Notes under the pieces: generated by a model | Seen by the model: only the letters and a program-made list of their open reading frames with translations | The model's database searches: none | What the model was told of the DNA's origin: nothing | Position numbers and translations under genes: made by a program | DNA from: Promethearchaeota archaeon | Lineage (GTDB): Archaea; Asgardarchaeota; Lokiarchaeia; Sigyniarchaeales; SOKP01 | Assembly: GCA_011364925.1 (NCBI GenBank) | Contig: RDOA01000026.1 | Location: 1 to 47,969 of the forward strand | Reading direction: 5' to 3' | Length of the DNA stretch: 47,969 bases | Shown here: piece by piece, positions 1-47,969 of the stretch | How positions within the stretch are numbered: the first letter of the stretch is position 1 | Layout: every line of letters begins with the position of its first letter

Positions 1-33
1 TTTAATAAAAAAAATAATATTAATAATACTAAT

Positions 34-456
34 ATGGTCAAAAAAGATAAACGGAAACAGAAAAGGGTTAATATTAAAAAAGAACGTCAAAAAAGAATAA
101 GACAAACGAAAAAACTCCATCCTGATCAAGATTTTCAAATGGATAAAAAATCAACTAAAAAGATCGATATACGACTTGAAAAAGAAACAAAATTATATTG
201 GATACGAGCAATTACTGCTGTCGTAAGTGGTTTATTAGGAAGATTATTGTTTGGTATCTATGGTTTCTGGTTGTTTATTTGGATGTTATGTTTCTGGTTT
301 ATCCCTCCTTTTGTAATTAGTTTTTTTATCTTAAAATATAAATACGATAAAGAAGAATGGAATTGGAAAAATATCATAAAACCAGGGATAGGAATATATT
401 TCTTCTTATTTATGATTGTTACGATTATTACACATACCTTTCTCGCATTTCTTTAG
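34..456 (+). CDS. EMC6/Rab5ip-like three-TM membrane protein
   Basis: Basic N-terminal region, then YWIRAITAVVSGLLG...GIYG and a terminal TM GIGIYFFLF...ITHTF, a layout resembling EMC6. Confidence 0.55.
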   Translation: MVKKDKRKQKRVNIKKERQKRIRQTKKLHPDQDFQMDKKSTKKIDIRLEKETKLYWIRAITAVVSGLLGRLLFGIYGFWLFIWMLCFWFIPPFVISFFILKYKYDKEEWNWKNIIKPGIGIYFFLFMIVTIITHTFLAFL

Positions 457-460
457 CTAA

Positions 461-964
461 CTACAATTGAATTGTTTGCTTAATCTTTTTCTCAATTTTC
501 TCTTTAGAGCTAAAAACTATTTCATCTAACTTATAAATTCTATTACAATACACACATTGAATCTTTAATGGTTTTTCTTCAAGTACGTTGAATTCGGTTT
601 CTATAGGTTCTTCTGAATTGGAGATACAGGTTTTGTTTTGGCATAAAATTAACGATTTAATAATATTGGGGAGTTTGACCTTTTTCTTTTCAATAACTTT
701 ATAATCATCTATCAAAGAAATCTTGGCATTTGGAGACAGTATTGAAATCTGCTGCATTTGAATTGGATCAAGAAATTCACCCTCAATTTTAATAATATCC
801 TTTTTTTGATATTTTTTTGAGGAAACATTAACGCCAATCGTCATTAGGTTTGGAGATTCACCAAGTCCAGTTAAATTAAGGATAGTTAATGCGTATCCAC
901 TGTCAATATGGTCAATAACCGTTCCTTTTTTTATTTTGTCTATTTTTAATTTTTCTTCGCTCAT
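461..964 (-). CDS. pyrI: Aspartate carbamoyltransferase regulatory subunit
   Basis: IKKGTVIDHI, KKDIIKIE, Zn ligands CQNKTCIS and CVYC. Confidence 0.97.
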   Translation of the reverse strand: MSEEKLKIDKIKKGTVIDHIDSGYALTILNLTGLGESPNLMTIGVNVSSKKYQKKDIIKIEGEFLDPIQMQQISILSPNAKISLIDDYKVIEKKKVKLPNIIKSLILCQNKTCISNSEEPIETEFNVLEEKPLKIQCVYCNRIYKLDEIVFSSKEKIEKKIKQTIQL

Positions 965-1022
965 GTTCTTATTTATAAAACTCTCTTATTGAAAAATCTT
1001 GCGAATAAATGTTATCTGTTTC

Positions 1023-2105
1023 TTATGATAACAAGAATATTGATATTAAGAATATTATTGTAGATAATACAAAATTATAGGATAAGTTATCGTCAACATC
1101 TAAATCTAAAAAATCTAAAATCCCTATAACCAAAGCTCCTATTAGAGGAAGTAAAATTAAGATAAATAAATTAATTGCGTAAAATTGGCTCAAAAATACC
1201 AACGTAACAACTCCAGATATAAAAGCTACTAACATCCCACCAATTAAGCCCTCATATGTTTTTTTTGTGTTACGAATTCTGCTATGACCGAATGTTCGTC
1301 CAATTAAATTCGCAGCCATATCTCCAAAGATAGCCATTGTCATTGCCAAGCATATAGAAAATGGGCCTATTGGTTGAAATGGACCGTATAATAGGATTAT
1401 TGAAAAACATCCAATTCCCATTGATATATGTGGTCCCAATCTCATGTGACGTTCTTTTTTCCGAAGAATTCGATTAACTGACTTTAAAGGATATAGTTTT
1501 GGTTTTAATATTCTAAAAAAATCAGCAGTAAGTAAACCAATTAAAGATACACCAACCAAAGAAACTACTAGATATTGAGTAAAAATCATCTTGTTAGCTT
1601 CGATATTATATATGGAATAGAAAAAATCTGAGACTATACTCGGAAAAAAATCTAATACATAAATAAAAATGTTTTGAACTAGAAATCCAAGCGTAAAATA
1701 GAAAAAAACAATGCCTAAAACGACTAAATGAGTCAATTTACGATATATTTCGTATTTAAAGGGGAGTTCTTCTTTTATGTATGACTTATCATCTTCTATT
1801 GGTTTTTCTATTAGTCTATATATACGCTTTTCCCTACGAACTGAAAAGAAAAAATGAGGTAAGAAAATAGCGATGAAGAGTATCATAAATATATCAAAAG
1901 GAAAAATAATAAAATCTATATCTGTAATATTAAGGGAACTAATGCCTATATTAACAGATATGCTAGTAATTAGCACTATTGAATTTACTATGTTATTGAC
2001 AAACGCGCCTTTCTCGGATCTTTTTTTTGCTAATATTGCTATATAAAGGGATATTATCCCGTATAAATACAATAAACCAGCAATGATAATTGATAATAGA
2101 TCCAA
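1023..2105 (-). CDS. CTP-dependent polyprenol/diacylglycerol kinase family (dolichol/phytol kinase, Dgk1-like)
   Basis: Multi-TM; EIYRKLTH, GDMAANLIGRTFG, KKTYEG, DDNL motifs. Confidence 0.85.
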   Translation of the reverse strand: MDLLSIIIAGLLYLYGIISLYIAILAKKRSEKGAFVNNIVNSIVLITSISVNIGISSLNITDIDFIIFPFDIFMILFIAIFLPHFFFSVRREKRIYRLIEKPIEDDKSYIKEELPFKYEIYRKLTHLVVLGIVFFYFTLGFLVQNIFIYVLDFFPSIVSDFFYSIYNIEANKMIFTQYLVVSLVGVSLIGLLTADFFRILKPKLYPLKSVNRILRKKERHMRLGPHISMGIGCFSIILLYGPFQPIGPFSICLAMTMAIFGDMAANLIGRTFGHSRIRNTKKTYEGLIGGMLVAFISGVVTLVFLSQFYAINLFILILLPLIGALVIGILDFLDLDVDDNLSYNFVLSTIIFLISIFLLS

Positions 2106-2206
2106 AAATCAACCATCTCTTTATGTATCTTATAGATATTATCTCTAAAATTTAAAAATCTTTTTTAAAATTAATTATAATAAGAAAAAAAAAGTAATTT
2201 AAATTT

Positions 2207-3607
2207 CTAAAATCGCGTTTCATCCACTTCAGGCATATCAGATGCTGATAAGGCTTTTTGAATTTCTTCATTTGGCAACTCGTAATCTACTAAGTTACCA
2301 TCCATGTATTCTTTGTAGGCTAACAAATCGAAAAATCCGTGTCCGCTCAAACAGAATACAATATTTTTCTTTTCATTGTTTTCTTTAGCTAATAATGCTT
2401 GATCTATTGCTTCTTTTACTGCATGAGCCGTTTCAGGAGCAGGTATGATACCTTCTGTTTTTGCAAATATTAACCCTGATGAGATAACTTCAGTTTGATG
2501 ATGCATGATGGATGTCATTATTTTTTTATTAGATAAAATTGAAATTATTGGAGCCATTCCATGATAACGTAGTCCCCCAGCATGAATTGGACTTGGAATG
2601 AAATTATGACCAAGGGTGTGCATTTTTAAAATTGGAGCTTTTTTAGCTGAATCTCCGTAGTCCCATCTATAATTTCCTTTAGTAACGCTTGGACATGCTC
2701 TTGGTTCTACTCCTACGATTTCTAAATCTGGATTTACACCGTGCAGTTTATCTCGAGCGAAGGGAATCATAAATCCTCCTAAATTAGAACCGCCGCCCAT
2801 ACATCCGATTAATACATCGGGTTGAACTCCAATCTTATTTAGTTGAGCTTTAACTTCTTGTCCTATAATCGTTTGATGTAATAATACGAAATTAACAACG
2901 CTCCCTAAAGAATACCTTGCTGTATCACTTCTCAAGCTGTGTTCAACTGCTTCAGATATCGCTATTCCTAAACTTCCAGGATGGTTAGGATCACTTTCAT
3001 AATACGCTTTTCCCGAATCAGTGAGATTAGTGGGGCTCGCGTGAACTTGAGCGTTATATGCTTGCATTAATATTTTTCTTCCTGGTTTTTGAAGAAAACT
3101 AGCTCGCACCATATAGACCGTACAATTTATATCAAACATGCAGCATCCATATGATAAAGCAGAGCCCCACTGACCAGCACCAGTTTCAGTGATCAATTCA
3201 GTTACCCCATCTCTTTTAGAATAATAGGCTTGTGTCAAAGCTGTATTTGGTTTGTGCGAACCTGTTGGAGATACCGATTCATTTTTAAAGAAGATTTTAA
3301 TATCATCTCCAGATATTCCAAGTTCTTTCTCTAAGAAGTAAGCTCTGTGAAGCGGGGTTGGGCGATAAGTTTTCACAAAAATTTCCCGTAATTCATCAGG
3401 AATTGGAATTAAAGGTTCTTGAGAAACCTCTTGAAGTACACACTCTTTTGGAAATATAGCGAAAGCTAGTTCCGGAGGAGCTGGTTTTCCATCCATAGGA
3501 TTTATTAAGGGCGTCATAGGAGCAGGTAAATCAGGTACAATGTTAACCCATTCCTTTGGAATTTCGTTTGGTTCTAATAAAATTCTTGTTTTATTGAAGT
3601 CAATCAT
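2207..3607 (-). CDS. trpB2: Tryptophan synthase beta, type 2 (TrpB2), standalone
   Basis: PLP lysine motif GSHKPNTA, TETGAGQWGSAL, GGGSN, IHAGGLRYHG, PAPETAHA, SGHG. Confidence 0.95.
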   Translation of the reverse strand: MIDFNKTRILLEPNEIPKEWVNIVPDLPAPMTPLINPMDGKPAPPELAFAIFPKECVLQEVSQEPLIPIPDELREIFVKTYRPTPLHRAYFLEKELGISGDDIKIFFKNESVSPTGSHKPNTALTQAYYSKRDGVTELITETGAGQWGSALSYGCCMFDINCTVYMVRASFLQKPGRKILMQAYNAQVHASPTNLTDSGKAYYESDPNHPGSLGIAISEAVEHSLRSDTARYSLGSVVNFVLLHQTIIGQEVKAQLNKIGVQPDVLIGCMGGGSNLGGFMIPFARDKLHGVNPDLEIVGVEPRACPSVTKGNYRWDYGDSAKKAPILKMHTLGHNFIPSPIHAGGLRYHGMAPIISILSNKKIMTSIMHHQTEVISSGLIFAKTEGIIPAPETAHAVKEAIDQALLAKENNEKKNIVFCLSGHGFFDLLAYKEYMDGNLVDYELPNEEIQKALSASDMPEVDETRF

Positions 3608-3634
3608 TTTCTATTCCTTCTTTATATTAATGTT

Positions 3635-3778
3635 CATCTATTTTATAGATGTGTCATTTTAAGATTGGATTCCAATTATAATAATGCCCAATTGCAAACG
3701 CAATTGAAAATATGATGGTTTTTAATAAAAAGAGCTTAAAATTTGGTTTATCCTATGAAGAGCGTTTTTAGGAACGCC
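3635..3778 (-). promoter_or_regulatory. Structured trpB2 leader with several hairpins (putative attenuator)
   Basis: Inverted repeats GCGTT/AACGC (3762-3777), TCCTA/TAGGA (3751-3773), CAATTGC/GCAATTG (3689-3706), ATTGGA/TCCAAT (3664-3676), CATCTAT/ATAGATG (3635-3651). Confidence 0.55.
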
Positions 3779-3818
3779 AAGGCCACTGCCAACAGAAACA
3801 ATTATTTTCAGTAACCAT
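3768..3818 (-). CDS. Putative Trp-rich leader peptide MVTENNCFCWQWPWRS
   Basis: ATG at 3818 to TAA at 3768; three TGG among five consecutive codons; 160 nt upstream of trpB2 on the same strand. Confidence 0.7.
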   Translation of the reverse strand: MVTENNCFCWQWPWRS

Positions 3819-3898
3819 TGATTTAAACCAAGTTTTGATATAATGACATTTTATAATTAAAAACTTATAAAGTTAATCCTCTAGGATCTGATTATTAA

Positions 3899-4303
3899 TT
3901 ATTTTCGCTCAAATATACTGGCTAAATTTTTAGCAGCAACTCTCATAACTTTAACAGTCTTCATCAATGTATCAATAATAGTTCCTGCACATACAATTAC
4001 TAAACGTCCTGCGTTACTTACAATAATGTAACCATTCTCTGCTCTCACGATTATTTCGCTTAAATCTTCTTGAAATAGAGTTTTTATTGTAGAACTTCCT
4101 GTCATTAGAAGGGCGCTTGCGAGGCCGCAAAACTGATCTCCATCTACTTTATATTGAGGTAATGCTGAAAATGCGATCTGATAGCCTTCCAAACTTACAA
4201 GTGCTATGGCTTCAATATCCGCATTTGAAGTGATAAATGTAATTTGAGGACTAATTTTTTCAATTTCTTCGGGTCCAATTCCTAAATCTGTTCCGAATTC
4301 CAA
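3899..4303 (-). CDS. Roadblock/LC7 (MglB-like) domain protein
   Basis: IEAIALVSLEGYQIA, LSEIIVRAENGYIIV roadblock pattern. Confidence 0.9.
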   Translation of the reverse strand: MEFGTDLGIGPEEIEKISPQITFITSNADIEAIALVSLEGYQIAFSALPQYKVDGDQFCGLASALLMTGSSTIKTLFQEDLSEIIVRAENGYIIVSNAGRLVIVCAGTIIDTLMKTVKVMRVAAKNLASIFERK

Positions 4304-4523
4304 TACAAAATCACCTTCTACAGCTAGTTAGATCATTTGACATTTGAGATTATAATTAATATAATATTAATACTTTTTATTTCTTTATTTTTTTATCTTC
4401 TTTCTCTTTAATTAAGATTTTGAAAATAGTTGCTACTTAGTTACTTTAAAAAATTCTTTTGCTAAAAGTTAAAATAGATAATTTTTATTTTTTATAAAAA
4501 TGGAATTATAAAATTACAAAATC

Positions 4524-6830
4524 ATGATAACAACACGAGAGTCAATTAATTATCAATTTTCACTAATTTTTGGCTATTCTAGTCCTTCAGATTTAATAGT
4601 AGGTGATGTTGTAGGTCCAGGTAAGCTTACTAAAAAAAAAGTAAATGAGTTATCGCAAGAAGTAATTAAATATCTTAGGATGTACAACGCAATCTTAAGG
4701 GACTTCGCAGGGTCCGAAGTTTTCGCTATTGAATTTGAGTTATACAATTTTGATGAGAAAGATGCTATGACCAACATATATCCTAAATCCATGTTATTAG
4801 TCCCGGGAAGGTTTAAGGAATGTGAGAGTTTATTACTAGCGTTAAAGCCGGAGACAGGTTATCTTGATCCTCATAAATCTAGAGCTTCAGTAAATGAAAT
4901 TTGCAAACTGTTTTATGAGATAGAAGAGTTTACAACTCGCCCAGAATTAAACTCTGACAAGAAAGTTCAGGTTTTTGAGAAATTTGCTACGCGTTTTAGT
5001 AAAAAATTATACAGTGAGTTGATTGAGGACAAATGGAACAAGAAATTAATTGGCCTCAGTGTTTCTTTACCAACCGAAAAGGAATCGTTAACAACTTATG
5101 CATCAATTAGATCGGATGTTGATTTTCTATGGAATAAAAGGCCGATTGAAATTGTCTTTTCTAATCAAATATTTGAGCGATTGAAGTCGCCATATTCAGG
5201 AAAAGCTATGATTGATCATTTAAAATATGCGATTTCAGAGCCAAGTGCCAATTTTGTTGTTGAAAAAACCCTCACTTTAGGAACAAATCTTCTTAAATTA
5301 GCAAATACAGGGACAATTGACGAACTTCAAGTGGATATTATTTCCTATATCATCGCAAAAATAGAAGAACAATTAAGATTGATTAAGGATGTTTGCTCCG
5401 GTGAGGAGGTAATCTCAAAAATAATGCTTCTTTTGAATGATTTAGAAAATAATTTTAAGAGATTTTTGAGTGTTTCTAATAATTTTCTTACAACGGGTGA
5501 AATTGGTGATATTTCGGAGCTTCTAGCCAAATTCAATAGATATGTTATGGATATTGCCGGAGAAGATAAAGAAGTTTTTTTAAAGCTCAGCCAATTAGCA
5601 ATTAATTCAATTAGATTGTCAATTCATGGAGGGGAAACACTGAGATCTATTGAATTGACTTCCGTGATAAATTATTTTACTGAAATCGTTAGGAATAGTT
5701 TTATAATTATAAGGGAATCCTTCCCTCGGTATCTTTCAAATAGAAGATTAAAATCAATGGTTTATACATTTATAAGAAATTTGCAAAATAAGTTTGAAAA
5801 TGAACAAAAGCCCTCGAAGATATTGGGGAACAACTTGTTGAACAAGTTTGAACGGCATTTAAACTCCCAAATTGAAATAAATCCCATTATTCTGACGAAA
5901 ATGGGTAAGTATAACGAAGATGCGTTAAAAAGAGAGCTTAAAAAAATAATAAATGACAATGTTAAATCATTCTTCGGAGATATTAAGCTGAATATTAGTG
6001 ATTTGATAGCTTTTGCGGAAGTGCAAATGGAAAAAGACCCAAATATAATAAAATCTCATATAAAGAAATTTGAGGAATACTCCGGTGAATTAAAATACTT
6101 ATTGAGCTATATATTACGATTTTCTACTATTAACAGATTTTTAAAAGAAGAACCCGATATGGAAATAAAGGACCCCGTTACTTTTGCAAATAGATTTCAT
6201 CGGTTCTTAGAAAAGAGGTTAGGTGGAATTAATTTAACTTGGAAATCCTATATATTGGAGTGGATTAAAGATTACGCTAAAAATTTTTTCAATATAGAAG
6301 AAAAACGCGATTGGCAACTAGACGAGACATTTTTTGATTTCATTAAGTACCTTGAAGAACGTGAATCTATAGAACAGGAATCTGAAGCTTTCTCTGAATT
6401 TTTAGATAAATACATTCAAACTGTTGCTGAAAAAAACGAGAGAGAAAATTTAATAGATTTTTATAAACATTATGAATATTGTATAGGCATAAAAACAGAA
6501 TTTCCGAAATATGTTAAAAGTAAAGTAGAAACAGAAATTAGCTTATTTATTCCGGAGCAAGAAAACAAAACCCCGATAGATTATCTAATTAGTAGTGAGG
6601 GAGACACGTTCAAGGATTTTATTACAGAGAAGGAATTAAAATATTTTTCGAAGTTGATAGCAAGACCTGCCTCTTTGATTTTAAAACAGGATTTAACACC
6701 CGAAGAAGAGGAATTGTTTACTGCTAATCTATTCCAAGTTTTTGAATTCAAATATTGGCACAAAAATACCAAATATAATGTATCAGATAATTTTACGGAA
6801 GTATATAGAGAATGGCTAAAAAATTTGTGA
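4524..6830 (+). CDS. Large hypothetical protein, possible N-terminal longin-like domain plus helical body
   Basis: 768-aa ORF; no catalytic motif recognised. Confidence 0.6.
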   Translation: MITTRESINYQFSLIFGYSSPSDLIVGDVVGPGKLTKKKVNELSQEVIKYLRMYNAILRDFAGSEVFAIEFELYNFDEKDAMTNIYPKSMLLVPGRFKECESLLLALKPETGYLDPHKSRASVNEICKLFYEIEEFTTRPELNSDKKVQVFEKFATRFSKKLYSELIEDKWNKKLIGLSVSLPTEKESLTTYASIRSDVDFLWNKRPIEIVFSNQIFERLKSPYSGKAMIDHLKYAISEPSANFVVEKTLTLGTNLLKLANTGTIDELQVDIISYIIAKIEEQLRLIKDVCSGEEVISKIMLLLNDLENNFKRFLSVSNNFLTTGEIGDISELLAKFNRYVMDIAGEDKEVFLKLSQLAINSIRLSIHGGETLRSIELTSVINYFTEIVRNSFIIIRESFPRYLSNRRLKSMVYTFIRNLQNKFENEQKPSKILGNNLLNKFERHLNSQIEINPIILTKMGKYNEDALKRELKKIINDNVKSFFGDIKLNISDLIAFAEVQMEKDPNIIKSHIKKFEEYSGELKYLLSYILRFSTINRFLKEEPDMEIKDPVTFANRFHRFLEKRLGGINLTWKSYILEWIKDYAKNFFNIEEKRDWQLDETFFDFIKYLEERESIEQESEAFSEFLDKYIQTVAEKNERENLIDFYKHYEYCIGIKTEFPKYVKSKVETEISLFIPEQENKTPIDYLISSEGDTFKDFITEKELKYFSKLIARPASLILKQDLTPEEEELFTANLFQVFEFKYWHKNTKYNVSDNFTEVYREWLKNL

Positions 6831-9223
6831 TAAGAGGGATACAGAGAAAATCAACTGCTGTAGAAAGTACTTTTAGGTTCTTTCAAACTATTGATTTGAT
6901 CATATCTCATCTAAAAAGAAAAGGTGATAAAGAAATGATTTTTGAATTGATTCGTAATAATCCTAATCTACGATCGCTTTTAATTGCAACAGCAGCTGTT
7001 CACTTATATCATTACATGGGAATAAAGGTTCAAGAAACTTTGGATTCAAATAAATTTACTGATGACTCTACTCAACTTTTGGAGTTCAAAGAGAAGCAAA
7101 TATTAATGGAAGAAGTTGCCACTCTCCTAAAAAACTCGTTTGAATTAGAAAGAGGTATTTTCGATGAAATAATCGATCTTGAAAATTTATTTTTAACGCT
7201 TTTAATGGAAGAAAGGCTTGGAGATCTTCAAGAAGCTGAAAAGGTAAAAAAAGTCGGAGATATTGAAGATCAGATTGAATTTGGATTGTTAAATATCATC
7301 TCAAATTTTCCATCCTTTTACTTTTATGACTTTATTGGCGATCTAATCGGTTTGAATGATGAGATAAGAAAAGACATATTGGTAGAGGGTGCTGCATTAA
7401 AAAGTGTATCTGTAGAAATAGATAAAAAATTAGAACTTGAAGAGAAGGAAGATAAGTTTATTGAGGTTTTTACGCTAAATCGGGTGATCCAGGCAATGCA
7501 AAATCAGTTTGAATTTAAATCATACAAAGAATTGCAAGTTCAGACTATGTCAATAAGGATGATAAAAAAGAAAATTTTAGAGTACGAACTTAACAAATTC
7601 CCTATTTCTGTCTCTGGATTAAATAGATATATTGAAGGAAATAATTTAAAACGCGAAATTATTAAATATATTAGTAATGCTTTAGAGGAAAATCTTGATT
7701 TTGAAAAATTTGAAGAAAGGATTCTTTCAGATTTAAAGCAAGAAATTTCCAAGCAATTAAAGACAAATCCAAATGATCTTATTTATTTTCTTCAGAGTGT
7801 TTATGAATCGAGTTTTGAAGATGTAATTTTTTTGCTTAACAAGAGAGGAATTAAAGACACATTACATTTAATCAATATCGATTATGAGTTAGCAGAAAAT
7901 GTAAAAAAAACCATGATTAAATACAACATCAATAAACAAGACTTAATCTCGTTAAATGATAATAACAAAAATTTAATTAATCAAGCAAAAAAAGCTTTGT
8001 GTCATCTGAAATTTTCTTATCTTGATAAATTCGCGACAAAATCAGGAGATAACAGTGAATTTGATCTATTCAAAATTCTCTCTAGAAATGATAGTGAATT
8101 TAGTGAATTATGGGATATTCTAGAAAAGAAAACTGGATTTAAAATAAATAATTTGAGGGAATTCGTAAGTAAAAAGCAAAATATAGATAAAATATTTTTT
8201 CAAGAATTAAAATTAAGCAATTATTCTCAAATTCTACTTCTTATTGATTACGAAGAAATCTTTACTAACTTAGTAACTGATTTATTTTATAGCGTATTAG
8301 CCAAAGTCCTTAGACAATTAAGTAGAATCATTGAATTGTATGGTATAATTTCAAACGATAAAGCAATATTTTCAACCGCTTTAAAGAGAGCAGTTCCGTC
8401 GACAGAGATAGAAGATTGGAGTCAAATTAAGCTTGAAGAATTAAGTATTAAGCGTTTAATGAAAAGACAGAATGAATTAGTGGTTGTGTTTAATGCGATC
8501 AATCAGGTATTTTTAGTAAATGGGTTCATTTTATCACGTCTAACAAACAAATCTCTACAGGAAGGCGTTTTTGAATTAAAAAATAAGGAGAGTTATGTGT
8601 ATGAAGGTATTATTCCATTAAAGTTAAAAGCGGATTTAGTTTCACCGGTATCATACTGTATAGCTTATGATTTAATAAAACGATTTGAAGAGGTTGAAGA
8701 ATCTGAAAAAGACAAGGTTATTAGCACTGAAGCAGAAAAACAGAAAAAAGAGGATGACAAAAAGAAAGAATATCACAAAATACAACAGGAGAATCCATTT
8801 AATTGGATCGATCGTAAAATTACTTCTGCAATGATGGGAATTAATCGCCCGGGAATGAACCCTAGTCAATTCTATTGGGAGTCAAAAGATACGAAAATTG
8901 CAACAGAGCAAATAAAAATTCATAGTAGCCTTAAAGATAATCCTTTTGCTAGTTTTTGTGAATTCTATAATTTTGCAGTAGAGAAAATTAAATCGCACAT
9001 TGAAGGTATTGATTTACCCACTCAAGAAGAAATTGAGAAAGATGTTTCTAATTTTATAATTGAAGCTATGTCTGAAGGATTAGACCATCCGCAAAATCTT
9101 AAAGAAATCAAAGAATTGCTTGAAGGTGAAAGATACGATGTAGCAAACAAAATTGCGGAGAAAATCGGAACACTACTTAATAAAGCGCTTTATTTAAAAT
9201 TCAAACAAAAAAGGAAGAAATAA
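6812..9223 (+). CDS. Large alpha-helical hypothetical protein
   Basis: 803-aa ORF overlapping the upstream gene by 19 nt; charged coiled-coil-like stretch near the C-terminus. Confidence 0.6.
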   Translation: MAKKFVIRGIQRKSTAVESTFRFFQTIDLIISHLKRKGDKEMIFELIRNNPNLRSLLIATAAVHLYHYMGIKVQETLDSNKFTDDSTQLLEFKEKQILMEEVATLLKNSFELERGIFDEIIDLENLFLTLLMEERLGDLQEAEKVKKVGDIEDQIEFGLLNIISNFPSFYFYDFIGDLIGLNDEIRKDILVEGAALKSVSVEIDKKLELEEKEDKFIEVFTLNRVIQAMQNQFEFKSYKELQVQTMSIRMIKKKILEYELNKFPISVSGLNRYIEGNNLKREIIKYISNALEENLDFEKFEERILSDLKQEISKQLKTNPNDLIYFLQSVYESSFEDVIFLLNKRGIKDTLHLINIDYELAENVKKTMIKYNINKQDLISLNDNNKNLINQAKKALCHLKFSYLDKFATKSGDNSEFDLFKILSRNDSEFSELWDILEKKTGFKINNLREFVSKKQNIDKIFFQELKLSNYSQILLLIDYEEIFTNLVTDLFYSVLAKVLRQLSRIIELYGIISNDKAIFSTALKRAVPSTEIEDWSQIKLEELSIKRLMKRQNELVVVFNAINQVFLVNGFILSRLTNKSLQEGVFELKNKESYVYEGIIPLKLKADLVSPVSYCIAYDLIKRFEEVEESEKDKVISTEAEKQKKEDDKKKEYHKIQQENPFNWIDRKITSAMMGINRPGMNPSQFYWESKDTKIATEQIKIHSSLKDNPFASFCEFYNFAVEKIKSHIEGIDLPTQEEIEKDVSNFIIEAMSEGLDHPQNLKEIKELLEGERYDVANKIAEKIGTLLNKALYLKFKQKRKK

Positions 9224-9322
9224 CAAAACAGTTCGAGATAAAATAACAAAAATATTAAAATAATTATGATTTAACTTATTTACAGATTTTATTTCGGAAT
9301 ATCAACCCCAAATGATTAAATC

Positions 9323-9592
9323 ATGTCGGGAATAAAAACAGGCTTAGGATATATAAAAGATTCTTTTTCTCAAATTCTTAAAGGATTAATTCTTTGTATC
9401 CTCGCAACATCTGGTTTAGCATTTGCTATTCTGTTAAAACATTTAGGCTTTAATGGTAGTACCATCGCATCTGCTGGACTAATTCTAGAAACGATTGGAT
9501 TGGTTTTAAGTTACTTACTTCTTCGAAAGCATATTAAGCTTAAAGAAGAGGAGAATAGTAAACAACAAGAAAATAAAGGCAAATTCAAATAA
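9323..9592 (+). CDS. Small two-TM membrane protein
   Basis: Two hydrophobic segments and a charged tail. Confidence 0.6.
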   Translation: MSGIKTGLGYIKDSFSQILKGLILCILATSGLAFAILLKHLGFNGSTIASAGLILETIGLVLSYLLLRKHIKLKEEENSKQQENKGKFK

Positions 9593-9598
9593 GACAAT

Positions 9599-10324
9599 TT
9601 ATTCTAAAAATTCCTCCCATTTTCTCTCTTCAATTCTCTGGGATATTAAAAAATTTTTTACTTCCCCTAACAAAATATGAGGATCAAATTCCCATGCTTC
9701 TTTTCTGTTGAAGGAAATGCATTCAATTTTATGTAGATTAAACAATGACTCTAAAATGAGCCCATAAGTGGCAACTTGTGGTAAAGATAGCATAAAGTTT
9801 CCTTCGGGTTTATAATCTATTACTTTTATGGTACTATTTTCAATTTGGATGAGATCGATATGTCCTGTAATGTAATCGTTTTTAATTTTTCTCCATATGG
9901 GAATCTCGATTGCAAGCGAATTCTTGTCTCGAATTAAAATGTTTTTTAAAATTGGTTCATGGCCAGGTTTTCTCCAAATTTCAGTGTTTTTAAAAGCTTC
10001 GAAGACATCGTTTACAAATTTAGGTAACCTTGAAGTGGAATTATGATGCCTAATTTTACCTTCTCGAATTAGTCTTTTGCTAAAACTTGAAATAAATGCA
10101 GGTTTCAATCCTCTAATTTTAAACTGTGAAACTCGTGGAAGTTCTCTCTGATTGAATAAATCGTTTGGAATTGTCCCTTGATATACATTTTTAAAATACG
10201 TTCCAAGAGTTCTGAATTCTTCTCTGTTTGGACCTGCTTGAGCTAGCTTTTCTTTATGATGAACTATATTCCAATTGAATGCGTAAGGGATATTTTGATG
10301 TATATATAATTTTTTCTTTAGCAT
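9599..10324 (-). CDS. PD-(D/E)xK (RecB-like) nuclease family protein
   Basis: E...GHIDLI...VIDYKP...QVATY motifs. Confidence 0.8.
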   Translation of the reverse strand: MLKKKLYIHQNIPYAFNWNIVHHKEKLAQAGPNREEFRTLGTYFKNVYQGTIPNDLFNQRELPRVSQFKIRGLKPAFISSFSKRLIREGKIRHHNSTSRLPKFVNDVFEAFKNTEIWRKPGHEPILKNILIRDKNSLAIEIPIWRKIKNDYITGHIDLIQIENSTIKVIDYKPEGNFMLSLPQVATYGLILESLFNLHKIECISFNRKEAWEFDPHILLGEVKNFLISQRIEERKWEEFLE

Positions 10325-10508
10325 AAAATTGAGCGTTCAGAGGAATGATATGTGATATTCATTAAGATAATTAATCTATATAATGATTCAATTTTAAAAA
10401 ATAAATAGTATTAATGTTTTATTAATTTCTGAAGTCTATTTTCTAAGAAGGACTAAAATATAATTAAACCATGTAAATCGTAAAGTCAAAATGTTTTTAA
10501 TGTTGAAG

Positions 10509-10643
10509 CGGACCCGGCAGGATATTCGTTAGAATTACATGTTAATTCAAAATTTCGAACCTGCGACTTTCGGATTAGAAGTCCGACGCCCTATTTACAC
10601 CGTTTTTACTGGAGTAAAAACAACCATGCTAGGCTACGGATCC
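10509..10643 (-). tRNA. tRNA-Arg(TCT) with two non-canonical introns (10595-10623, 10523-10553)
   Basis: Removing two BHB-bounded inserts gives a 75-nt cloverleaf GGATCCG...CTTCTAA...TTCGAAT...CGGGTCCG; CCA not encoded. Confidence 0.93.
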
Positions 10644-10780
10644 TTTGTTCAAAAATAATATGTGTAAATCTTGATTATGATTTTTATTAATTAACAAAGA
10701 ATTAAAATTTTATCATAATTTAAAGCGAAATAAACTACTTTAAGATATGTGATTATAGAATAGACATAGAAGTAATCGCT

Positions 10781-11929
10781 TTATTTAATAGGTTTGATGT
10801 TCGCATCTATCACAATCATATCAGCTTTGGGAGAATACGCTTTAACAATTTTAGATGTAATTACTTCCTCTACCTTCCATCCGATTCTATTCAGATGATG
10901 ACTTAAATCTTCTATACCTTTTTCAACTGAATTTGGTTTTTCACAGAATTGATAGAAATGCAGTATCCCTCCAGTACTTTTCGTAAGGAAACAAGCCACA
11001 TCTAGGTAATCAATTGAATGTTCCGGTAAATTCATGATTATTCTGTCTACTTGATTTTTTAGGGAAATTCCTAATTTATTAGACGATTTTACAAGTTCCT
11101 TGACATCTATATTATAAGCGAATATTTTACCAATCAATTTATTCAATTTTATATTTTCATTAAGATATTGATAAGCCACTGGATTAACATCAAATGAATA
11201 AATTTTCACATCGTTACTTCTCGCGATTTGAATAGAGATTGGCCCAACGCCAGCAAACATATCTACAATTACTTCATTTTTAGCCAAGTTTATGAAACTT
11301 AACCTTTTTCGCTCAAAAATTAATCTCGGAGAGAAGTAAGTATTTTTGACATCTAATTTAAAAGTGCAATTATTTTCGTTGTGAATAGTTTCAGATTTAT
11401 CTTTACCTGAAATTAATCGCAATTCTCTTAGCCGATACTGTCCTTTTATTTCGCTTGTTTTCTCGTATACAATCTCAACTATTTTATTCACCTTTATAAT
11501 CGCTTTCGCTACTTTTTTCTTAAAAAGTAAGGCTTTGTCCGCATTTAATGAGTTGAATCGATCAAATTCTATAATTGCGATTTTACCAATAATATCATAC
11601 GATTTTGGTATTAATTCTATAATATGTTCTGGTAATTCGCCAATTAATGCTTCCTCTATAGTACGCGATTTATAGTTTGGATCAAACTCCGCCTTAGAGT
11701 TAACAATTTCAAAGGATAGATCATTTAAATCGCTTTTCATTAATTTATTTAAACCATTCTTGCTTTTTATTAAGGGAAAAAGCACATAAGCTTCGCTATG
11801 GATAACTTTTTTCCTTTTATCAATTAATGTTTCATCGGAATAGCTCTTTTTAATTAATTCTAATAATGAATTAGCGGTTTCCTTTCTAACTTTTAAAAAC
11901 TTAGTTAGTTCTTTGTTTTCGTTACTCAT
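10781..11929 (-). CDS. trm5: tRNA (guanine-37-N1) methyltransferase Trm5/Tyw2 family
   Basis: YDIIGKIAI, YFSPRL, VDMFAGVGP, RIIMNLP. Confidence 0.88.
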   Translation of the reverse strand: MSNENKELTKFLKVRKETANSLLELIKKSYSDETLIDKRKKVIHSEAYVLFPLIKSKNGLNKLMKSDLNDLSFEIVNSKAEFDPNYKSRTIEEALIGELPEHIIELIPKSYDIIGKIAIIEFDRFNSLNADKALLFKKKVAKAIIKVNKIVEIVYEKTSEIKGQYRLRELRLISGKDKSETIHNENNCTFKLDVKNTYFSPRLIFERKRLSFINLAKNEVIVDMFAGVGPISIQIARSNDVKIYSFDVNPVAYQYLNENIKLNKLIGKIFAYNIDVKELVKSSNKLGISLKNQVDRIIMNLPEHSIDYLDVACFLTKSTGGILHFYQFCEKPNSVEKGIEDLSHHLNRIGWKVEEVITSKIVKAYSPKADMIVIDANIKPIK

Positions 11930-12353
11930 CTACATCAATTACTTGAAAATCGATTGAAATCTGTTGATCGAAATTAGTTAATTTTTTAATAAGAGAGCGA
12001 TTCAAGTCGATTGAGGATTTTGTACAGTTGATGAGTACAGTTCTATCGCAAGTAAAATTACTCTTTCGAAAAACCATATCTTTTTTACTTAGCAAGGTTA
12101 ATGATTTACTACCGTAGCCATAAAAAGAATCAAAGATATCATCTGCCTTTATTATAACCTCAATCTTATCTCCATTCAAAATTTTACGTTTTAATTCTGG
12201 AATTAAATCAAAACATGCTTTTGATGCCTTTATACCTAAAATGCAAGTCCCTTTTTTAGTAAGATAATCTTCCTTAGTTAACTCGATAGTTGTACTATGA
12301 GAACATTGTATAAAGGGATGTCCGGTTGCATTGATTGTATCTAAGATCGTCAT
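11922..12353 (-). CDS. DUF371 family protein
   Basis: GHPFIQCSHSTTIELTKEDYLT..G.CILGI, MVFRKSNF..DRT. Confidence 0.85.
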   Translation of the reverse strand: MTILDTINATGHPFIQCSHSTTIELTKEDYLTKKGTCILGIKASKACFDLIPELKRKILNGDKIEVIIKADDIFDSFYGYGSKSLTLLSKKDMVFRKSNFTCDRTVLINCTKSSIDLNRSLIKKLTNFDQQISIDFQVIDVDE

Positions 12354-12356
12354 TTC

Positions 12357-14003
12357 TTATCCCTCTCTGAAAAAGCTTGTAAGTTCGACTACAGTTCTAA
12401 ATTTAGAGATATACTTTCCATATTTTTTGTTTAGAAGATCAAATAGATCATAAATAGGATGTGTTTTAGGAAAGTCTTCGAATTCTTTAAATTGGTTTAT
12501 AAAACTATCTGGGATTAGAAATGCGCATTTTTTATAGTTAGTGGAGAACTTATCTATAAAATTTACCGAATTTATTAACGAATTTTGATAAATGTTATTC
12601 TTTATTGAAAATGTAGCACTTATTTCGTATTGTCCCATAGGAAACGATTCAATTAGCTCGTAAGGAATGATTCCATGAATAATGGAGTAAAATGCTAAGT
12701 GGAAATCCATACTTGGTATAAATTCGTTCCTTCTTATTTCTCTTAGCCAATTACTTATAAATTGTGAAGTCGTGCCTTTAACATCCAATTCTGGCATGAT
12801 AACGAGGAATTTGACATTTTTAGGAGGACGGTAATTTTCTAGAATCCTCTTTTCATATCGATATATTAAAGGTCTATTAATGCTTTCTTTGGAAGCATAA
12901 AGTCTCCCGTGACTTTTATATACCTTCTCATATTTCTCAAAAAAAGGTTTATTTAATTTTATTATATCTAATGCTTTTACTAAGTTAGGATGAGTACGAA
13001 CTCTTTGTTCCACTAACTCCCATAAATTGCCTTCTCTTATCGCTTGCCTTATTGTTTTTAATTCAGAGAACGATAAATAGAGGTTATGTTTTGCGAGCAA
13101 TTCGATCCTCAAATTATCTTCGAACTTCCTAATCTCTTTAGGAGAAAAATCAGAGCATATTGGACAATGACAAGGGAATTCTTCTAATTCTTCGAGTTTT
13201 TTTGTACCTGTCGAAAGGGTAAAGTAACGGTTTTCTTTTGCGTATAGCACGTAAGCCGCCGAGTCCATTAAATCGCATCCACAAGCGACAGCTAGAGAAA
13301 AGTATTGTGGTAGTCCTAATCCGAACATATGAATAGGTTTATTAGGAATAATGTGCTTTTTCGTTGTTATTAGCATTTGAGTTGTTAAATCGAATCTATA
13401 ATCTAAAAACGCTTTTACAATTCCACCTATAGCATAAACTCCAAAATCTAATTTACTCATTTCTAGGGAGCTTTCTTTTAACAAGTCTGAATACTTTCCA
13501 CCGTGTATAGGTCCAAACCAAGAGCAATCTGAACGAGTTCTTCTTTTAATATTATCCTTTGCTCTTTGAATTGTAGTTAATACTTTACTTTTTGCGAGTT
13601 CGTAGGAATCCTCCAATTGTACGGGGATATCTAAAATAACAGGAAAATCTGAACCGATATTCTCTTGAAATTTTTCAATTGTATTTGCATCGATATCTAT
13701 AGAATCATCATGATACATATACTGTTGAAACGCGCCACTATCTGTTGCGATTAACCCATCGTAGTTTAAATACTTATGAATTCCTTCTTTTGATACTTGT
13801 TCCCTCAATTTTTCACTCTTAAAAATAATATACGCGTTCGTAAAAAGACATTGCGCACCTATCTTCTTTAAATCCAGTGGGGAGACAATATTTGCAGCGG
13901 GATGGATTACTGGAAATAAATTTGGAGTAATCATTTCTTTATTGTTTAATTTGATCTGACCTAAGCGTGCTAAGGCGTCAATATCAAGTATTTCAAACTT
14001 CAT
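12357..14003 (-). CDS. tgtA: Archaeosine tRNA-guanine(15) transglycosylase
   Basis: TDSGAFQ, HMFGLG, GCDLMDSAAY, Zn site CHCPIC...H, LWELVEQR..HP. Confidence 0.95.
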   Translation of the reverse strand: MKFEILDIDALARLGQIKLNNKEMITPNLFPVIHPAANIVSPLDLKKIGAQCLFTNAYIIFKSEKLREQVSKEGIHKYLNYDGLIATDSGAFQQYMYHDDSIDIDANTIEKFQENIGSDFPVILDIPVQLEDSYELAKSKVLTTIQRAKDNIKRRTRSDCSWFGPIHGGKYSDLLKESSLEMSKLDFGVYAIGGIVKAFLDYRFDLTTQMLITTKKHIIPNKPIHMFGLGLPQYFSLAVACGCDLMDSAAYVLYAKENRYFTLSTGTKKLEELEEFPCHCPICSDFSPKEIRKFEDNLRIELLAKHNLYLSFSELKTIRQAIREGNLWELVEQRVRTHPNLVKALDIIKLNKPFFEKYEKVYKSHGRLYASKESINRPLIYRYEKRILENYRPPKNVKFLVIMPELDVKGTTSQFISNWLREIRRNEFIPSMDFHLAFYSIIHGIIPYELIESFPMGQYEISATFSIKNNIYQNSLINSVNFIDKFSTNYKKCAFLIPDSFINQFKEFEDFPKTHPIYDLFDLLNKKYGKYISKFRTVVELTSFFREG

Positions 14004-14029
14004 ACATACCCACTTTAAATCAGATATAA

Positions 14030-14626
14030 TTAGTCAAAAAACTTTTCCAAACGATCTTCTTGAAATAGCTTTTCTAACCAGTCCACCTTTCCTACTATAA
14101 AGTCATTTGAATCGATTTTTTTCATAAGAATATCTATTATTGTTTTTGAAACAGATTCGATACTTCTATTTGTAGTATCAATTTCTAGTATAGGCACATT
14201 TAATGGTTTATTTAAAAAATAATTAACACAATTGCCCAATATTTCTGATTGAACATTTTCTCTAATTTTTTCTTCTTTATACCCTCTACTTTTTAACCTA
14301 TTATATAATTCATCAGGTTCGCATCTTAAAATTATAACAAAGTTGATATATTGCTCGGGAACTATGTCAGAGAAATGGCTTTCAATTATTAAAAACTTGG
14401 GGTTCTCTTTATTTTTGTATTCTTCTATTAAACCAATTATATATTCTACTATTTTTCTATTATCTATAACGGAAGTTTCTCTTTTAGAGTCATATTTTTC
14501 TATTAAATTTTCTGAAATTGCTAGTTCGTTTAAGCTTACTACATTAGCTTCAATACAATTTGAAACATTGTTTGAGATTGTAGTTTTTCCCGTTCCGGGA
14601 GTACCAGAAACGACTAAAATTTCCAT
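14030..14626 (-). CDS. Adenylate kinase/ATPase of the Fap7/hCINAP (AK6) family
   Basis: SGTPGTGKTT, IIESH motif, RL..RGY...KI.EN..SEI. Confidence 0.9.
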   Translation of the reverse strand: MEILVVSGTPGTGKTTISNNVSNCIEANVVSLNELAISENLIEKYDSKRETSVIDNRKIVEYIIGLIEEYKNKENPKFLIIESHFSDIVPEQYINFVIILRCEPDELYNRLKSRGYKEEKIRENVQSEILGNCVNYFLNKPLNVPILEIDTTNRSIESVSKTIIDILMKKIDSNDFIVGKVDWLEKLFQEDRLEKFFD

Positions 14627-14750
14627 ATTCTATAAGATTAAATCTTCTATGAAATTTAAAAATAATATTTTAATTTCGAATTATTAGTCTTGAAAGTAGA
14701 AACTATAAAAAATTAGAGATTTGAGTTTAAATAAAAAATTATTGATAAAG

Positions 14751-14854
14751 TGGGAAAGGGGGGCTTCGAACCCCCGACCTCACGGTTATCAGCCGTGCGC
14801 TATACCAGGCTAAGCCACTGAAGAGATTTTTCGATTATAAAAATCCTCTCTCCC
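14751..14854 (-). tRNA. tRNA-Ile(GAT) with a 30-nt intron at 7/8 (14818-14847); 5' end may extend to 14868
   Basis: Anticodon arm CACGG-CTGATAA-CCGTG, T arm GGGGG-TTCGAAG-CCCCC; acceptor GGGAGAG/CTTTCCC is joined to the D arm only after intron removal. Confidence 0.88.
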
Positions 14855-15085
14855 AAGCTCGCATTCCCTTGTATGATAGAATGATCTTAATTATTTTGCT
14901 TTTAAGATTAATTTAATATTTTTTATAATGTATAACTAAAAAATTTTTTGAAATTTCATTTTTGACAAGAAATCTTCCATGAAGCCTCCGAGGGGATTGT
15001 ATCGCATTAAAGGATAATTTTTCATATGATAATGATTTAAAATTAATGAATTCATAGGATGTTATAGCATAAATGTATAATTAAA

Positions 15086-16285
15086 ATGATAATAGAGCCT
15101 TTCATTAAAGAATATATTCTTTTAGCTTTAAGGATTAACAGAATTTCTGATGGGTATGTTGACGCCTATTATGGCCCAGTCGAACTTGAAAAGATTGTAG
15201 AAACTGAGTTAATTAAATCACCAAAAGAATTGATAAATAAAGCTCGAATGCTTCAAAATAGTTTACCGGAACAAATAAGCGAACTTCCTCGTAGAAGATT
15301 TCTTAAAGCAAATCTTAAAGCTATGGAGGTTTTTTTAAACATTCTCTGTGGGAAAAAGATAGGTTTTACTGACCATGTTGAAGCGATACTTGGGATTAAA
15401 CCTGAAACTTTTCAAGATGATAGTGAATTTTATAAGCTTCAAGAAGAATTTAATTTAGTATATTCAGGAGATGGTATATTAACAGAAAGAATGGAATTAT
15501 ATAAGGAACGGAGGCGTATTCCTATTAAGAATCTCGTTTCTAATTTTAAAAGAGCTCTTGAATTAACATGTAATCGGACTAAAGAATTGTTCCCAGATTT
15601 ACTTCCAGAAAAAGAATCAATTAATGTTAAATTTACGGAAGAGAATGTAGGTTGGGCATTTTATAATCATTATAGGGGTGATTTTCGTTCTGTTATTGAA
15701 ATAAATCCTTTTCAACCATTATATTGGACAACTTTTTTGATTAATGCGGCACATGAAGGATATCCGGGTCATCATACAGAATTTTCAGTTAAAAATAATC
15801 TTCTTTCTAATCAATTAAATTGGAGTGAACATAGTTTAATCCTAATGAATACTCCTGCAGGAGCGATTACAGAAGGAATTGCAGAGTGTGCTTCATCTAT
15901 GCTTTTTTCTCCTAATGAGCACATAAGGATTGAATTGGAAGAATTTTGTCTTAAGCCTCTTGAAGAAGATCCAATTGAAATTTTAATTAAGCAGTTTGAG
16001 TTAAAACATAAGGTCAAAAAATTTTTTATTCACCTTGCTAACCTTGCAAATATAGATAATTGGTCCAAGAAAGAATTAATTGATTATGGTATGGAATTTG
16101 GTTTTCTACCTGAAATTAATTTAGAGAGTAGCATTTTATTCCTTCTAAATCCTAAATTTAGAATTATTTATTACACATATAACTATGGAAGAGAATTGAT
16201 TACTCGAAAGTTTGGATTTCCACCAAAAGTGGACGATTTTAGATATTTACTGTCAAATCCGGTTTTACCAAATGAGATAGTATAA
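15086..16285 (+). CDS. DUF885-like putative zinc metallopeptidase
   Basis: AHEGYPGHH, downstream EGIA, terminal YTYNYG. Confidence 0.75.
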   Translation: MIIEPFIKEYILLALRINRISDGYVDAYYGPVELEKIVETELIKSPKELINKARMLQNSLPEQISELPRRRFLKANLKAMEVFLNILCGKKIGFTDHVEAILGIKPETFQDDSEFYKLQEEFNLVYSGDGILTERMELYKERRRIPIKNLVSNFKRALELTCNRTKELFPDLLPEKESINVKFTEENVGWAFYNHYRGDFRSVIEINPFQPLYWTTFLINAAHEGYPGHHTEFSVKNNLLSNQLNWSEHSLILMNTPAGAITEGIAECASSMLFSPNEHIRIELEEFCLKPLEEDPIEILIKQFELKHKVKKFFIHLANLANIDNWSKKELIDYGMEFGFLPEINLESSILFLLNPKFRIIYYTYNYGRELITRKFGFPPKVDDFRYLLSNPVLPNEIV

Positions 16286-16562
16286 TTTCCAAATAAGCAT
16301 GGAGTTTAAATATCTCTTACTAGGATATATTGTAACAAAAATCAATTAGATGAGGGATTTCCTATGCCAAGTGGAAATATAATTCCAGAATAAGGATTCG
16401 ATTTTTGTATTTCTTTTATATTTTATTTCATTATACTTATATCTCTCCGTTAGAGTTATTAAAATTATGGAATTATAAGTATAAAATTAAATAATTATTT
16501 TCTTCTCAAGCCTTAAAATTTAATAAGTGAAAGAGTGTATTTTCTTATTATAGGTCTCAAAA

Positions 16563-17003
16563 GTGAATTCATTGTCGAAAATATTAAACTATTCAATTAT
16601 AGGTTTGGAAGATTATCTAATCAGTTTTGAAAGTTATTGTTCACCCTGTGATATTCAGAAATTTTGCAAGTATGGTAAAGCAGAACCTTTTACAATAACA
16701 ATAAATTGCGGAGATTTGAACCGAGCGAAAGAGAAAATCAAATTTGACCAGCTCCAGAAGTTACAAAAGAAAGAGGATGTTTCTGTGACTTACGAGGAGT
16801 TAATTAAAAAAGTCAAGATAAATGTGCAAAATATATTTAGCCAAATCTGGAAAGATAAGGTTAAAGCTCAAAAGGAAGAAATTAGATGTCTAGATCCTAA
16901 GAAAGTCGATTCCATGCTTGTAACTCAGCAGGGTCAAGACTGGTGGCAAGATTTTAACGCGACAATGAAAGAAATTAACCACGAATGTGAAAAAATAATG
17001 TGA
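16563..17003 (+). CDS. Hypothetical protein with Cys cluster
   Basis: CSPCDIQKFC...C; GTG start. Confidence 0.6.
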   Translation: MNSLSKILNYSIIGLEDYLISFESYCSPCDIQKFCKYGKAEPFTITINCGDLNRAKEKIKFDQLQKLQKKEDVSVTYEELIKKVKINVQNIFSQIWKDKVKAQKEEIRCLDPKKVDSMLVTQQGQDWWQDFNATMKEINHECEKIM

Positions 17004-17115
17004 TATATGTCTAAAGTCTTGAGAATCCTTATTTAGCTGGTTTTTTGTTTTTGAATTTTAATTTTATCAGAATAAAAGTGTAGTTTTTTTATAATTCATT
17101 TTAAATATATGTAAG

Positions 17116-17724
17116 ATGGAAATATCGAATCTCAATGATATAATAACTGATCCCATATATTACTTAGAAAACTTTTGTATCGCTTTTAATCAATATGTTC
17201 AAGTTTACTTTTTTATTTTTAAATACATATTTGTAATTGTTTTATTTGGTTGTGGAATTTTAACGCTTCTAAAAGCAAGAGGCATATATTTCAATTTTAG
17301 AAAATTCACTTCAGAGAAAGAAGAAATTAAAGTAGCCTCACTTACTAAGCCACGGTTAATAGTAGGCACTTTGTACATTGTAGTCGGTTTTGGAATACTT
17401 TTTAATTATTTAATATATTTTTTAATTTGGTTCTTGGATCCTATACCAGATCGATTAATCTTCGGTTTTTTTAGTCTTGATGAAATAGATCCTTATGCTT
17501 TGAATAGAATCTCTGATATCAATTTGGCAATTTTCCCACACGAAAAAACAATTTATTATATAATTGCCATCTTTTCATTTATCGGTACTGTTCATATTTG
17601 CTTTTCGATATATTTGTATTTTAATAGAGTAAAAAAGCCCAGAGTGGCATTTGTCTATTTAGTTAGTTATGTTCCATGGAGTATCCTATTTGGTTTTACG
17701 ACATTTATGCCACTTATGCTATAA
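17116..17724 (+). CDS. Hypothetical membrane protein (about 4 TM)
   Basis: Hydrophobic segments. Confidence 0.65.
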   Translation: MEISNLNDIITDPIYYLENFCIAFNQYVQVYFFIFKYIFVIVLFGCGILTLLKARGIYFNFRKFTSEKEEIKVASLTKPRLIVGTLYIVVGFGILFNYLIYFLIWFLDPIPDRLIFGFFSLDEIDPYALNRISDINLAIFPHEKTIYYIIAIFSFIGTVHICFSIYLYFNRVKKPRVAFVYLVSYVPWSILFGFTTFMPLML

Positions 17725-17927
17725 TATATTACGAATTATCTCCCATTTATATCATAAGATTTATATATCCAAGTTGCATATAGTTATTTTGCATTCAATT
17801 AATAAATCGATTTCAGTCACAAGAATTTGGATTTATTGTTCTTCAAAAAGATATTCAGTTAGTTTACACGGGAATTTAGGAAAGTTCACAGTTAAGGAAG
17901 TTTGTGTTTTAAAAGAGGTTTTTAAAA

Positions 17928-18815
17928 ATGGAAATAAATTCTAAAGTGAGTATTATATCAAATTTATGCCCAGAATGCGAAGGTAATACAATTTCAATCC
18001 AAGAGAAGGGAGAAATTGTATGTCAGCAGTGTGGGCTAGTAATAAGTGAAAGAATTGTAGATGTTTCTCATAGCGATAAAAGAGCGTTTACAAAACAGGA
18101 AAAAGAGAGTAGAGAAAGAACGGGGTCTCCAATCTCTATCCTTTTACCAGATATGGGTTTAAGCACTGTTATTGATAAAAAGAATATTAAGAGTCCTGAT
18201 TTAAAGCGAGCCGCAAAATGGAATTCTCGAATGACATGGGATAAACGCAACATGTTAATTGCGACTACAGAATTAAAAAGAATAGGAAGTAACTTAAATC
18301 TACCAAATCATGTAAAAAAAACAGCTATTCGACTCTATATAGAAGCTTTTAAGAAAAAACTATTGCGCGGTAGATCCATTAATGGTATGGTGGCCGCGTG
18401 TTTATATTTTGCATGTCGGGAGAGAAAAATCCCAAGAACGCTTCAAGAAATATTAGATCAAACTTCAGTCGATGCTAAAAATGTTAGAAGATGTTATAGA
18501 ACTATAATTCGTGAATTAAACTTGAAAGCACCTTCAACAAATCCGGTTTCTTTAATCCCTCGGTTTGTTGCTGAATTAAATTTAGATGCGGAAACTGAAA
18601 AAAATACAATCAGTATCCTACATTCGTTTGTTATTAAATATTCTACCAGTGGAAAAGACCCAAAGGGACTATGTGCAGGAGCCCTATATCTTGTTTGTAA
18701 AAAAAGAGATAAAAGGATTTCTCAAAAGGAAATTGCTAATGTTGTTGGTGTCACGGAAGTAACTCTTCGTTCAAGATATAAAGAGCTGGTAAATAAATTA
18801 AATATAAAAATATAA
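17928..18815 (+). CDS. tfb: Transcription initiation factor IIB
   Basis: Zn ribbon CPEC/CQQCG, LLRGRS, IPRTL, GKDPKG, SQKEIA..VGVTEVTLRSRY. Confidence 0.97.
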   Translation: MEINSKVSIISNLCPECEGNTISIQEKGEIVCQQCGLVISERIVDVSHSDKRAFTKQEKESRERTGSPISILLPDMGLSTVIDKKNIKSPDLKRAAKWNSRMTWDKRNMLIATTELKRIGSNLNLPNHVKKTAIRLYIEAFKKKLLRGRSINGMVAACLYFACRERKIPRTLQEILDQTSVDAKNVRRCYRTIIRELNLKAPSTNPVSLIPRFVAELNLDAETEKNTISILHSFVIKYSTSGKDPKGLCAGALYLVCKKRDKRISQKEIANVVGVTEVTLRSRYKELVNKLNIKI

Positions 18816-18822
18816 TTTTTTT

Positions 18823-19416
18823 TTAGATTTCTTTTTTTAAAAGTAATTTGATGAAATCAGGCAGTGTTATCAAATAACTTTGAGCGTTTGGTAATTGTTC
18901 TTTAACTTTCATGAATAATTGAGAATAGTGTTCTGCTCTATCTTTTTGTTTCAAAACTTCATTTCGAGATTGTTCTCGTATAGGCTCTACAGGTATTCCA
19001 CGCAATACGGATCTAGCAGGAATTGTTAAGCCCGGAGGTACTTGACTGTTTTTTAAGATAATGGATCCTTCTCCGATTGAACACTCTTCATAAATTAGAG
19101 TACCCTCCATAATTTGTACATAGTCTTCCATGAAACACCCAAAAATAGTTACTCCCGTCTCAATAATACAATAGCGTCCAATATTAATTGAACTTTTTTG
19201 GGATCGCGTAAACATCATAACTCCATTAAATATAGTAGTATATTCGCTAATGTTTATTTTAGAGTTTTCAGCGCGGATTATAGAACCGGGCCATATAATT
19301 GCGTTATCATTAACGGTGACATCCCCTATTAAAGTTGCGAGAGGAGATACATAGCAATTACTACTAAGTGTTGGACTTCTTCCATTATATTCAAGCAATA
19401 CCATATATTTTTCCAC
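18823..19416 (-). CDS. Gamma-carbonic-anhydrase-like left-handed beta-helix protein lacking Zn ligands
   Basis: ATLIGDV, IWPGSIIRAE hexapeptide repeats; no His in the beta-helix. Confidence 0.8.
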   Translation of the reverse strand: MEKYMVLLEYNGRSPTLSSNCYVSPLATLIGDVTVNDNAIIWPGSIIRAENSKINISEYTTIFNGVMMFTRSQKSSINIGRYCIIETGVTIFGCFMEDYVQIMEGTLIYEECSIGEGSIILKNSQVPPGLTIPARSVLRGIPVEPIREQSRNEVLKQKDRAEHYSQLFMKVKEQLPNAQSYLITLPDFIKLLLKKEI

Positions 19417-19556
19417 TTTATTTTTTATTTTAAACTAAAAAGATGGTAAAATTTAAACCATTTAAATTTAATTTTCATAATTTCTACTAAGAATTTCTTT
19501 ACATATGAAAGGGATAATTTGATACTGAATAATTTAAAATGAATATTATTCCTGTT

Positions 19557-20381
19557 TTAGACGAAAACTTGAACAGGGTTTTGAGCTTCAAAAAAGTAGA
19601 AATCGTCATGAGGAAATTCTAAGCTAAGGAGATTATGTAACTTTTTCAAAGCAATTGTGTTACAATTATATAAAGACATCCCTATTAAGGTTAAACCGGT
19701 GTCTTTAGAAAAGCTAGCTTTATTACGATCTATGTCACCAGAAATAAAGCAATCGCATCCAAATTTTAAAGCCTTTCTTAAATAATTTAAATCAATTGTT
19801 TCTTTTCCCACAACACAAATTCTATTAACTATAGAGTTTGAATCACCAACAAATACAACATTATCTGTGTTTAAACTCATTTTAATCCTTTTAAGCAAGT
19901 TACTCATAGTTAATGGTTTCTCAGATTGCCCATAAGAATTGGGCACACATATCCTCCCAATTGGAACTTTTTCATTTTTATTATTCTTTACATTTAGGGG
20001 TCTCTCTAATTTTAAATGGAGGGATTCCATTAGTGTATCAGAAATTCCTCCTTCCGCGGCTATAAAAGAAGAATTTAAGACAAATACTAGTATAGGGTAT
20101 TTAGAGAGTAATGTAAGCTTGTTAATTAGGGCTTGATTAAAGTTAGAAATTGGTCCTCTGGTGAGACTGTTTAGAGAAATGATAAGATTAATTTTGTTTT
20201 TTACAGCAAAGTGAATCGATTCTAAATTTAAATCAACTGTGAACATTATCTTTTTTAAGTGTTTTTTATTATTTACTTGACCGTAATATAATCCGTAAAA
20301 ATCTGAATTAAGGCCATAAATTCTCGGAGAGAATTTTTTTTCAATTAACGCTTGTATCTCGTCATAAAGAATAAATATCAA
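19557..20381 (-). CDS. NIF3/DUF34-like protein, degenerate metal site
   Basis: GLYYG...KIMFTVDL, IGRI, GCDCFISGD; HH and terminal H...E motifs absent. Confidence 0.8.
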   Translation of the reverse strand: MIFILYDEIQALIEKKFSPRIYGLNSDFYGLYYGQVNNKKHLKKIMFTVDLNLESIHFAVKNKINLIISLNSLTRGPISNFNQALINKLTLLSKYPILVFVLNSSFIAAEGGISDTLMESLHLKLERPLNVKNNKNEKVPIGRICVPNSYGQSEKPLTMSNLLKRIKMSLNTDNVVFVGDSNSIVNRICVVGKETIDLNYLRKALKFGCDCFISGDIDRNKASFSKDTGLTLIGMSLYNCNTIALKKLHNLLSLEFPHDDFYFFEAQNPVQVFV

Positions 20382-20471
20382 CCCCTATTAAGCATTATTT
20401 GAGATAAAATTTAGCTACAAAAATTAAAAGGCTGTGTAAGTTTATCTAAAAATTATACATCTTATAGTAAG

Positions 20472-20897
20472 GTGAAAATTTCTTTGAAGGATAAGACATG
20501 TATATTTTGTCAAATTGTTGAAAAAAAAATACCCTCTTATATCTTTTTTGAAAGTGATACCAACTTAGCGTTTTTAGATATTTTTCCTGTTTCAAAAGGT
20601 CATACAATAGTAATACCTAAAAATCATTATAAGAACTTAGAAGATATACCTGATGACGAGTTATCAAAATTATTTAAAACAGTTAAACAAATTTCAAATA
20701 AAATATATAGAAAATTAAAAATTCAAGGATACAATATTTTACAAAACAACTTTCAAGCTGCCGGTCAAGTAATTAATCATTTTCATGTTCATATTATCCC
20801 AAGGAGTAGAAATGATGGAAAACTTCAATTGGTAATTCCAGAAGATCAATCAAAAGAAGAAGAACTCAAAAATACACTTAATTTACTAGTAGAATAA
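20472..20897 (+). CDS. HIT family nucleotide hydrolase
   Basis: CIFCQI, AFLDIFP, GHTIVIPK, HFHVHIIPR. Confidence 0.95.
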   Translation: MKISLKDKTCIFCQIVEKKIPSYIFFESDTNLAFLDIFPVSKGHTIVIPKNHYKNLEDIPDDELSKLFKTVKQISNKIYRKLKIQGYNILQNNFQAAGQVINHFHVHIIPRSRNDGKLQLVIPEDQSKEEELKNTLNLLVE

Positions 20898-20969
20898 AAG
20901 AAATCTATTTTTCTGTTTAGTTTATAAGGATATTTTCAGATTGATGCATAAAACCATGTATCATTAATC

Positions 20970-21191
20970 ATGAAAATATTGAATTCCATTAAAAAATGTA
21001 GCAAAAACCTCAAAAAGAAGGTAAAAGAATTCCTGACGGATGAGTTTGGTGGAAATCTTGTTGAATATGCTTTACTAATTGGGCTAGCTCTGTTTATATT
21101 TTTTATAATTGTCGGTGTTATAACCTCCTTGTTAGAATGGCCCATAGACTTAGCAAATAATTTATGGGATGGAATTGGGGCTAATTTTTAA
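20970..21191 (+). CDS. Flp/Fap-type prepilin
   Basis: Basic leader ending FLTDEFG, then GNLVEYALL (E+5, Y+6 Flp motif), hydrophobic helix; mature length about 46 aa. Confidence 0.85.
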   Translation: MKILNSIKKCSKNLKKKVKEFLTDEFGGNLVEYALLIGLALFIFFIIVGVITSLLEWPIDLANNLWDGIGANF

Positions 21192-21250
21192 AAAATAATG
21201 ATCGAAATTTAATTTCGGAAGGAATTCAAAAATTTTAAAATAAATAGGTT

Positions 21251-21625
21251 TTATTTAGAGGACTTTATAACTAAATTTTCGACAATCTTGATATTGTATT
21301 TTTCAGCCCAGATATGAATATTTTCTAAAACATGTTTTTTATCAACTTGTAAAAAATCTATGAATTCATTAAAAGGAATTTTATTAACTCCCTTAAACAA
21401 GTTATTAATTTTACTATTAATAGTTTTTTCATCAGGAGGGAACAATTCCCTTTTTTTCGCTTTCATTTTTTCTATTACATCATCGAACCTACCATAGTCA
21501 AAAAAGTGTTCTACAATTCTACTTATTACTGAGGCAGGTGTGCTCCCAAAAACACCAACTAGTTCTTTAACTTGATTCATACTGATTTTACTTAGAGTAA
21601 CTGTTGTTCGTGTTGTTTCAGACAT
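21251..21625 (-). CDS. Ribbon-helix-helix DNA-binding protein with C-terminal domain
   Basis: TRTTVTL strand, then helix-GSTPASVISRIV. Confidence 0.65.
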   Translation of the reverse strand: MSETTRTTVTLSKISMNQVKELVGVFGSTPASVISRIVEHFFDYGRFDDVIEKMKAKKRELFPPDEKTINSKINNLFKGVNKIPFNEFIDFLQVDKKHVLENIHIWAEKYNIKIVENLVIKSSK

Positions 21626-21847
21626 TTTTCTTATTTAATCAGTTTTGATTCACAAATATTCTAATATTTTTGTCGTTTTTAAGATTATGCTTATTGATGA
21701 TAATAATGCATAAATAAGCATCTTTATATAAAAAATGATACTATCATATAATATACATCTAGGTATTGATTCTTTAGTTAAAATGTCGAAAAATTGTCGA
21801 TAAATATTAAAACTAATACAAAAACATGAAATTAGTTGGAATAAATT

Positions 21848-22102
21848 ATGGCTGATAGAATATTTGTCAAGGATGAAATCAAAACCAAAGAATATTTCAC
21901 TCCAATTCAATACAATCTAATGAAAAAACTGGAAACTCATGGACCAACAACTCGCAGGGAATTAGTTAAGAGTCTTAATAGCCCCCGAACTACAATCTAT
22001 GATAATTTACTTAAATTACAAAAAAGGAAACTTATTGAAAAATTTACTAGAAATAATGGAATGAGAGGTAGACCTCTAGTCTTCTGGAAATTAAAAGAAT
22101 AA
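21848..22102 (+). CDS. Winged-HTH regulator (TrmB-like DNA-binding domain)
   Basis: GPTTRRELVKSLNSPRTTIYDNL..L...RGRP. Confidence 0.85.
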   Translation: MADRIFVKDEIKTKEYFTPIQYNLMKKLETHGPTTRRELVKSLNSPRTTIYDNLLKLQKRKLIEKFTRNNGMRGRPLVFWKLKE

Positions 22103-22165
22103 AATACAAATCTTTCTTTTTAATTTTTTATTCAACAATATTAATATTTTAATAAAATCTCTAAA

Positions 22166-22343
22166 ACTCCAAAATTTCCATTGGAATTTTTAATAAAATA
22201 CCGAAAAAAAAAATTTAATTAATAATAATAAAATAGCGCCCAGTTTAAAATTATTTAAGGATATTTAAATACTGTTATTAATAACATAATTTCATATCAA
22301 AACATGGTTTAAAATACTTAATTTCGAATGGAAGAAATGGGGT
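22166..22343. promoter_or_regulatory. Candidate replication origin: inverted ORB-like pair flanking an AT-rich spacer
   Basis: Minus 22186-22166 TTCCAATGGAA-ATTTT-GGAGT; plus 22323-22343 TTCGAATGGAA-GAAAT-GGGGT. Confidence 0.4.
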
Positions 22344-22394
22344 TATCCATCGGGAGTTAAAAACTAACTTTTTTTAAAAGTTTGCCTTTTTTTA

Positions 22395-24215
22395 TTATTT
22401 AGGAATATAGTAATATTCATTTATACGTTTTTGATAGACATCCTTAGTACTACCAATTTTATTAACGCGAGGACGTTTTGTAAGTTTTTCTCTTCTAAAA
22501 GTAATTCCCATCATTTTTAAAAACAGATTAAAACCATCTCTTAAACTTAAGGGAGCAAGAGCTTTTCCCTCGATACCAGGAGTTCCTTCAAAAACCAAGA
22601 TAGAATCAGCAATAAAATCCTGAGTTATGATATCGTGTTCTACTATAAAGGCTGATTTTTTTAATTCCTCTATGGATTTTCTCAATAATTGAGCTACTGT
22701 TAATCGCATTTCAATATCCAAAAAAGCAGATGGTTCATCTAATAAGTAGATATCAGCTTCCGATGACAAACAATCAGCAATAGCAACCCGCTGAAGTTCT
22801 CCGCCACTTAATTCTGAAATGCGACGTTCCTTAATATTTTCTAATTTAAGACCGTTAATCAAACGCTTTTTATAAGATTGACTTAAATAAGGCGCTAATT
22901 TAATTTTATTGAGAGTACTAGATACTAGGTTTGATTCTGGCATTTGAATATACTGAGGTTTTAACGATACTTTAAGTTTATTGAGAGAAATTTCCTCGTT
23001 GATATTGCTAATATCTCCATCCGCTTTTATATTACTAGCTATTAAATCAATAAAAGTAGATTTCCCAATCCCATTAGGGCCTAAAATACCTAAAATCTCT
23101 CCAGCGTGAACTTCACTGCCTACTACACTAAGATGAAAATCACCTAATGTTTTCTCTAAATTTTCATAGGATAGTATACTAGCACCAATATCAAATAAAG
23201 AATCAATGGGAGGTCTTTCATGGAATTTAACAGGTTCCTCTCTAATTCTAACGTTTTCATCCTTAATGTATCCATTCAGATAAATATTTATCCCAACTCG
23301 TACTCCTTGAGGATGGGAGATAATCCCATAAGCACCTGGAACCCCATAAAATAATGAAATATAGTCACTCATGTAATCTAAAATAGCTAAGTCATGTTCA
23401 ACAACTACAACAGTTTTATTGTTATTTGTTAGAGATCGAATTAGTTTAGCCATGTTAATTCTTTCTCTAACATCCAAGTAAGAGCTTGGTTCGTCGATAA
23501 GATAAATATCAGCATTTTTGAGGTAAGCAGCAGCAATGGCAACCCTTTGAACTTCTCCTCCTGATAAAACAGAAAGACTACGATCTAAAATTTCCTTGAG
23601 GTTTAATTCTCCAACAATTTTATCCAAACGATCGTCTATGTCGTTCTTCTTTAGTAAATCATACACTTTACCTGATACATGCTTAGGGATGAGAGTAATA
23701 TTTTGAGGTTTATGAACAACCTTTAACTTATTGTTAAACAAATCTATAAAATATTGCTGTAATTCTGAACCTTTAAAGAAATTTATTATCACCTCATTGT
23801 CAGGTGTGTCCTCTGCGAACTTTCCAAGATTCATTCTTAATTCACCTGATAATATAGACAACATGGTGCTTTTTCCTATACCATTTTGTCCTATCAAACC
23901 CAAGACTTTACCTTTTTTCGGGATTGCCATTCTGAACAATGAAAATTGATCTGGGCCATAGCGATAAGTAATTTGATTTTTTAATGGATCAGGAAGATTT
24001 ATAATGCTTATTGCATTAAAAGGACACTTTTTTATGCAAATTCCACACCCAGTACACAAGCTTTCTGTAATCTCAACAGATTTTCCATTTGAACTCATTT
24101 GAATTGTTTTATCTCCTGTCCTTACTTTTGGACAATATTTAATACATGGCTTTTCTCCGAATGGGCTGCATTTATCGGGTTTGCAGCGATCTTTATTAAG
24201 GACAGCAATTCTCAA
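22395..24215 (-). CDS. rli: Ribosome recycling ATPase ABCE1/Rli1
   Basis: N-terminal Fe-S Cys motifs (CTGCGICIKKCP); two ABC domains with GxNGIGKST and LSGGE. Confidence 0.97.
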   Translation of the reverse strand: MRIAVLNKDRCKPDKCSPFGEKPCIKYCPKVRTGDKTIQMSSNGKSVEITESLCTGCGICIKKCPFNAISIINLPDPLKNQITYRYGPDQFSLFRMAIPKKGKVLGLIGQNGIGKSTMLSILSGELRMNLGKFAEDTPDNEVIINFFKGSELQQYFIDLFNNKLKVVHKPQNITLIPKHVSGKVYDLLKKNDIDDRLDKIVGELNLKEILDRSLSVLSGGEVQRVAIAAAYLKNADIYLIDEPSSYLDVRERINMAKLIRSLTNNNKTVVVVEHDLAILDYMSDYISLFYGVPGAYGIISHPQGVRVGINIYLNGYIKDENVRIREEPVKFHERPPIDSLFDIGASILSYENLEKTLGDFHLSVVGSEVHAGEILGILGPNGIGKSTFIDLIASNIKADGDISNINEEISLNKLKVSLKPQYIQMPESNLVSSTLNKIKLAPYLSQSYKKRLINGLKLENIKERRISELSGGELQRVAIADCLSSEADIYLLDEPSAFLDIEMRLTVAQLLRKSIEELKKSAFIVEHDIITQDFIADSILVFEGTPGIEGKALAPLSLRDGFNLFLKMMGITFRREKLTKRPRVNKIGSTKDVYQKRINEYYYIPK

Positions 24216-24301
24216 AACTCTTTCACCACTTTTAAAAATGCAAAATCATAAATAATTTTTATCATTTGCTCAGTTAAGGTTTTTTTATTTAGTGATAAAA
24301 T

Positions 24302-26017
24302 ATGTTAAATAAACTATCAGTGCATTGGTTAGAAGATACAATTCATGAAATTTCTAAAAGAAACTTAACCAAAATAACGCTTTCAACTGGGAAAACACCC
24401 TCAGGTCATATTCATATTGGAATTCTAAGGGAAATAATTCTATGTGATGCTATTAGGAGAGTTATTGAAAAGGACGGAATCAAGGTATCTTTTTATCTAT
24501 TTATGGATGACTTTGATGCAGCTAAAAGGTTTCCCGCTTATATTGATAGTGATTATCAAAAAGAATATTTGGGTAAACCCTTTGCTTTAATTCCATGTCC
24601 TTTTGAAGATTGCCAGTGTGAGAGCTATGGTTACCACTTTGGAAACGAATTAATCTCTACATTTAAGCAATTTGGTATTAAAAACGAAATTATATGGTCC
24701 TATGAATTGTATCAGACAAAAGAAATGCAGAAACAAATTAAAATCGCATTAGACAACACAGATGAAATAAAGAAGATTCTAAGGAAATATATCTTACCTA
24801 CTCTAGACGAGGACCGCCAAAAACAATTTACTGATATGCAAAAAACTTGGATACCGGTAATGGTTCTGTGTGAAGAATGTAATAGAATACAAAGTCGAGC
24901 AGAAGACGGTTCCATTCGTCCTAATAGAGCAATAGAATATCTTGAAAAAGAACAAGCTGTAGAATATGAATGTCCTGCTTGCGGTTATAAGGGAAAAGCA
25001 TCAATTTATAGTGGAAAATTAAAACTGAACTGGCGTATCGATTGGCCCGCTAAATGGGCTCTATTTAAGACCACATGTGAACCTGCAGGAAAAGATCATA
25101 GCGTAAAAGGAGGAGCATATGATACCGGATTAGAAATTTGTCAAAAAGTATACAAATATGAAGGACCTATTAAATTACCTTATGAGTGGTTAAGATTAGG
25201 TGATCAAGATATGAAAACTTCAAAAGGGATTGTATTCACTCCAAAAAAATATTTAATATTGGCAGATCCGGAAATATACAGAATGCTAATTTTGAGAACT
25301 AATCCTATGAAACATATTGCATTACGAATCGAGGAAATCCCTCAATATAATGATTACTTTGAAAAAATGGAAAATATTTTTTACGATGTAGAGAAACCCG
25401 AATCTAAAGAGGAATATGATTTTTATAAATATTTATATCCATTAACAAAGATTGAATTAATTCCAGAAGAAAAGCCAATAAGAATCTCATTAAAATTTTT
25501 AACATTCCTTTCTCAAATGCAGAATATTTTGACCTTAGATAAATTACACGAAAAAGCGCTGTCATCTTTAAAAGATAATATGTCTAATAACACAATTTCA
25601 ATTGAAGATTTCAAAATCTTGTTAAAAAGAACAGAAAATTGGATTAATGAAATTAAAAATATAATAAACGAGACACCAGACCCTAAAATAAGAAAAAGTA
25701 TTCAGAACAAAATTGATATTTTTACTATCCTTGAAACGATTGATAAGGATTCTATCAAAAAATTGAGTGAAAACCAAATAGAAGGTCTTAAAATGTTTAG
25801 AAAATTCTTATTAGAAAATGATCAACTTACAGCAGATTTAGTTCAGAATAGAATTTTTTCTATGGCCAAAGAGACACTAAAAATTGCACCAAAAAGAATG
25901 TTTGAAGCCCTTTATCTAGTAATTTTAGGCAAAAAATCAGGACCCCGGTTAGGATCTTTTATAGTAATGTTGGATAAAGATTGGCTTATAGACAGATTAA
26001 ACCAAATAGAAAATTAG
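24302..26017 (+). CDS. lysS: Lysine--tRNA ligase, class I
   Basis: TPSGHIHIG, KLNWRIDWPAKW, EPAGKDH, MKTSKG, GPRLG. Confidence 0.96.
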   Translation: MLNKLSVHWLEDTIHEISKRNLTKITLSTGKTPSGHIHIGILREIILCDAIRRVIEKDGIKVSFYLFMDDFDAAKRFPAYIDSDYQKEYLGKPFALIPCPFEDCQCESYGYHFGNELISTFKQFGIKNEIIWSYELYQTKEMQKQIKIALDNTDEIKKILRKYILPTLDEDRQKQFTDMQKTWIPVMVLCEECNRIQSRAEDGSIRPNRAIEYLEKEQAVEYECPACGYKGKASIYSGKLKLNWRIDWPAKWALFKTTCEPAGKDHSVKGGAYDTGLEICQKVYKYEGPIKLPYEWLRLGDQDMKTSKGIVFTPKKYLILADPEIYRMLILRTNPMKHIALRIEEIPQYNDYFEKMENIFYDVEKPESKEEYDFYKYLYPLTKIELIPEEKPIRISLKFLTFLSQMQNILTLDKLHEKALSSLKDNMSNNTISIEDFKILLKRTENWINEIKNIINETPDPKIRKSIQNKIDIFTILETIDKDSIKKLSENQIEGLKMFRKFLLENDQLTADLVQNRIFSMAKETLKIAPKRMFEALYLVILGKKSGPRLGSFIVMLDKDWLIDRLNQIEN

Positions 26018-26034
26018 AACAATATCTCAACGAA

Positions 26035-26226
26035 TTAGGAAGGGTAACTGATTTCTACTTTCTTTTTCCGTTTAAACCACTTCCTTTTCTTTTTCTCTTG
26101 CAATTTTTTGTAGCAATCAGAGCAATATGTTAAACCTTCCTCAATCATTTGGTTACAGCTTTTACAATGTTTGTGAGGAAAAATATAATCAATAGATTTT
26201 TTTTTATGCCTCTCAAATTTACTCAA
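26035..26226 (-). CDS. DUF2116-like Zn-ribbon protein
   Basis: PHKHCKSC...YCSDC. Confidence 0.7.
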   Translation of the reverse strand: MSKFERHKKKSIDYIFPHKHCKSCNQMIEEGLTYCSDCYKKLQEKKKRKWFKRKKKVEISYPS

Positions 26227-26270
26227 GTTTACTATTCACCTTAAATGTAATTATAAAAATTTTTTGTAAA

Positions 26271-27530
26271 TTATAACTTTTTCACTCCGCCGACTATTTT
26301 TATTCTATAAAATTTAGCGGCTCTCAATTTTACTCTTAACTCTGAAGGATATTCCGGGAAACGCGATAAAAATGTGGATTCATCATTAATTATTTCATTA
26401 AGATTTTGTTCCCAATCACATAAAACAGTTTCAATTTTATCTGGATTTACCAAAGCAAATACCGAACCACCGCCCCCTGCTCCTGTTAATTTAGCAGAGA
26501 AAACATCGGGGTGATCTTCAATCAATTTGATTAAAATGCTATTAGAGAGTCCAATACCATGAGTAAATCCTACATGTTTCATGATACCATCCATAATGTT
26601 TGTGTTTTTTTTAAAGTACTCACCTAGTAACTTCCAATCATGTTTCATTATTGCGAAACGCGATTTCCACGATAAATCTGCGAGTTTTCTATAAGAATTC
26701 AACACAAGTGGATCCTTTAACAAATAACATCGTCTTAGTCTTTCATGTACACCTCCACTATCATGAGATACTCCGGAAAAGCAAACTATGATAGGTAAAC
26801 TTGATATATTGTAAACTAAATCCATTCGATCGTAGACTGCTAAAGGTTCTAAAGAAATGTCTTTATGGTGTAGTTTTCCATAATAAGAACAAAAACTTAA
26901 TCCTCCTCTTGTAATCACATATCGATCTCCATAACCTGCGGTTATTTTCAAATCATAGTCTTCAACTTTTGTAGCCATTTCAGCGATGATATCTCTGTTT
27001 ATAGGAAAGTCACCTTCTTTCAAGCAATTTATATTCTTATATAAATTATAATATTTAGCGAAACAATACAGAATTGCGATAATTATAGCAGCACTACCTC
27101 CTAGTCCACTTTGTGGTGGAATGGTGGTTAATATTCCAAGTTCAAAATTGGAATTTTTAAATTTCTCCCAAAAGAATGAATTTGTTCTAATAAACCTGTA
27201 AACACTCGCATAAAAGAGTTTAAAAGTCCCATTTAATTGTTCGGTTGGGAGTGTGTTATACTTTAAGATTTCTTCCTCATGGTCGACTTTTATAGTGATT
27301 TCACCAAAGTGATCACTGATCGAGTAAGATTTTATGATACTCATACATTTTCTAGGTTTAATATACACAAAAACAGATAAAGGATTTTTTAGGCCGTTAA
27401 TTGCAACGGATGGCATCCAAAAATCCCCCTCTACTGCATCTAATGGATTTATCAAATTAATCCTAGATGGTGCTTGAATAATAATCTCTGGATCTAAATT
27501 GTTAATATATTCTATAATTTCCTTTAACAT
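26271..27530 (-). CDS. GHMP-family sugar kinase, glucuronokinase-like
   Basis: APSRINL, IPPQSGLGGSAA, DSGGVH, KLTGAGGGG. Confidence 0.85.
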   Translation of the reverse strand: MLKEIIEYINNLDPEIIIQAPSRINLINPLDAVEGDFWMPSVAINGLKNPLSVFVYIKPRKCMSIIKSYSISDHFGEITIKVDHEEEILKYNTLPTEQLNGTFKLFYASVYRFIRTNSFFWEKFKNSNFELGILTTIPPQSGLGGSAAIIIAILYCFAKYYNLYKNINCLKEGDFPINRDIIAEMATKVEDYDLKITAGYGDRYVITRGGLSFCSYYGKLHHKDISLEPLAVYDRMDLVYNISSLPIIVCFSGVSHDSGGVHERLRRCYLLKDPLVLNSYRKLADLSWKSRFAIMKHDWKLLGEYFKKNTNIMDGIMKHVGFTHGIGLSNSILIKLIEDHPDVFSAKLTGAGGGGSVFALVNPDKIETVLCDWEQNLNEIINDESTFLSRFPEYPSELRVKLRAAKFYRIKIVGGVKKL

Positions 27531-27646
27531 AAGGAAAATTCACACTAATTATTTTATAATATAAATTAATTGAATTCTTAAAATCACTTTTATCAAGCCA
27601 GCAAATATGATAAGTTTTTATAATTTTTCGATATAAAATTTATGAT

Positions 27647-28783
27647 ATGATACAAAAAGGTAAATTTAGACTATTCTCATTCCTAGTTGAACAGCATTTG
27701 ATATACTACAAAAGCTTAAATAAAAATAACAAGATCGTAGCATTTTCTATTTTTAAAATCAATAAGCTACTTAAAATTATCCCGCTTCTAAATGACTTTT
27801 TGCTTAATCATTTTCTCTACTATTATTCTCTTCAGATAAGTATACCTAACAAAAGAACTAAATCGATTATTTTAGCGTTTGTTGATAATGATAAGTCTAA
27901 AATTGACAAATCTTTTAGTTTAATTTTTCAGAGAATTCTAGAATGTGATGAATCTGTTAAATTTTTGAAAAATCATAAATTAGAGAGACATTTTCTTCAT
28001 ATACTTTCTAATAAAACAAATATAGACCTTAATTCTATGCAAACGAAAGATTCTCTGATATTAAAACATGATGAAAAATTACAAGTTTTAAAGTGTTACG
28101 AAATTGATTGTAGTTATATAAAAAATGAAAAAGTTACCATACACAATTTATTAAAAGCACTAAGCAATTTCAATCAAAAGGGCTTTCTAATTTTCAATAT
28201 TAAAGCTCTTAAAAATGGAGTCCTTGTCTTAAATGCCTATTTTGTTGAGATCAAATCGGAGATAGATAATCATCCTTTCGAAATTGAAAATGAACTAAAC
28301 TTACTGTTTCACTGTGAAATCTTAAATAAGAAGATAATACGGCTAAACCAGCTTTATTGCATATTATGGAGATCAAGTTTTGCTGAAGTTTTTTATAACC
28401 TAGATAAAAACACAGATATATTCTTATCTTTAAGCCAATTTAATTTTCATAATTTTTCTAAATTCAGCGCCCAATTTGAAAAAATTTTAAACCTAAACAT
28501 AGTTGAATATCATCGCTTAAAACCAAATCTTTTTTTTATAGAAGAAAAGGTCTTGTTCTTAATTCTAGAATTTTATGATCCTGTGGAGATTAAAAGGATA
28601 TTGGAAAAATTCTTTTCAAAATATTTCATATTCATTTTGATTTTAAATACGGAGGAATATAATAAGCTGACTAAATCTAACGAAATAAGCTTGATGGATA
28701 ACATAAAAACTCTAAATTCTAGAGAATTCACTATGTTTGATTTAAAAACCTTAAAAAATGGATATATATTAAAAAATTCCTAA
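27647..28783 (+). CDS. Hypothetical protein
   Basis: 378-aa ORF; no clear motif. Confidence 0.6.
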   Translation: MIQKGKFRLFSFLVEQHLIYYKSLNKNNKIVAFSIFKINKLLKIIPLLNDFLLNHFLYYYSLQISIPNKRTKSIILAFVDNDKSKIDKSFSLIFQRILECDESVKFLKNHKLERHFLHILSNKTNIDLNSMQTKDSLILKHDEKLQVLKCYEIDCSYIKNEKVTIHNLLKALSNFNQKGFLIFNIKALKNGVLVLNAYFVEIKSEIDNHPFEIENELNLLFHCEILNKKIIRLNQLYCILWRSSFAEVFYNLDKNTDIFLSLSQFNFHNFSKFSAQFEKILNLNIVEYHRLKPNLFFIEEKVLFLILEFYDPVEIKRILEKFFSKYFIFILILNTEEYNKLTKSNEISLMDNIKTLNSREFTMFDLKTLKNGYILKNS

Positions 28784-29032
28784 ATCAATTGCTATATCTT
28801 GCGCGGAGTAGTTCGGGTGAAGTTTTATTAGAGCTTTCTTTTCTCCTTTTGGAGTTATAATCGTGTGAACTTTAATCACTTTAACATTGTGGATTTTTTC
28901 AATAGCTTGCTTAATTTGGCTTTTATTAGCTCTACTATCAACAATAAAAACCAATTTATTTTCTCTTTCAATTATATCGAATGTTTTTTCTGTGATTAAT
29001 GGCTTTTGAATGATCTTATAATATCTTTCCAT
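28769..29032 (-). CDS. rpl23: 50S ribosomal protein uL23
   Basis: PLITEK, ENKLVFIVD, GEKKA. Confidence 0.97.
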   Translation of the reverse strand: MERYYKIIQKPLITEKTFDIIERENKLVFIVDSRANKSQIKQAIEKIHNVKVIKVHTIITPKGEKKALIKLHPNYSAQDIAIDLGIF

Positions 29033-29033
29033 T

Positions 29034-29822
29034 TTAAATCAATTCCTCATATTTTTTTAATTCGTTAAAAGCAGATTGAGCCCATAAAATTAAACGCCCT
29101 GGCAAACCTCCAGGTGCTAGATGTGCAATAGATAAATTCTCAAGCTTAACAACATCTATTCCAGGAATATTTCTTGCAGCTTTGACAATACCAAAATCAT
29201 CTTTTATTACAATTAATAAGCTTTTCCTAATTTTGTATTTACGCCCTCGTCTTTTCCCTTTCCCTGCTCTAATTTTCTTACTCTTCTTAACCCTAATTAA
29301 GTCATCTTTTAAACCCAATTCAGTAAGAATTGAGTATATTAACTTAGTTTTTCTTACAGTTTGAATTTTATCGTCAACCACAAGTGGAATCTCAGGAACT
29401 TTATCTATCTTATGACCTCGATTTTTTACCCATTCTGAATCTCCAGAAGCTGAAATTGCAGATATTATTGAGAGTTTATGTATTTTTTTGTTTATTTTTT
29501 TTTCAATATTCTTTTCGGTTTTGATTGGGTGTGCTCTTCTCCCACCTTTGGCGAATGGAACGCGCCCAACGTTTCTAGCTGTAGAAAAGCCCGATCCCTT
29601 TATGCGCGGAGCTCTTGACATTTCATGACCTGTGCCCCAGCTTTCAGCAGTATTCCTTAATCCTGCGCTTTTATTTCTGCCTTGAGCTTGTTTATTTTTA
29701 CTCGAAGCGACCTCACTTGCTATTTGTATCAGGTCTTTTCTGGATTTAGAGTAAAATAACTGAGGTATATCAACTAAATTTTTCTTTTTACCATCTAAAT
29801 CATATATGTTAACTTTTTCCAT
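29034..29822 (-). CDS. rpl4: 50S ribosomal protein uL4
   Basis: AESWGTG, GGRRAHP, IRAGKGKRRGR, LAPGG.PGRL. Confidence 0.97.
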   Translation of the reverse strand: MEKVNIYDLDGKKKNLVDIPQLFYSKSRKDLIQIASEVASSKNKQAQGRNKSAGLRNTAESWGTGHEMSRAPRIKGSGFSTARNVGRVPFAKGGRRAHPIKTEKNIEKKINKKIHKLSIISAISASGDSEWVKNRGHKIDKVPEIPLVVDDKIQTVRKTKLIYSILTELGLKDDLIRVKKSKKIRAGKGKRRGRKYKIRKSLLIVIKDDFGIVKAARNIPGIDVVKLENLSIAHLAPGGLPGRLILWAQSAFNELKKYEELI

Positions 29823-29840
29823 AAAATCACAATTTTTACA

Positions 29841-30860
29841 TTATTTTCTTTGTTGACTTTCCCTACAAATGAAGGTAATTTCCGGTGATTTAACAGTAAA
29901 GGTTTTAATTGGTCTTATAGTTTTTCTAATTCTCACTAATCTGTTTTTTGGACCCGGTATTGATCCTAGCACTAAAAGATAATCTCCCTTCACTTTACCA
30001 TATTTTACAAATCCTCCTTTTGGATTAATTTCCTCCTCGTTCTCTCCAATTACCATAATCCTTTTATGATATTCTGTTCTCTGATGAAACCCCAATTGTC
30101 CTGGTCGAGGAACTGTATATAATACTCGTGCTGGGTGCCAAGGGCCTATACACGCTACAGCTCTTTGAACTTTATTGTTTTTTCGTGTTAAGAGTCTGAC
30201 GCCAAATCTTTTAACTGGGCCTTGAAAACCTTTACCTTTAGTCACTGCTAAAATGTCGACTAGTTCTCCTTCTATTAAAATGTCTCGTACCCTAATTTCG
30301 TTCCCTAATAAATTTAAAGCGAAATTAAATTCCTCAACTGAATCACCAACGGAATTTACTTGAATCTCAATAATATCTGGTTTTTTCCTTGGCAATGAGG
30401 TTAGATGAGGCTGAGTTTGAAAAATTCCCCTAATCTGACTTGTATTGTTTAATGCTTTTATTAGTTTTTCTTTCGTTGATTCAAAGTCATAATTTTCAAA
30501 ATTTGGTATACTGATTTTTCTTCTTAGATAATCGTTCAATTCAGTTGAAAAAATATCTCCAACTATATATTTTCCATACTCGTCTTCATTATAAACTCTA
30601 ATTCCAATTAAGATCAATGGTGGTACTTCAATGACGGTAACAGGTTTCATTAATTCTTTACCAAAATAGGGGCTATTCTTTTGGTCCTCTATATAGGTAA
30701 TATGGGTCATTCCCGCCTTGAAACCTGCGTAACCTAAAAATATTAAGCTATCCGATGTATTTAACCATCGTCTTACTCGACCCTTGGTTATAGCAGCCCT
30801 TTTTCTAGGAAGAAAAGCTAAAGAACCATGTCTCGGTGCGTGTTTTTTACGATGCCCCAT
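29841..30860 (-). CDS. rpl3: 50S ribosomal protein uL3
   Basis: PRHGSLAFLPRKR, KAGMTH, TKGKGFQGPVKR, GFHQRTEY. Confidence 0.98.
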   Translation of the reverse strand: MGHRKKHAPRHGSLAFLPRKRAAITKGRVRRWLNTSDSLIFLGYAGFKAGMTHITYIEDQKNSPYFGKELMKPVTVIEVPPLILIGIRVYNEDEYGKYIVGDIFSTELNDYLRRKISIPNFENYDFESTKEKLIKALNNTSQIRGIFQTQPHLTSLPRKKPDIIEIQVNSVGDSVEEFNFALNLLGNEIRVRDILIEGELVDILAVTKGKGFQGPVKRFGVRLLTRKNNKVQRAVACIGPWHPARVLYTVPRPGQLGFHQRTEYHKRIMVIGENEEEINPKGGFVKYGKVKGDYLLVLGSIPGPKNRLVRIRKTIRPIKTFTVKSPEITFICRESQQRK

Positions 30861-30990
30861 GAATAATCACTTTTATGTTAAAGCTTTAAATTTTTCAAAA
30901 TAAAAAAAGTTTGTCATTCAGAAATGAGTATTATTCCTAGCAAATTAGGAAAAATGGACTTTTTAAATTTTCGTAGAAAATAATTATTAG

Positions 30991-33177
30991 ATGAAATCAA
31001 AGATTGAGAAATTAAATGTACACCTAGTCAAAGAATGCGTATTTAATAAAGATGAGCGAATTTTCACTAAAGATTGCTCTAAGTGTTCAGAATCGATAGG
31101 CGATGTTGATGATTATGAACAATGTGTTAAGTGTCTTTTAAAGAGTATATATTTGGGAAATAATAAGGATTTTAAAAAATCAAATTTGAAAATTCATGGT
31201 ACTGTAATTGAACCCGGTACGATTAAAATTATTTTAAATTATTTTAAAAAGCTCAAGGAAATAAATAAGATTTGGAGGAGGATCGAAAAAGTTGGAAAGT
31301 CTGATTGTATTTTTCAAGAGTTTAATTGTAGGGTTGAGAGTATAAATAATGCATTACTTTCCTTTAATGAAAGTGTTATCTTTGATCCAATTCTAGTATT
31401 CAATTTACTTATTGATGTAAAAGATGAAATTCTTGCTCATAAATTTTTAAATATTGAATGTCAGAAGTGCTCTATAAAGATATTGGACTTGTTGGATTCC
31501 ATTTTAGAAATTTTTAAGAATTTGGAAATTGTTATACAATATTTGAAATTTTTGGAAAATAATAACAATTCTAAAGACATAAGCATGTTTTACAAAAAAA
31601 TTTTTTTTAATTCACAAAAAATCTTTAATGAAAGTGGAATAATTAACGGCATCCTTAGATCTTCTCGTGGCGAATTGCTTGAATCTTATTGTTCTGGTGA
31701 AAATCGAATATTCCAGATATCTATTTTCAATATTAAAGGTGAATATGAAAAGAAATACTTGGTTAACTATGATTTTGATTCAAAAGGCGATGAAAAATAT
31801 TTTAAAACTATCGTGAACGATGTTAAAAATAACCTAACTTTAATCGAGTCTAATGAAATTATACCATTAGAGGAATTAATAAATTTTTACAAGAAAAAAG
31901 CTTCAGATTACTTAAATTTAAAATACAAACTTTCACAAAAAGAAATTGATAAAGTCTCATACATTGCAGCATTATATAAGTTAAACTTAGAGAAGATCTT
32001 TCCCCTTCTAGTTGATGACCTTATCGAGGAAATATTTTTGGATTCTCCAATTGAAAAAATTTATATCAATCACCAAAAATACGGACGCTGTCGGACAGAA
32101 TTAGGATTTAATCATAATGATATCGAAAGAATTAAAACCTTTTTAAGATTGTACAGTGGAAAAAGACTTGATTACTCGAATCCAAGCATCAAAGTAGTAT
32201 TAAAGAATAAATATTTTTATTGTCGATTTGCTGTCGATGTTGAACCAATTCAGTTGAATAATTTTGCGTTAGATATAAGGAAATTAAATAAGAATATATT
32301 AACTATTCAAGATTTGTTAAAAAATGATACTTTAAGTCCGTCACTAGCATCATTTTTATATATATTAGTTTTAAGAAGAATAAATATAACTGTTACCGGA
32401 GAAACAGATACAGGAAAAACAACTTTAATTAATGCATTAGATCTATTAACTCCAAAGGAATTTCGAAAAATATATGTAGAAAATGTGAATGAATCTTTAA
32501 ACCAATCCAGATTCGAAAGACATCAATTAAAATATAAAGTTGATTCTCTTGAAGACCTAACAAATCATCTACTTTCAAAACAAAATCAAATTAAGAATTT
32601 ATTGCACAGAACTCCGGACATTATCTATTTAGGCGAAATTCTAACTAAAAATGAAGCTGAAGCGATGTTTCACTGTTTAGCTGCGGGTTTGCGGGGTTTT
32701 CAAACAATTCATTCTAACACTATTAATTCTTTGATTAATAGAATAATTCATCACTTTAAAATTGATAAAACCTGCTTGCACGACTTAGGAATCTTAATAT
32801 TAATGAAAAAAAACAGAGAAAAAAGATTCATTGATTCTATTACAGAGATGCGCGAAAAGTTAGATGAAGATAATGAAATTTATGAAAATTTATTCAAACG
32901 CGATCCTCGTATAAAAAATTGGACCATGCTTAAAGACTTATATAATTCGAATACTATTAAGACTTTAAGAAAATACGAGGATTTGCAAAAAGAAAAATTT
33001 GATACTTTATTCTATTTATATCATGATGTGTTCGACACGCTTCGAAAGTTAGATAAAATAATTATCACCAAATTAATTGAGCTTTTTGATCAACTTTCGT
33101 TTCAATCATTTATTAGCGTAGACGCCCTTCGTTTATTCTGGAAAAACTGGAAAAACACTTGTGGTTTAAATGTATAG
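30991..33177 (+). CDS. Type IV pilus/Tad assembly ATPase (TadA/CpaF/VirB11 family) with Cys-rich N-terminus
   Basis: DIRK, Walker A GETDTGKTT, Asp box VENVNE, Walker B PDIIYLGE, His box QTIH. Confidence 0.9.
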   Translation: MKSKIEKLNVHLVKECVFNKDERIFTKDCSKCSESIGDVDDYEQCVKCLLKSIYLGNNKDFKKSNLKIHGTVIEPGTIKIILNYFKKLKEINKIWRRIEKVGKSDCIFQEFNCRVESINNALLSFNESVIFDPILVFNLLIDVKDEILAHKFLNIECQKCSIKILDLLDSILEIFKNLEIVIQYLKFLENNNNSKDISMFYKKIFFNSQKIFNESGIINGILRSSRGELLESYCSGENRIFQISIFNIKGEYEKKYLVNYDFDSKGDEKYFKTIVNDVKNNLTLIESNEIIPLEELINFYKKKASDYLNLKYKLSQKEIDKVSYIAALYKLNLEKIFPLLVDDLIEEIFLDSPIEKIYINHQKYGRCRTELGFNHNDIERIKTFLRLYSGKRLDYSNPSIKVVLKNKYFYCRFAVDVEPIQLNNFALDIRKLNKNILTIQDLLKNDTLSPSLASFLYILVLRRINITVTGETDTGKTTLINALDLLTPKEFRKIYVENVNESLNQSRFERHQLKYKVDSLEDLTNHLLSKQNQIKNLLHRTPDIIYLGEILTKNEAEAMFHCLAAGLRGFQTIHSNTINSLINRIIHHFKIDKTCLHDLGILILMKKNREKRFIDSITEMREKLDEDNEIYENLFKRDPRIKNWTMLKDLYNSNTIKTLRKYEDLQKEKFDTLFYLYHDVFDTLRKLDKIIITKLIELFDQLSFQSFISVDALRLFWKNWKNTCGLNV

Positions 33178-33193
33178 ATTAGTATAATGTGAT

Positions 33194-33607
33194 ATGACAA
33201 ATTTGTTAGAAAAAGCATTACTGATGGGTTTTGGAATAATTGTTCTAACAATTTTTATTTCGTTGATTAATCCTTTTATAGTTCAAATATCAGATTTTAA
33301 CGAAAACAATAAATCCAATATAGAACAGTATGAAAATCTCTTTCATGAGGTAGATACAGGAATTAAATTTATAATTGAGAATCCAAATGGGATATTTTCT
33401 AAACCCGTTGAATACCCTAAAAAGCTAAACATAACATTAACGGATTTCTATTGTAAATTTGAGTACATAATAAATGATAATTATTATTATAAAATATTCG
33501 AATATCTTAAACCTTTTATAGATAACAGCTATATAGATTTACCAGAAAGTAGCTATATCTTAAAAATCTCAAGTAGTTACAATTTTGTTGTAGTTCAATT
33601 TAACTAG
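33194..33607 (+). CDS. Pilin-like protein without a class III leader
   Basis: MTNLLEKALLMGFGIIVLTIF N-terminal helix; lies between the ATPase and platform genes. Confidence 0.65.
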   Translation: MTNLLEKALLMGFGIIVLTIFISLINPFIVQISDFNENNKSNIEQYENLFHEVDTGIKFIIENPNGIFSKPVEYPKKLNITLTDFYCKFEYIINDNYYYKIFEYLKPFIDNSYIDLPESSYILKISSSYNFVVVQFN

Positions 33608-33616
33608 TTCAATAAT

Positions 33617-35146
33617 GTGGATAAATTTATGAGATCACTTACAACATTAATCCGATTTTATCATTACATTCACCCTTATAAGATTCCTAAATTGAAATTT
33701 AAAGAAATGGATAATCGATACAAAATATTATTGAAAAAAGAATACAATATTGACGAAAATGATATCAATAAATCCAATTTCATAATATTCGTAATTATTT
33801 TTAGTATATTTCTATTCTCTTTGACTTTTTTTACCAAATTCAATATATTAATAAACGTATCCTCCTCTTTTCTACTAGCTTTAATAGGCTCTTATTTTTT
33901 TAGTCAATATCTTTACAAAGAGATTAAAAAAGAAGAGAATCAGTTGAATGCATTACTCTATATTGTGAAAATTTACTTTACTTTAATCCAAAAATCCTAT
34001 GGAGATAAAGCTGATCACGCAATTAATTTCATCAAACTTATCAGCGAATTTAAACTTCCAATCTCAGAAGATTTTAGAAATTTACTCAGTAAAATCCAAT
34101 TAGGTGAAAATCCAGAAATTCTATTGTCAAAAGTAACCACACCCTCTTCGGATTTTAATTTGTATATTAAAAGACTTCTGTTATCAAATTTTAGCTATGA
34201 TAACACTTTTGATGATAATTCCTTGGAAAAGAAGTTTAGAAAGTATCTAAGAGAAATCGAATCAAAATTGAGTATTTTATTTTTTTTTGGGTTGTTTTTC
34301 CCACTAGGATTGTGTTTACTAATACTGTTCCATAGAATGAACTATCTCATATTGGTTTCTACATTGCCTTTATTTTTCATCAGTATAAGGACGCTAAATA
34401 AGAAATTTTTAAAAAAAAATTTTTTCCTTCTCGGATTAATAAATAATTATTCAAGGGAAGAGAAAGCAAAATTTAAAGAATTTATATCTTTTTTACTGAG
34501 CTTTACATTGAATTTGAAGCAGTACACTTCTCCTGAAATAGCATTTGTGAAAGCATATTCAAACAATCAAATTCAGTATAGTATATTGGAGAAACCTTTA
34601 AAATCCCAGATTTATCTACTTTTAAACTTTTCCTGTACCTTTAAGGAGATCCTGGAGAATCTACAGAATAGTTTGACATCAATCAGATATAAAATAATTT
34701 TAGATGTAATTGAGAAATTAGTTGCCAAGAACGCATATTTGTCTCACGAAAAAATTTCAGAAATAATAAATGAGCTATCCTTTCATCAACAACTCGAAAG
34801 CCGGTTAGATATCATAATAAAGGGAGAAAAATTTAAAGTTTTGCTTTTTTTATTTCTTTTACCGATAATAACGGGAGGAATTGGAGGTCTTTTTCCACTG
34901 TTCAATTTTATTTTAGGAAATTTTTCGCTTCATAGTGCCATAAACTTTTCTATTTTCTTTGAATTATTATTGACGTATGATTTCATTATAACATTTCTTT
35001 CCCTTTTGTTTTGTGTTAATATATCCTCTCATTATTTCTTAGAAATCATATCAATTGAGAGAAAAAGGATTCTGACAGCAGTTTCAAATGCAATATTTAT
35101 ACTAGCGTTCTTTTCAACATTTATTAGTATTATTAATTTTTTTTAG
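33617..35146 (+). CDS. Pilus membrane platform protein (TadB/TadC, T2SS-F-like, two fused repeats)
   Basis: ISEDFRNLLSKIQLGENPE T2SSF-like segment, repeated TM pairs, operonic with the ATPase. Confidence 0.7.
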   Translation: MDKFMRSLTTLIRFYHYIHPYKIPKLKFKEMDNRYKILLKKEYNIDENDINKSNFIIFVIIFSIFLFSLTFFTKFNILINVSSSFLLALIGSYFFSQYLYKEIKKEENQLNALLYIVKIYFTLIQKSYGDKADHAINFIKLISEFKLPISEDFRNLLSKIQLGENPEILLSKVTTPSSDFNLYIKRLLLSNFSYDNTFDDNSLEKKFRKYLREIESKLSILFFFGLFFPLGLCLLILFHRMNYLILVSTLPLFFISIRTLNKKFLKKNFFLLGLINNYSREEKAKFKEFISFLLSFTLNLKQYTSPEIAFVKAYSNNQIQYSILEKPLKSQIYLLLNFSCTFKEILENLQNSLTSIRYKIILDVIEKLVAKNAYLSHEKISEIINELSFHQQLESRLDIIIKGEKFKVLLFLFLLPIITGGIGGLFPLFNFILGNFSLHSAINFSIFFELLLTYDFIITFLSLLFCVNISSHYFLEIISIERKRILTAVSNAIFILAFFSTFISIINFF

Positions 35147-35160
35147 CACCATATCTAACT

Positions 35161-35457
35161 TTAGTTAAAGAAAGAAATGTAAATCAATTCAACAAATAAA
35201 AGAATTCCAATTAATAAAACTATTAGTTGTGAATAAGAAATTATTGATTTAACTAAATTGGTGTCATAACCCTCATTTAAAGCCACTAAGTTTATTTCAC
35301 TTATTACTTGAAAGAAGGGTATTAAAAAAATGAAAAAAAGAATAATAGAAATAAAGACTGTCATAGATTCAGCGGAAATTATTGAAAACATAAATAAAAA
35401 AATAAAAAGTGCTAATAAAATAATGAATTCTATAAAAATTAAATGAAATTCAGTCAT
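35161..35457 (-). CDS. Small three-TM membrane protein
   Basis: Highly hydrophobic ORF. Confidence 0.55.
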   Translation of the reverse strand: MTEFHLIFIEFIILLALFIFLFMFSIISAESMTVFISIILFFIFLIPFFQVISEINLVALNEGYDTNLVKSIISYSQLIVLLIGILLFVELIYISFFN

Positions 35458-35553
35458 ACTCTAGTATTTTTTAAAAAAAATATTTAAAATTCTAAAAAAT
35501 TAAATTGTAAAAGGATTATCGTAATCCTAGAAAATATTATATAAAAAAATGAT

Positions 35554-36054
35554 TTGATTATAATTATGAGAAATTTAAAATTGAAGGGACTAAAATACAA
35601 TAGAGGTAAATACGATTTATACGATGAGCGATTTGTATTTTTCCCTCCCCAAATAATTGATATTTTATCGTCGATTTATGGAGAAGGTGTTAAATCTTTA
35701 TTAGTTTGGTTAGGTAAAAAGGCTGGGTGGGGGCTGATTCAAAATTGGGATGATATTTTAAAGTCAAAATCATTAAATGATTTAGTTACTCAATTTTGTT
35801 CTATTCTAAGCAATCACGGATGGGGGAGATTTTCTCCTACGAAAATATCTGATAACTTAGTTGTAATTGAACTGTTTCATAACATTTCGAATGATTTAAA
35901 TAATCAATCCAAATACGTTTGTTATTATATAACAGGAATTTTGGCTGGTTTTGGGGAATATGCACTTTATAAAGTTAATGTAATAGAAAATACATGTTGT
36001 ATTGAGGATCCAAGTTTAAAATCATGCGAATTTAGGATAGAAAAAAACTTATGA
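35554..36054 (+). CDS. V4R domain protein (TRAPP/Bet3-related fold); start possibly ATG 35566
   Basis: LGKKAG, HGWGRF, VCYYITGILAG, ENTC...CEFRI. Confidence 0.85.
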   Translation: MIIIMRNLKLKGLKYNRGKYDLYDERFVFFPPQIIDILSSIYGEGVKSLLVWLGKKAGWGLIQNWDDILKSKSLNDLVTQFCSILSNHGWGRFSPTKISDNLVVIELFHNISNDLNNQSKYVCYYITGILAGFGEYALYKVNVIENTCCIEDPSLKSCEFRIEKNL

Positions 36055-36063
36055 GCGGACAAT

Positions 36064-36450
36064 TCACCAAGGATCCCATTCTTCAGGATTAAGTTCCTCT
36101 GTGTCGTTATCATCAAGAATCTTTTCTTCAATTTCATGCTCATTTTTATATGATTCACTTTTGTTAGGATCTTGATTCATTGCTGGTATTACTTCTTTAG
36201 AATTTAAATCTTCGAGGTTAGAAACCTGATCTTCGCCAATTATCACATCCTTAAAGGCAGAAATTAGTGATAAGAAATTAAAAAACTCCTCCTTTTTCAT
36301 TTCAACAACTAAAGACTCACTATTTTTTAATAAAGTTAGCTTTAGAGTCCGAACTTCTCCACTTACTTCAACTGATGTCAATTCAATGCTTTCATTTTTG
36401 TTTTTTAACTGAATTTTCCATGATGTCTCTCTCGTTTTTTCAATTTCCAT
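36064..36450 (-). CDS. Hypothetical protein with acidic-aromatic C-terminal tail
   Basis: Beta-rich N-terminal domain, disordered linker, DDNDTEELNPEEWDPW end. Confidence 0.7.
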   Translation of the reverse strand: MEIEKTRETSWKIQLKNKNESIELTSVEVSGEVRTLKLTLLKNSESLVVEMKKEEFFNFLSLISAFKDVIIGEDQVSNLEDLNSKEVIPAMNQDPNKSESYKNEHEIEEKILDDNDTEELNPEEWDPW

Positions 36451-36590
36451 CTGTCAAAATTCACTCTAAAGGTAATTACAATTCAATTACTTAATAAAAA
36501 TTAACCAATTTAAAATTATCCTTATCACCATTTCATCCTTGTTAAATAAAAGAACACTCAAAGAAAGATTTCATACCACCATCGCCTTCT

Positions 36591-37253
36591 TTAACAAAAA
36601 TAATTGAACATTATGTAATTATTCATAAAAAAGATGAGGATAACAAGGGGAGGTCTATATTGAGCTAGAATTTGAAATTTTTCCTTTTTTCTGTTATATA
36701 ACAAATTCAAAGACTTTATGATGTATTTATTGTTTCGATAATTTTCAATTTGAGAGAAATCTAAAAATCTGTAAAAGATCATGATAAAAACCTTATGTGA
36801 AAAAGTAGGCCTTTCTAATAAACCATATAACATCTCAAACGTACTATTTCTTTCATAAATTTTGAAGAAGAAATATCTAACCAATATCAGGAAGAAATAT
36901 AAGAACAAAAATACGAAAAAGAAAGAGAATATCAAAGAGAAATTAAGTTTTTGAGTAGGATAAAAAAAAATAAGCATAATTAATAATTTACCATCACCCC
37001 CTCCTATTGCTTTTAAACAAAATAATATAAAAGAGAAAATAGCTACAATAAGTAGGAAAAATAACTTTGTGAAGATGAGAATAAAGATGTTATAATAACT
37101 AGCTGTAACTTCAGTAAAAATCAATAAACTCCCAACCAATAAAAATCCAAACAATGGCTCATTTGATATTTCCCTGTATTTAATATCCCGGTACATGCAA
37201 TAAATTAGTACGATATTTGTATAGAACAAAGAAAAAATAACATTTAATATCAT
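36591..37253 (-). CDS. Prepilin peptidase, family A24
   Basis: DIKYREISN and IGGGDGKL catalytic Asp motifs; multi-TM. Confidence 0.88.
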   Translation of the reverse strand: MILNVIFSLFYTNIVLIYCMYRDIKYREISNEPLFGFLLVGSLLIFTEVTASYYNIFILIFTKLFFLLIVAIFSFILFCLKAIGGGDGKLLIMLIFFYPTQKLNFSLIFSFFFVFLFLYFFLILVRYFFFKIYERNSTFEMLYGLLERPTFSHKVFIMIFYRFLDFSQIENYRNNKYIIKSLNLLYNRKKEKFQILAQYRPPLVILIFFMNNYIMFNYFC

Positions 37254-37256
37254 CCC

Positions 37257-37550
37257 TCATAGTTCGCCTTCCCATATCTCTATAAACTTGCTTAAACTCT
37301 TAGCACGTAGATCTTCAAATTTGTATCGATAAATTTTTATTCTCCCAAATAATTTTTCTTGAACCAAGTTATAGGATTTCAAATAAGCTAAATGATTTTT
37401 AACGCTTGTATGATTAAGTTTTGCATCTTTTATGATTTGAGAAATTGACATTTCCTTGTTTTTCGATAATAATTTTAATATTTTTACCCTTGCTCTTGAC
37501 CCTAATAAGTTTTCTATACCGCAGTTTTCAGCTATATCTTCCAGCATCAA
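37257..37550 (-). CDS. ArsR-like winged-HTH protein
   Basis: LGSRARVKILKLL...ISQI...LNHTSVKNHL..L...FGRIKIY. Confidence 0.85.
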   Translation of the reverse strand: MMLEDIAENCGIENLLGSRARVKILKLLSKNKEMSISQIIKDAKLNHTSVKNHLAYLKSYNLVQEKLFGRIKIYRYKFEDLRAKSLSKFIEIWEGEL

Positions 37551-38761
37551 ATCTCAATCCCCTTAGTTTGTAAAATGTTTACCAGAATTTCTTCAAATTT
37601 TGAAATTGGAATGTCTTGAACCGATATTAAGGCTTTACGACCCTTAATCGACTCACTTTTTATCTCCATATTAATAAGGCACTCTCTTTTAAATTCTTGA
37701 AGGTAGTTCCATAACTGGGAATGAGATCGAGGGTGTATAGCTAAATTCTCACATATTATCAAATAAGAATTAGTTATTTCCAGTACAGAAACCTGAATCC
37801 TTCCACTCTTCTTCAAAGCAGTAATTATTCCTAACAAAAAAATACCTTTTTGTATTGGTATGTATTTCAAAACATCAATAGTAGAAAAAGGAACGATATC
37901 ATGATTTGCTAGTCTCACACACTCCATCGTAATATGTTTTAAATTCTGATTTTCAGCAATTTTAGTTGCTTTCCAGATCAAATTTAAACCATACCTAATG
38001 TCTCCACTTTGATAAACTAAATCTGCAATAGTCTCAATTAGTTTATCTGACATTACATTTTCTTTTAAACTTAGGCTAACCCTATATCTTAAAATAACAC
38101 ATAATTGCTCATTAGTATATTTTTTAAAATGAATTATATTCCTTTGCAAGGTACTCATAGTGCTTATATCTAGACTACTTATACAGGATATATCCCTTAC
38201 AATTCCTATAATAGATATATGTTGCTGATTATTGAAAGAATCATCATTAATTCTTGTAAGAGAATAAATTAAATCTTCACTATTATTTATTAAATAACTT
38301 AATTCGTCTAATACTATTAATAAATGAAAATTTTGATTGTGTACAATGTCTATGATGATGTCAAGCAAATCTTGAGGAGAATATCCCCTTTTAGGAAAAT
38401 TTATGTTAAGAGTATCAATTATTTTGATTAATACTTTATAGCTAGTCCTTTCTTTCCGACAGTTTATGTGGATGTATTTGATTACATTTGATCTTTTACG
38501 CGCTGCGTTCATTAACATTTCTCCAAATAGTTTAATCGTAGCAGTTTTTCCAATCCCAGTTTTCCCGGTAATCAATATTTTCCGCGAAATTGAATTCGGG
38601 TTCGTTATTAATTCTAAAAATAGTCGAGATAGTAGTGATAATTCCTTTTCTCTATGCGGTAGTTTATTAGGAATATAGCTATTCTCTAGAGCTCTCTCAC
38701 ATTTAAATAGTGTTGGTTTTCTTAATAAATCTTCAAAGTAATCAATTGTCATAGAGAACAT
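37547..38761 (-). CDS. cdc6: Orc1/Cdc6 replication initiator family protein
   Basis: YIPNKLPHRE, GKTGIGKT, IVLDE, GDIR, C-terminal winged helix with KGR. Confidence 0.93.
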   Translation of the reverse strand: MFSMTIDYFEDLLRKPTLFKCERALENSYIPNKLPHREKELSLLSRLFLELITNPNSISRKILITGKTGIGKTATIKLFGEMLMNAARKRSNVIKYIHINCRKERTSYKVLIKIIDTLNINFPKRGYSPQDLLDIIIDIVHNQNFHLLIVLDELSYLINNSEDLIYSLTRINDDSFNNQQHISIIGIVRDISCISSLDISTMSTLQRNIIHFKKYTNEQLCVILRYRVSLSLKENVMSDKLIETIADLVYQSGDIRYGLNLIWKATKIAENQNLKHITMECVRLANHDIVPFSTIDVLKYIPIQKGIFLLGIITALKKSGRIQVSVLEITNSYLIICENLAIHPRSHSQLWNYLQEFKRECLINMEIKSESIKGRKALISVQDIPISKFEEILVNILQTKGIEI

Positions 38762-38855
38762 CTGATAAAATTATATTACAAGTTAGAAAATCATTATATA
38801 TAACGCAATACAGAGTTCTAATTTTTTATCATAATAATGAATAATTTAAGATATA

Positions 38856-39018
38856 TTCACATATGGTACTCCTTGGAGTGTATTGAATTACACTGTGAAA
38901 GTAATAGATATTCTTCGACAATTTAGAGAAGGGCTATAGCTTTTTTCTGTCGGCTGAAATACATTGTTCGTTGCGAGAATATTACTGCCCACTCTTTTGA
39001 GATTAAGTGATGGATGGG
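38856..39018 (+). ncRNA. Candidate structured non-coding RNA
   Basis: Nested helices with several G-U pairs that work only on the plus strand; visibly richer in G+C than other spacers. Confidence 0.35.
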
Positions 39019-39021
39019 ATT

Positions 39022-40239
39022 TTAGAATTTAAATGTTAAATCTCTAATTAGTTTAAATTTATTCCTTTGGAAATTATATAATTTTAGACTAATTAGTGAT
39101 AAGAGCATAAGTAAAATGGAAAAAAGGCTAATGTTCGTCAAGAGAAATTGATTAGAAATTCCTTGAAAAAGGAAATTTTCAATATTTAAGTGTAATGATA
39201 AAGTTAGATTCTCCAATTGACTAGTTCCGTGAAAGGTTATGTCGATATAAACTTCCTTTTCGGTAGTTTGAAAGATGATATTATTCAGAGAAACAACAAT
39301 ACTCAAAAGCCCTGATTGGTTAGTCATTAGGTCTAATTCATGTTCAAAGGTAGTATCACTATAAAAAACCAACTTTATCATCTCGTTTCCAACTGGTTTT
39401 TCACTTTGGTTATACAAGTAATAAAAATAAAGCAATATATCAATAGAATTAGATTTTTCTAGGTTTTTATGAAATCTAGTAATATTCACGAAAACAGGGA
39501 TTTTTTTAACAAATAACTCATAAGAAAATGTAGTGTCGTTATAAATCAAATTGTCTTTTATGCTGAATCTCAGTTCGTTCCTTCCCGGATTTAAGTGAGT
39601 AGTAGACGAGATATTAAATGAAATTTCACCATTTTCATTAGTTGTTAAATTAGTTTGGAAAAGAATCTCTCCATTGCTTAAAGTGAATAGGTTAAGCGTC
39701 TCATTTTTAATAAGAGAGTTATTCTTCGTATCGAAAAAAGTTGCAGTAAAATAGTTAGTTTCTCCAAGTGTTAAAACATCTTTAAAATCGCTTAATTGAC
39801 AGGATAATCCTCTTTTGATAATGCTAATCGTTAAGCTTTCATACAAATAAAATTCCTCACCCCCTGCATGAGAATCTTCGTAAAAATTATACAGTTTTAT
39901 GTATAAGATATTTGCAAAATTCGAGTAAGGAAGATCTAGTAGTTGAATATTTACTGTCCAATTTTTAGTCAAAGTTCCAATAGCATAATATTTGGGAGAA
40001 TTACATATATTATTATCAAATGCGTCAAAAATCTGAATTTGCATAAACGCAGTCTCAATCTCAGGATCATAATATAAATCCCAAGATGCGTTAATTTTTA
40101 TTTTTTCCTGGGTGTAGTAAGTATCTTTGTCAGTTATTAAACTTGTATTTGTACATGTAACTCCGTTTACTGGTCGCGTTAATAAGATTATCACAATCAG
40201 ACTGCATGATAAGATACCTACTTTGATCTTTTTGTTCAC
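39022..40239 (-). CDS. Secreted, membrane-anchored Ig-like beta-sandwich surface protein
   Basis: Signal peptide, TDKDTYY, LTTNENGEISF and LMTNQSGLL repeats, many NxS/T sequons, C-terminal TM. Confidence 0.75.
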   Translation of the reverse strand: MNKKIKVGILSCSLIVIILLTRPVNGVTCTNTSLITDKDTYYTQEKIKINASWDLYYDPEIETAFMQIQIFDAFDNNICNSPKYYAIGTLTKNWTVNIQLLDLPYSNFANILYIKLYNFYEDSHAGGEEFYLYESLTISIIKRGLSCQLSDFKDVLTLGETNYFTATFFDTKNNSLIKNETLNLFTLSNGEILFQTNLTTNENGEISFNISSTTHLNPGRNELRFSIKDNLIYNDTTFSYELFVKKIPVFVNITRFHKNLEKSNSIDILLYFYYLYNQSEKPVGNEMIKLVFYSDTTFEHELDLMTNQSGLLSIVVSLNNIIFQTTEKEVYIDITFHGTSQLENLTLSLHLNIENFLFQGISNQFLLTNISLFSILLMLLSLISLKLYNFQRNKFKLIRDLTFKF

Positions 40240-40345
40240 ATCATTTTTATTTATTAATATATAAAAACTCAGATAATACCATAAAACATTTATTTTATCA
40301 AATATTTAAATTCAAAACTAAGAAATATGTTTTTACTGAGAGAAA

Positions 40346-40546
40346 ATGGGAAAAGTTCGAACCCTATTAATAAAAAAAGTATCGAAAGAATTAATAAATA
40401 AATATCCTGATGTTTTTTCTACAGATTTTGACGAAAACAAAAAACTATTAGACAAGTATCTTGAAGCAGACTCAAAACATCTAAGAAATCGTATTTCGGG
40501 ATACATTGTCAACCTTGTGAAAATTAAATCTCGAGAACAAGCATAA
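40346..40546 (+). CDS. rps17e: 30S ribosomal protein eS17
   Basis: MGKVRT, FSTDFDENK, SKHLRNRISGYI. Confidence 0.97.
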   Translation: MGKVRTLLIKKVSKELINKYPDVFSTDFDENKKLLDKYLEADSKHLRNRISGYIVNLVKIKSREQA

Positions 40547-40581
40547 ATCTTTTTAAAATCACAAGAAATTATAATAGAAAA

Positions 40582-40962
40582 GTGGTATCTATTAAGGAAG
40601 ACGCAAAAATCATGGCAGACCTTTTAAAATCTGGTCATAGAATGCTCAATTTATCTTGTCCTATTTGTAAAAATCCAATTTTCCAGAAAAAAAATGGAAC
40701 TGCTTTTTGTCCAATATGTAATAGGAAAGTGTTATTGGTTGAAGATGAAACAAAATTGGAAAATGAGGAAAAATTAGAACATAAAGGCGATAGTAAGGAA
40801 ATAAAAAATATTAGAAGTATTCTTATTCCTATACTTATTAAAAAGTTTCAGTGGGTTTCTCAAAAACTAGAAGCCGAAACTCAATTAAGCGTATTAAGTG
40901 AATATTTAGAGATAACACTTAAAATTCTTAACTTATTCGATAAAATTAATAACCTAAACTAA
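40582..40962 (+). CDS. UPF0148 / SSSCA1 (ZNRD2) Zn-ribbon protein
   Basis: MADLLKSGHRMLNLSCPIC..PIF....G..FCPIC. Confidence 0.88.
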   Translation: MVSIKEDAKIMADLLKSGHRMLNLSCPICKNPIFQKKNGTAFCPICNRKVLLVEDETKLENEEKLEHKGDSKEIKNIRSILIPILIKKFQWVSQKLEAETQLSVLSEYLEITLKILNLFDKINNLN

Positions 40963-40992
40963 AATCAACTCGTTTTATCTATTCTTTTAAAA

Positions 40993-41102
40993 TGCTTCTG
41001 CCGGGATTTGAACCCGGGTCGCGAGGGTGAGAGCCTCACATGCATAATCCTTCTTTCTAATATAAGAAAAGAGTAAGTTTGACCGAACTACACTACAGAA
41101 GC
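40993..41102 (-). tRNA. tRNA-Glu(CTC) with a 35-nt intron at 21/22 (41044-41078)
   Basis: GCTTCTG/CAGAAGC acceptor, loop CTCTCAC, T arm CCGGG-TTCAAAT-CCCGG; mature length 75 nt. Confidence 0.93.
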
Positions 41103-41234
41103 AACATTATAATTAATGCGTGTTCATTTTAATAAAGGTAATTTAGATTATAAATATAATTAACAAAATTTATAGAAATTAAAAAACAATTTTATTTTAA
41201 TGAACCCAAATTTATGTCAAGAATAAACCAAAGT

Positions 41235-42263
41235 TTAATTTTCTTTTTTTACGAAAACGGGTTTAAGTAGATTTACATAGTGATCTCTAATAGAATATTC
41301 AGCAATATCAGTTGCTTCTGAAATTATTTTCTGAGTTAAGAATGCTTTTTGATTATGCTCTTTAGACAACAATTTATCTGCTAAATATATTATTGCTCCT
41401 GTTAGAATAAAAGGATTTCGTCCTCCACGATCCCAATCAGATAAACTTTTTAGAATAAATCTACACTTACTAGTCAATTTATATTTATAATCTTCTTTGG
41501 ACCAAATAGCCCCTTTTTTTATCAACCTAGTTTCCAAAGATTCATGACTTACGACATTTTCTATTAGTCTGATTAAATAGTCTTCACTCCTATGCGGAAT
41601 AACTTTACTACTTAAATGTGTTTTATATCTAATGCCATCTCTTAAAATGAGCCTTGGATTAACCCTATGACCAAAATTTTGAAATGCATTTGAGATTTCG
41701 TTTATTGTAATTGGTGCGTTATGATACGCTCTGCGGACAGAATAAAAAATACAGAAAGCAATCAATGATATGTTGTTAATTACTTTTTTTTCATTTTTAA
41801 CAATCTTTCGGTAGTAGTATGCGGCATTATTTCTAATATCTTTGCTTAAGTTAAGATAAATAGAAATCTTATTTAGAATATTAAAAACTCTATACTCAGT
41901 TTCATGATTTTTTATTCTTAAGAATTGAGCATAATTTTTCTTTAGCCTTCTGTACAATTTTTGCTCATCTGGGGGCAATAATTTCCCTGTTTTATCTCGA
42001 AGATATTTTGAATTTTCGTAATCGATGAATGTTCCTAATCCTCCAACATAATCAGTCCTCTCTCCTAATGATACATATTGTTTATTTAAGTTACTCTTAT
42101 TATTGACATCGTTAAAGATATATGACGAATCTTGAAATAAATTACCTAGAACTAAGCCACATCCCTTACAAATAATTTCATATGAATTTGTTATAACACG
42201 ATTTCCACATTCAGGACAAGTTTCTCCACTTTTTTTTTCTTCTATATTAACTATCAAATTCAA
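41235..42263 (-). CDS. Divergent TFB paralog
   Basis: CPECG/CKGCG ribbon, cyclin repeats, GRNP, TQKIISEATDIAEYSIRDHY. Confidence 0.85.
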   Translation of the reverse strand: MNLIVNIEEKKSGETCPECGNRVITNSYEIICKGCGLVLGNLFQDSSYIFNDVNNKSNLNKQYVSLGERTDYVGGLGTFIDYENSKYLRDKTGKLLPPDEQKLYRRLKKNYAQFLRIKNHETEYRVFNILNKISIYLNLSKDIRNNAAYYYRKIVKNEKKVINNISLIAFCIFYSVRRAYHNAPITINEISNAFQNFGHRVNPRLILRDGIRYKTHLSSKVIPHRSEDYLIRLIENVVSHESLETRLIKKGAIWSKEDYKYKLTSKCRFILKSLSDWDRGGRNPFILTGAIIYLADKLLSKEHNQKAFLTQKIISEATDIAEYSIRDHYVNLLKPVFVKKEN

Positions 42264-42499
42264 CCCACATCAATTTGTTATTATAACCTAATTAACTAAG
42301 GAAACTTTTATCTCAATTTTGTGAAGGTTTAATTAAATGTGATGAAAACTTATTTCATTAGTAGGTATTAACTTGACTTAGAGTCAGACTGAGAGGATAC
42401 TAGAAGTAAAAAAAAAAGGATTTTATAATAATAGATTCCAATTTATTTAACAGAAATTTTAATCTGGAGTACTGAACTAGTTAGCTAGGAGAGGATGAT

Positions 42500-42739
42500 T
42501 TGAATCGAATTCAAAACCAATCTAAGGAAGTCCAATTTATTACACCGTCTCATCACGATTTATTAAAGGAACTTATTGAAGATGTAGAAAAATTTTTGAA
42601 GGGAAAGAGAAATGTAATGTATTCTGATATTATTAATCTAATTATAAGAGAAGACTATAGAGGAAAAAGGTTCAATGAAATAATAGTATGGTGTAATTAT
42701 AAAATAAAGCAAGGAAAGTATGATATAATGATCGAATAG
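42500..42739 (+). CDS. Small hypothetical protein
   Basis: 79-aa ORF preceded by GGAGAGG. Confidence 0.5.
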   Translation: MNRIQNQSKEVQFITPSHHDLLKELIEDVEKFLKGKRNVMYSDIINLIIREDYRGKRFNEIIVWCNYKIKQGKYDIMIE

Positions 42740-43016
42740 AATAAACTCTAAAAAAATTTCTTAAAATCAAGAAGAATAACTCAAAGAATTAGTTCTGTTC
42801 ATTAATTTTAGGTATCTAGAATCTTGCAATTGGCTTTTAACTTTAAACTCATACATTACTGAGAATTAAAACTAAAATAAAGTTAAAAATGCGTAATTAT
42901 ATTAATATTTAATAATATTATTTTATAAAGACCAAAGAGATGGTTCTATTATAGTTAGGTATATAATAAACATAGCTCGGTCTTTTATATGAGATAACTT
43001 CAAAGAGGATCATTAT

Positions 43017-43697
43017 ATGGTTCGATGGACTGCAGATCATAATATCTATATAAAAATCCTTTACTGGGGTATGGGTGGATCAGGAAAAACGACAATCGTA
43101 GACACATTATATAGATTAACCAAAGAACAAAAAAAAGATATCACTCCTACGGGAAATCTAACAAAAATTTCAATGGCAAGTGGGTCTACTTTATATTTTG
43201 ATCGAGGTATATTTCAATCAACTAAACAGAATAAGGTATATTACCATGTTTATACAGTTGCAGGCCAAAGTAGGTTTTCTCCCTTGAGAAAAAAGATATT
43301 TAAGGGAACAGATGGTGTTATTTTTGTAGTTGATTCCCAAACTCACTTCTTTGAAGATAACATCGAATCATTAAAAGAGCTAAAAAATATTACACGTGGA
43401 AAGCTAATTAACGAAATTCCCCTTATAACTATGCTAAATAAGCAGGATTTAAATGAAACGATTGGGGAAGAAGATTTTAAACAAGTTCTTAAGGAGGAAA
43501 AGCTTTGGTTCGAACCAGATCACGAATTATATATCTGGAATCCTATAATTTATAAAACTTGTGCTTTATATGAAAAAAAAAGAGATATATACAGAAGTTT
43601 TAGCGAATGTGCTCGACGAACGGGTTTGTATCAGATATATGGAGATGGAAAGGCACCAGTTGGTAACAATTTTAGTCGAGATATCCCTAAATTTTAA
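43017..43697 (+). CDS. MglA-like/Arf-like small GTPase
   Basis: G1 GMGGSGKTT, TLYFD, G3 TVAGQ, G4 NKQD, G5 TCA. Confidence 0.92.
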   Translation: MVRWTADHNIYIKILYWGMGGSGKTTIVDTLYRLTKEQKKDITPTGNLTKISMASGSTLYFDRGIFQSTKQNKVYYHVYTVAGQSRFSPLRKKIFKGTDGVIFVVDSQTHFFEDNIESLKELKNITRGKLINEIPLITMLNKQDLNETIGEEDFKQVLKEEKLWFEPDHELYIWNPIIYKTCALYEKKRDIYRSFSECARRTGLYQIYGDGKAPVGNNFSRDIPKF

Positions 43698-44110
43698 TAA
43701 CTCTTAAACAGTCTCCTTCAATTTGTAATGGTAATTAGAATCAAATAAAGTAATAAAGGAGCAAATATGCTATTTTATTATCAATTTCTAATCGTTATGA
43801 ATTTGCAATATTCAATTAATTACAATTCCGAATAATAATTTACAATAAATAATTAAGAATAATTTCGAGAATATCAACTGAATAATGGTTGCCATTAAAA
43901 TGCTCCTAGGATTTCCCTAAGGCTATAAAAATTCGATGAAAATGACTAAAATACATGACCTATAAAAAAAGGGATGAAATATTATAGTTACCTTGAGGAT
44001 TATAAAAACCTATCTTTCTAAAGATAGTATCTAAATAATTTTAATAAATTATTTATGTTCTAATTCATTTTATTCGGTATTAAGTAATATTTTTCCATGT
44101 TGATATTAAT

Positions 44111-44293
44111 ATGGGAGTATATAACTCTATAAAAGAAGAACTACCAAAACAATTTTCGATTTTTCAGATAATATCCGTTTTAGGAATTGATCCCCAACAA
44201 GTTCGTAAAGTAAGAAATTTACTTAAACAATTTCATAAACAAGGATATATAAAACGTATATCAAAGAATATGTATGAAAAAATTGAGAATTAG
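44111..44293 (+). CDS. Small winged-helix protein
   Basis: VRNLLKQFHKQGYIKRISKNMYEK wing pattern. Confidence 0.6.
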   Translation: MGVYNSIKEELPKQFSIFQIISVLGIDPQQVRKVRNLLKQFHKQGYIKRISKNMYEKIEN

Positions 44294-44301
44294 AAAATCC
44301 T

Positions 44302-44895
44302 CTAATTAGTAATACTCATTTTTAAAGTCAATTGAGGAAAAATAAATGTTATAATTCTATTAAAAGAATCTAAAATGCCTTTTCCTTCAATTGCTACAGT
44401 TTTATTGACAGATAAATGCTTAAAACGATTTAGATTTATCAAACTTAGAAATTCATGGTTAATTAATTTCTGTGTTACGGCAAAATCAGTCTTATTTAAA
44501 GATATTACAATAGGAATATTAAAAAAATCTTCCCGAAACATAGTCTTCAATTCATTCCAGGATCTTATGTTATGCTGTAAACATTGAGCTCTTGAGTCTA
44601 CAACAAAAATTATACCATCAACACCATTTAAAGTGGCAGGACGAGTACTTGCATAAAAATCTTGCCCTGTAGCAGAATATATTAAAAATTTTAAACTCCA
44701 TTCTGCGCCTTCAAATTGTAAAACACCAAAATCAAAAAATAATGTTCTTCCTATCGTGCTATCTATAGAATTTAGAGTATCCTCCCTATTAAAAAAAGAA
44801 AATAGATGTTTAATTGATGTTGTTTTCCCGGACATAGCAGGACCATAATACACGATCTTAATCTGCAGTGTTTTATTCTCATAATCATATATCAT
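44302..44895 (-). CDS. MglA-like small GTPase
   Basis: KIVYYGPAMSGKTT, RTLFFDF, SATGQ, DGIIFVVDS, NKTD, TVA..GKGI. Confidence 0.92.
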   Translation of the reverse strand: MIYDYENKTLQIKIVYYGPAMSGKTTSIKHLFSFFNREDTLNSIDSTIGRTLFFDFGVLQFEGAEWSLKFLIYSATGQDFYASTRPATLNGVDGIIFVVDSRAQCLQHNIRSWNELKTMFREDFFNIPIVISLNKTDFAVTQKLINHEFLSLINLNRFKHLSVNKTVAIEGKGILDSFNRIITFIFPQLTLKMSITN

Positions 44896-44901
44896 ATTAC
44901 T

Positions 44902-45798
44902 TTAACCCCATAATGATTGCATACTATCAAGCGCATTAACTTTCTTTCCATTCTCAATTAATAGCGAAAAATCTTCCCCCCATTCTTTATCGACAAAAGA
45001 AACAATTCTCTCAATAGGAGCATCGTAATAATCTATGGTTTCTTGAAGTGTTTTGCTCCCAATTTTAGTATTCATGTCAATATTATTCAATAAATTTAAC
45101 CTAGAGAATATAAAAAATGCTCGCTTAGAACCTGAGTAAAAGTTTTGAATCTCTTTCTTAAATATATTTCGCTTTAACTCCTCTTTTTCGATATCAAAAT
45201 CTAAAAGAGTTTTTACCAAATCTTCATCTATCTGTTCTGTTTTAACTTTTCCTAAGAGAGTTCGCTTCATTTTTATAATCGATCTTTCAGTGTCTTGAGA
45301 GATTTTGTGGAGAACTTCCCGCTCAAAAGTAAGATCAAGTAGTTTCCAATTTAATCCTATGACCTCAACCGAAACGGAGTTAGAAAAAAGCGAAATACTC
45401 AAAAAAAGAATGATCTTCTTCTTAATACTATTTATAAATTGACGTACCCTCTCCTTTTCTTGTTGGATCTTAATACCAATTATCCAGGAATTGAATTTCT
45501 CAAATTGATTCAACGCTTTAAGTGCAACACTAGAAGGGCATCTTATATGAGTTCTCTGAGAATTATAATCTACATTTTCATCCATTACTAAATTATTATA
45601 TTCCCCTATTGAGATAAAATCAGTGTAGAAGATAAATTCCTTACGAAAATGGATTAAATTTGATAGATCGATAACAAATTCATCTACATTCATAGCATCA
45701 TCACCGTACACGATAATAGGAACTCTGTCTAATAAAGCGTAAAGAATTAATGCGGCGTCTGGACCTTTTAATAACTCCAGTAAGTTGAAGAAATTCAA
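44902..45798 (-). CDS. Hypothetical protein, DENN-core-like
   Basis: ILYALLDRVPIIVYGDD...V..L..LI and WIIGI pattern; context between roadblock and GTPase genes. Confidence 0.5.
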   Translation of the reverse strand: MNFFNLLELLKGPDAALILYALLDRVPIIVYGDDAMNVDEFVIDLSNLIHFRKEFIFYTDFISIGEYNNLVMDENVDYNSQRTHIRCPSSVALKALNQFEKFNSWIIGIKIQQEKERVRQFINSIKKKIILFLSISLFSNSVSVEVIGLNWKLLDLTFEREVLHKISQDTERSIIKMKRTLLGKVKTEQIDEDLVKTLLDFDIEKEELKRNIFKKEIQNFYSGSKRAFFIFSRLNLLNNIDMNTKIGSKTLQETIDYYDAPIERIVSFVDKEWGEDFSLLIENGKKVNALDSMQSLWG

Positions 45799-45811
45799 TG
45801 CGGTCTCCCTC

Positions 45812-46813
45812 TTATTTAATGACTAATTCTCCTAATAAAGTCTTTATATCAAATGTGCTTTGATTTTGAAGCTCTGATGCTTGCTTAATGAGAGATCGAA
45901 TTTTAGTTGAAAATTGAGGGAGAATTAATCGAATTAATCCAAGTTTTTGTCGAGACTTACCAATTTCCGCACTAAATATAGCTTTTCCTAAACCATAAAT
46001 AAATTGGAATTTATCTTCGCAATCTAGTAGAATACTCTCAGCATTCATTTTTTTTAGCAACCAAGCGCACCTATTTGCTGTTTGAAATAGTGAGTAACTC
46101 ATTGCTGATAAATTATCTAATGTTCCATGGTGCTCATTAGTCTTTTTCAAAATCTTGGATGCGATAAAGCCACCTTCTATTGTAATATAAGCAAATTTTA
46201 AGTCGGGAATGGCAATAGAGAAATTGTTTAAAACTTTCCTCAATTCCATAGAGATACTCTCAGAAAGGTTCAATGAAAAAGAAGATACCTTGAAATTAAC
46301 ATCCTCATTTTCTTTTACATTAAAACCTTCAATTATGCTTTGAATTCTTTGATCATCAAATTGAACGAGAGGGGGTTTAAATGATTCGCCAGATGTAATA
46401 AGTGTTGTTTTAATCTTTTTTAAACACTCGTTAGTTTGAAGAAAAATTCCCCCTAAATTTGTGCTGGGTTGGGCAGTGATGGCTATGAAAAACTCGTGTT
46501 TGTTATCTATAATCCCCTGTTGTTGCAGAATTCGGTTTAAAGAATAATGAACGGGGCTATTAAGTGGTGCTATTAGAATTTTAGCTTTCTTTCCTTCAAT
46601 CAAAATATACTTTAAGTTCTCTGGATGTAAATGTATTCCCACATTGAATATTGCGCTGGTTGCTGAACTCACATTAAAAATTTCATCCTTTGAGAACCAA
46701 ACTCCTGCTGATTGAATTGGATTCCCATCTCTTTGAGTTAAAACCGCGTTCTCTACTCCTTTTAACTGCTTTATCTGATCGAGATGAATTCCTATTTTTT
46801 CGTTTAAATCCAT
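45812..46813 (-). CDS. Tandem roadblock/LC7 domain protein
   Basis: Repeat 1 GVENAVLTQRDGNPI...LKYILIEG; repeat 2 LKFAYITIEGGFIA...LSAMSYSL...ESILLDC. Confidence 0.85.
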   Translation of the reverse strand: MDLNEKIGIHLDQIKQLKGVENAVLTQRDGNPIQSAGVWFSKDEIFNVSSATSAIFNVGIHLHPENLKYILIEGKKAKILIAPLNSPVHYSLNRILQQQGIIDNKHEFFIAITAQPSTNLGGIFLQTNECLKKIKTTLITSGESFKPPLVQFDDQRIQSIIEGFNVKENEDVNFKVSSFSLNLSESISMELRKVLNNFSIAIPDLKFAYITIEGGFIASKILKKTNEHHGTLDNLSAMSYSLFQTANRCAWLLKKMNAESILLDCEDKFQFIYGLGKAIFSAEIGKSRQKLGLIRLILPQFSTKIRSLIKQASELQNQSTFDIKTLLGELVIK

Positions 46814-47164
46814 TTTAAATCTTGAAGCTCCTTTTTAAATTGTTATTTGTTAATTAGAACTTAGATTTTTAAACTACGAATTTTTGTAGATATGCGCTTA
46901 GTTCCCCTAAAAAGAAAAAATTTAAAATAAATCCTACCTATTTATTACTAGAACAATTCGCATCTATACCGGTGTAAGCTTGGATTACGGTGTATATCCG
47001 TTAAATGAAAAGTAAATTCATTGATGCGATATAAAAAATGTAGTTATAATTTAACCAGTTATAACTGAAGAAGGCTAAATTAAGAACCCTAAAGTAAGTG
47101 AGTAATTGAGGTTATTCATAATTTAAGTGATAAATATAGAATTGCGACACACTCCAGTTTAATT

Positions 47165-47969
<805 letters not shown>

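Follow-up and report, generated by a model that had tools for sequence, protein, structure and literature searches.

The window (the whole stretch of DNA that was analysed, 47,969 nucleotides long) carries on its minus strand trpB2, the gene of a stand-alone beta-type tryptophan synthase, and before it a short upstream open reading frame (uORF) rich in Trp codons. Further upstream lies a Roadblock/LC7 gene with a TTG start (3899-4303, minus strand), and divergent from it an overlapping pair of ORFs of 768 and 803 aa (4524-9223, plus strand). The features of the region, with the kind of evidence for each in brackets, are the following.

3864-3871, minus: TATA box TTTATAAG (sequence and conservation in relatives)
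3824-3831, minus: P1 5' arm, lying before the uORF (folds, pairing signal)
3768-3818, minus: leader ORF, 16 codons and TAA (translation, conservation)
3809-3816, minus: P2 5' arm, from the G of AUG to codon 4, pairing with 3788-3781 (folds, covariation)
3781-3788, minus: P2 3' arm, Gln-Trp-Pro codons (folds, covariation)
3777-3791, minus: three Trp codons with W-x-W-x-W spacing, putative sensor (translation, conservation, pattern scan)
3762-3777, minus: P3 hairpin, last Trp and Arg codons with post-stop bases, stop codon in the loop (folds, covariation)
3743-3750, minus: P1 3' arm, closing the three-way junction (folds, pairing signal)
3707-3741, minus: U-rich spacer with U4 tracts at 3741-3738, 3731-3727 and 3710-3707, candidate termination zone (sequence, composition)
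3647-3693, minus: H-B, conserved irregular downstream hairpin (covariation, folds)
3615-3620, minus: Shine-Dalgarno-like (SD) GAAGGA of trpB2 (sequence only)
2207-3607, minus: trpB2, 466 aa, the putatively controlled gene (TIGR01415, only trpB)

The product of trpB2 scored 581 bits with TIGR01415, over the cut-off of 518.85, and the trpB1 model TIGR00263 stayed far under its own cut-off. It is the sole trpB found in the genome. Members of the trpA, trpC and trpE families were not detected in this genome, which is 100% complete; therefore, considering the known TrpB reaction, trpB2 probably serves indole salvage. Two large beta-eliminating lyases (PF01212) are encoded on plus strands of the source genome (G000:C27:28079-29453 and C38:92691-94317), and one of them could be an indole source if it is a tryptophanase or a tyrosine phenol-lyase; no Trp-cluster leader was found upstream of these two genes. 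At two of the compared trpB2 loci (L018, L023) the usual start position is occupied by ATA, behind a strong AGGTGAT, which suggests AUA initiation, and at a third (L005, G016:C53:60246-61643) the gene contains one in-frame TGA and the leader is intact.

In the translation of the window, the minus-strand ORF at 3818-3768 encodes MVTENNCFCWQWPWRS*, with Trp at codons 10, 12 and 14 of 16, then R, S and TAA. Its stop is separated by 160 nt from the ATG of trpB2 (3607). Among the 2698 intergenic ATG-started small ORFs of the genome it is the top Trp cluster, and the pattern TGG-N3-TGG-N3-TGG has 2 sites in 0.53 Mb of non-ORF DNA, this leader and one contig edge; the leader covariance model gave a single match in the source genome. 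An earlier note on this DNA had described a Trp-rich ORF at this place and distance from trpB2, and both the translation and the genome-wide ranking bear it out. It had also pointed to two TATA-like elements. The one at 3871-3864 would place the start of transcription at about 3842-3840, some 23 nt ahead of the AUG. It is kept in relatives (in 72 loci of the source genome's family the word TTTWTAW is mostly found 50-65 nt ahead of the uORF), whereas the second word, at 3856-3849, is not conserved in them.

We compared 125 distinct trpB2 upstream regions, nearly all from Promethearchaeia, to which the relatives of the source genome belong, and one from Odinarchaeia. The earlier note had counted a lack of Trp-rich uORFs at orthologous loci as a refutation, but such uORFs do recur there, with the frame kept: a uORF with W-x-W(-x-W) clustered at or near its end was present in 111 of the 125, the compared genomes being kin and the loci not independent trials; 13 loci were without it and 1 was masked. 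An open in-frame ATG was located 5-35 codons before the Trp cluster in 100 of the 114 scored leaders, the other two frames giving 1 and 3, and most of the non-ATG uORFs begin with GTG or TTG. Within the source genome's family, where all three stop codons occur, the in-frame distance from the start to the last Trp is 36, 39, 42 or 45 nt, that is, it changes by steps of 3 nt. These starts and steps argue that selection acts on the reading frame and not merely on the TGG repeat. The peptide, 12-59 aa long, is freely variable in its N-terminal sequence and commonly ends in W-R/Q-W-P-W-R, the residues between the Trp varying among Q, P, R, C, H, A and S, and the spacer between uORF and trpB2 ranges from 65 to 456 nt. 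The leader is kept even where the trpB2 proteins are only about 52-58% identical to that of the source genome. Both cultured organisms, MK-D1 and Loki-B35, carry it; MK-D1 is unable to make Trp (PMC11316595).

In other Asgard families, clear Trp-rich leaders were seen in about 9 of 40 loci, Odinarchaeia-like genomes included, and the distribution outside Promethearchaeia appears patchy. All told, over 100 genomes of Asgard archaea have the leader ahead of genes for making Trp. The earlier note had spoken of the lineage closest to eukaryotes, which is overstated: the genome belongs to Promethearchaeia (Loki), and PMC12222021 presents the placement of eukaryotes as debated around Heimdallarchaeia. 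Different types of Trp-rich uORF precede trpB2 at L363, L364 (G214, G265), L382, L383, L384 and L390, all from other Asgard families, and one of these types ends in a conserved W-x-W-G-P-R-G-P-V. Three loci within one genus, L229, L230 and L235 (G090, G088, G084), are natural uORF deletions in which the H-B hairpin is retained; the W clusters called there were discounted, their positions falling inside the Roadblock gene. A Trp-containing "peptide" before a Thermoplasmata trpB2 proved to be the C-terminus of the upstream gene. Trp-rich leader peptides were also seen before trpB2 of bacteria or unassigned metagenomes (L087, L088, L117, L136, L142, L181, L208, L226); these are presumably ordinary bacterial attenuators, and they bear on a possible import of the archaeal leader.

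The same leader heads 21 trpD-first operons unlinked to trpB2, 7 of them found via trpB1 and 14 more via the leader covariance model; behind the leaders found with the model, trpD was confirmed and trpC/trpF were matched. Six genomes with a leaderless trpB2 have the leader at a trpD-first operon instead, and Loki-B35 has two paralogous leaders, one for trpB2 and one for the trp operon. Taken together, the comparisons indicate that the leader is real, conserved and linked to trp function. A weak match to the leader model (L304, E 0.005) was treated as chance. In another genome (L303:432-528, plus strand, G117:C96) there is a second leader copy in decay, where TAG replaces a Trp codon in frame; the genes that normally come after trpB2 follow it, and trpB2 itself is absent. 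Directly behind the Trp leader of several loci (L302:2894-3145, minus strand; also L288, L297, L300 and L301) we observed an unnamed ORF of 70-95 aa, which stands ahead of trpD in several genomes, is present in 9 of 151 genomes and has no Pfam family. It was also possible to see a Phe-rich variant of the leader (L301:3265-3367, minus strand, G066:C17), whose last eight codons include five Phe and two Trp; it precedes the unnamed small ORF, a CxxCxxCC protein and a beta-keto acid cleavage enzyme, and not trp genes.

The helices were compared in 72 non-redundant leaders of the source genome's family. Folds and covariation support a three-way RNA junction (P1-P2-P3) whose strands take in the AUG and the Trp codons and hide them. 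P1 joins bases before the AUG with bases about 20 nt past the stop and gave the strongest cognate-versus-noncognate signal (t about -6); a second ATG, out of frame and about 55 nt upstream, is part of its arm. In P2, 71.5% of the cells were paired, with double changes at 4 pairs, and in P3 88.5%, with double changes at 3 pairs. For both together the figures were 78.7% paired, against 26-53% in slid controls, and 22 double changes where shuffles gave 6.7, the shuffles being a control that takes no account of relatedness, so that the result is to be read as support and not as a probability. Run over the full leader, RNAalifold returned P3 alone. The Gln codon is CAG in 70 of 74 leader cases, compared with a genome usage of 21%, and this bias is explained by the P2/P3 pairing. 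Of 95 leaders, all except two have a stem whose start is no further than about 9 nt from the last Trp codon; in other Asgard families the structural details differ and the stem start is again within about 9 nt.

The family tract located 20-80 nt past the stop has at least 9 T in 12 nt in 82% of leaders, compared with 46% of convergent ends and 24% of upstream controls; it holds a mean of 2.65 U4 tracts and is richer in U than the real 3' ends of the source genome. In the source genome itself the tract is no more than average (T 0.42), and the predicted folds pair it with the A-rich stretch ahead of the SD whatever the ribosome state; outside the family the tract is not clearly U-rich. Downstream of it, H-B was 81% paired, with 80 double changes against 34, and it accompanies the leader to the trp operons and persists where the uORF was deleted. 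With a ribosome footprint set on the first or the last Trp codon or on the stop codon, the predicted folds lost P2 and then P3, and everything downstream, H-B included, was unchanged. Neither a mutually exclusive terminator/antiterminator pair nor a covariation-supported alternative helix was found in the folds and cognate pairing tests, and the sole match of the terminator scan (3708-3687) is conserved only in close relatives. Two roles for H-B were discarded: its CCAAU could pair with UUGG words located behind P3 or within the Trp codons, but the cognate advantage was small or absent (t +0.9 to -1.5), and the stem register does not fit a mimic of an anticodon loop.

Taking into account this anatomy and the established knowledge of leader peptides, it is very probable that the leader senses Trp-tRNA through the ribosome. 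As to the output, we lean, with reserve, to premature transcription termination, the leader being a gauge of charged tRNA-Trp that would permit trpB2 expression only at low Trp. The transcript would begin about 23 nt ahead of the AUG, and a ribosome would load on it while it is still nascent. With ample Trp it would complete the uORF and depart, the junction would refold and hide the AUG from reloading, and the 160 nt of untranslated RNA with its U4 tracts would lead to oligo-U or aCPSF1-dependent termination. With scarce Trp the ribosome would dwell on the Trp codons, P2 and P3 would be blocked, and the polymerase would read through. The aCPSF1/FttA gene is present in the source genome; two U4 tracts are enough for binding of aCPSF1, a U-tract-specific nuclease, and the Loki enzyme is active (PMC8716108). 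Direct evidence of coupling between transcription and translation in archaea has been called scarce (PMC13681488). The weak step is the link from sensor to termination, as a ribosome on the Trp codons does not physically reach a U tract 40-70 nt away. A wider and more tentative proposal, which we consider possible rather than probable, is that Asgard archaea use cognate-codon leaders genome-wide, in which dwelling on a self-hiding junction would gate aCPSF1/FttA termination without an antiterminator.

The same sensor could act instead on the initiation of trpB2 translation, the stalled ribosome altering the exposure of the ribosome-binding site. It is consistent with this that the source genome's U tract is able to pair with the A-rich stretch that overlaps the SD, that the P3 region and the SD region show a weak cognate signal (t -3.6), and that the strongly conserved H-B sits 40-60 nt upstream of the start codon; the mycobacterial polycysteine sORFs are a precedent (10.1101/834739). 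Nevertheless, the SD pairing is the same at all ribosome positions, with a family mean probability of only about 0.13, the spacer is very variable in length, and the leader is also found at the head of 7-gene operons, for which controlling just the first gene is less economical, so we regard this output as unlikely. Rather improbable, in turn, is an output through mRNA stability, in which, once the ribosome has left, the naked U-rich spacer of the finished transcript would be cut by a nuclease of the aCPSF1 or RNase J type and H-B would mark or protect the processed end. The specificity of aCPSF1 for U tracts fits it, as does the survival of H-B in the three uORF-deleted loci, which suggests a role of its own for this hairpin. 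Nothing points positively to a post-transcriptional step, however, and in its signs this output is close to termination.

Other explanations dispense with Trp-tRNA sensing. The recurrent C-terminus would agree with a peptide active by itself, whether as a TnaC-like sensor of free Trp, as a trans-acting Trp/Arg-rich peptide or as the precursor of a modified one, but the length and N-terminal sequence vary freely and the neighbours are the Roadblock gene and trpB2, with no modifying enzyme. TnaC turns a catabolic gene on when Trp is present, a logic opposite to the biosynthetic need. We hold an active peptide to be very improbable, and still less credit is due to the idea that the TGG repeats are the site of an RNA- or DNA-binding protein activated by Trp and resembling TRAP or TrpY, the ORF being incidental. 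The codons of the spacer residues are indeed constrained as nucleotides, as the CAG preference indicates, but the P2/P3 pairing accounts for it; moreover, frame, start and stop are kept through indels and the spacer residues vary, and the His and Leu leaders of the same genome use other codons. The mtrB/TRAP gene (PF02081) was not found in the genome by a search that matched the Bacillus control. The TRP box of TrpY has the consensus TGTACA, and none was present in 3607-3899, the nearest being inside the divergent gene. That the ORF arose by chance in a G+C-rich patch and was kept by descent alone has a negligible probability. Many of the compared genomes are close kin, which would favour it, but the leader is kept at 52-58% TrpB2 identity, at two trp loci that are not linked and in a number of other Asgard families; the top small-ORF Trp cluster, the rare TGG pattern, the conservation of the frame and the copies at trpD operons refute it.

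By comparison with enterobacterial trpL (Rfam Trp_leader), the leader shares a short uORF with Trp codons clustered towards its end and a trp gene about 160 nt further on, regulatory codons within strands of covarying hairpins (P2 and P3 here) and a start codon that downstream RNA can hide. Unlike trpL, it has an archaeal promoter and polymerase, alternating W-x-W in place of tandem WW, and neither an antiterminator/terminator pair nor, as intrinsic terminator, a conserved G+C-rich hairpin with a U run; a U-rich tract follows P1 instead. The Rfam search of the leader gave no Trp_leader or T-box match, its three matches (E 3-9) being unrelated and far under the gathering scores. The outcomes of the terminator and Rfam tests point to a leader that works like trpL and is not a member of the trpL family. 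Thus, of the Trp-sensing leader attenuator that the earlier note proposed, the frame-kept uORF before trpB2 and the trp operon stands, whereas the architecture is not the 1:2, 2:3 and 3:4 pairing of E. coli.

TrpY has a single Trp, at codon 2, which Xie and Reeve are said to have proposed in 2005 as a possible sensor of charged tRNA. TrpY of Methanothermobacter and Tar/TK0271 of Thermococcus also make trp control responsive to Trp or aromatic amino acids, but as DNA-binding proteins at initiation, with no separate leader ORF or RNA structure, and described archaeal trp control consists of DNA-binding proteins only (PMC6737238). A literature search with most subscription journals outside its coverage found no published archaeal leader-peptide attenuator. 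In bacteria, an attenuator has been predicted before trpB2A of Corynebacterium diphtheriae (PMC1262725). The mycobacterial polycysteine sORFs (10.1101/834739) and the actinobacterial cys/leu leaders without terminators (PMC1262725) are similar in having a cognate-codon sORF and no classical hairpins, in that a stalled ribosome is thought to block structure, and in that several loci per genome form a ribosome-directed regulon; they differ in being leaderless and in acting on a duplex that sequesters the ribosome-binding site, no such switchable duplex having been found here. E. coli tnaC, where ribosome stalling opposes Rho-dependent termination, is alike in its uORF followed by a long pyrimidine-rich untranslated spacer, and FttA/aCPSF1 has been described as mechanistically analogous to Rho (PMC13681488). 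In tnaC, however, a conserved nascent peptide senses free Trp and induces a catabolic operon, whereas a conserved peptide with TnaC-type spacing before a catabolic gene was not found at the Asgard loci, where a variable peptide precedes biosynthetic genes.

The leader bears on the status of amino-acid-sensing uORFs in archaeal relatives of eukaryotes. As a 210-nt cassette that should react to a single amino acid, and that both of the cultured Loki archaea carry, it would be a ready coupling reporter. If the reading gated by aCPSF1/FttA is true, the attenuation design would be built on the archaeal homologue of the eukaryotic 3'-end nuclease CPSF73, and it would be direct proof of regulatory transcription-translation coupling in archaea.

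Cognate-codon leaders for two other amino acids were seen in the source genome, and they support the Trp leader as a probable attenuator. A 49-codon uORF whose terminal run has six His codons (L317:2505-2651, minus strand, G000:C39:40631-40777) lies 86 nt upstream of the first gene of the his operon, which contains HisIE, and similar His-rich uORFs occur in three relatives (G015, G008, G023). A 31-codon Leu-rich uORF (L315:295-390, plus strand, G000:C56) lies 120 nt before leuS, the gene of leucine--tRNA ligase, at 2410, and every one of the 18 genus loci that include upstream DNA has kept it. At several leuS loci a second short conserved segment is located between the Leu-rich uORF and the gene.

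What the first reader, a model, noticed from the sequence alone, without database searches (positions are those of the whole stretch)
14751..14854. tRNA-Ile(GAU) intron at position 7/8, the acceptor-stem junction
Seen: GGGAGAG^AGGATTTTT-ATAATCG-AAAAATCT-CTTC-AG^TGGC. The central helix is GGAG/CTTC, the bulges are AGA and AGT, and the inner helix is 8 bp. Excising 30 nt restores a 74-nt cloverleaf. The splice motif uses acceptor bases 2-5, so it cannot coexist with the acceptor stem. I do not recall 7/8 among the commonly listed archaeal intron sites.
Basis: partly seen in the sequence, partly recalled or inferred. Interest (0 to 1): 0.75.

Follow-up and report, generated by a model that had tools for sequence, protein, structure and literature searches.

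The report
tRNA-Ile 7/8 intron with decoy leader
The only isoleucine tRNA(GAU) gene of this Loki-type Asgard archaeon is split after its seventh base by a 30-base intron whose cutting motif uses the tRNA's own first strand. A conserved spare copy of that strand just upstream probably stands in for it during splicing, and in relatives the whole unit moves between species beside a DNA-cutting gene.

Summary
On the minus strand, 14854-14751 is a tRNA-Ile(GAU) gene with a 30-nt insert (14847-14818) exactly between G7 and U8. Its junctions have standard bulge-helix-bulge geometry.

Comparative data fix the site. About 60 relatives carry the intronless gene with the same mature sequence. Thirty-one species and 27 metagenome alleles carry a homologous 30-32-nt intron at the same place, with compensatory changes in its stem.

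1. Every intron-bearing allele has an upstream copy of the 5' acceptor strand (here 14868-14862), and no intronless allele has one. It is conserved, tracks the 3' acceptor strand, and lowers the modelled cost of the splicing fold by about 4 kcal/mol. It probably works as a stand-in ("decoy") strand.
2. The same architecture occurs at a second gene, tRNA-Ser(GCU), in relatives.
3. The cassette is scattered on the host tree and crosses genera. In eight relatives it lies next to an intact or decayed Vsr-like endonuclease gene. That gene is absent from this genome.

No RNA data exist. After in-silico splicing the 2D model still prefers the spare strand, so its displacement is unexplained.

The scan reached the same decoy reading on another genome (e1-5573864), and I arrived at it independently. 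Verdict: a new variant of a known kind.

The parts
14862..14868 (-). P1: an upstream spare copy of the 5' acceptor strand (GGGAATG here; family consensus GGGAAAG, the exact complement of the 3' acceptor strand). Proposed stand-in partner of the 3' acceptor strand during splicing.
   Evidence: Present at -12 to -14 in all 29 genome alleles and 27 metagenome alleles that carry the intron, with 7/7 pairing in 24 and 22 of them. No 7/7 match occurs in 62 intronless alleles. Column conservation is 0.92, against 0.69 for the flanking leader. Position 2 covaries with position 71. RNAalifold pairs it with the 3' acceptor strand on its own.
14855..14861 (-). Linker (7 nt here, 6 in most relatives). Bases 14860-14856 can pair with G9-U13 (14816-14812) as the outer helix of the splicing motif.
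   Evidence: The MFE of the 53-nt junction forms this 5-bp helix. 91% of cells are paired across 29 species, and the A/G change at -5 keeps pairing with U12. Two bases (U-1, G1) stay unpaired opposite the 3' bulge, so the motif is relaxed on that side.
14848..14854 (-). Exon 1, tRNA positions 1-7 (GGGAGAG). Bases 2-5 form the 4-bp central helix of the BHB, and A6 and G7 lie in the 5' bulge.
   Evidence: Invariant in all intron-bearing alleles and identical to the 5' strand of the intronless orthologs. Position 2 follows position 71 in the genus with C2:G71, even though that weakens the BHB helix.
14818..14847 (-). 30-nt BHB intron: i1 (third base of the 5' bulge), 8-bp inner helix with a 7-nt loop, CUUC (partner of G2-G5), and i29-i30 in the 3' bulge.
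   Evidence: It is homologous in 31 species, with compensatory changes in 6 of 8 inner-helix pairs. i25, i26 and i29 are invariant. Its removal restores tRNA-Ile(gat).
14751..14817 (-). Exon 2, tRNA positions 8-73 (anticodon GAU; no encoded CCA).
   Evidence: Rfam tRNA match of 44.7 bits over 14819-14757. It is 99-100% identical to orthologs across the genus and is the only such gene in the 100%-complete genome.

Best explanation
This is the functional, single-copy tRNA-Ile(GAU) gene of a Promethearchaeota (Loki-type) archaeon. It is interrupted between G7 and U8 by a 30-nt intron of the archaeal bulge-helix-bulge type.

Shown:
- The motif has canonical spacing: a 4-bp helix between two 3-nt bulges, each cut after its second base.
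- Its removal gives exactly the tRNA that intronless relatives encode.
- The host has two EndA paralogs, RtcB and RNase P RNA.

Inferred mechanism:
1. The central helix uses acceptor bases 2-5, so the real 5' strand cannot sit in the acceptor stem while the motif exists.
2. In the precursor, the 3' acceptor strand pairs instead with a spare copy of the 5' strand (P1) at the start of the leader.
3. The linker pairs with G9-U13 as the outer helix. The splicing hairpin then sits in a pseudo-cloverleaf where the D arm would be.
4. EndA cuts, RtcB joins G7 to U8, and the real strand displaces P1.
5. RNase P removes P1 and the linker.

Inferred origin: leader, P1, exon 1 and intron form one cassette. 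It spreads among species by gene conversion, driven in relatives by a free-standing Vsr-like homing endonuclease gene just upstream. This genome has lost that gene.

My confidence in the separate parts:
- real BHB intron at 7/8: about 0.9
- P1 as a functional stand-in strand: about 0.55
- endonuclease-driven mobility of the cassette: about 0.6
For: Site and motif:
-.
- About 60 intronless and 31 intron-bearing orthologs share the same mature sequence.
- All sit at the same locus, with a syntenic AAA_18 kinase and TGT downstream.
- Covariation supports the inner helix.

Splicing machinery: two PF01974 ORFs, RtcB and RNase P RNA. PMC5829648 reports that the (alpha-beta)2 type and its specificity loop are conserved in Asgard.

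P1:
- It shows an all-or-none association with the intron at a fixed offset.
- No allele with P1 but without the intron occurs in 241 million metagenome records.
- Conservation is 0.92, against 0.69 for the flanks.
- A/G changes at positions 4-6 keep pairing with U67-U69, and C2 goes with G71.
- RNAalifold predicts P1 paired to the 3' strand.
- The ensemble cost of the BHB conformer is 4.8 kcal/mol with P1, 8.7 without it and 8.3 with P1 complemented (means over 29 species).
- P1 usually has A5, which suits U68. Exon 1 always has G5, which suits the invariant intron C25.

Second instance: tRNA-Ser(GCU) in 8 relatives has a 30-35-nt intron at 6/7 plus an upstream 7/7 copy of its own 5' strand. 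None of 23 intronless orthologs has that copy.

Mobility:
- The tree needs at least 7-8 changes of state among 30 species.
- The nearest relatives of a cassette often lie in another genus. One g1 cassette is 91% identical to a g22 cassette.
- The endonuclease-like ORF is intact upstream of the intron-bearing gene in 5 species and decayed in 3. It is never found at intronless loci.
- Its C-terminal domain matches Vsr, the I-Bth0305I catalytic domain, DUF559 and RAP at Z 6.8-8.0, and it has a conserved E-x-D-G-x-x-H motif and a Zn ribbon.
Against: - No RNA evidence of any kind exists: no spliced product, no intron circle, no mapped 5' ends.
- The outer helix is separated from the central helix by two unpaired bases, so the motif is relaxed at the 3' site.
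- In three species with C2, and two with A at i28, the central helix has only 3 bp.
- After in-silico splicing the 2D model still gives P1 paired to the 3' strand a probability of 0.82, against 0.06 for the real strand. The hand-over therefore needs tertiary folding or RNase P trapping, which I could not model.
- All intron-bearing alleles descend from one cassette, so the P1-intron association is a single linkage, not many independent events. The Ser case is the only independent replicate.
- P1 is imperfect in this very genome (a U6.U67 mismatch) and carries two mismatches in one species.
- The endonuclease assignment rests on middling Z scores and one motif, with no Pfam or PDB sequence hit.
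- That gene is absent from this genome.
Confidence: 0.6

Rival explanations
1. The intron is real and spliced at 7/8, but P1 and the linker are a functionless by-product. They would be a leftover copy of tRNA positions 1-13, made when the cassette was created or inserted, that merely hitch-hikes with the intron.
For: In two species P1 plus linker is an exact copy of tRNA positions 1-13. A 5' tRNA fragment left upstream after a mobile element integrated is documented in Caldiarchaeum (PMC3293823). All alleles share one origin, so linkage alone explains the co-occurrence. P1 is degenerate in this genome. The modelled benefit in the Ser case is small in two of five species.
Against: G1, G3 and G7 of P1 are invariant in more than 45 diverged alleles, while the neighbouring leader and the intron loop vary (0.92 against 0.69 and 0.66). 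Changes at positions 4-6 are mostly A/G, which keep pairing with U. Position 2 followed the C2:G71 / G2:C71 switch. An unrelated tRNA with a 6/7 intron shows the same arrangement with its own sequence.
Confidence: 0.22
2. P1 is the true 5' exon. The downstream GGGAGAG, the linker and the 30 nt together form a longer intron of 43-51 nt. This includes the reader's 44-nt 5/6 variant that gives GGGAAAG.
For: The consensus P1 pairs perfectly with the 3' strand and is thermodynamically preferred both before and after removal of the 30 nt. ARAGORN accepts both products as tRNA-Ile. TATA-like boxes lie about 25-30 nt upstream of P1, so the transcript may start at P1. The spacing rule is from general knowledge and was not tested.
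Against: - No BHB can be drawn with a cut after P1. The helix partner CUUC fits G2-G5 of the downstream copy at 4/4, but P1 at only 3/4 in most species.
- The downstream copy is invariant, identical to the intronless genes, and keeps C2 where that weakens the helix. Only an exon would explain this.
- A P1-derived stem would carry U.U mismatches in 4 genome alleles and 5 metagenome alleles.
- The 5/6 variant gives A7 or U7 opposite C66 in the species whose intron ends in AA or AT.
Confidence: 0.07
3. The leader is removed by a second, 14-nt EndA intron at 3/4 rather than by RNase P. Its central helix would be CAAG/CTTG, with GG|A bulges in both copies. This is Model B of the sibling note e1-5569372.
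For: In this window the four bases that end at P1's G1 are complementary to the four that end at exon 1's G1. The product would be the same mature sequence.
Against: The upstream tetramer is AATG, AAAG, AACTG and the like in the other species, giving only 2-3 pairs. The pairing is therefore specific to this genome and not conserved. RNase P RNA is present.
Confidence: 0.03
4. The gene is a decaying pseudogene, or the insert is never removed.
For: Standard tRNA finders do not call it.
Against: It is the only tRNA-Ile(GAU) locus in a genome scored 100% complete. Its exons are 100% identical to functional-looking intronless orthologs, and the insert keeps a covarying splicing motif in 31 species.
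Confidence: 0.02

Closest known systems
Non-canonical BHB introns of archaeal tRNA genes (Thermoproteales and others; position 3/4 described as the extreme case, PMC4090602)
   Same: The same motif geometry, the same enzymes (broad-specificity (alpha-beta)2 EndA and RtcB), a short intron, and a motif built half from exon sequence.
   Different: The site is at the acceptor/D junction (7/8). It comes with a conserved spare acceptor strand in the leader, which the papers I read do not describe for any intron. The host is an Asgard lineage.
Split tRNAs of Nanoarchaeum equitans, and permuted tRNAs (PMC4033280, PMC3978253)
   Same: Leader or trailer sequences outside the mature tRNA pair to build the helices that EndA needs.
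   Different: There the extra sequences pair with each other to form the motif. Here the extra strand pairs with the mature 3' acceptor strand, which releases the real 5' strand for the motif, all in one transcript.
tRNA-Thr(GGU) locus heterogeneity in Caldiarchaeum subterraneum (PMC3293823)
   Same: Intron gain is accompanied by a leftover 5' fragment of the tRNA upstream, linked to a mobile element with a recombinase.
   Different: There the fragment lies 1.8 kb or more than 500 kb away and no function was proposed for it. Here it abuts exon 1 at a fixed 6-7 nt and is conserved. The associated gene looks like a Vsr-type nuclease, not a recombinase.
Free-standing homing endonucleases that mobilise neighbouring introns or genes in phages ('collaborative' or intronless homing); I-Bth0305I as a Vsr-like homing endonuclease (PDB 3r3p). 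The phage biology is recalled from memory.
   Same: A nuclease gene beside, not inside, an intron. Presence is patchy, the nuclease gene decays and is lost, and the phylogeny conflicts with the host's.
   Different: The intron is a protein-spliced BHB intron in a cellular tRNA gene, not a group I intron. No cleavage activity or target has been shown.
BHB mini-introns of about 30 nt in protein-coding genes of this same genome (earlier scan notes, e.g. e1-5569412)
   Same: The same size class and hairpin shape, and one was said to have arrived with a foreign first exon beside a nuclease gene.
   Different: Those lie in mRNAs. I did not test them, and I found no sequence paralog of this intron in the genome.

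Membership tests
Archaeal bulge-helix-bulge (BHB) tRNA intron | [quoted passage not shown] | tested here: met
   G2-G5 pairs with i25-i28. The bulges are A6 G7 i1 and i29 i30 U8. All 4 bp form in 24 of 29 species and 3 bp in the other 5.
Archaeal bulge-helix-bulge (BHB) tRNA intron | Cutting after the second base of each bulge gives a functional mature RNA | tested here: met
   The product is called tRNA-Ile(gat). It is identical to the genes of about 60 intronless orthologs.
Archaeal bulge-helix-bulge (BHB) tRNA intron | Inner helix h' adjoins the 5' bulge | tested here: met
   8 bp; 6 pairs show changes on both sides; 0 of 500 shuffles reach the observed score.
Archaeal bulge-helix-bulge (BHB) tRNA intron | Outer helix h is contiguous with the central helix (strict hBHBh') | tested here: not met
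   The 4-5 bp linker:G9-U13 helix exists, but U-1 and G1 are unpaired opposite the 3' bulge. The motif is therefore of the relaxed (HBh'-like) class, which is accepted by (alpha-beta)2 EndA according to PMC5829648.
Archaeal bulge-helix-bulge (BHB) tRNA intron | The host encodes the splicing endonuclease and the RtcB ligase | tested here: met
   Two PF01974 ORFs of 200 and 212 aa on different contigs, and RtcB at 560 bits.
Archaeal bulge-helix-bulge (BHB) tRNA intron | The intron is excised in vivo or by EndA in vitro | not testable with these tools
   No transcript data are available. No spliced-intermediate sequence was found in the metagenome records.
Vsr-like PD-(D/E)xK homing endonuclease (I-Bth0305I / DUF559 type): the ORF beside the cassette in relatives, not in this window | Vsr-type nuclease fold with the catalytic acidic and His motif | tested here: inconclusive
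   In the AlphaFold model (pLDDT 77.8), residues 286-460 match FASTKD4 RAP (Z 8.0), Vsr 1cw0 (Z 7.6), I-Bth0305I 3r3p (Z 7.6) and 3hrl (Z 6.8). An E-x-D-G-x-x-H-D-E motif and a C..H..CPxC motif are invariant. Foldseek, Pfam and PDB sequence searches found nothing.
Vsr-like PD-(D/E)xK homing endonuclease (I-Bth0305I / DUF559 type): the ORF beside the cassette in relatives, not in this window | It cleaves the allele that lacks the element, and the element spreads by repair | not testable with these tools
   Only indirect signs exist: patchy presence, decayed copies, and cassettes that cross genera.

The most novel reading that the evidence does not exclude
Introns that invade the acceptor stem of Asgard tRNAs need a leader-encoded mimic of the 5' acceptor strand as a cis-acting splicing cofactor. 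These leader-exon-intron cassettes are spread between species by free-standing Vsr-like homing endonucleases. That would be the first concrete route of gain for protein-spliced (BHB) tRNA introns, a question the 2026 Asgard census leaves explicitly open.
Probability: 0.4. Interest if true: 0.85.

Novelty: new variant of a known kind. Interest (0 to 1): 0.72.

Why it matters
An intron whose splicing motif is built from the acceptor stem creates a folding conflict that no described archaeal pre-tRNA has been shown to resolve. A spare strand in the leader would be a new kind of cis-acting helper in tRNA maturation. It is easy to test with transcripts that carry or lack P1.

How BHB introns arrive in tRNA genes has been open since they were discovered. 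The latest Asgard census found no general route. Here there is a defined cassette with polymorphic presence at one locus. Its phylogeny conflicts with the host's, and an adjacent nuclease gene appears in all stages of decay. A second tRNA gene shows the same design. Together these make the question directly testable in the archaeal group closest to eukaryotes.

There is also a practical point. Standard tRNA finders miss this essential gene, so Loki genomes will look as if they lack tRNA-Ile(GAU).

Tried and rejected
- ARAGORN and the Rfam gathering search do not recover the full gene.
- blastn-short of the intron against the whole genome found only AT-rich noise, so there is no paralogous intron copy.
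- A T-arm-anchored scan of the genome for other tRNAs with two upstream strands complementary to the 3' acceptor strand found only this gene. It covers only 29 tRNAs that have an intact T arm and a contiguous 5' strand, so it is incomplete.
- The second-intron idea (14 nt at 3/4) is rejected because it is not conserved.
- The 5/6 and 6/7 placements are rejected by the species whose introns end in AA or AT.
- The 399-aa ORF upstream in this window (15086-16285) has no Pfam or PHROG hit and is unrelated to the endonuclease-like ORF.
- The endonuclease-like ORF gave no hit in Pfam, PHROGs (only a weak Zn-ribbon regulator), PDB sequences or Foldseek. The ESM Atlas gave only weak leads at 0.83, to phage DUF4379 / NUMOD1 proteins.
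- A search of 241 million metagenome records for P1 + 6-nt linker + exon 1 joined directly to exon 2 found none. Such a sequence would be either a spliced intermediate or an allele that kept P1 after losing the intron.
- Literature searches for an intron between tRNA positions 7 and 8 found nothing. Sugahara 2008, the main list of positions, could not be read.

Full report
**What is there.** The finding lies on the minus strand. Read from 14854 down to 14751, the window gives GGGAGAG, then 30 nt, then 67 nt that Rfam's tRNA model recognises from position 6 to 65 (44.7 bits). ARAGORN finds no gene in the unspliced DNA. With the 30 nt removed it calls tRNA-Ile(gat), with a 7-bp acceptor stem containing one G5.U68 pair.

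The junctions have the geometry of the canonical archaeal motif:
- G2-G5 pair with intron bases 25-28.
- A6, G7 and i1 form the 5' bulge.
- i29, i30 and U8 form the 3' bulge.
- i2-i9 pair with i17-i24 around a 7-nt loop.

Each cut falls after the second bulge base, as at the standard 37/38 site. That rule comes from established knowledge of the motif.

The MFE of the 104-nt precursor forms the acceptor stem and leaves the intron hairpin as an insertion.

**Organism and machinery.** Exact-match scanning of species-representative genomes names the carriers as Promethearchaeota / Promethearchaeia MAGs, for example Loki_b31 and Loki_b32. The window's own assembly is 3.9 Mb, 100% complete, and holds a single tRNA-Ile(GAU) locus. 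It has two EndA-domain ORFs on separate contigs, RtcB and RNase P RNA. Two EndA paralogs fit the (alpha-beta)2 enzyme. PMC5829648 reports that this type carries its broad-specificity loop throughout TACK and Asgard.

**Comparative test of the site.** I searched 135 genomes of the family with exon 2 and read the upstream sequence of every hit.
- About 60 distinct alleles have exon 1 directly joined to exon 2, with the same sequence as the predicted spliced product.
- Thirty-one species in five genera carry a homologous insert of 30 nt (31 and 32 nt in one species each) at exactly the same place.
- Both kinds of allele share the downstream neighbours (an AAA_18 kinase and archaeosine TGT), so they are alleles of one locus.
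- In this window a shared AG makes 5/6, 6/7 and 7/8 indistinguishable. In other species the intron ends in AA or AT, and only the 7/8 cut reproduces the conserved mature sequence.

On the 29-species alignment the proposed structure is paired in 93.6% of cells, against 43-63% when the partners are slid. Six of the eight inner-helix pairs change on both sides, and no shuffle out of 500 reaches the observed covariation. i25, i26 and i29 are invariant.

**The spare strand.** Every intron-bearing allele has a 7-mer able to pair with the 3' acceptor strand, 13-14 nt upstream of exon 1.
- Here it is GGGAATG (14868-14862). The consensus is GGGAAAG, the exact complement of the 3' strand.
- Among 29 distinct genome alleles, 24 pair at 7/7, at a fixed offset. 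Among 62 intronless alleles none does.
- Twenty-seven further intron-bearing alleles from metagenomes all have it.
- A search of the same collection for the spare strand joined to an intron-free gene found nothing.
- Its G1, G3 and G7 are invariant. Positions 4-6 vary mostly A/G, which keeps pairing with U67-U69. Position 2 is C exactly where the tRNA has C2:G71.
- Its column conservation (0.92) equals that of the helix strands and exceeds the flanking leader (0.69) and the intron loop (0.66).
- RNAalifold, with no guidance, closes the consensus structure with this strand and the 3' acceptor strand.

The 6-7-nt linker can pair with G9-U13 as the outer helix. Two bases remain unpaired opposite the 3' bulge, so the motif belongs to the relaxed class.

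In a partition-function calculation over 29 species, the cost of adopting the BHB conformer averages 4.8 kcal/mol with the spare strand. It is 8.7 with the strand deleted and 8.3 with it complemented.

The two purine strands also look specialised. The spare one usually has A5, a Watson-Crick match to U68. Exon 1 always has G5, a Watson-Crick match to the invariant intron C25.

**Which strand is the exon?** The rival is that the upstream copy is the real exon and that the downstream copy belongs to a longer intron. Four points argue against it:
- No BHB places a cut after the upstream copy.
- The downstream copy is invariant and identical to the intronless genes.
- In the C2:G71 genus the downstream copy keeps C2 although that breaks a pair of the central helix. 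Only an exon would do this.
- The upstream copy would give U.U mismatches in several species, including this one.

A sibling note's idea of a second 14-nt intron at 3/4 depends on a tetramer that only this genome has.

**An unresolved step.** After in-silico splicing, the 2D model still prefers the spare strand on the 3' acceptor strand (0.82 against 0.06 on average). Displacement by the real strand must therefore rely on the D arm and tertiary fold, or on irreversible RNase P cleavage of a minor conformer. I could not test either, and this is the weakest link of the decoy model.

**A second, independent instance.** I followed paralogs of the nuclease-like gene described below. In eight species, tRNA-Ser(GCU) has a 6-nt exon 1, a 30-35-nt intron at 6/7 whose central helix uses acceptor bases 1-4, and an upstream 7/7 copy of its own 5' strand 10-12 nt before exon 1. 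None of the 23 orthologs without the 6/7 intron has that copy. Its sequence is unrelated to the Ile case, so the design recurs. This genome's own Ser(GCU) gene lacks both features.

**Mobility.**
- On a tree of the two syntenic downstream proteins, the intron-bearing state needs at least 7-8 changes among 30 species. It is no more clustered than shuffled labels.
- The nearest relatives of a cassette often lie in another genus. One g1 cassette is 91% identical to a g22 cassette, while this genome's cassette is at most 73% identical to any other.
- In five species an ORF of 440-710 aa lies about 130 nt upstream of the intron-bearing gene, on the same strand. In three more it is broken or reduced to an 88-aa remnant. 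It is never found at intronless loci and is not found in this genome.
- The ORF has no Pfam or PDB sequence match.
- Twenty homologs show an invariant Zn-ribbon motif and an E-x-D-G-x-x-H-D-E motif.
- In an AlphaFold model (pLDDT 77.8), the C-terminal domain matches the RAP domain, Vsr, the catalytic domain of homing endonuclease I-Bth0305I, and a DUF559 protein at Z 6.8-8.0. An N-terminal homeodomain-like HTH scores about Z 5. These Z values are middling, so I treat the assignment as probable, not shown.

The pattern of patchy presence, decay and cross-genus similarity is what a homing endonuclease cycle predicts. This window then holds an old, endonuclease-free copy of the cassette.

**Literature.**
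- Reviews list many non-canonical sites and, 4 the extreme case (PMC4090602).
- A 2025 paper mentions acceptor-stem introns only in general terms (PMC12397907).
- A leftover 5' tRNA fragment upstream of a newly intron-bearing gene, linked to a mobile element, was described in Caldiarchaeum (PMC3293823). It is the nearest precedent for the origin of the spare strand.

**Earlier scan notes.** After I had reached the decoy reading, a look-up showed that other readers had flagged orthologous loci. One follow-up on another genome (e1-5573864) came to the same decoy-plus-selfish-gene reading. Its nuclease lead prompted my, which support it in part.

**Verdict.** This is a real BHB intron at an unusual site (7/8), with an accessory leader element and a likely mobility mechanism that the literature I could search does not describe. 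All mechanistic steps beyond sequence anatomy and comparative pattern are inferred.

Noticed in passing
L177:1540-1668 (+), L179:1806-1940 (-), L181:140-320 (+), and L189-L192, L200: In eight relatives, tRNA-Ser(GCU) has a 30-35-nt intron at 6/7 plus an upstream 7/7 copy of its own 5' acceptor strand, 10-12 nt before the 6-nt exon 1. In three of them a distant paralog of the endonuclease-like gene lies convergent, about 100 nt past the tRNA's 3' end.
   Followed up: partly
L176:2274-4403 (+); homologs P0001-P0020; positions listed: A family of Loki-specific ORFs (HTH, Zn ribbon and Vsr-like nuclease domain; no Pfam family) sits next to tRNA genes. Close copies lie beside intron-bearing tRNA-Ile. 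Paralogs at 28-33% identity lie beside other tRNAs, for example L184, next to a two-intron tRNA at 366-498.
   Followed up: partly
window 40993-41102 (-): tRNA-Glu(CUC) with a roughly 40-nt insert in the D loop, according to Rfam (50.8 bits). ARAGORN instead calls a 73-nt gene at 40994-41066, which would have a wrong 5' end.
   Followed up: no
L129, L136, L138, L141, L140 (T loop); L144 (D loop); L045 (7/8 plus a second insert after the anticodon stem): Other genera of the family carry introns at different places in the same tRNA-Ile(GAU) gene. This one gene has therefore been invaded several times independently.
   Followed up: no
window about 14935-14950 (minus-strand reading), and about 70-110 nt upstream of tRNA-Ile in most orthologs: An A6-T6 palindrome-like motif (CAAAAAATTTTTTAG) is conserved upstream of both intron-bearing and intronless alleles. 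A different conserved AT-rich box precedes tRNA-Ser(GCU). In the intron-bearing Ser alleles its TATA-like end lies about 20 nt before the spare strand, which suggests that the transcript starts at the spare strand.
   Followed up: no
window 12357-14626 (-): Archaeosine/queuine tRNA-ribosyltransferase (TGT, 548 aa) and an AAA_18 adenylate-kinase-like protein (198 aa) lie directly downstream of the tRNA. They are syntenic across the family.
   Followed up: partly
window 15086-16285 (+): A 399-aa ORF divergent from the tRNA has no Pfam or PHROG match. It replaces the roughly 147-aa neighbour found upstream of the tRNA in most relatives, so the 5' side of the tRNA is a synteny break.
   Followed up: partly
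whole genome G000: Only 24 tRNA genes reach the Rfam threshold, and only 29 have an intact T arm with a contiguous 5' strand. Many carry 25-90-nt inserts, so a large part of the tRNA set is hidden from standard finders.
   Followed up: no
window 47166-47969 (+): The 5' half of an archaeal SSU rRNA gene runs off the end of the window (713.8 bits).
   Followed up: no

Follow-up and report, generated by a model that had tools for sequence, protein, structure and literature searches.

Subclade 4D of the archaeal type IV filament systems was described by Makarova et al. in 2016 as the combination of an ATPase whose N-terminus contains Cys, a membrane protein of 4-5 TM and a TFIIB paralogue encoded beside Rpb8, with no pilin (PMC4858521). 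The ATPase corresponds to arCOG05558, the membrane protein to arCOG05557/13890 and the TFIIB paralogue to arCOG05559 (PMC4858521; PMC13705601). A 2026 survey again treated 4D as a pilin-less remnant and found the filament components of Asgard archaea to be scattered and mostly unassignable (PMC13705601). Both papers regard 4D as a repurposed remnant, for which a transcription-linked process has been proposed (PMC4858521; PMC13705601). Archaeal short pilins that lack a globular domain were known earlier from the Epd system (PMC6668835, PMC13705601), which is clade 1 of Makarova and includes that of Methanococcus maripaludis. Our literature searches found no description of a pilin-bearing form of 4D.

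In this study, we examine a window of 47,969 nucleotides from a Promethearchaeota archaeon, in which an original prediction had placed a dispersed, Flp/Tad-like pilus system. The source genome is 100% complete, and its placement in Lokiarchaeia comes from the names of homologues. The module in the window is an intact 4D-lineage archaeal mini-pilus, real and widespread, and not a Tad system. It is probably an archaeal type IV filament machine that has been vertically inherited, represents the intact, pilin-bearing form of 4D and is likely to be adhesive, and the best explanation traces this machine back at least to the ancestry that Asgard and Thermoproteota share. Orthology, intact catalytic motifs, the platform fold and linkage are directly established for the module.

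Filament genes in the window

All five filament genes and the Ig-like gene that had been named were borne out as open reading frames in place, although the A24 peptidase and Ig-like genes actually lie on the minus strand. The major short prepilin (20970..21191, plus strand; 73 aa) carries the site DEFG^GNLVEYALL. Class III cleavage is predicted after G27 and would leave a mature pilin of about 46 aa with E5-Y6, a conserved Trp and no globular domain; the features of a class III signal (G/A at -1, E5, a hydrophobic helix) are all present. The assembly ATPase, of the 4D lineage and with a Cys-rich N-terminus (30991..33177, plus; 728 aa, PF00437 E 7e-15), has intact Walker A, Asp-box glutamates, Walker B and His box. 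It is followed on the same strand, at gaps of only 16 and 9 bases, by a leaderless minor pilin paralogous to the major one (33194..33607; 137 aa) and by an inner-membrane platform of the T2SSF/GspF fold encoded as one fused gene (33617..35146; 509 aa). A small membrane protein of 98 aa (35161..35457, minus) accompanies the module. The A24 prepilin peptidase (36591..37253, minus; 220 aa, PF01478 E 1e-11) stands behind cdc6 and a wHTH gene; it has two catalytic Asp residues, and D23, G84 and D87 (GxGD) are invariant in 16 homologues. The core features of an archaeal type IV filament, namely ATPase, platform, pilin signal and A24 peptidase, are thus all found among the window genes.

The neighbouring genes include a Cdc6/Orc1 homologue (37547..38761, minus), a membrane-anchored Ig-like protein (39022..40239, minus; Big_1 E 3e-5), a divergent TFIIB/TFB paralogue (41235..42263, minus) and a 378-aa protein (27647..28783, plus). 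The last is a candidate accessory part that adjoins the platform gene in one relative, G129, and it received no Pfam or Atlas assignment. No RcpA, RcpC or TadZ genes were seen within the window. Genome-wide searches of the source genome found a single copy each of the ATPase, A24 peptidase, platform and major pilin, and no type IV filament set besides these five genes turned up there; an archaellum ATPase was not found. A second PF00437 match in this genome proved to be a PIN-domain ATPase of the PINA type and not a filament ATPase.

The minor pilin was assigned with an iterated HMM of the 137-aa protein, which recovers the major pilins. Its E6 is nearly invariant, and this Glu would stand at position 5 if the Met were removed. 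An AF2 model (pLDDT 92) has a long N-terminal helix followed by a beta-sheet head. The Atlas lead is PF04021 at 0.90, and a VIA search returned generic helices only. The platform of the window has no Pfam match and 2 of 15 orthologues match PF00482; a Foldseek search of its model against the PDB found nothing. The model (pLDDT 74) reaches TM 0.75 to an archaeal T2SSF cluster in the Atlas, and its top VIA rows are the cytoplasmic domains of SpoIIIAB (Z 10.4), PilC-N (9.2) and EpsF (8.7). The platform is one fused gene in Lokiarchaeia, whereas many other Asgard and TACK lineages, Odinarchaeum, Freyarchaeum and Heimdallarchaeaceae among them, have two genes; both split genes of relatives match the window platform. 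The fused platform, which had been called TadB/C-like, shows the usual archaeal arrangement and not that of Tad.

Relation to Flp pilins, Tad, Epd and 4D

The E5-Y6 motif for which the major pilin had been called an Flp pilin is present in the window, but is not family-wide. The commonest state among 150 family representatives is E5-E6, with E at +6 in 99 of them against Y in 25 and S in 8, and E5 is the sole near-constant position of the motif. Tyr6 is confined, among the loci read, to part of Lokiarchaeia, and the pilins of the cultured strains MK-D1 and L. ossiferum (QEE14865.1 and UYP46425.1) have Ser at +6. Across homologues, E32 is invariant and W57 nearly so; some pilin homologues have no clear leader. 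The window pilin does not match the Pfam Flp_Fap profile, contrary to what an Flp pilin should do, and the best family member reaches only E 0.023. Homologues are nonetheless auto-named 'Flp family type IVb pilin', a label that RefSeq applies to the MK-D1 orthologue, and the far end of the hit list from the pilin profile includes Flp-type sequences (one JGI-named Flp). The best explanation is that the Flp likeness reflects a common short-pilin design and that Tyr6 arose within Lokiarchaeia. The accompanying premise that archaeal pilins usually carry a globular domain needs qualification, as short pilins of the Epd kind were already known.

The ATPase was compared with reference families and placed in a tree. 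Its NCBIfam score is 2e-26 to FlaI/archaeal GspE versus 1e-18 to TadA/CpaF, and against the PDB the values are 1.5e-24 versus 1.6e-12. The tree was built from 68 sequences with IQ-TREE under LG+C20 PMSF; its clade-1 (Epd-type) references are all from Thermococcales, and its 4D loci were picked by an ATPase of 342-343 aa (Pyrobaculum type) with TFIIB/Rpo8 neighbours. The window ATPase forms one clade with the module ATPases of Asgard and Thermoproteota and with 4D of the Pyrobaculum/Vulcanisaeta type (100/100), and the sister of this clade is the group of long, Cys-rich ATPases of DPANN and Thermoplasmata (99/95). A Caldivirga ATPase (score 1e-75) considered as a further 4D member belongs to subclade 4B and falls outside the clade. 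The archaeal ATPases are split from TadA at 100/99. The nearest archaeal branch to TadA is the Thermococcales clade-1 ATPase, a closeness also found by Denise et al. for the clade-1 type (PMC6668835), and the window ATPase stands apart from it. When long branches were removed, the grouping of module and 4D stayed (SH-aLRT 100) and the deep order lost support; because the module stem is long, the position of the module among the archaeal clades is uncertain.

The original prediction had suggested that the system may be an intermediate between archaeal pili and Tad, and a Tad system acquired from bacteria would be a related reading. The module does share with Tad a very short pilin with E5 (G^xxxxEY in the window), a short A24 peptidase, a single motor ATPase and, in many relatives, a split platform resembling TadB and TadC, and in two lineages, one of them Odinarchaeum, a MinD-like (TadZ-like) gene adjoins that of the ATPase. 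A forced clade of module and TadA was rejected (AU p=0.0078), whereas a tree constrained to have the module branch first among the archaea was worse but was not rejected (p=0.072). A Tad origin is therefore excluded under the model, and an intermediate is unlikely. The ATPase is not TadA-like as had been proposed: it lies inside the archaeal radiation with 4D. The fused platform of the window, the restricted occurrence of Y6, the linked TFB paralogue and a distribution that looks vertical across Asgard and TACK also separate the module from Tad. The proposal of an intermediate is mostly unsupported, and we consider it and acquisition from bacteria very unlikely.

The module resembles Epd in being archaeal, in its short, globular-less major pilin, in the two platform genes of some module relatives and in the PF04021-like Atlas lead of its minor pilin, and Epd has an adhesion role. 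It differs in that its ATPase does not group with those of Thermococcales clade 1, in that the sole A24 of the source genome, at 220 aa, is not a long 9-TM EppA, and in its pilin motif, SPxxEE/GxxxEY as opposed to QxSxE; no DUF2341 adhesins were seen.

Likeness to 4D is more extensive. Both have an ATPase of the same clade with a Cys-containing N-terminal domain, a linked TFIIB paralogue and a tgt/Lsm/Rpo8/S17e neighbourhood, the last common to Odinarchaeum and 4D loci, and the platform profile picks up the membrane protein of the Vulcanisaeta type (E 8e-5). In contrast to 4D as defined, with its one short membrane protein, the module combines two pilins, major and minor, with an A24 peptidase and a complete platform of two domains, and it ranges over most of Asgard and several Thermoproteota lineages. 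The presence of pilin, minor pilin and peptidase makes the module an intact relative of 4D and not 4D as defined. The simplest reading is that 4D is a decayed Thermoproteales copy of the complete system.

Clustering, distribution and joint loss

Within the class, the ATPase is present in 94 of 121 genomes, and the pilin was detected in 48 of 61 relatives, a recurrence beyond what chance would give. The unpublished genome G352 underlies none of the claims made here. An orthologue or homologue of the ATPase occurs in 200 of 221 Asgard genomes, and strong matches occur in 49 of 201 genomes of Thermoproteota, among them Methanosuratincola, Nezhaarchaeales and Culexarchaeum; a linked pilin is also named from Brockarchaeota. 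In L. ossiferum and Promethearchaeum syntrophicum MK-D1, which belong to one family (f2), the genes form a single compact, co-directional cluster on one strand, in the order Ig/PKD protein, pilin, cdc6, wHTH, A24, ATPase, minor pilin and platform. RNA-library contigs from one study span most of the L. ossiferum locus; they cannot rank expression or exclude DNA and are not counted as evidence. A compact form of the cluster is also seen in Odinarchaeum, Freyarchaeum, Heimdallarchaeaceae and further Asgard lineages, and in Methanosuratincola, Nezhaarchaeales, Culexarchaeum and Brockarchaeota. Its usual content is the ATPase with a TFB-like gene, a pilin of 55-86 aa and one or two platform genes, often with A24 and small pilin-like genes, and in some relatives with Thorarchaeia-like loci the ATPase has no platform nearby. 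The description of the system as dispersed holds for the family of the window genome, but not for the cultured Lokiarchaeia, and the 16-kb spread in the window is a local rearrangement of the compact cluster.

The most constant neighbour of the module is the TFB paralogue, which is 8 kb from the ATPase in the window and near or directly beside it in most Asgard and TACK loci. The Cdc6 gene adjoins the module across Asgard, a putative link by position. The N-terminal domain of the Ig-like protein is homologous to PKD-repeat proteins whose genes immediately precede that of the pilin in MK-D1 and L. ossiferum. The next gene after the pilin in Thermoproteota loci encodes a membrane-anchored DUF87/HerA ATPase (HerA/VirB4-like), which has homologues close to the module in several loci of Asgard. 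In the source genome, the module has no linked HerA-like gene, and homologues there are on other contigs and match in the ATPase domain only.

A natural loss of the system was found in G074, a related genome that is 98% complete. Its contig syntenic with the window is intact and keeps some 20 flanking genes. The pilin is missing between intact HIT and RHH genes, the block of ATPase, minor pilin, platform and 98-aa genes is missing between rpl3 and V4R, and the A24, 378-aa and TFB-like genes are each missing at their own site. The module genes, including A24 and the TFB-like gene, were not found genome-wide in G074 or in its congener G099, whereas the congeners G073 and G090 have the ATPase, peptidase, TFB-like and 378-aa genes. 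Nif3, cdc6 and a 202-aa membrane gene are also gone from G074, and Nif3 and the 202-aa gene have no known link to the module. The Ig-like gene was not found in G074 or G099; its co-loss is weak because it was also not found in G073, which keeps the system. Joint absence of pilin and ATPase in several other genomes of the genus was set aside: those tested are assembly gaps, since rpl3 (and cdc6 where checked) is absent as well. Only G074 and G099 were counted as true co-loss, and their loss was probably a single event.

Linkage in relatives, the recurring compact cluster and the multi-site co-loss establish that the parts act as one system, and the view of the window genes as a complete, minimal type IV filament set is upheld. 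Natural co-loss also points to further candidate parts. The joint retention bears on a reading in which there is no external pilus, and the machine is a short pseudopilus, a motor repurposed to secrete or position the Ig/PKD proteins, or a device for transcription-linked work. Such a reading would agree with the treatment of 4D as a repurposed remnant (Makarova 2016; PMC13705601), with the constancy of the TFB paralogue and with the published record for L. ossiferum, whose cryo-ET paper makes no mention of pili. That a full set with a cleavable pilin, minor pilin and intact peptidase was kept across two phyla, and lost together, makes it quite unlikely.

Possible roles and significance

If the module works as its parts suggest, the A24 peptidase would remove the basic leader from the 73-aa prepilin, and the leaderless 137-aa paralogue may prime or cap the filament. 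The single ATPase, acting on the GspF-fold platform, would draw mature pilins out of the membrane to build a thin filament resembling Flp pili, which it may extend and retract in the manner of CpaF. Expression of the gene set is probably driven by the TFB paralogue. Against this reading, no observed filament is assigned to the module genes. The L. ossiferum supplements contain no entry for the pilin. Filaments of 15-25 nm in Hodarchaeales have been described as thicker than pili (10.1101/2025.02.26.640444).

As to role, adhesion, whether to surfaces or to cells, is tentatively favoured on the analogy with Epd and Tad and because of the linked Ig/PKD surface protein, which would assist in it and shares its N-terminal domain with proteins encoded upstream of the pilin in the cultured strains. 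DNA uptake or exchange by the same machine ranks next and is possible, if hardly probable: the pilus would capture DNA, a HerA/VirB4-like ATPase would translocate it, and Cdc6 and TFB would tie the process to the cell cycle or stress. The position of that ATPase directly after the Thermoproteota pilin and the persistent Cdc6 linkage in Asgard, where Cdc6 is also lost with the module, make DNA transfer a serious rival to adhesion. DNA transfer is a known function of some Tad and Ups pili. On the other side, it is Ig/PKD surface proteins and not a HerA-like gene that are linked in the source genome, and the cdc6 linkage could reflect a conserved chromosomal region. The fuller proposal, that the module is an ancient machine of Asgard and Thermoproteota with a TFB paralogue as dedicated initiation factor and a linked Cdc6, and that its retractile mini-pilus works with a HerA/VirB4-like pump to take up DNA or exchange it between cells, appears unlikely; if true, such a pilus would probably have been present in the archaeal ancestor of eukaryotes.

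Views on the origin of Tad are left unchanged by the module. Its contribution is the pilin that subclade 4D, treated in the 2016 and 2026 surveys as a pilin-less remnant, had lacked, and it corrects the view of Asgard type IV filament genes as scattered and unassignable, since one defined system is found in most sampled lineages. No type IV filament ATPase other than that of the module was found in the source genome or in MK-D1, which makes the module a prime candidate for DNA uptake by these syntrophs or for contact with their partners, the attachment role that the original prediction had suggested, and because the cultured strains carry it as a single cluster, direct testing is feasible.

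Additional copies, divergent pilins and neighbouring ATPases

In some Lokiarchaeia either the module or the pilin is present a second time in rearranged form, as seen on one contig (G129:C7, locus L514) and in three further genomes (G061, G127 and G008), and in one of these cases the second copy adjoins a large HerA-like membrane protein. Pilin homologues lacking both the charged leader and a G or A at position -1 occur in deeper Lokiarchaeia-class genomes (loci L061:15197-15400, L063:7870-8055, L072 and L073), and these may be leaderless or differently processed.

A membrane-anchored DUF87 HerA/VirB4-like ATPase is encoded immediately after the pilin in Thermoproteota (L260, L348-L362), and larger homologues lie close to the module in some Asgard loci (L089, L090, L060, L061). 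In Odinarchaeum and one other lineage, a MinD/ParA-like gene whose Walker A motif is altered adjoins the filament ATPase gene (L074:11723-12388; L088:6329-6991); its product is a candidate TadZ/FlhG-like protein.

Small GTPases and RNA features

Window positions 42500-46813 encode a pair of small GTPases together with a roadblock-like protein and the products of partner genes. On sequence inspection this cluster is MglA/MglB-like. It recurs close to the pilus module in several Asgard loci (L054, L060, L065, L070) and could be a polarity module.

In L. ossiferum, contigs from four RNA libraries of one study reach very high depth, with loose ends, over an interval flanked by the PKD gene and the pilin (L066:7950-8220). 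The interval has no Rfam match, appears conserved in L056 and L057, and may encode an abundant non-coding RNA or consist of a repeat. The window also contains a 110-nt tRNA match (40993-41102) that probably includes an intron, a second, partial tRNA match (14757-14819), and, at the contig end, the 5' part of an archaeal 16S rRNA (47166-47969).

Loss of the module in one lineage

The entire module is gone from one Lokiarchaeia lineage, represented by G074:C11 (L501, L505) and G099:C43 (L506). Where searched, the linked Cdc6/Orc1 homologue, Nif3 and the 202-aa membrane gene were lost as well. The V4R-domain protein encoded inside the module region (window 35554-36054) is kept in G074, and is therefore probably no part of the filament system. 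The lineage is a natural knock-out that can be used to find more parts of the module.
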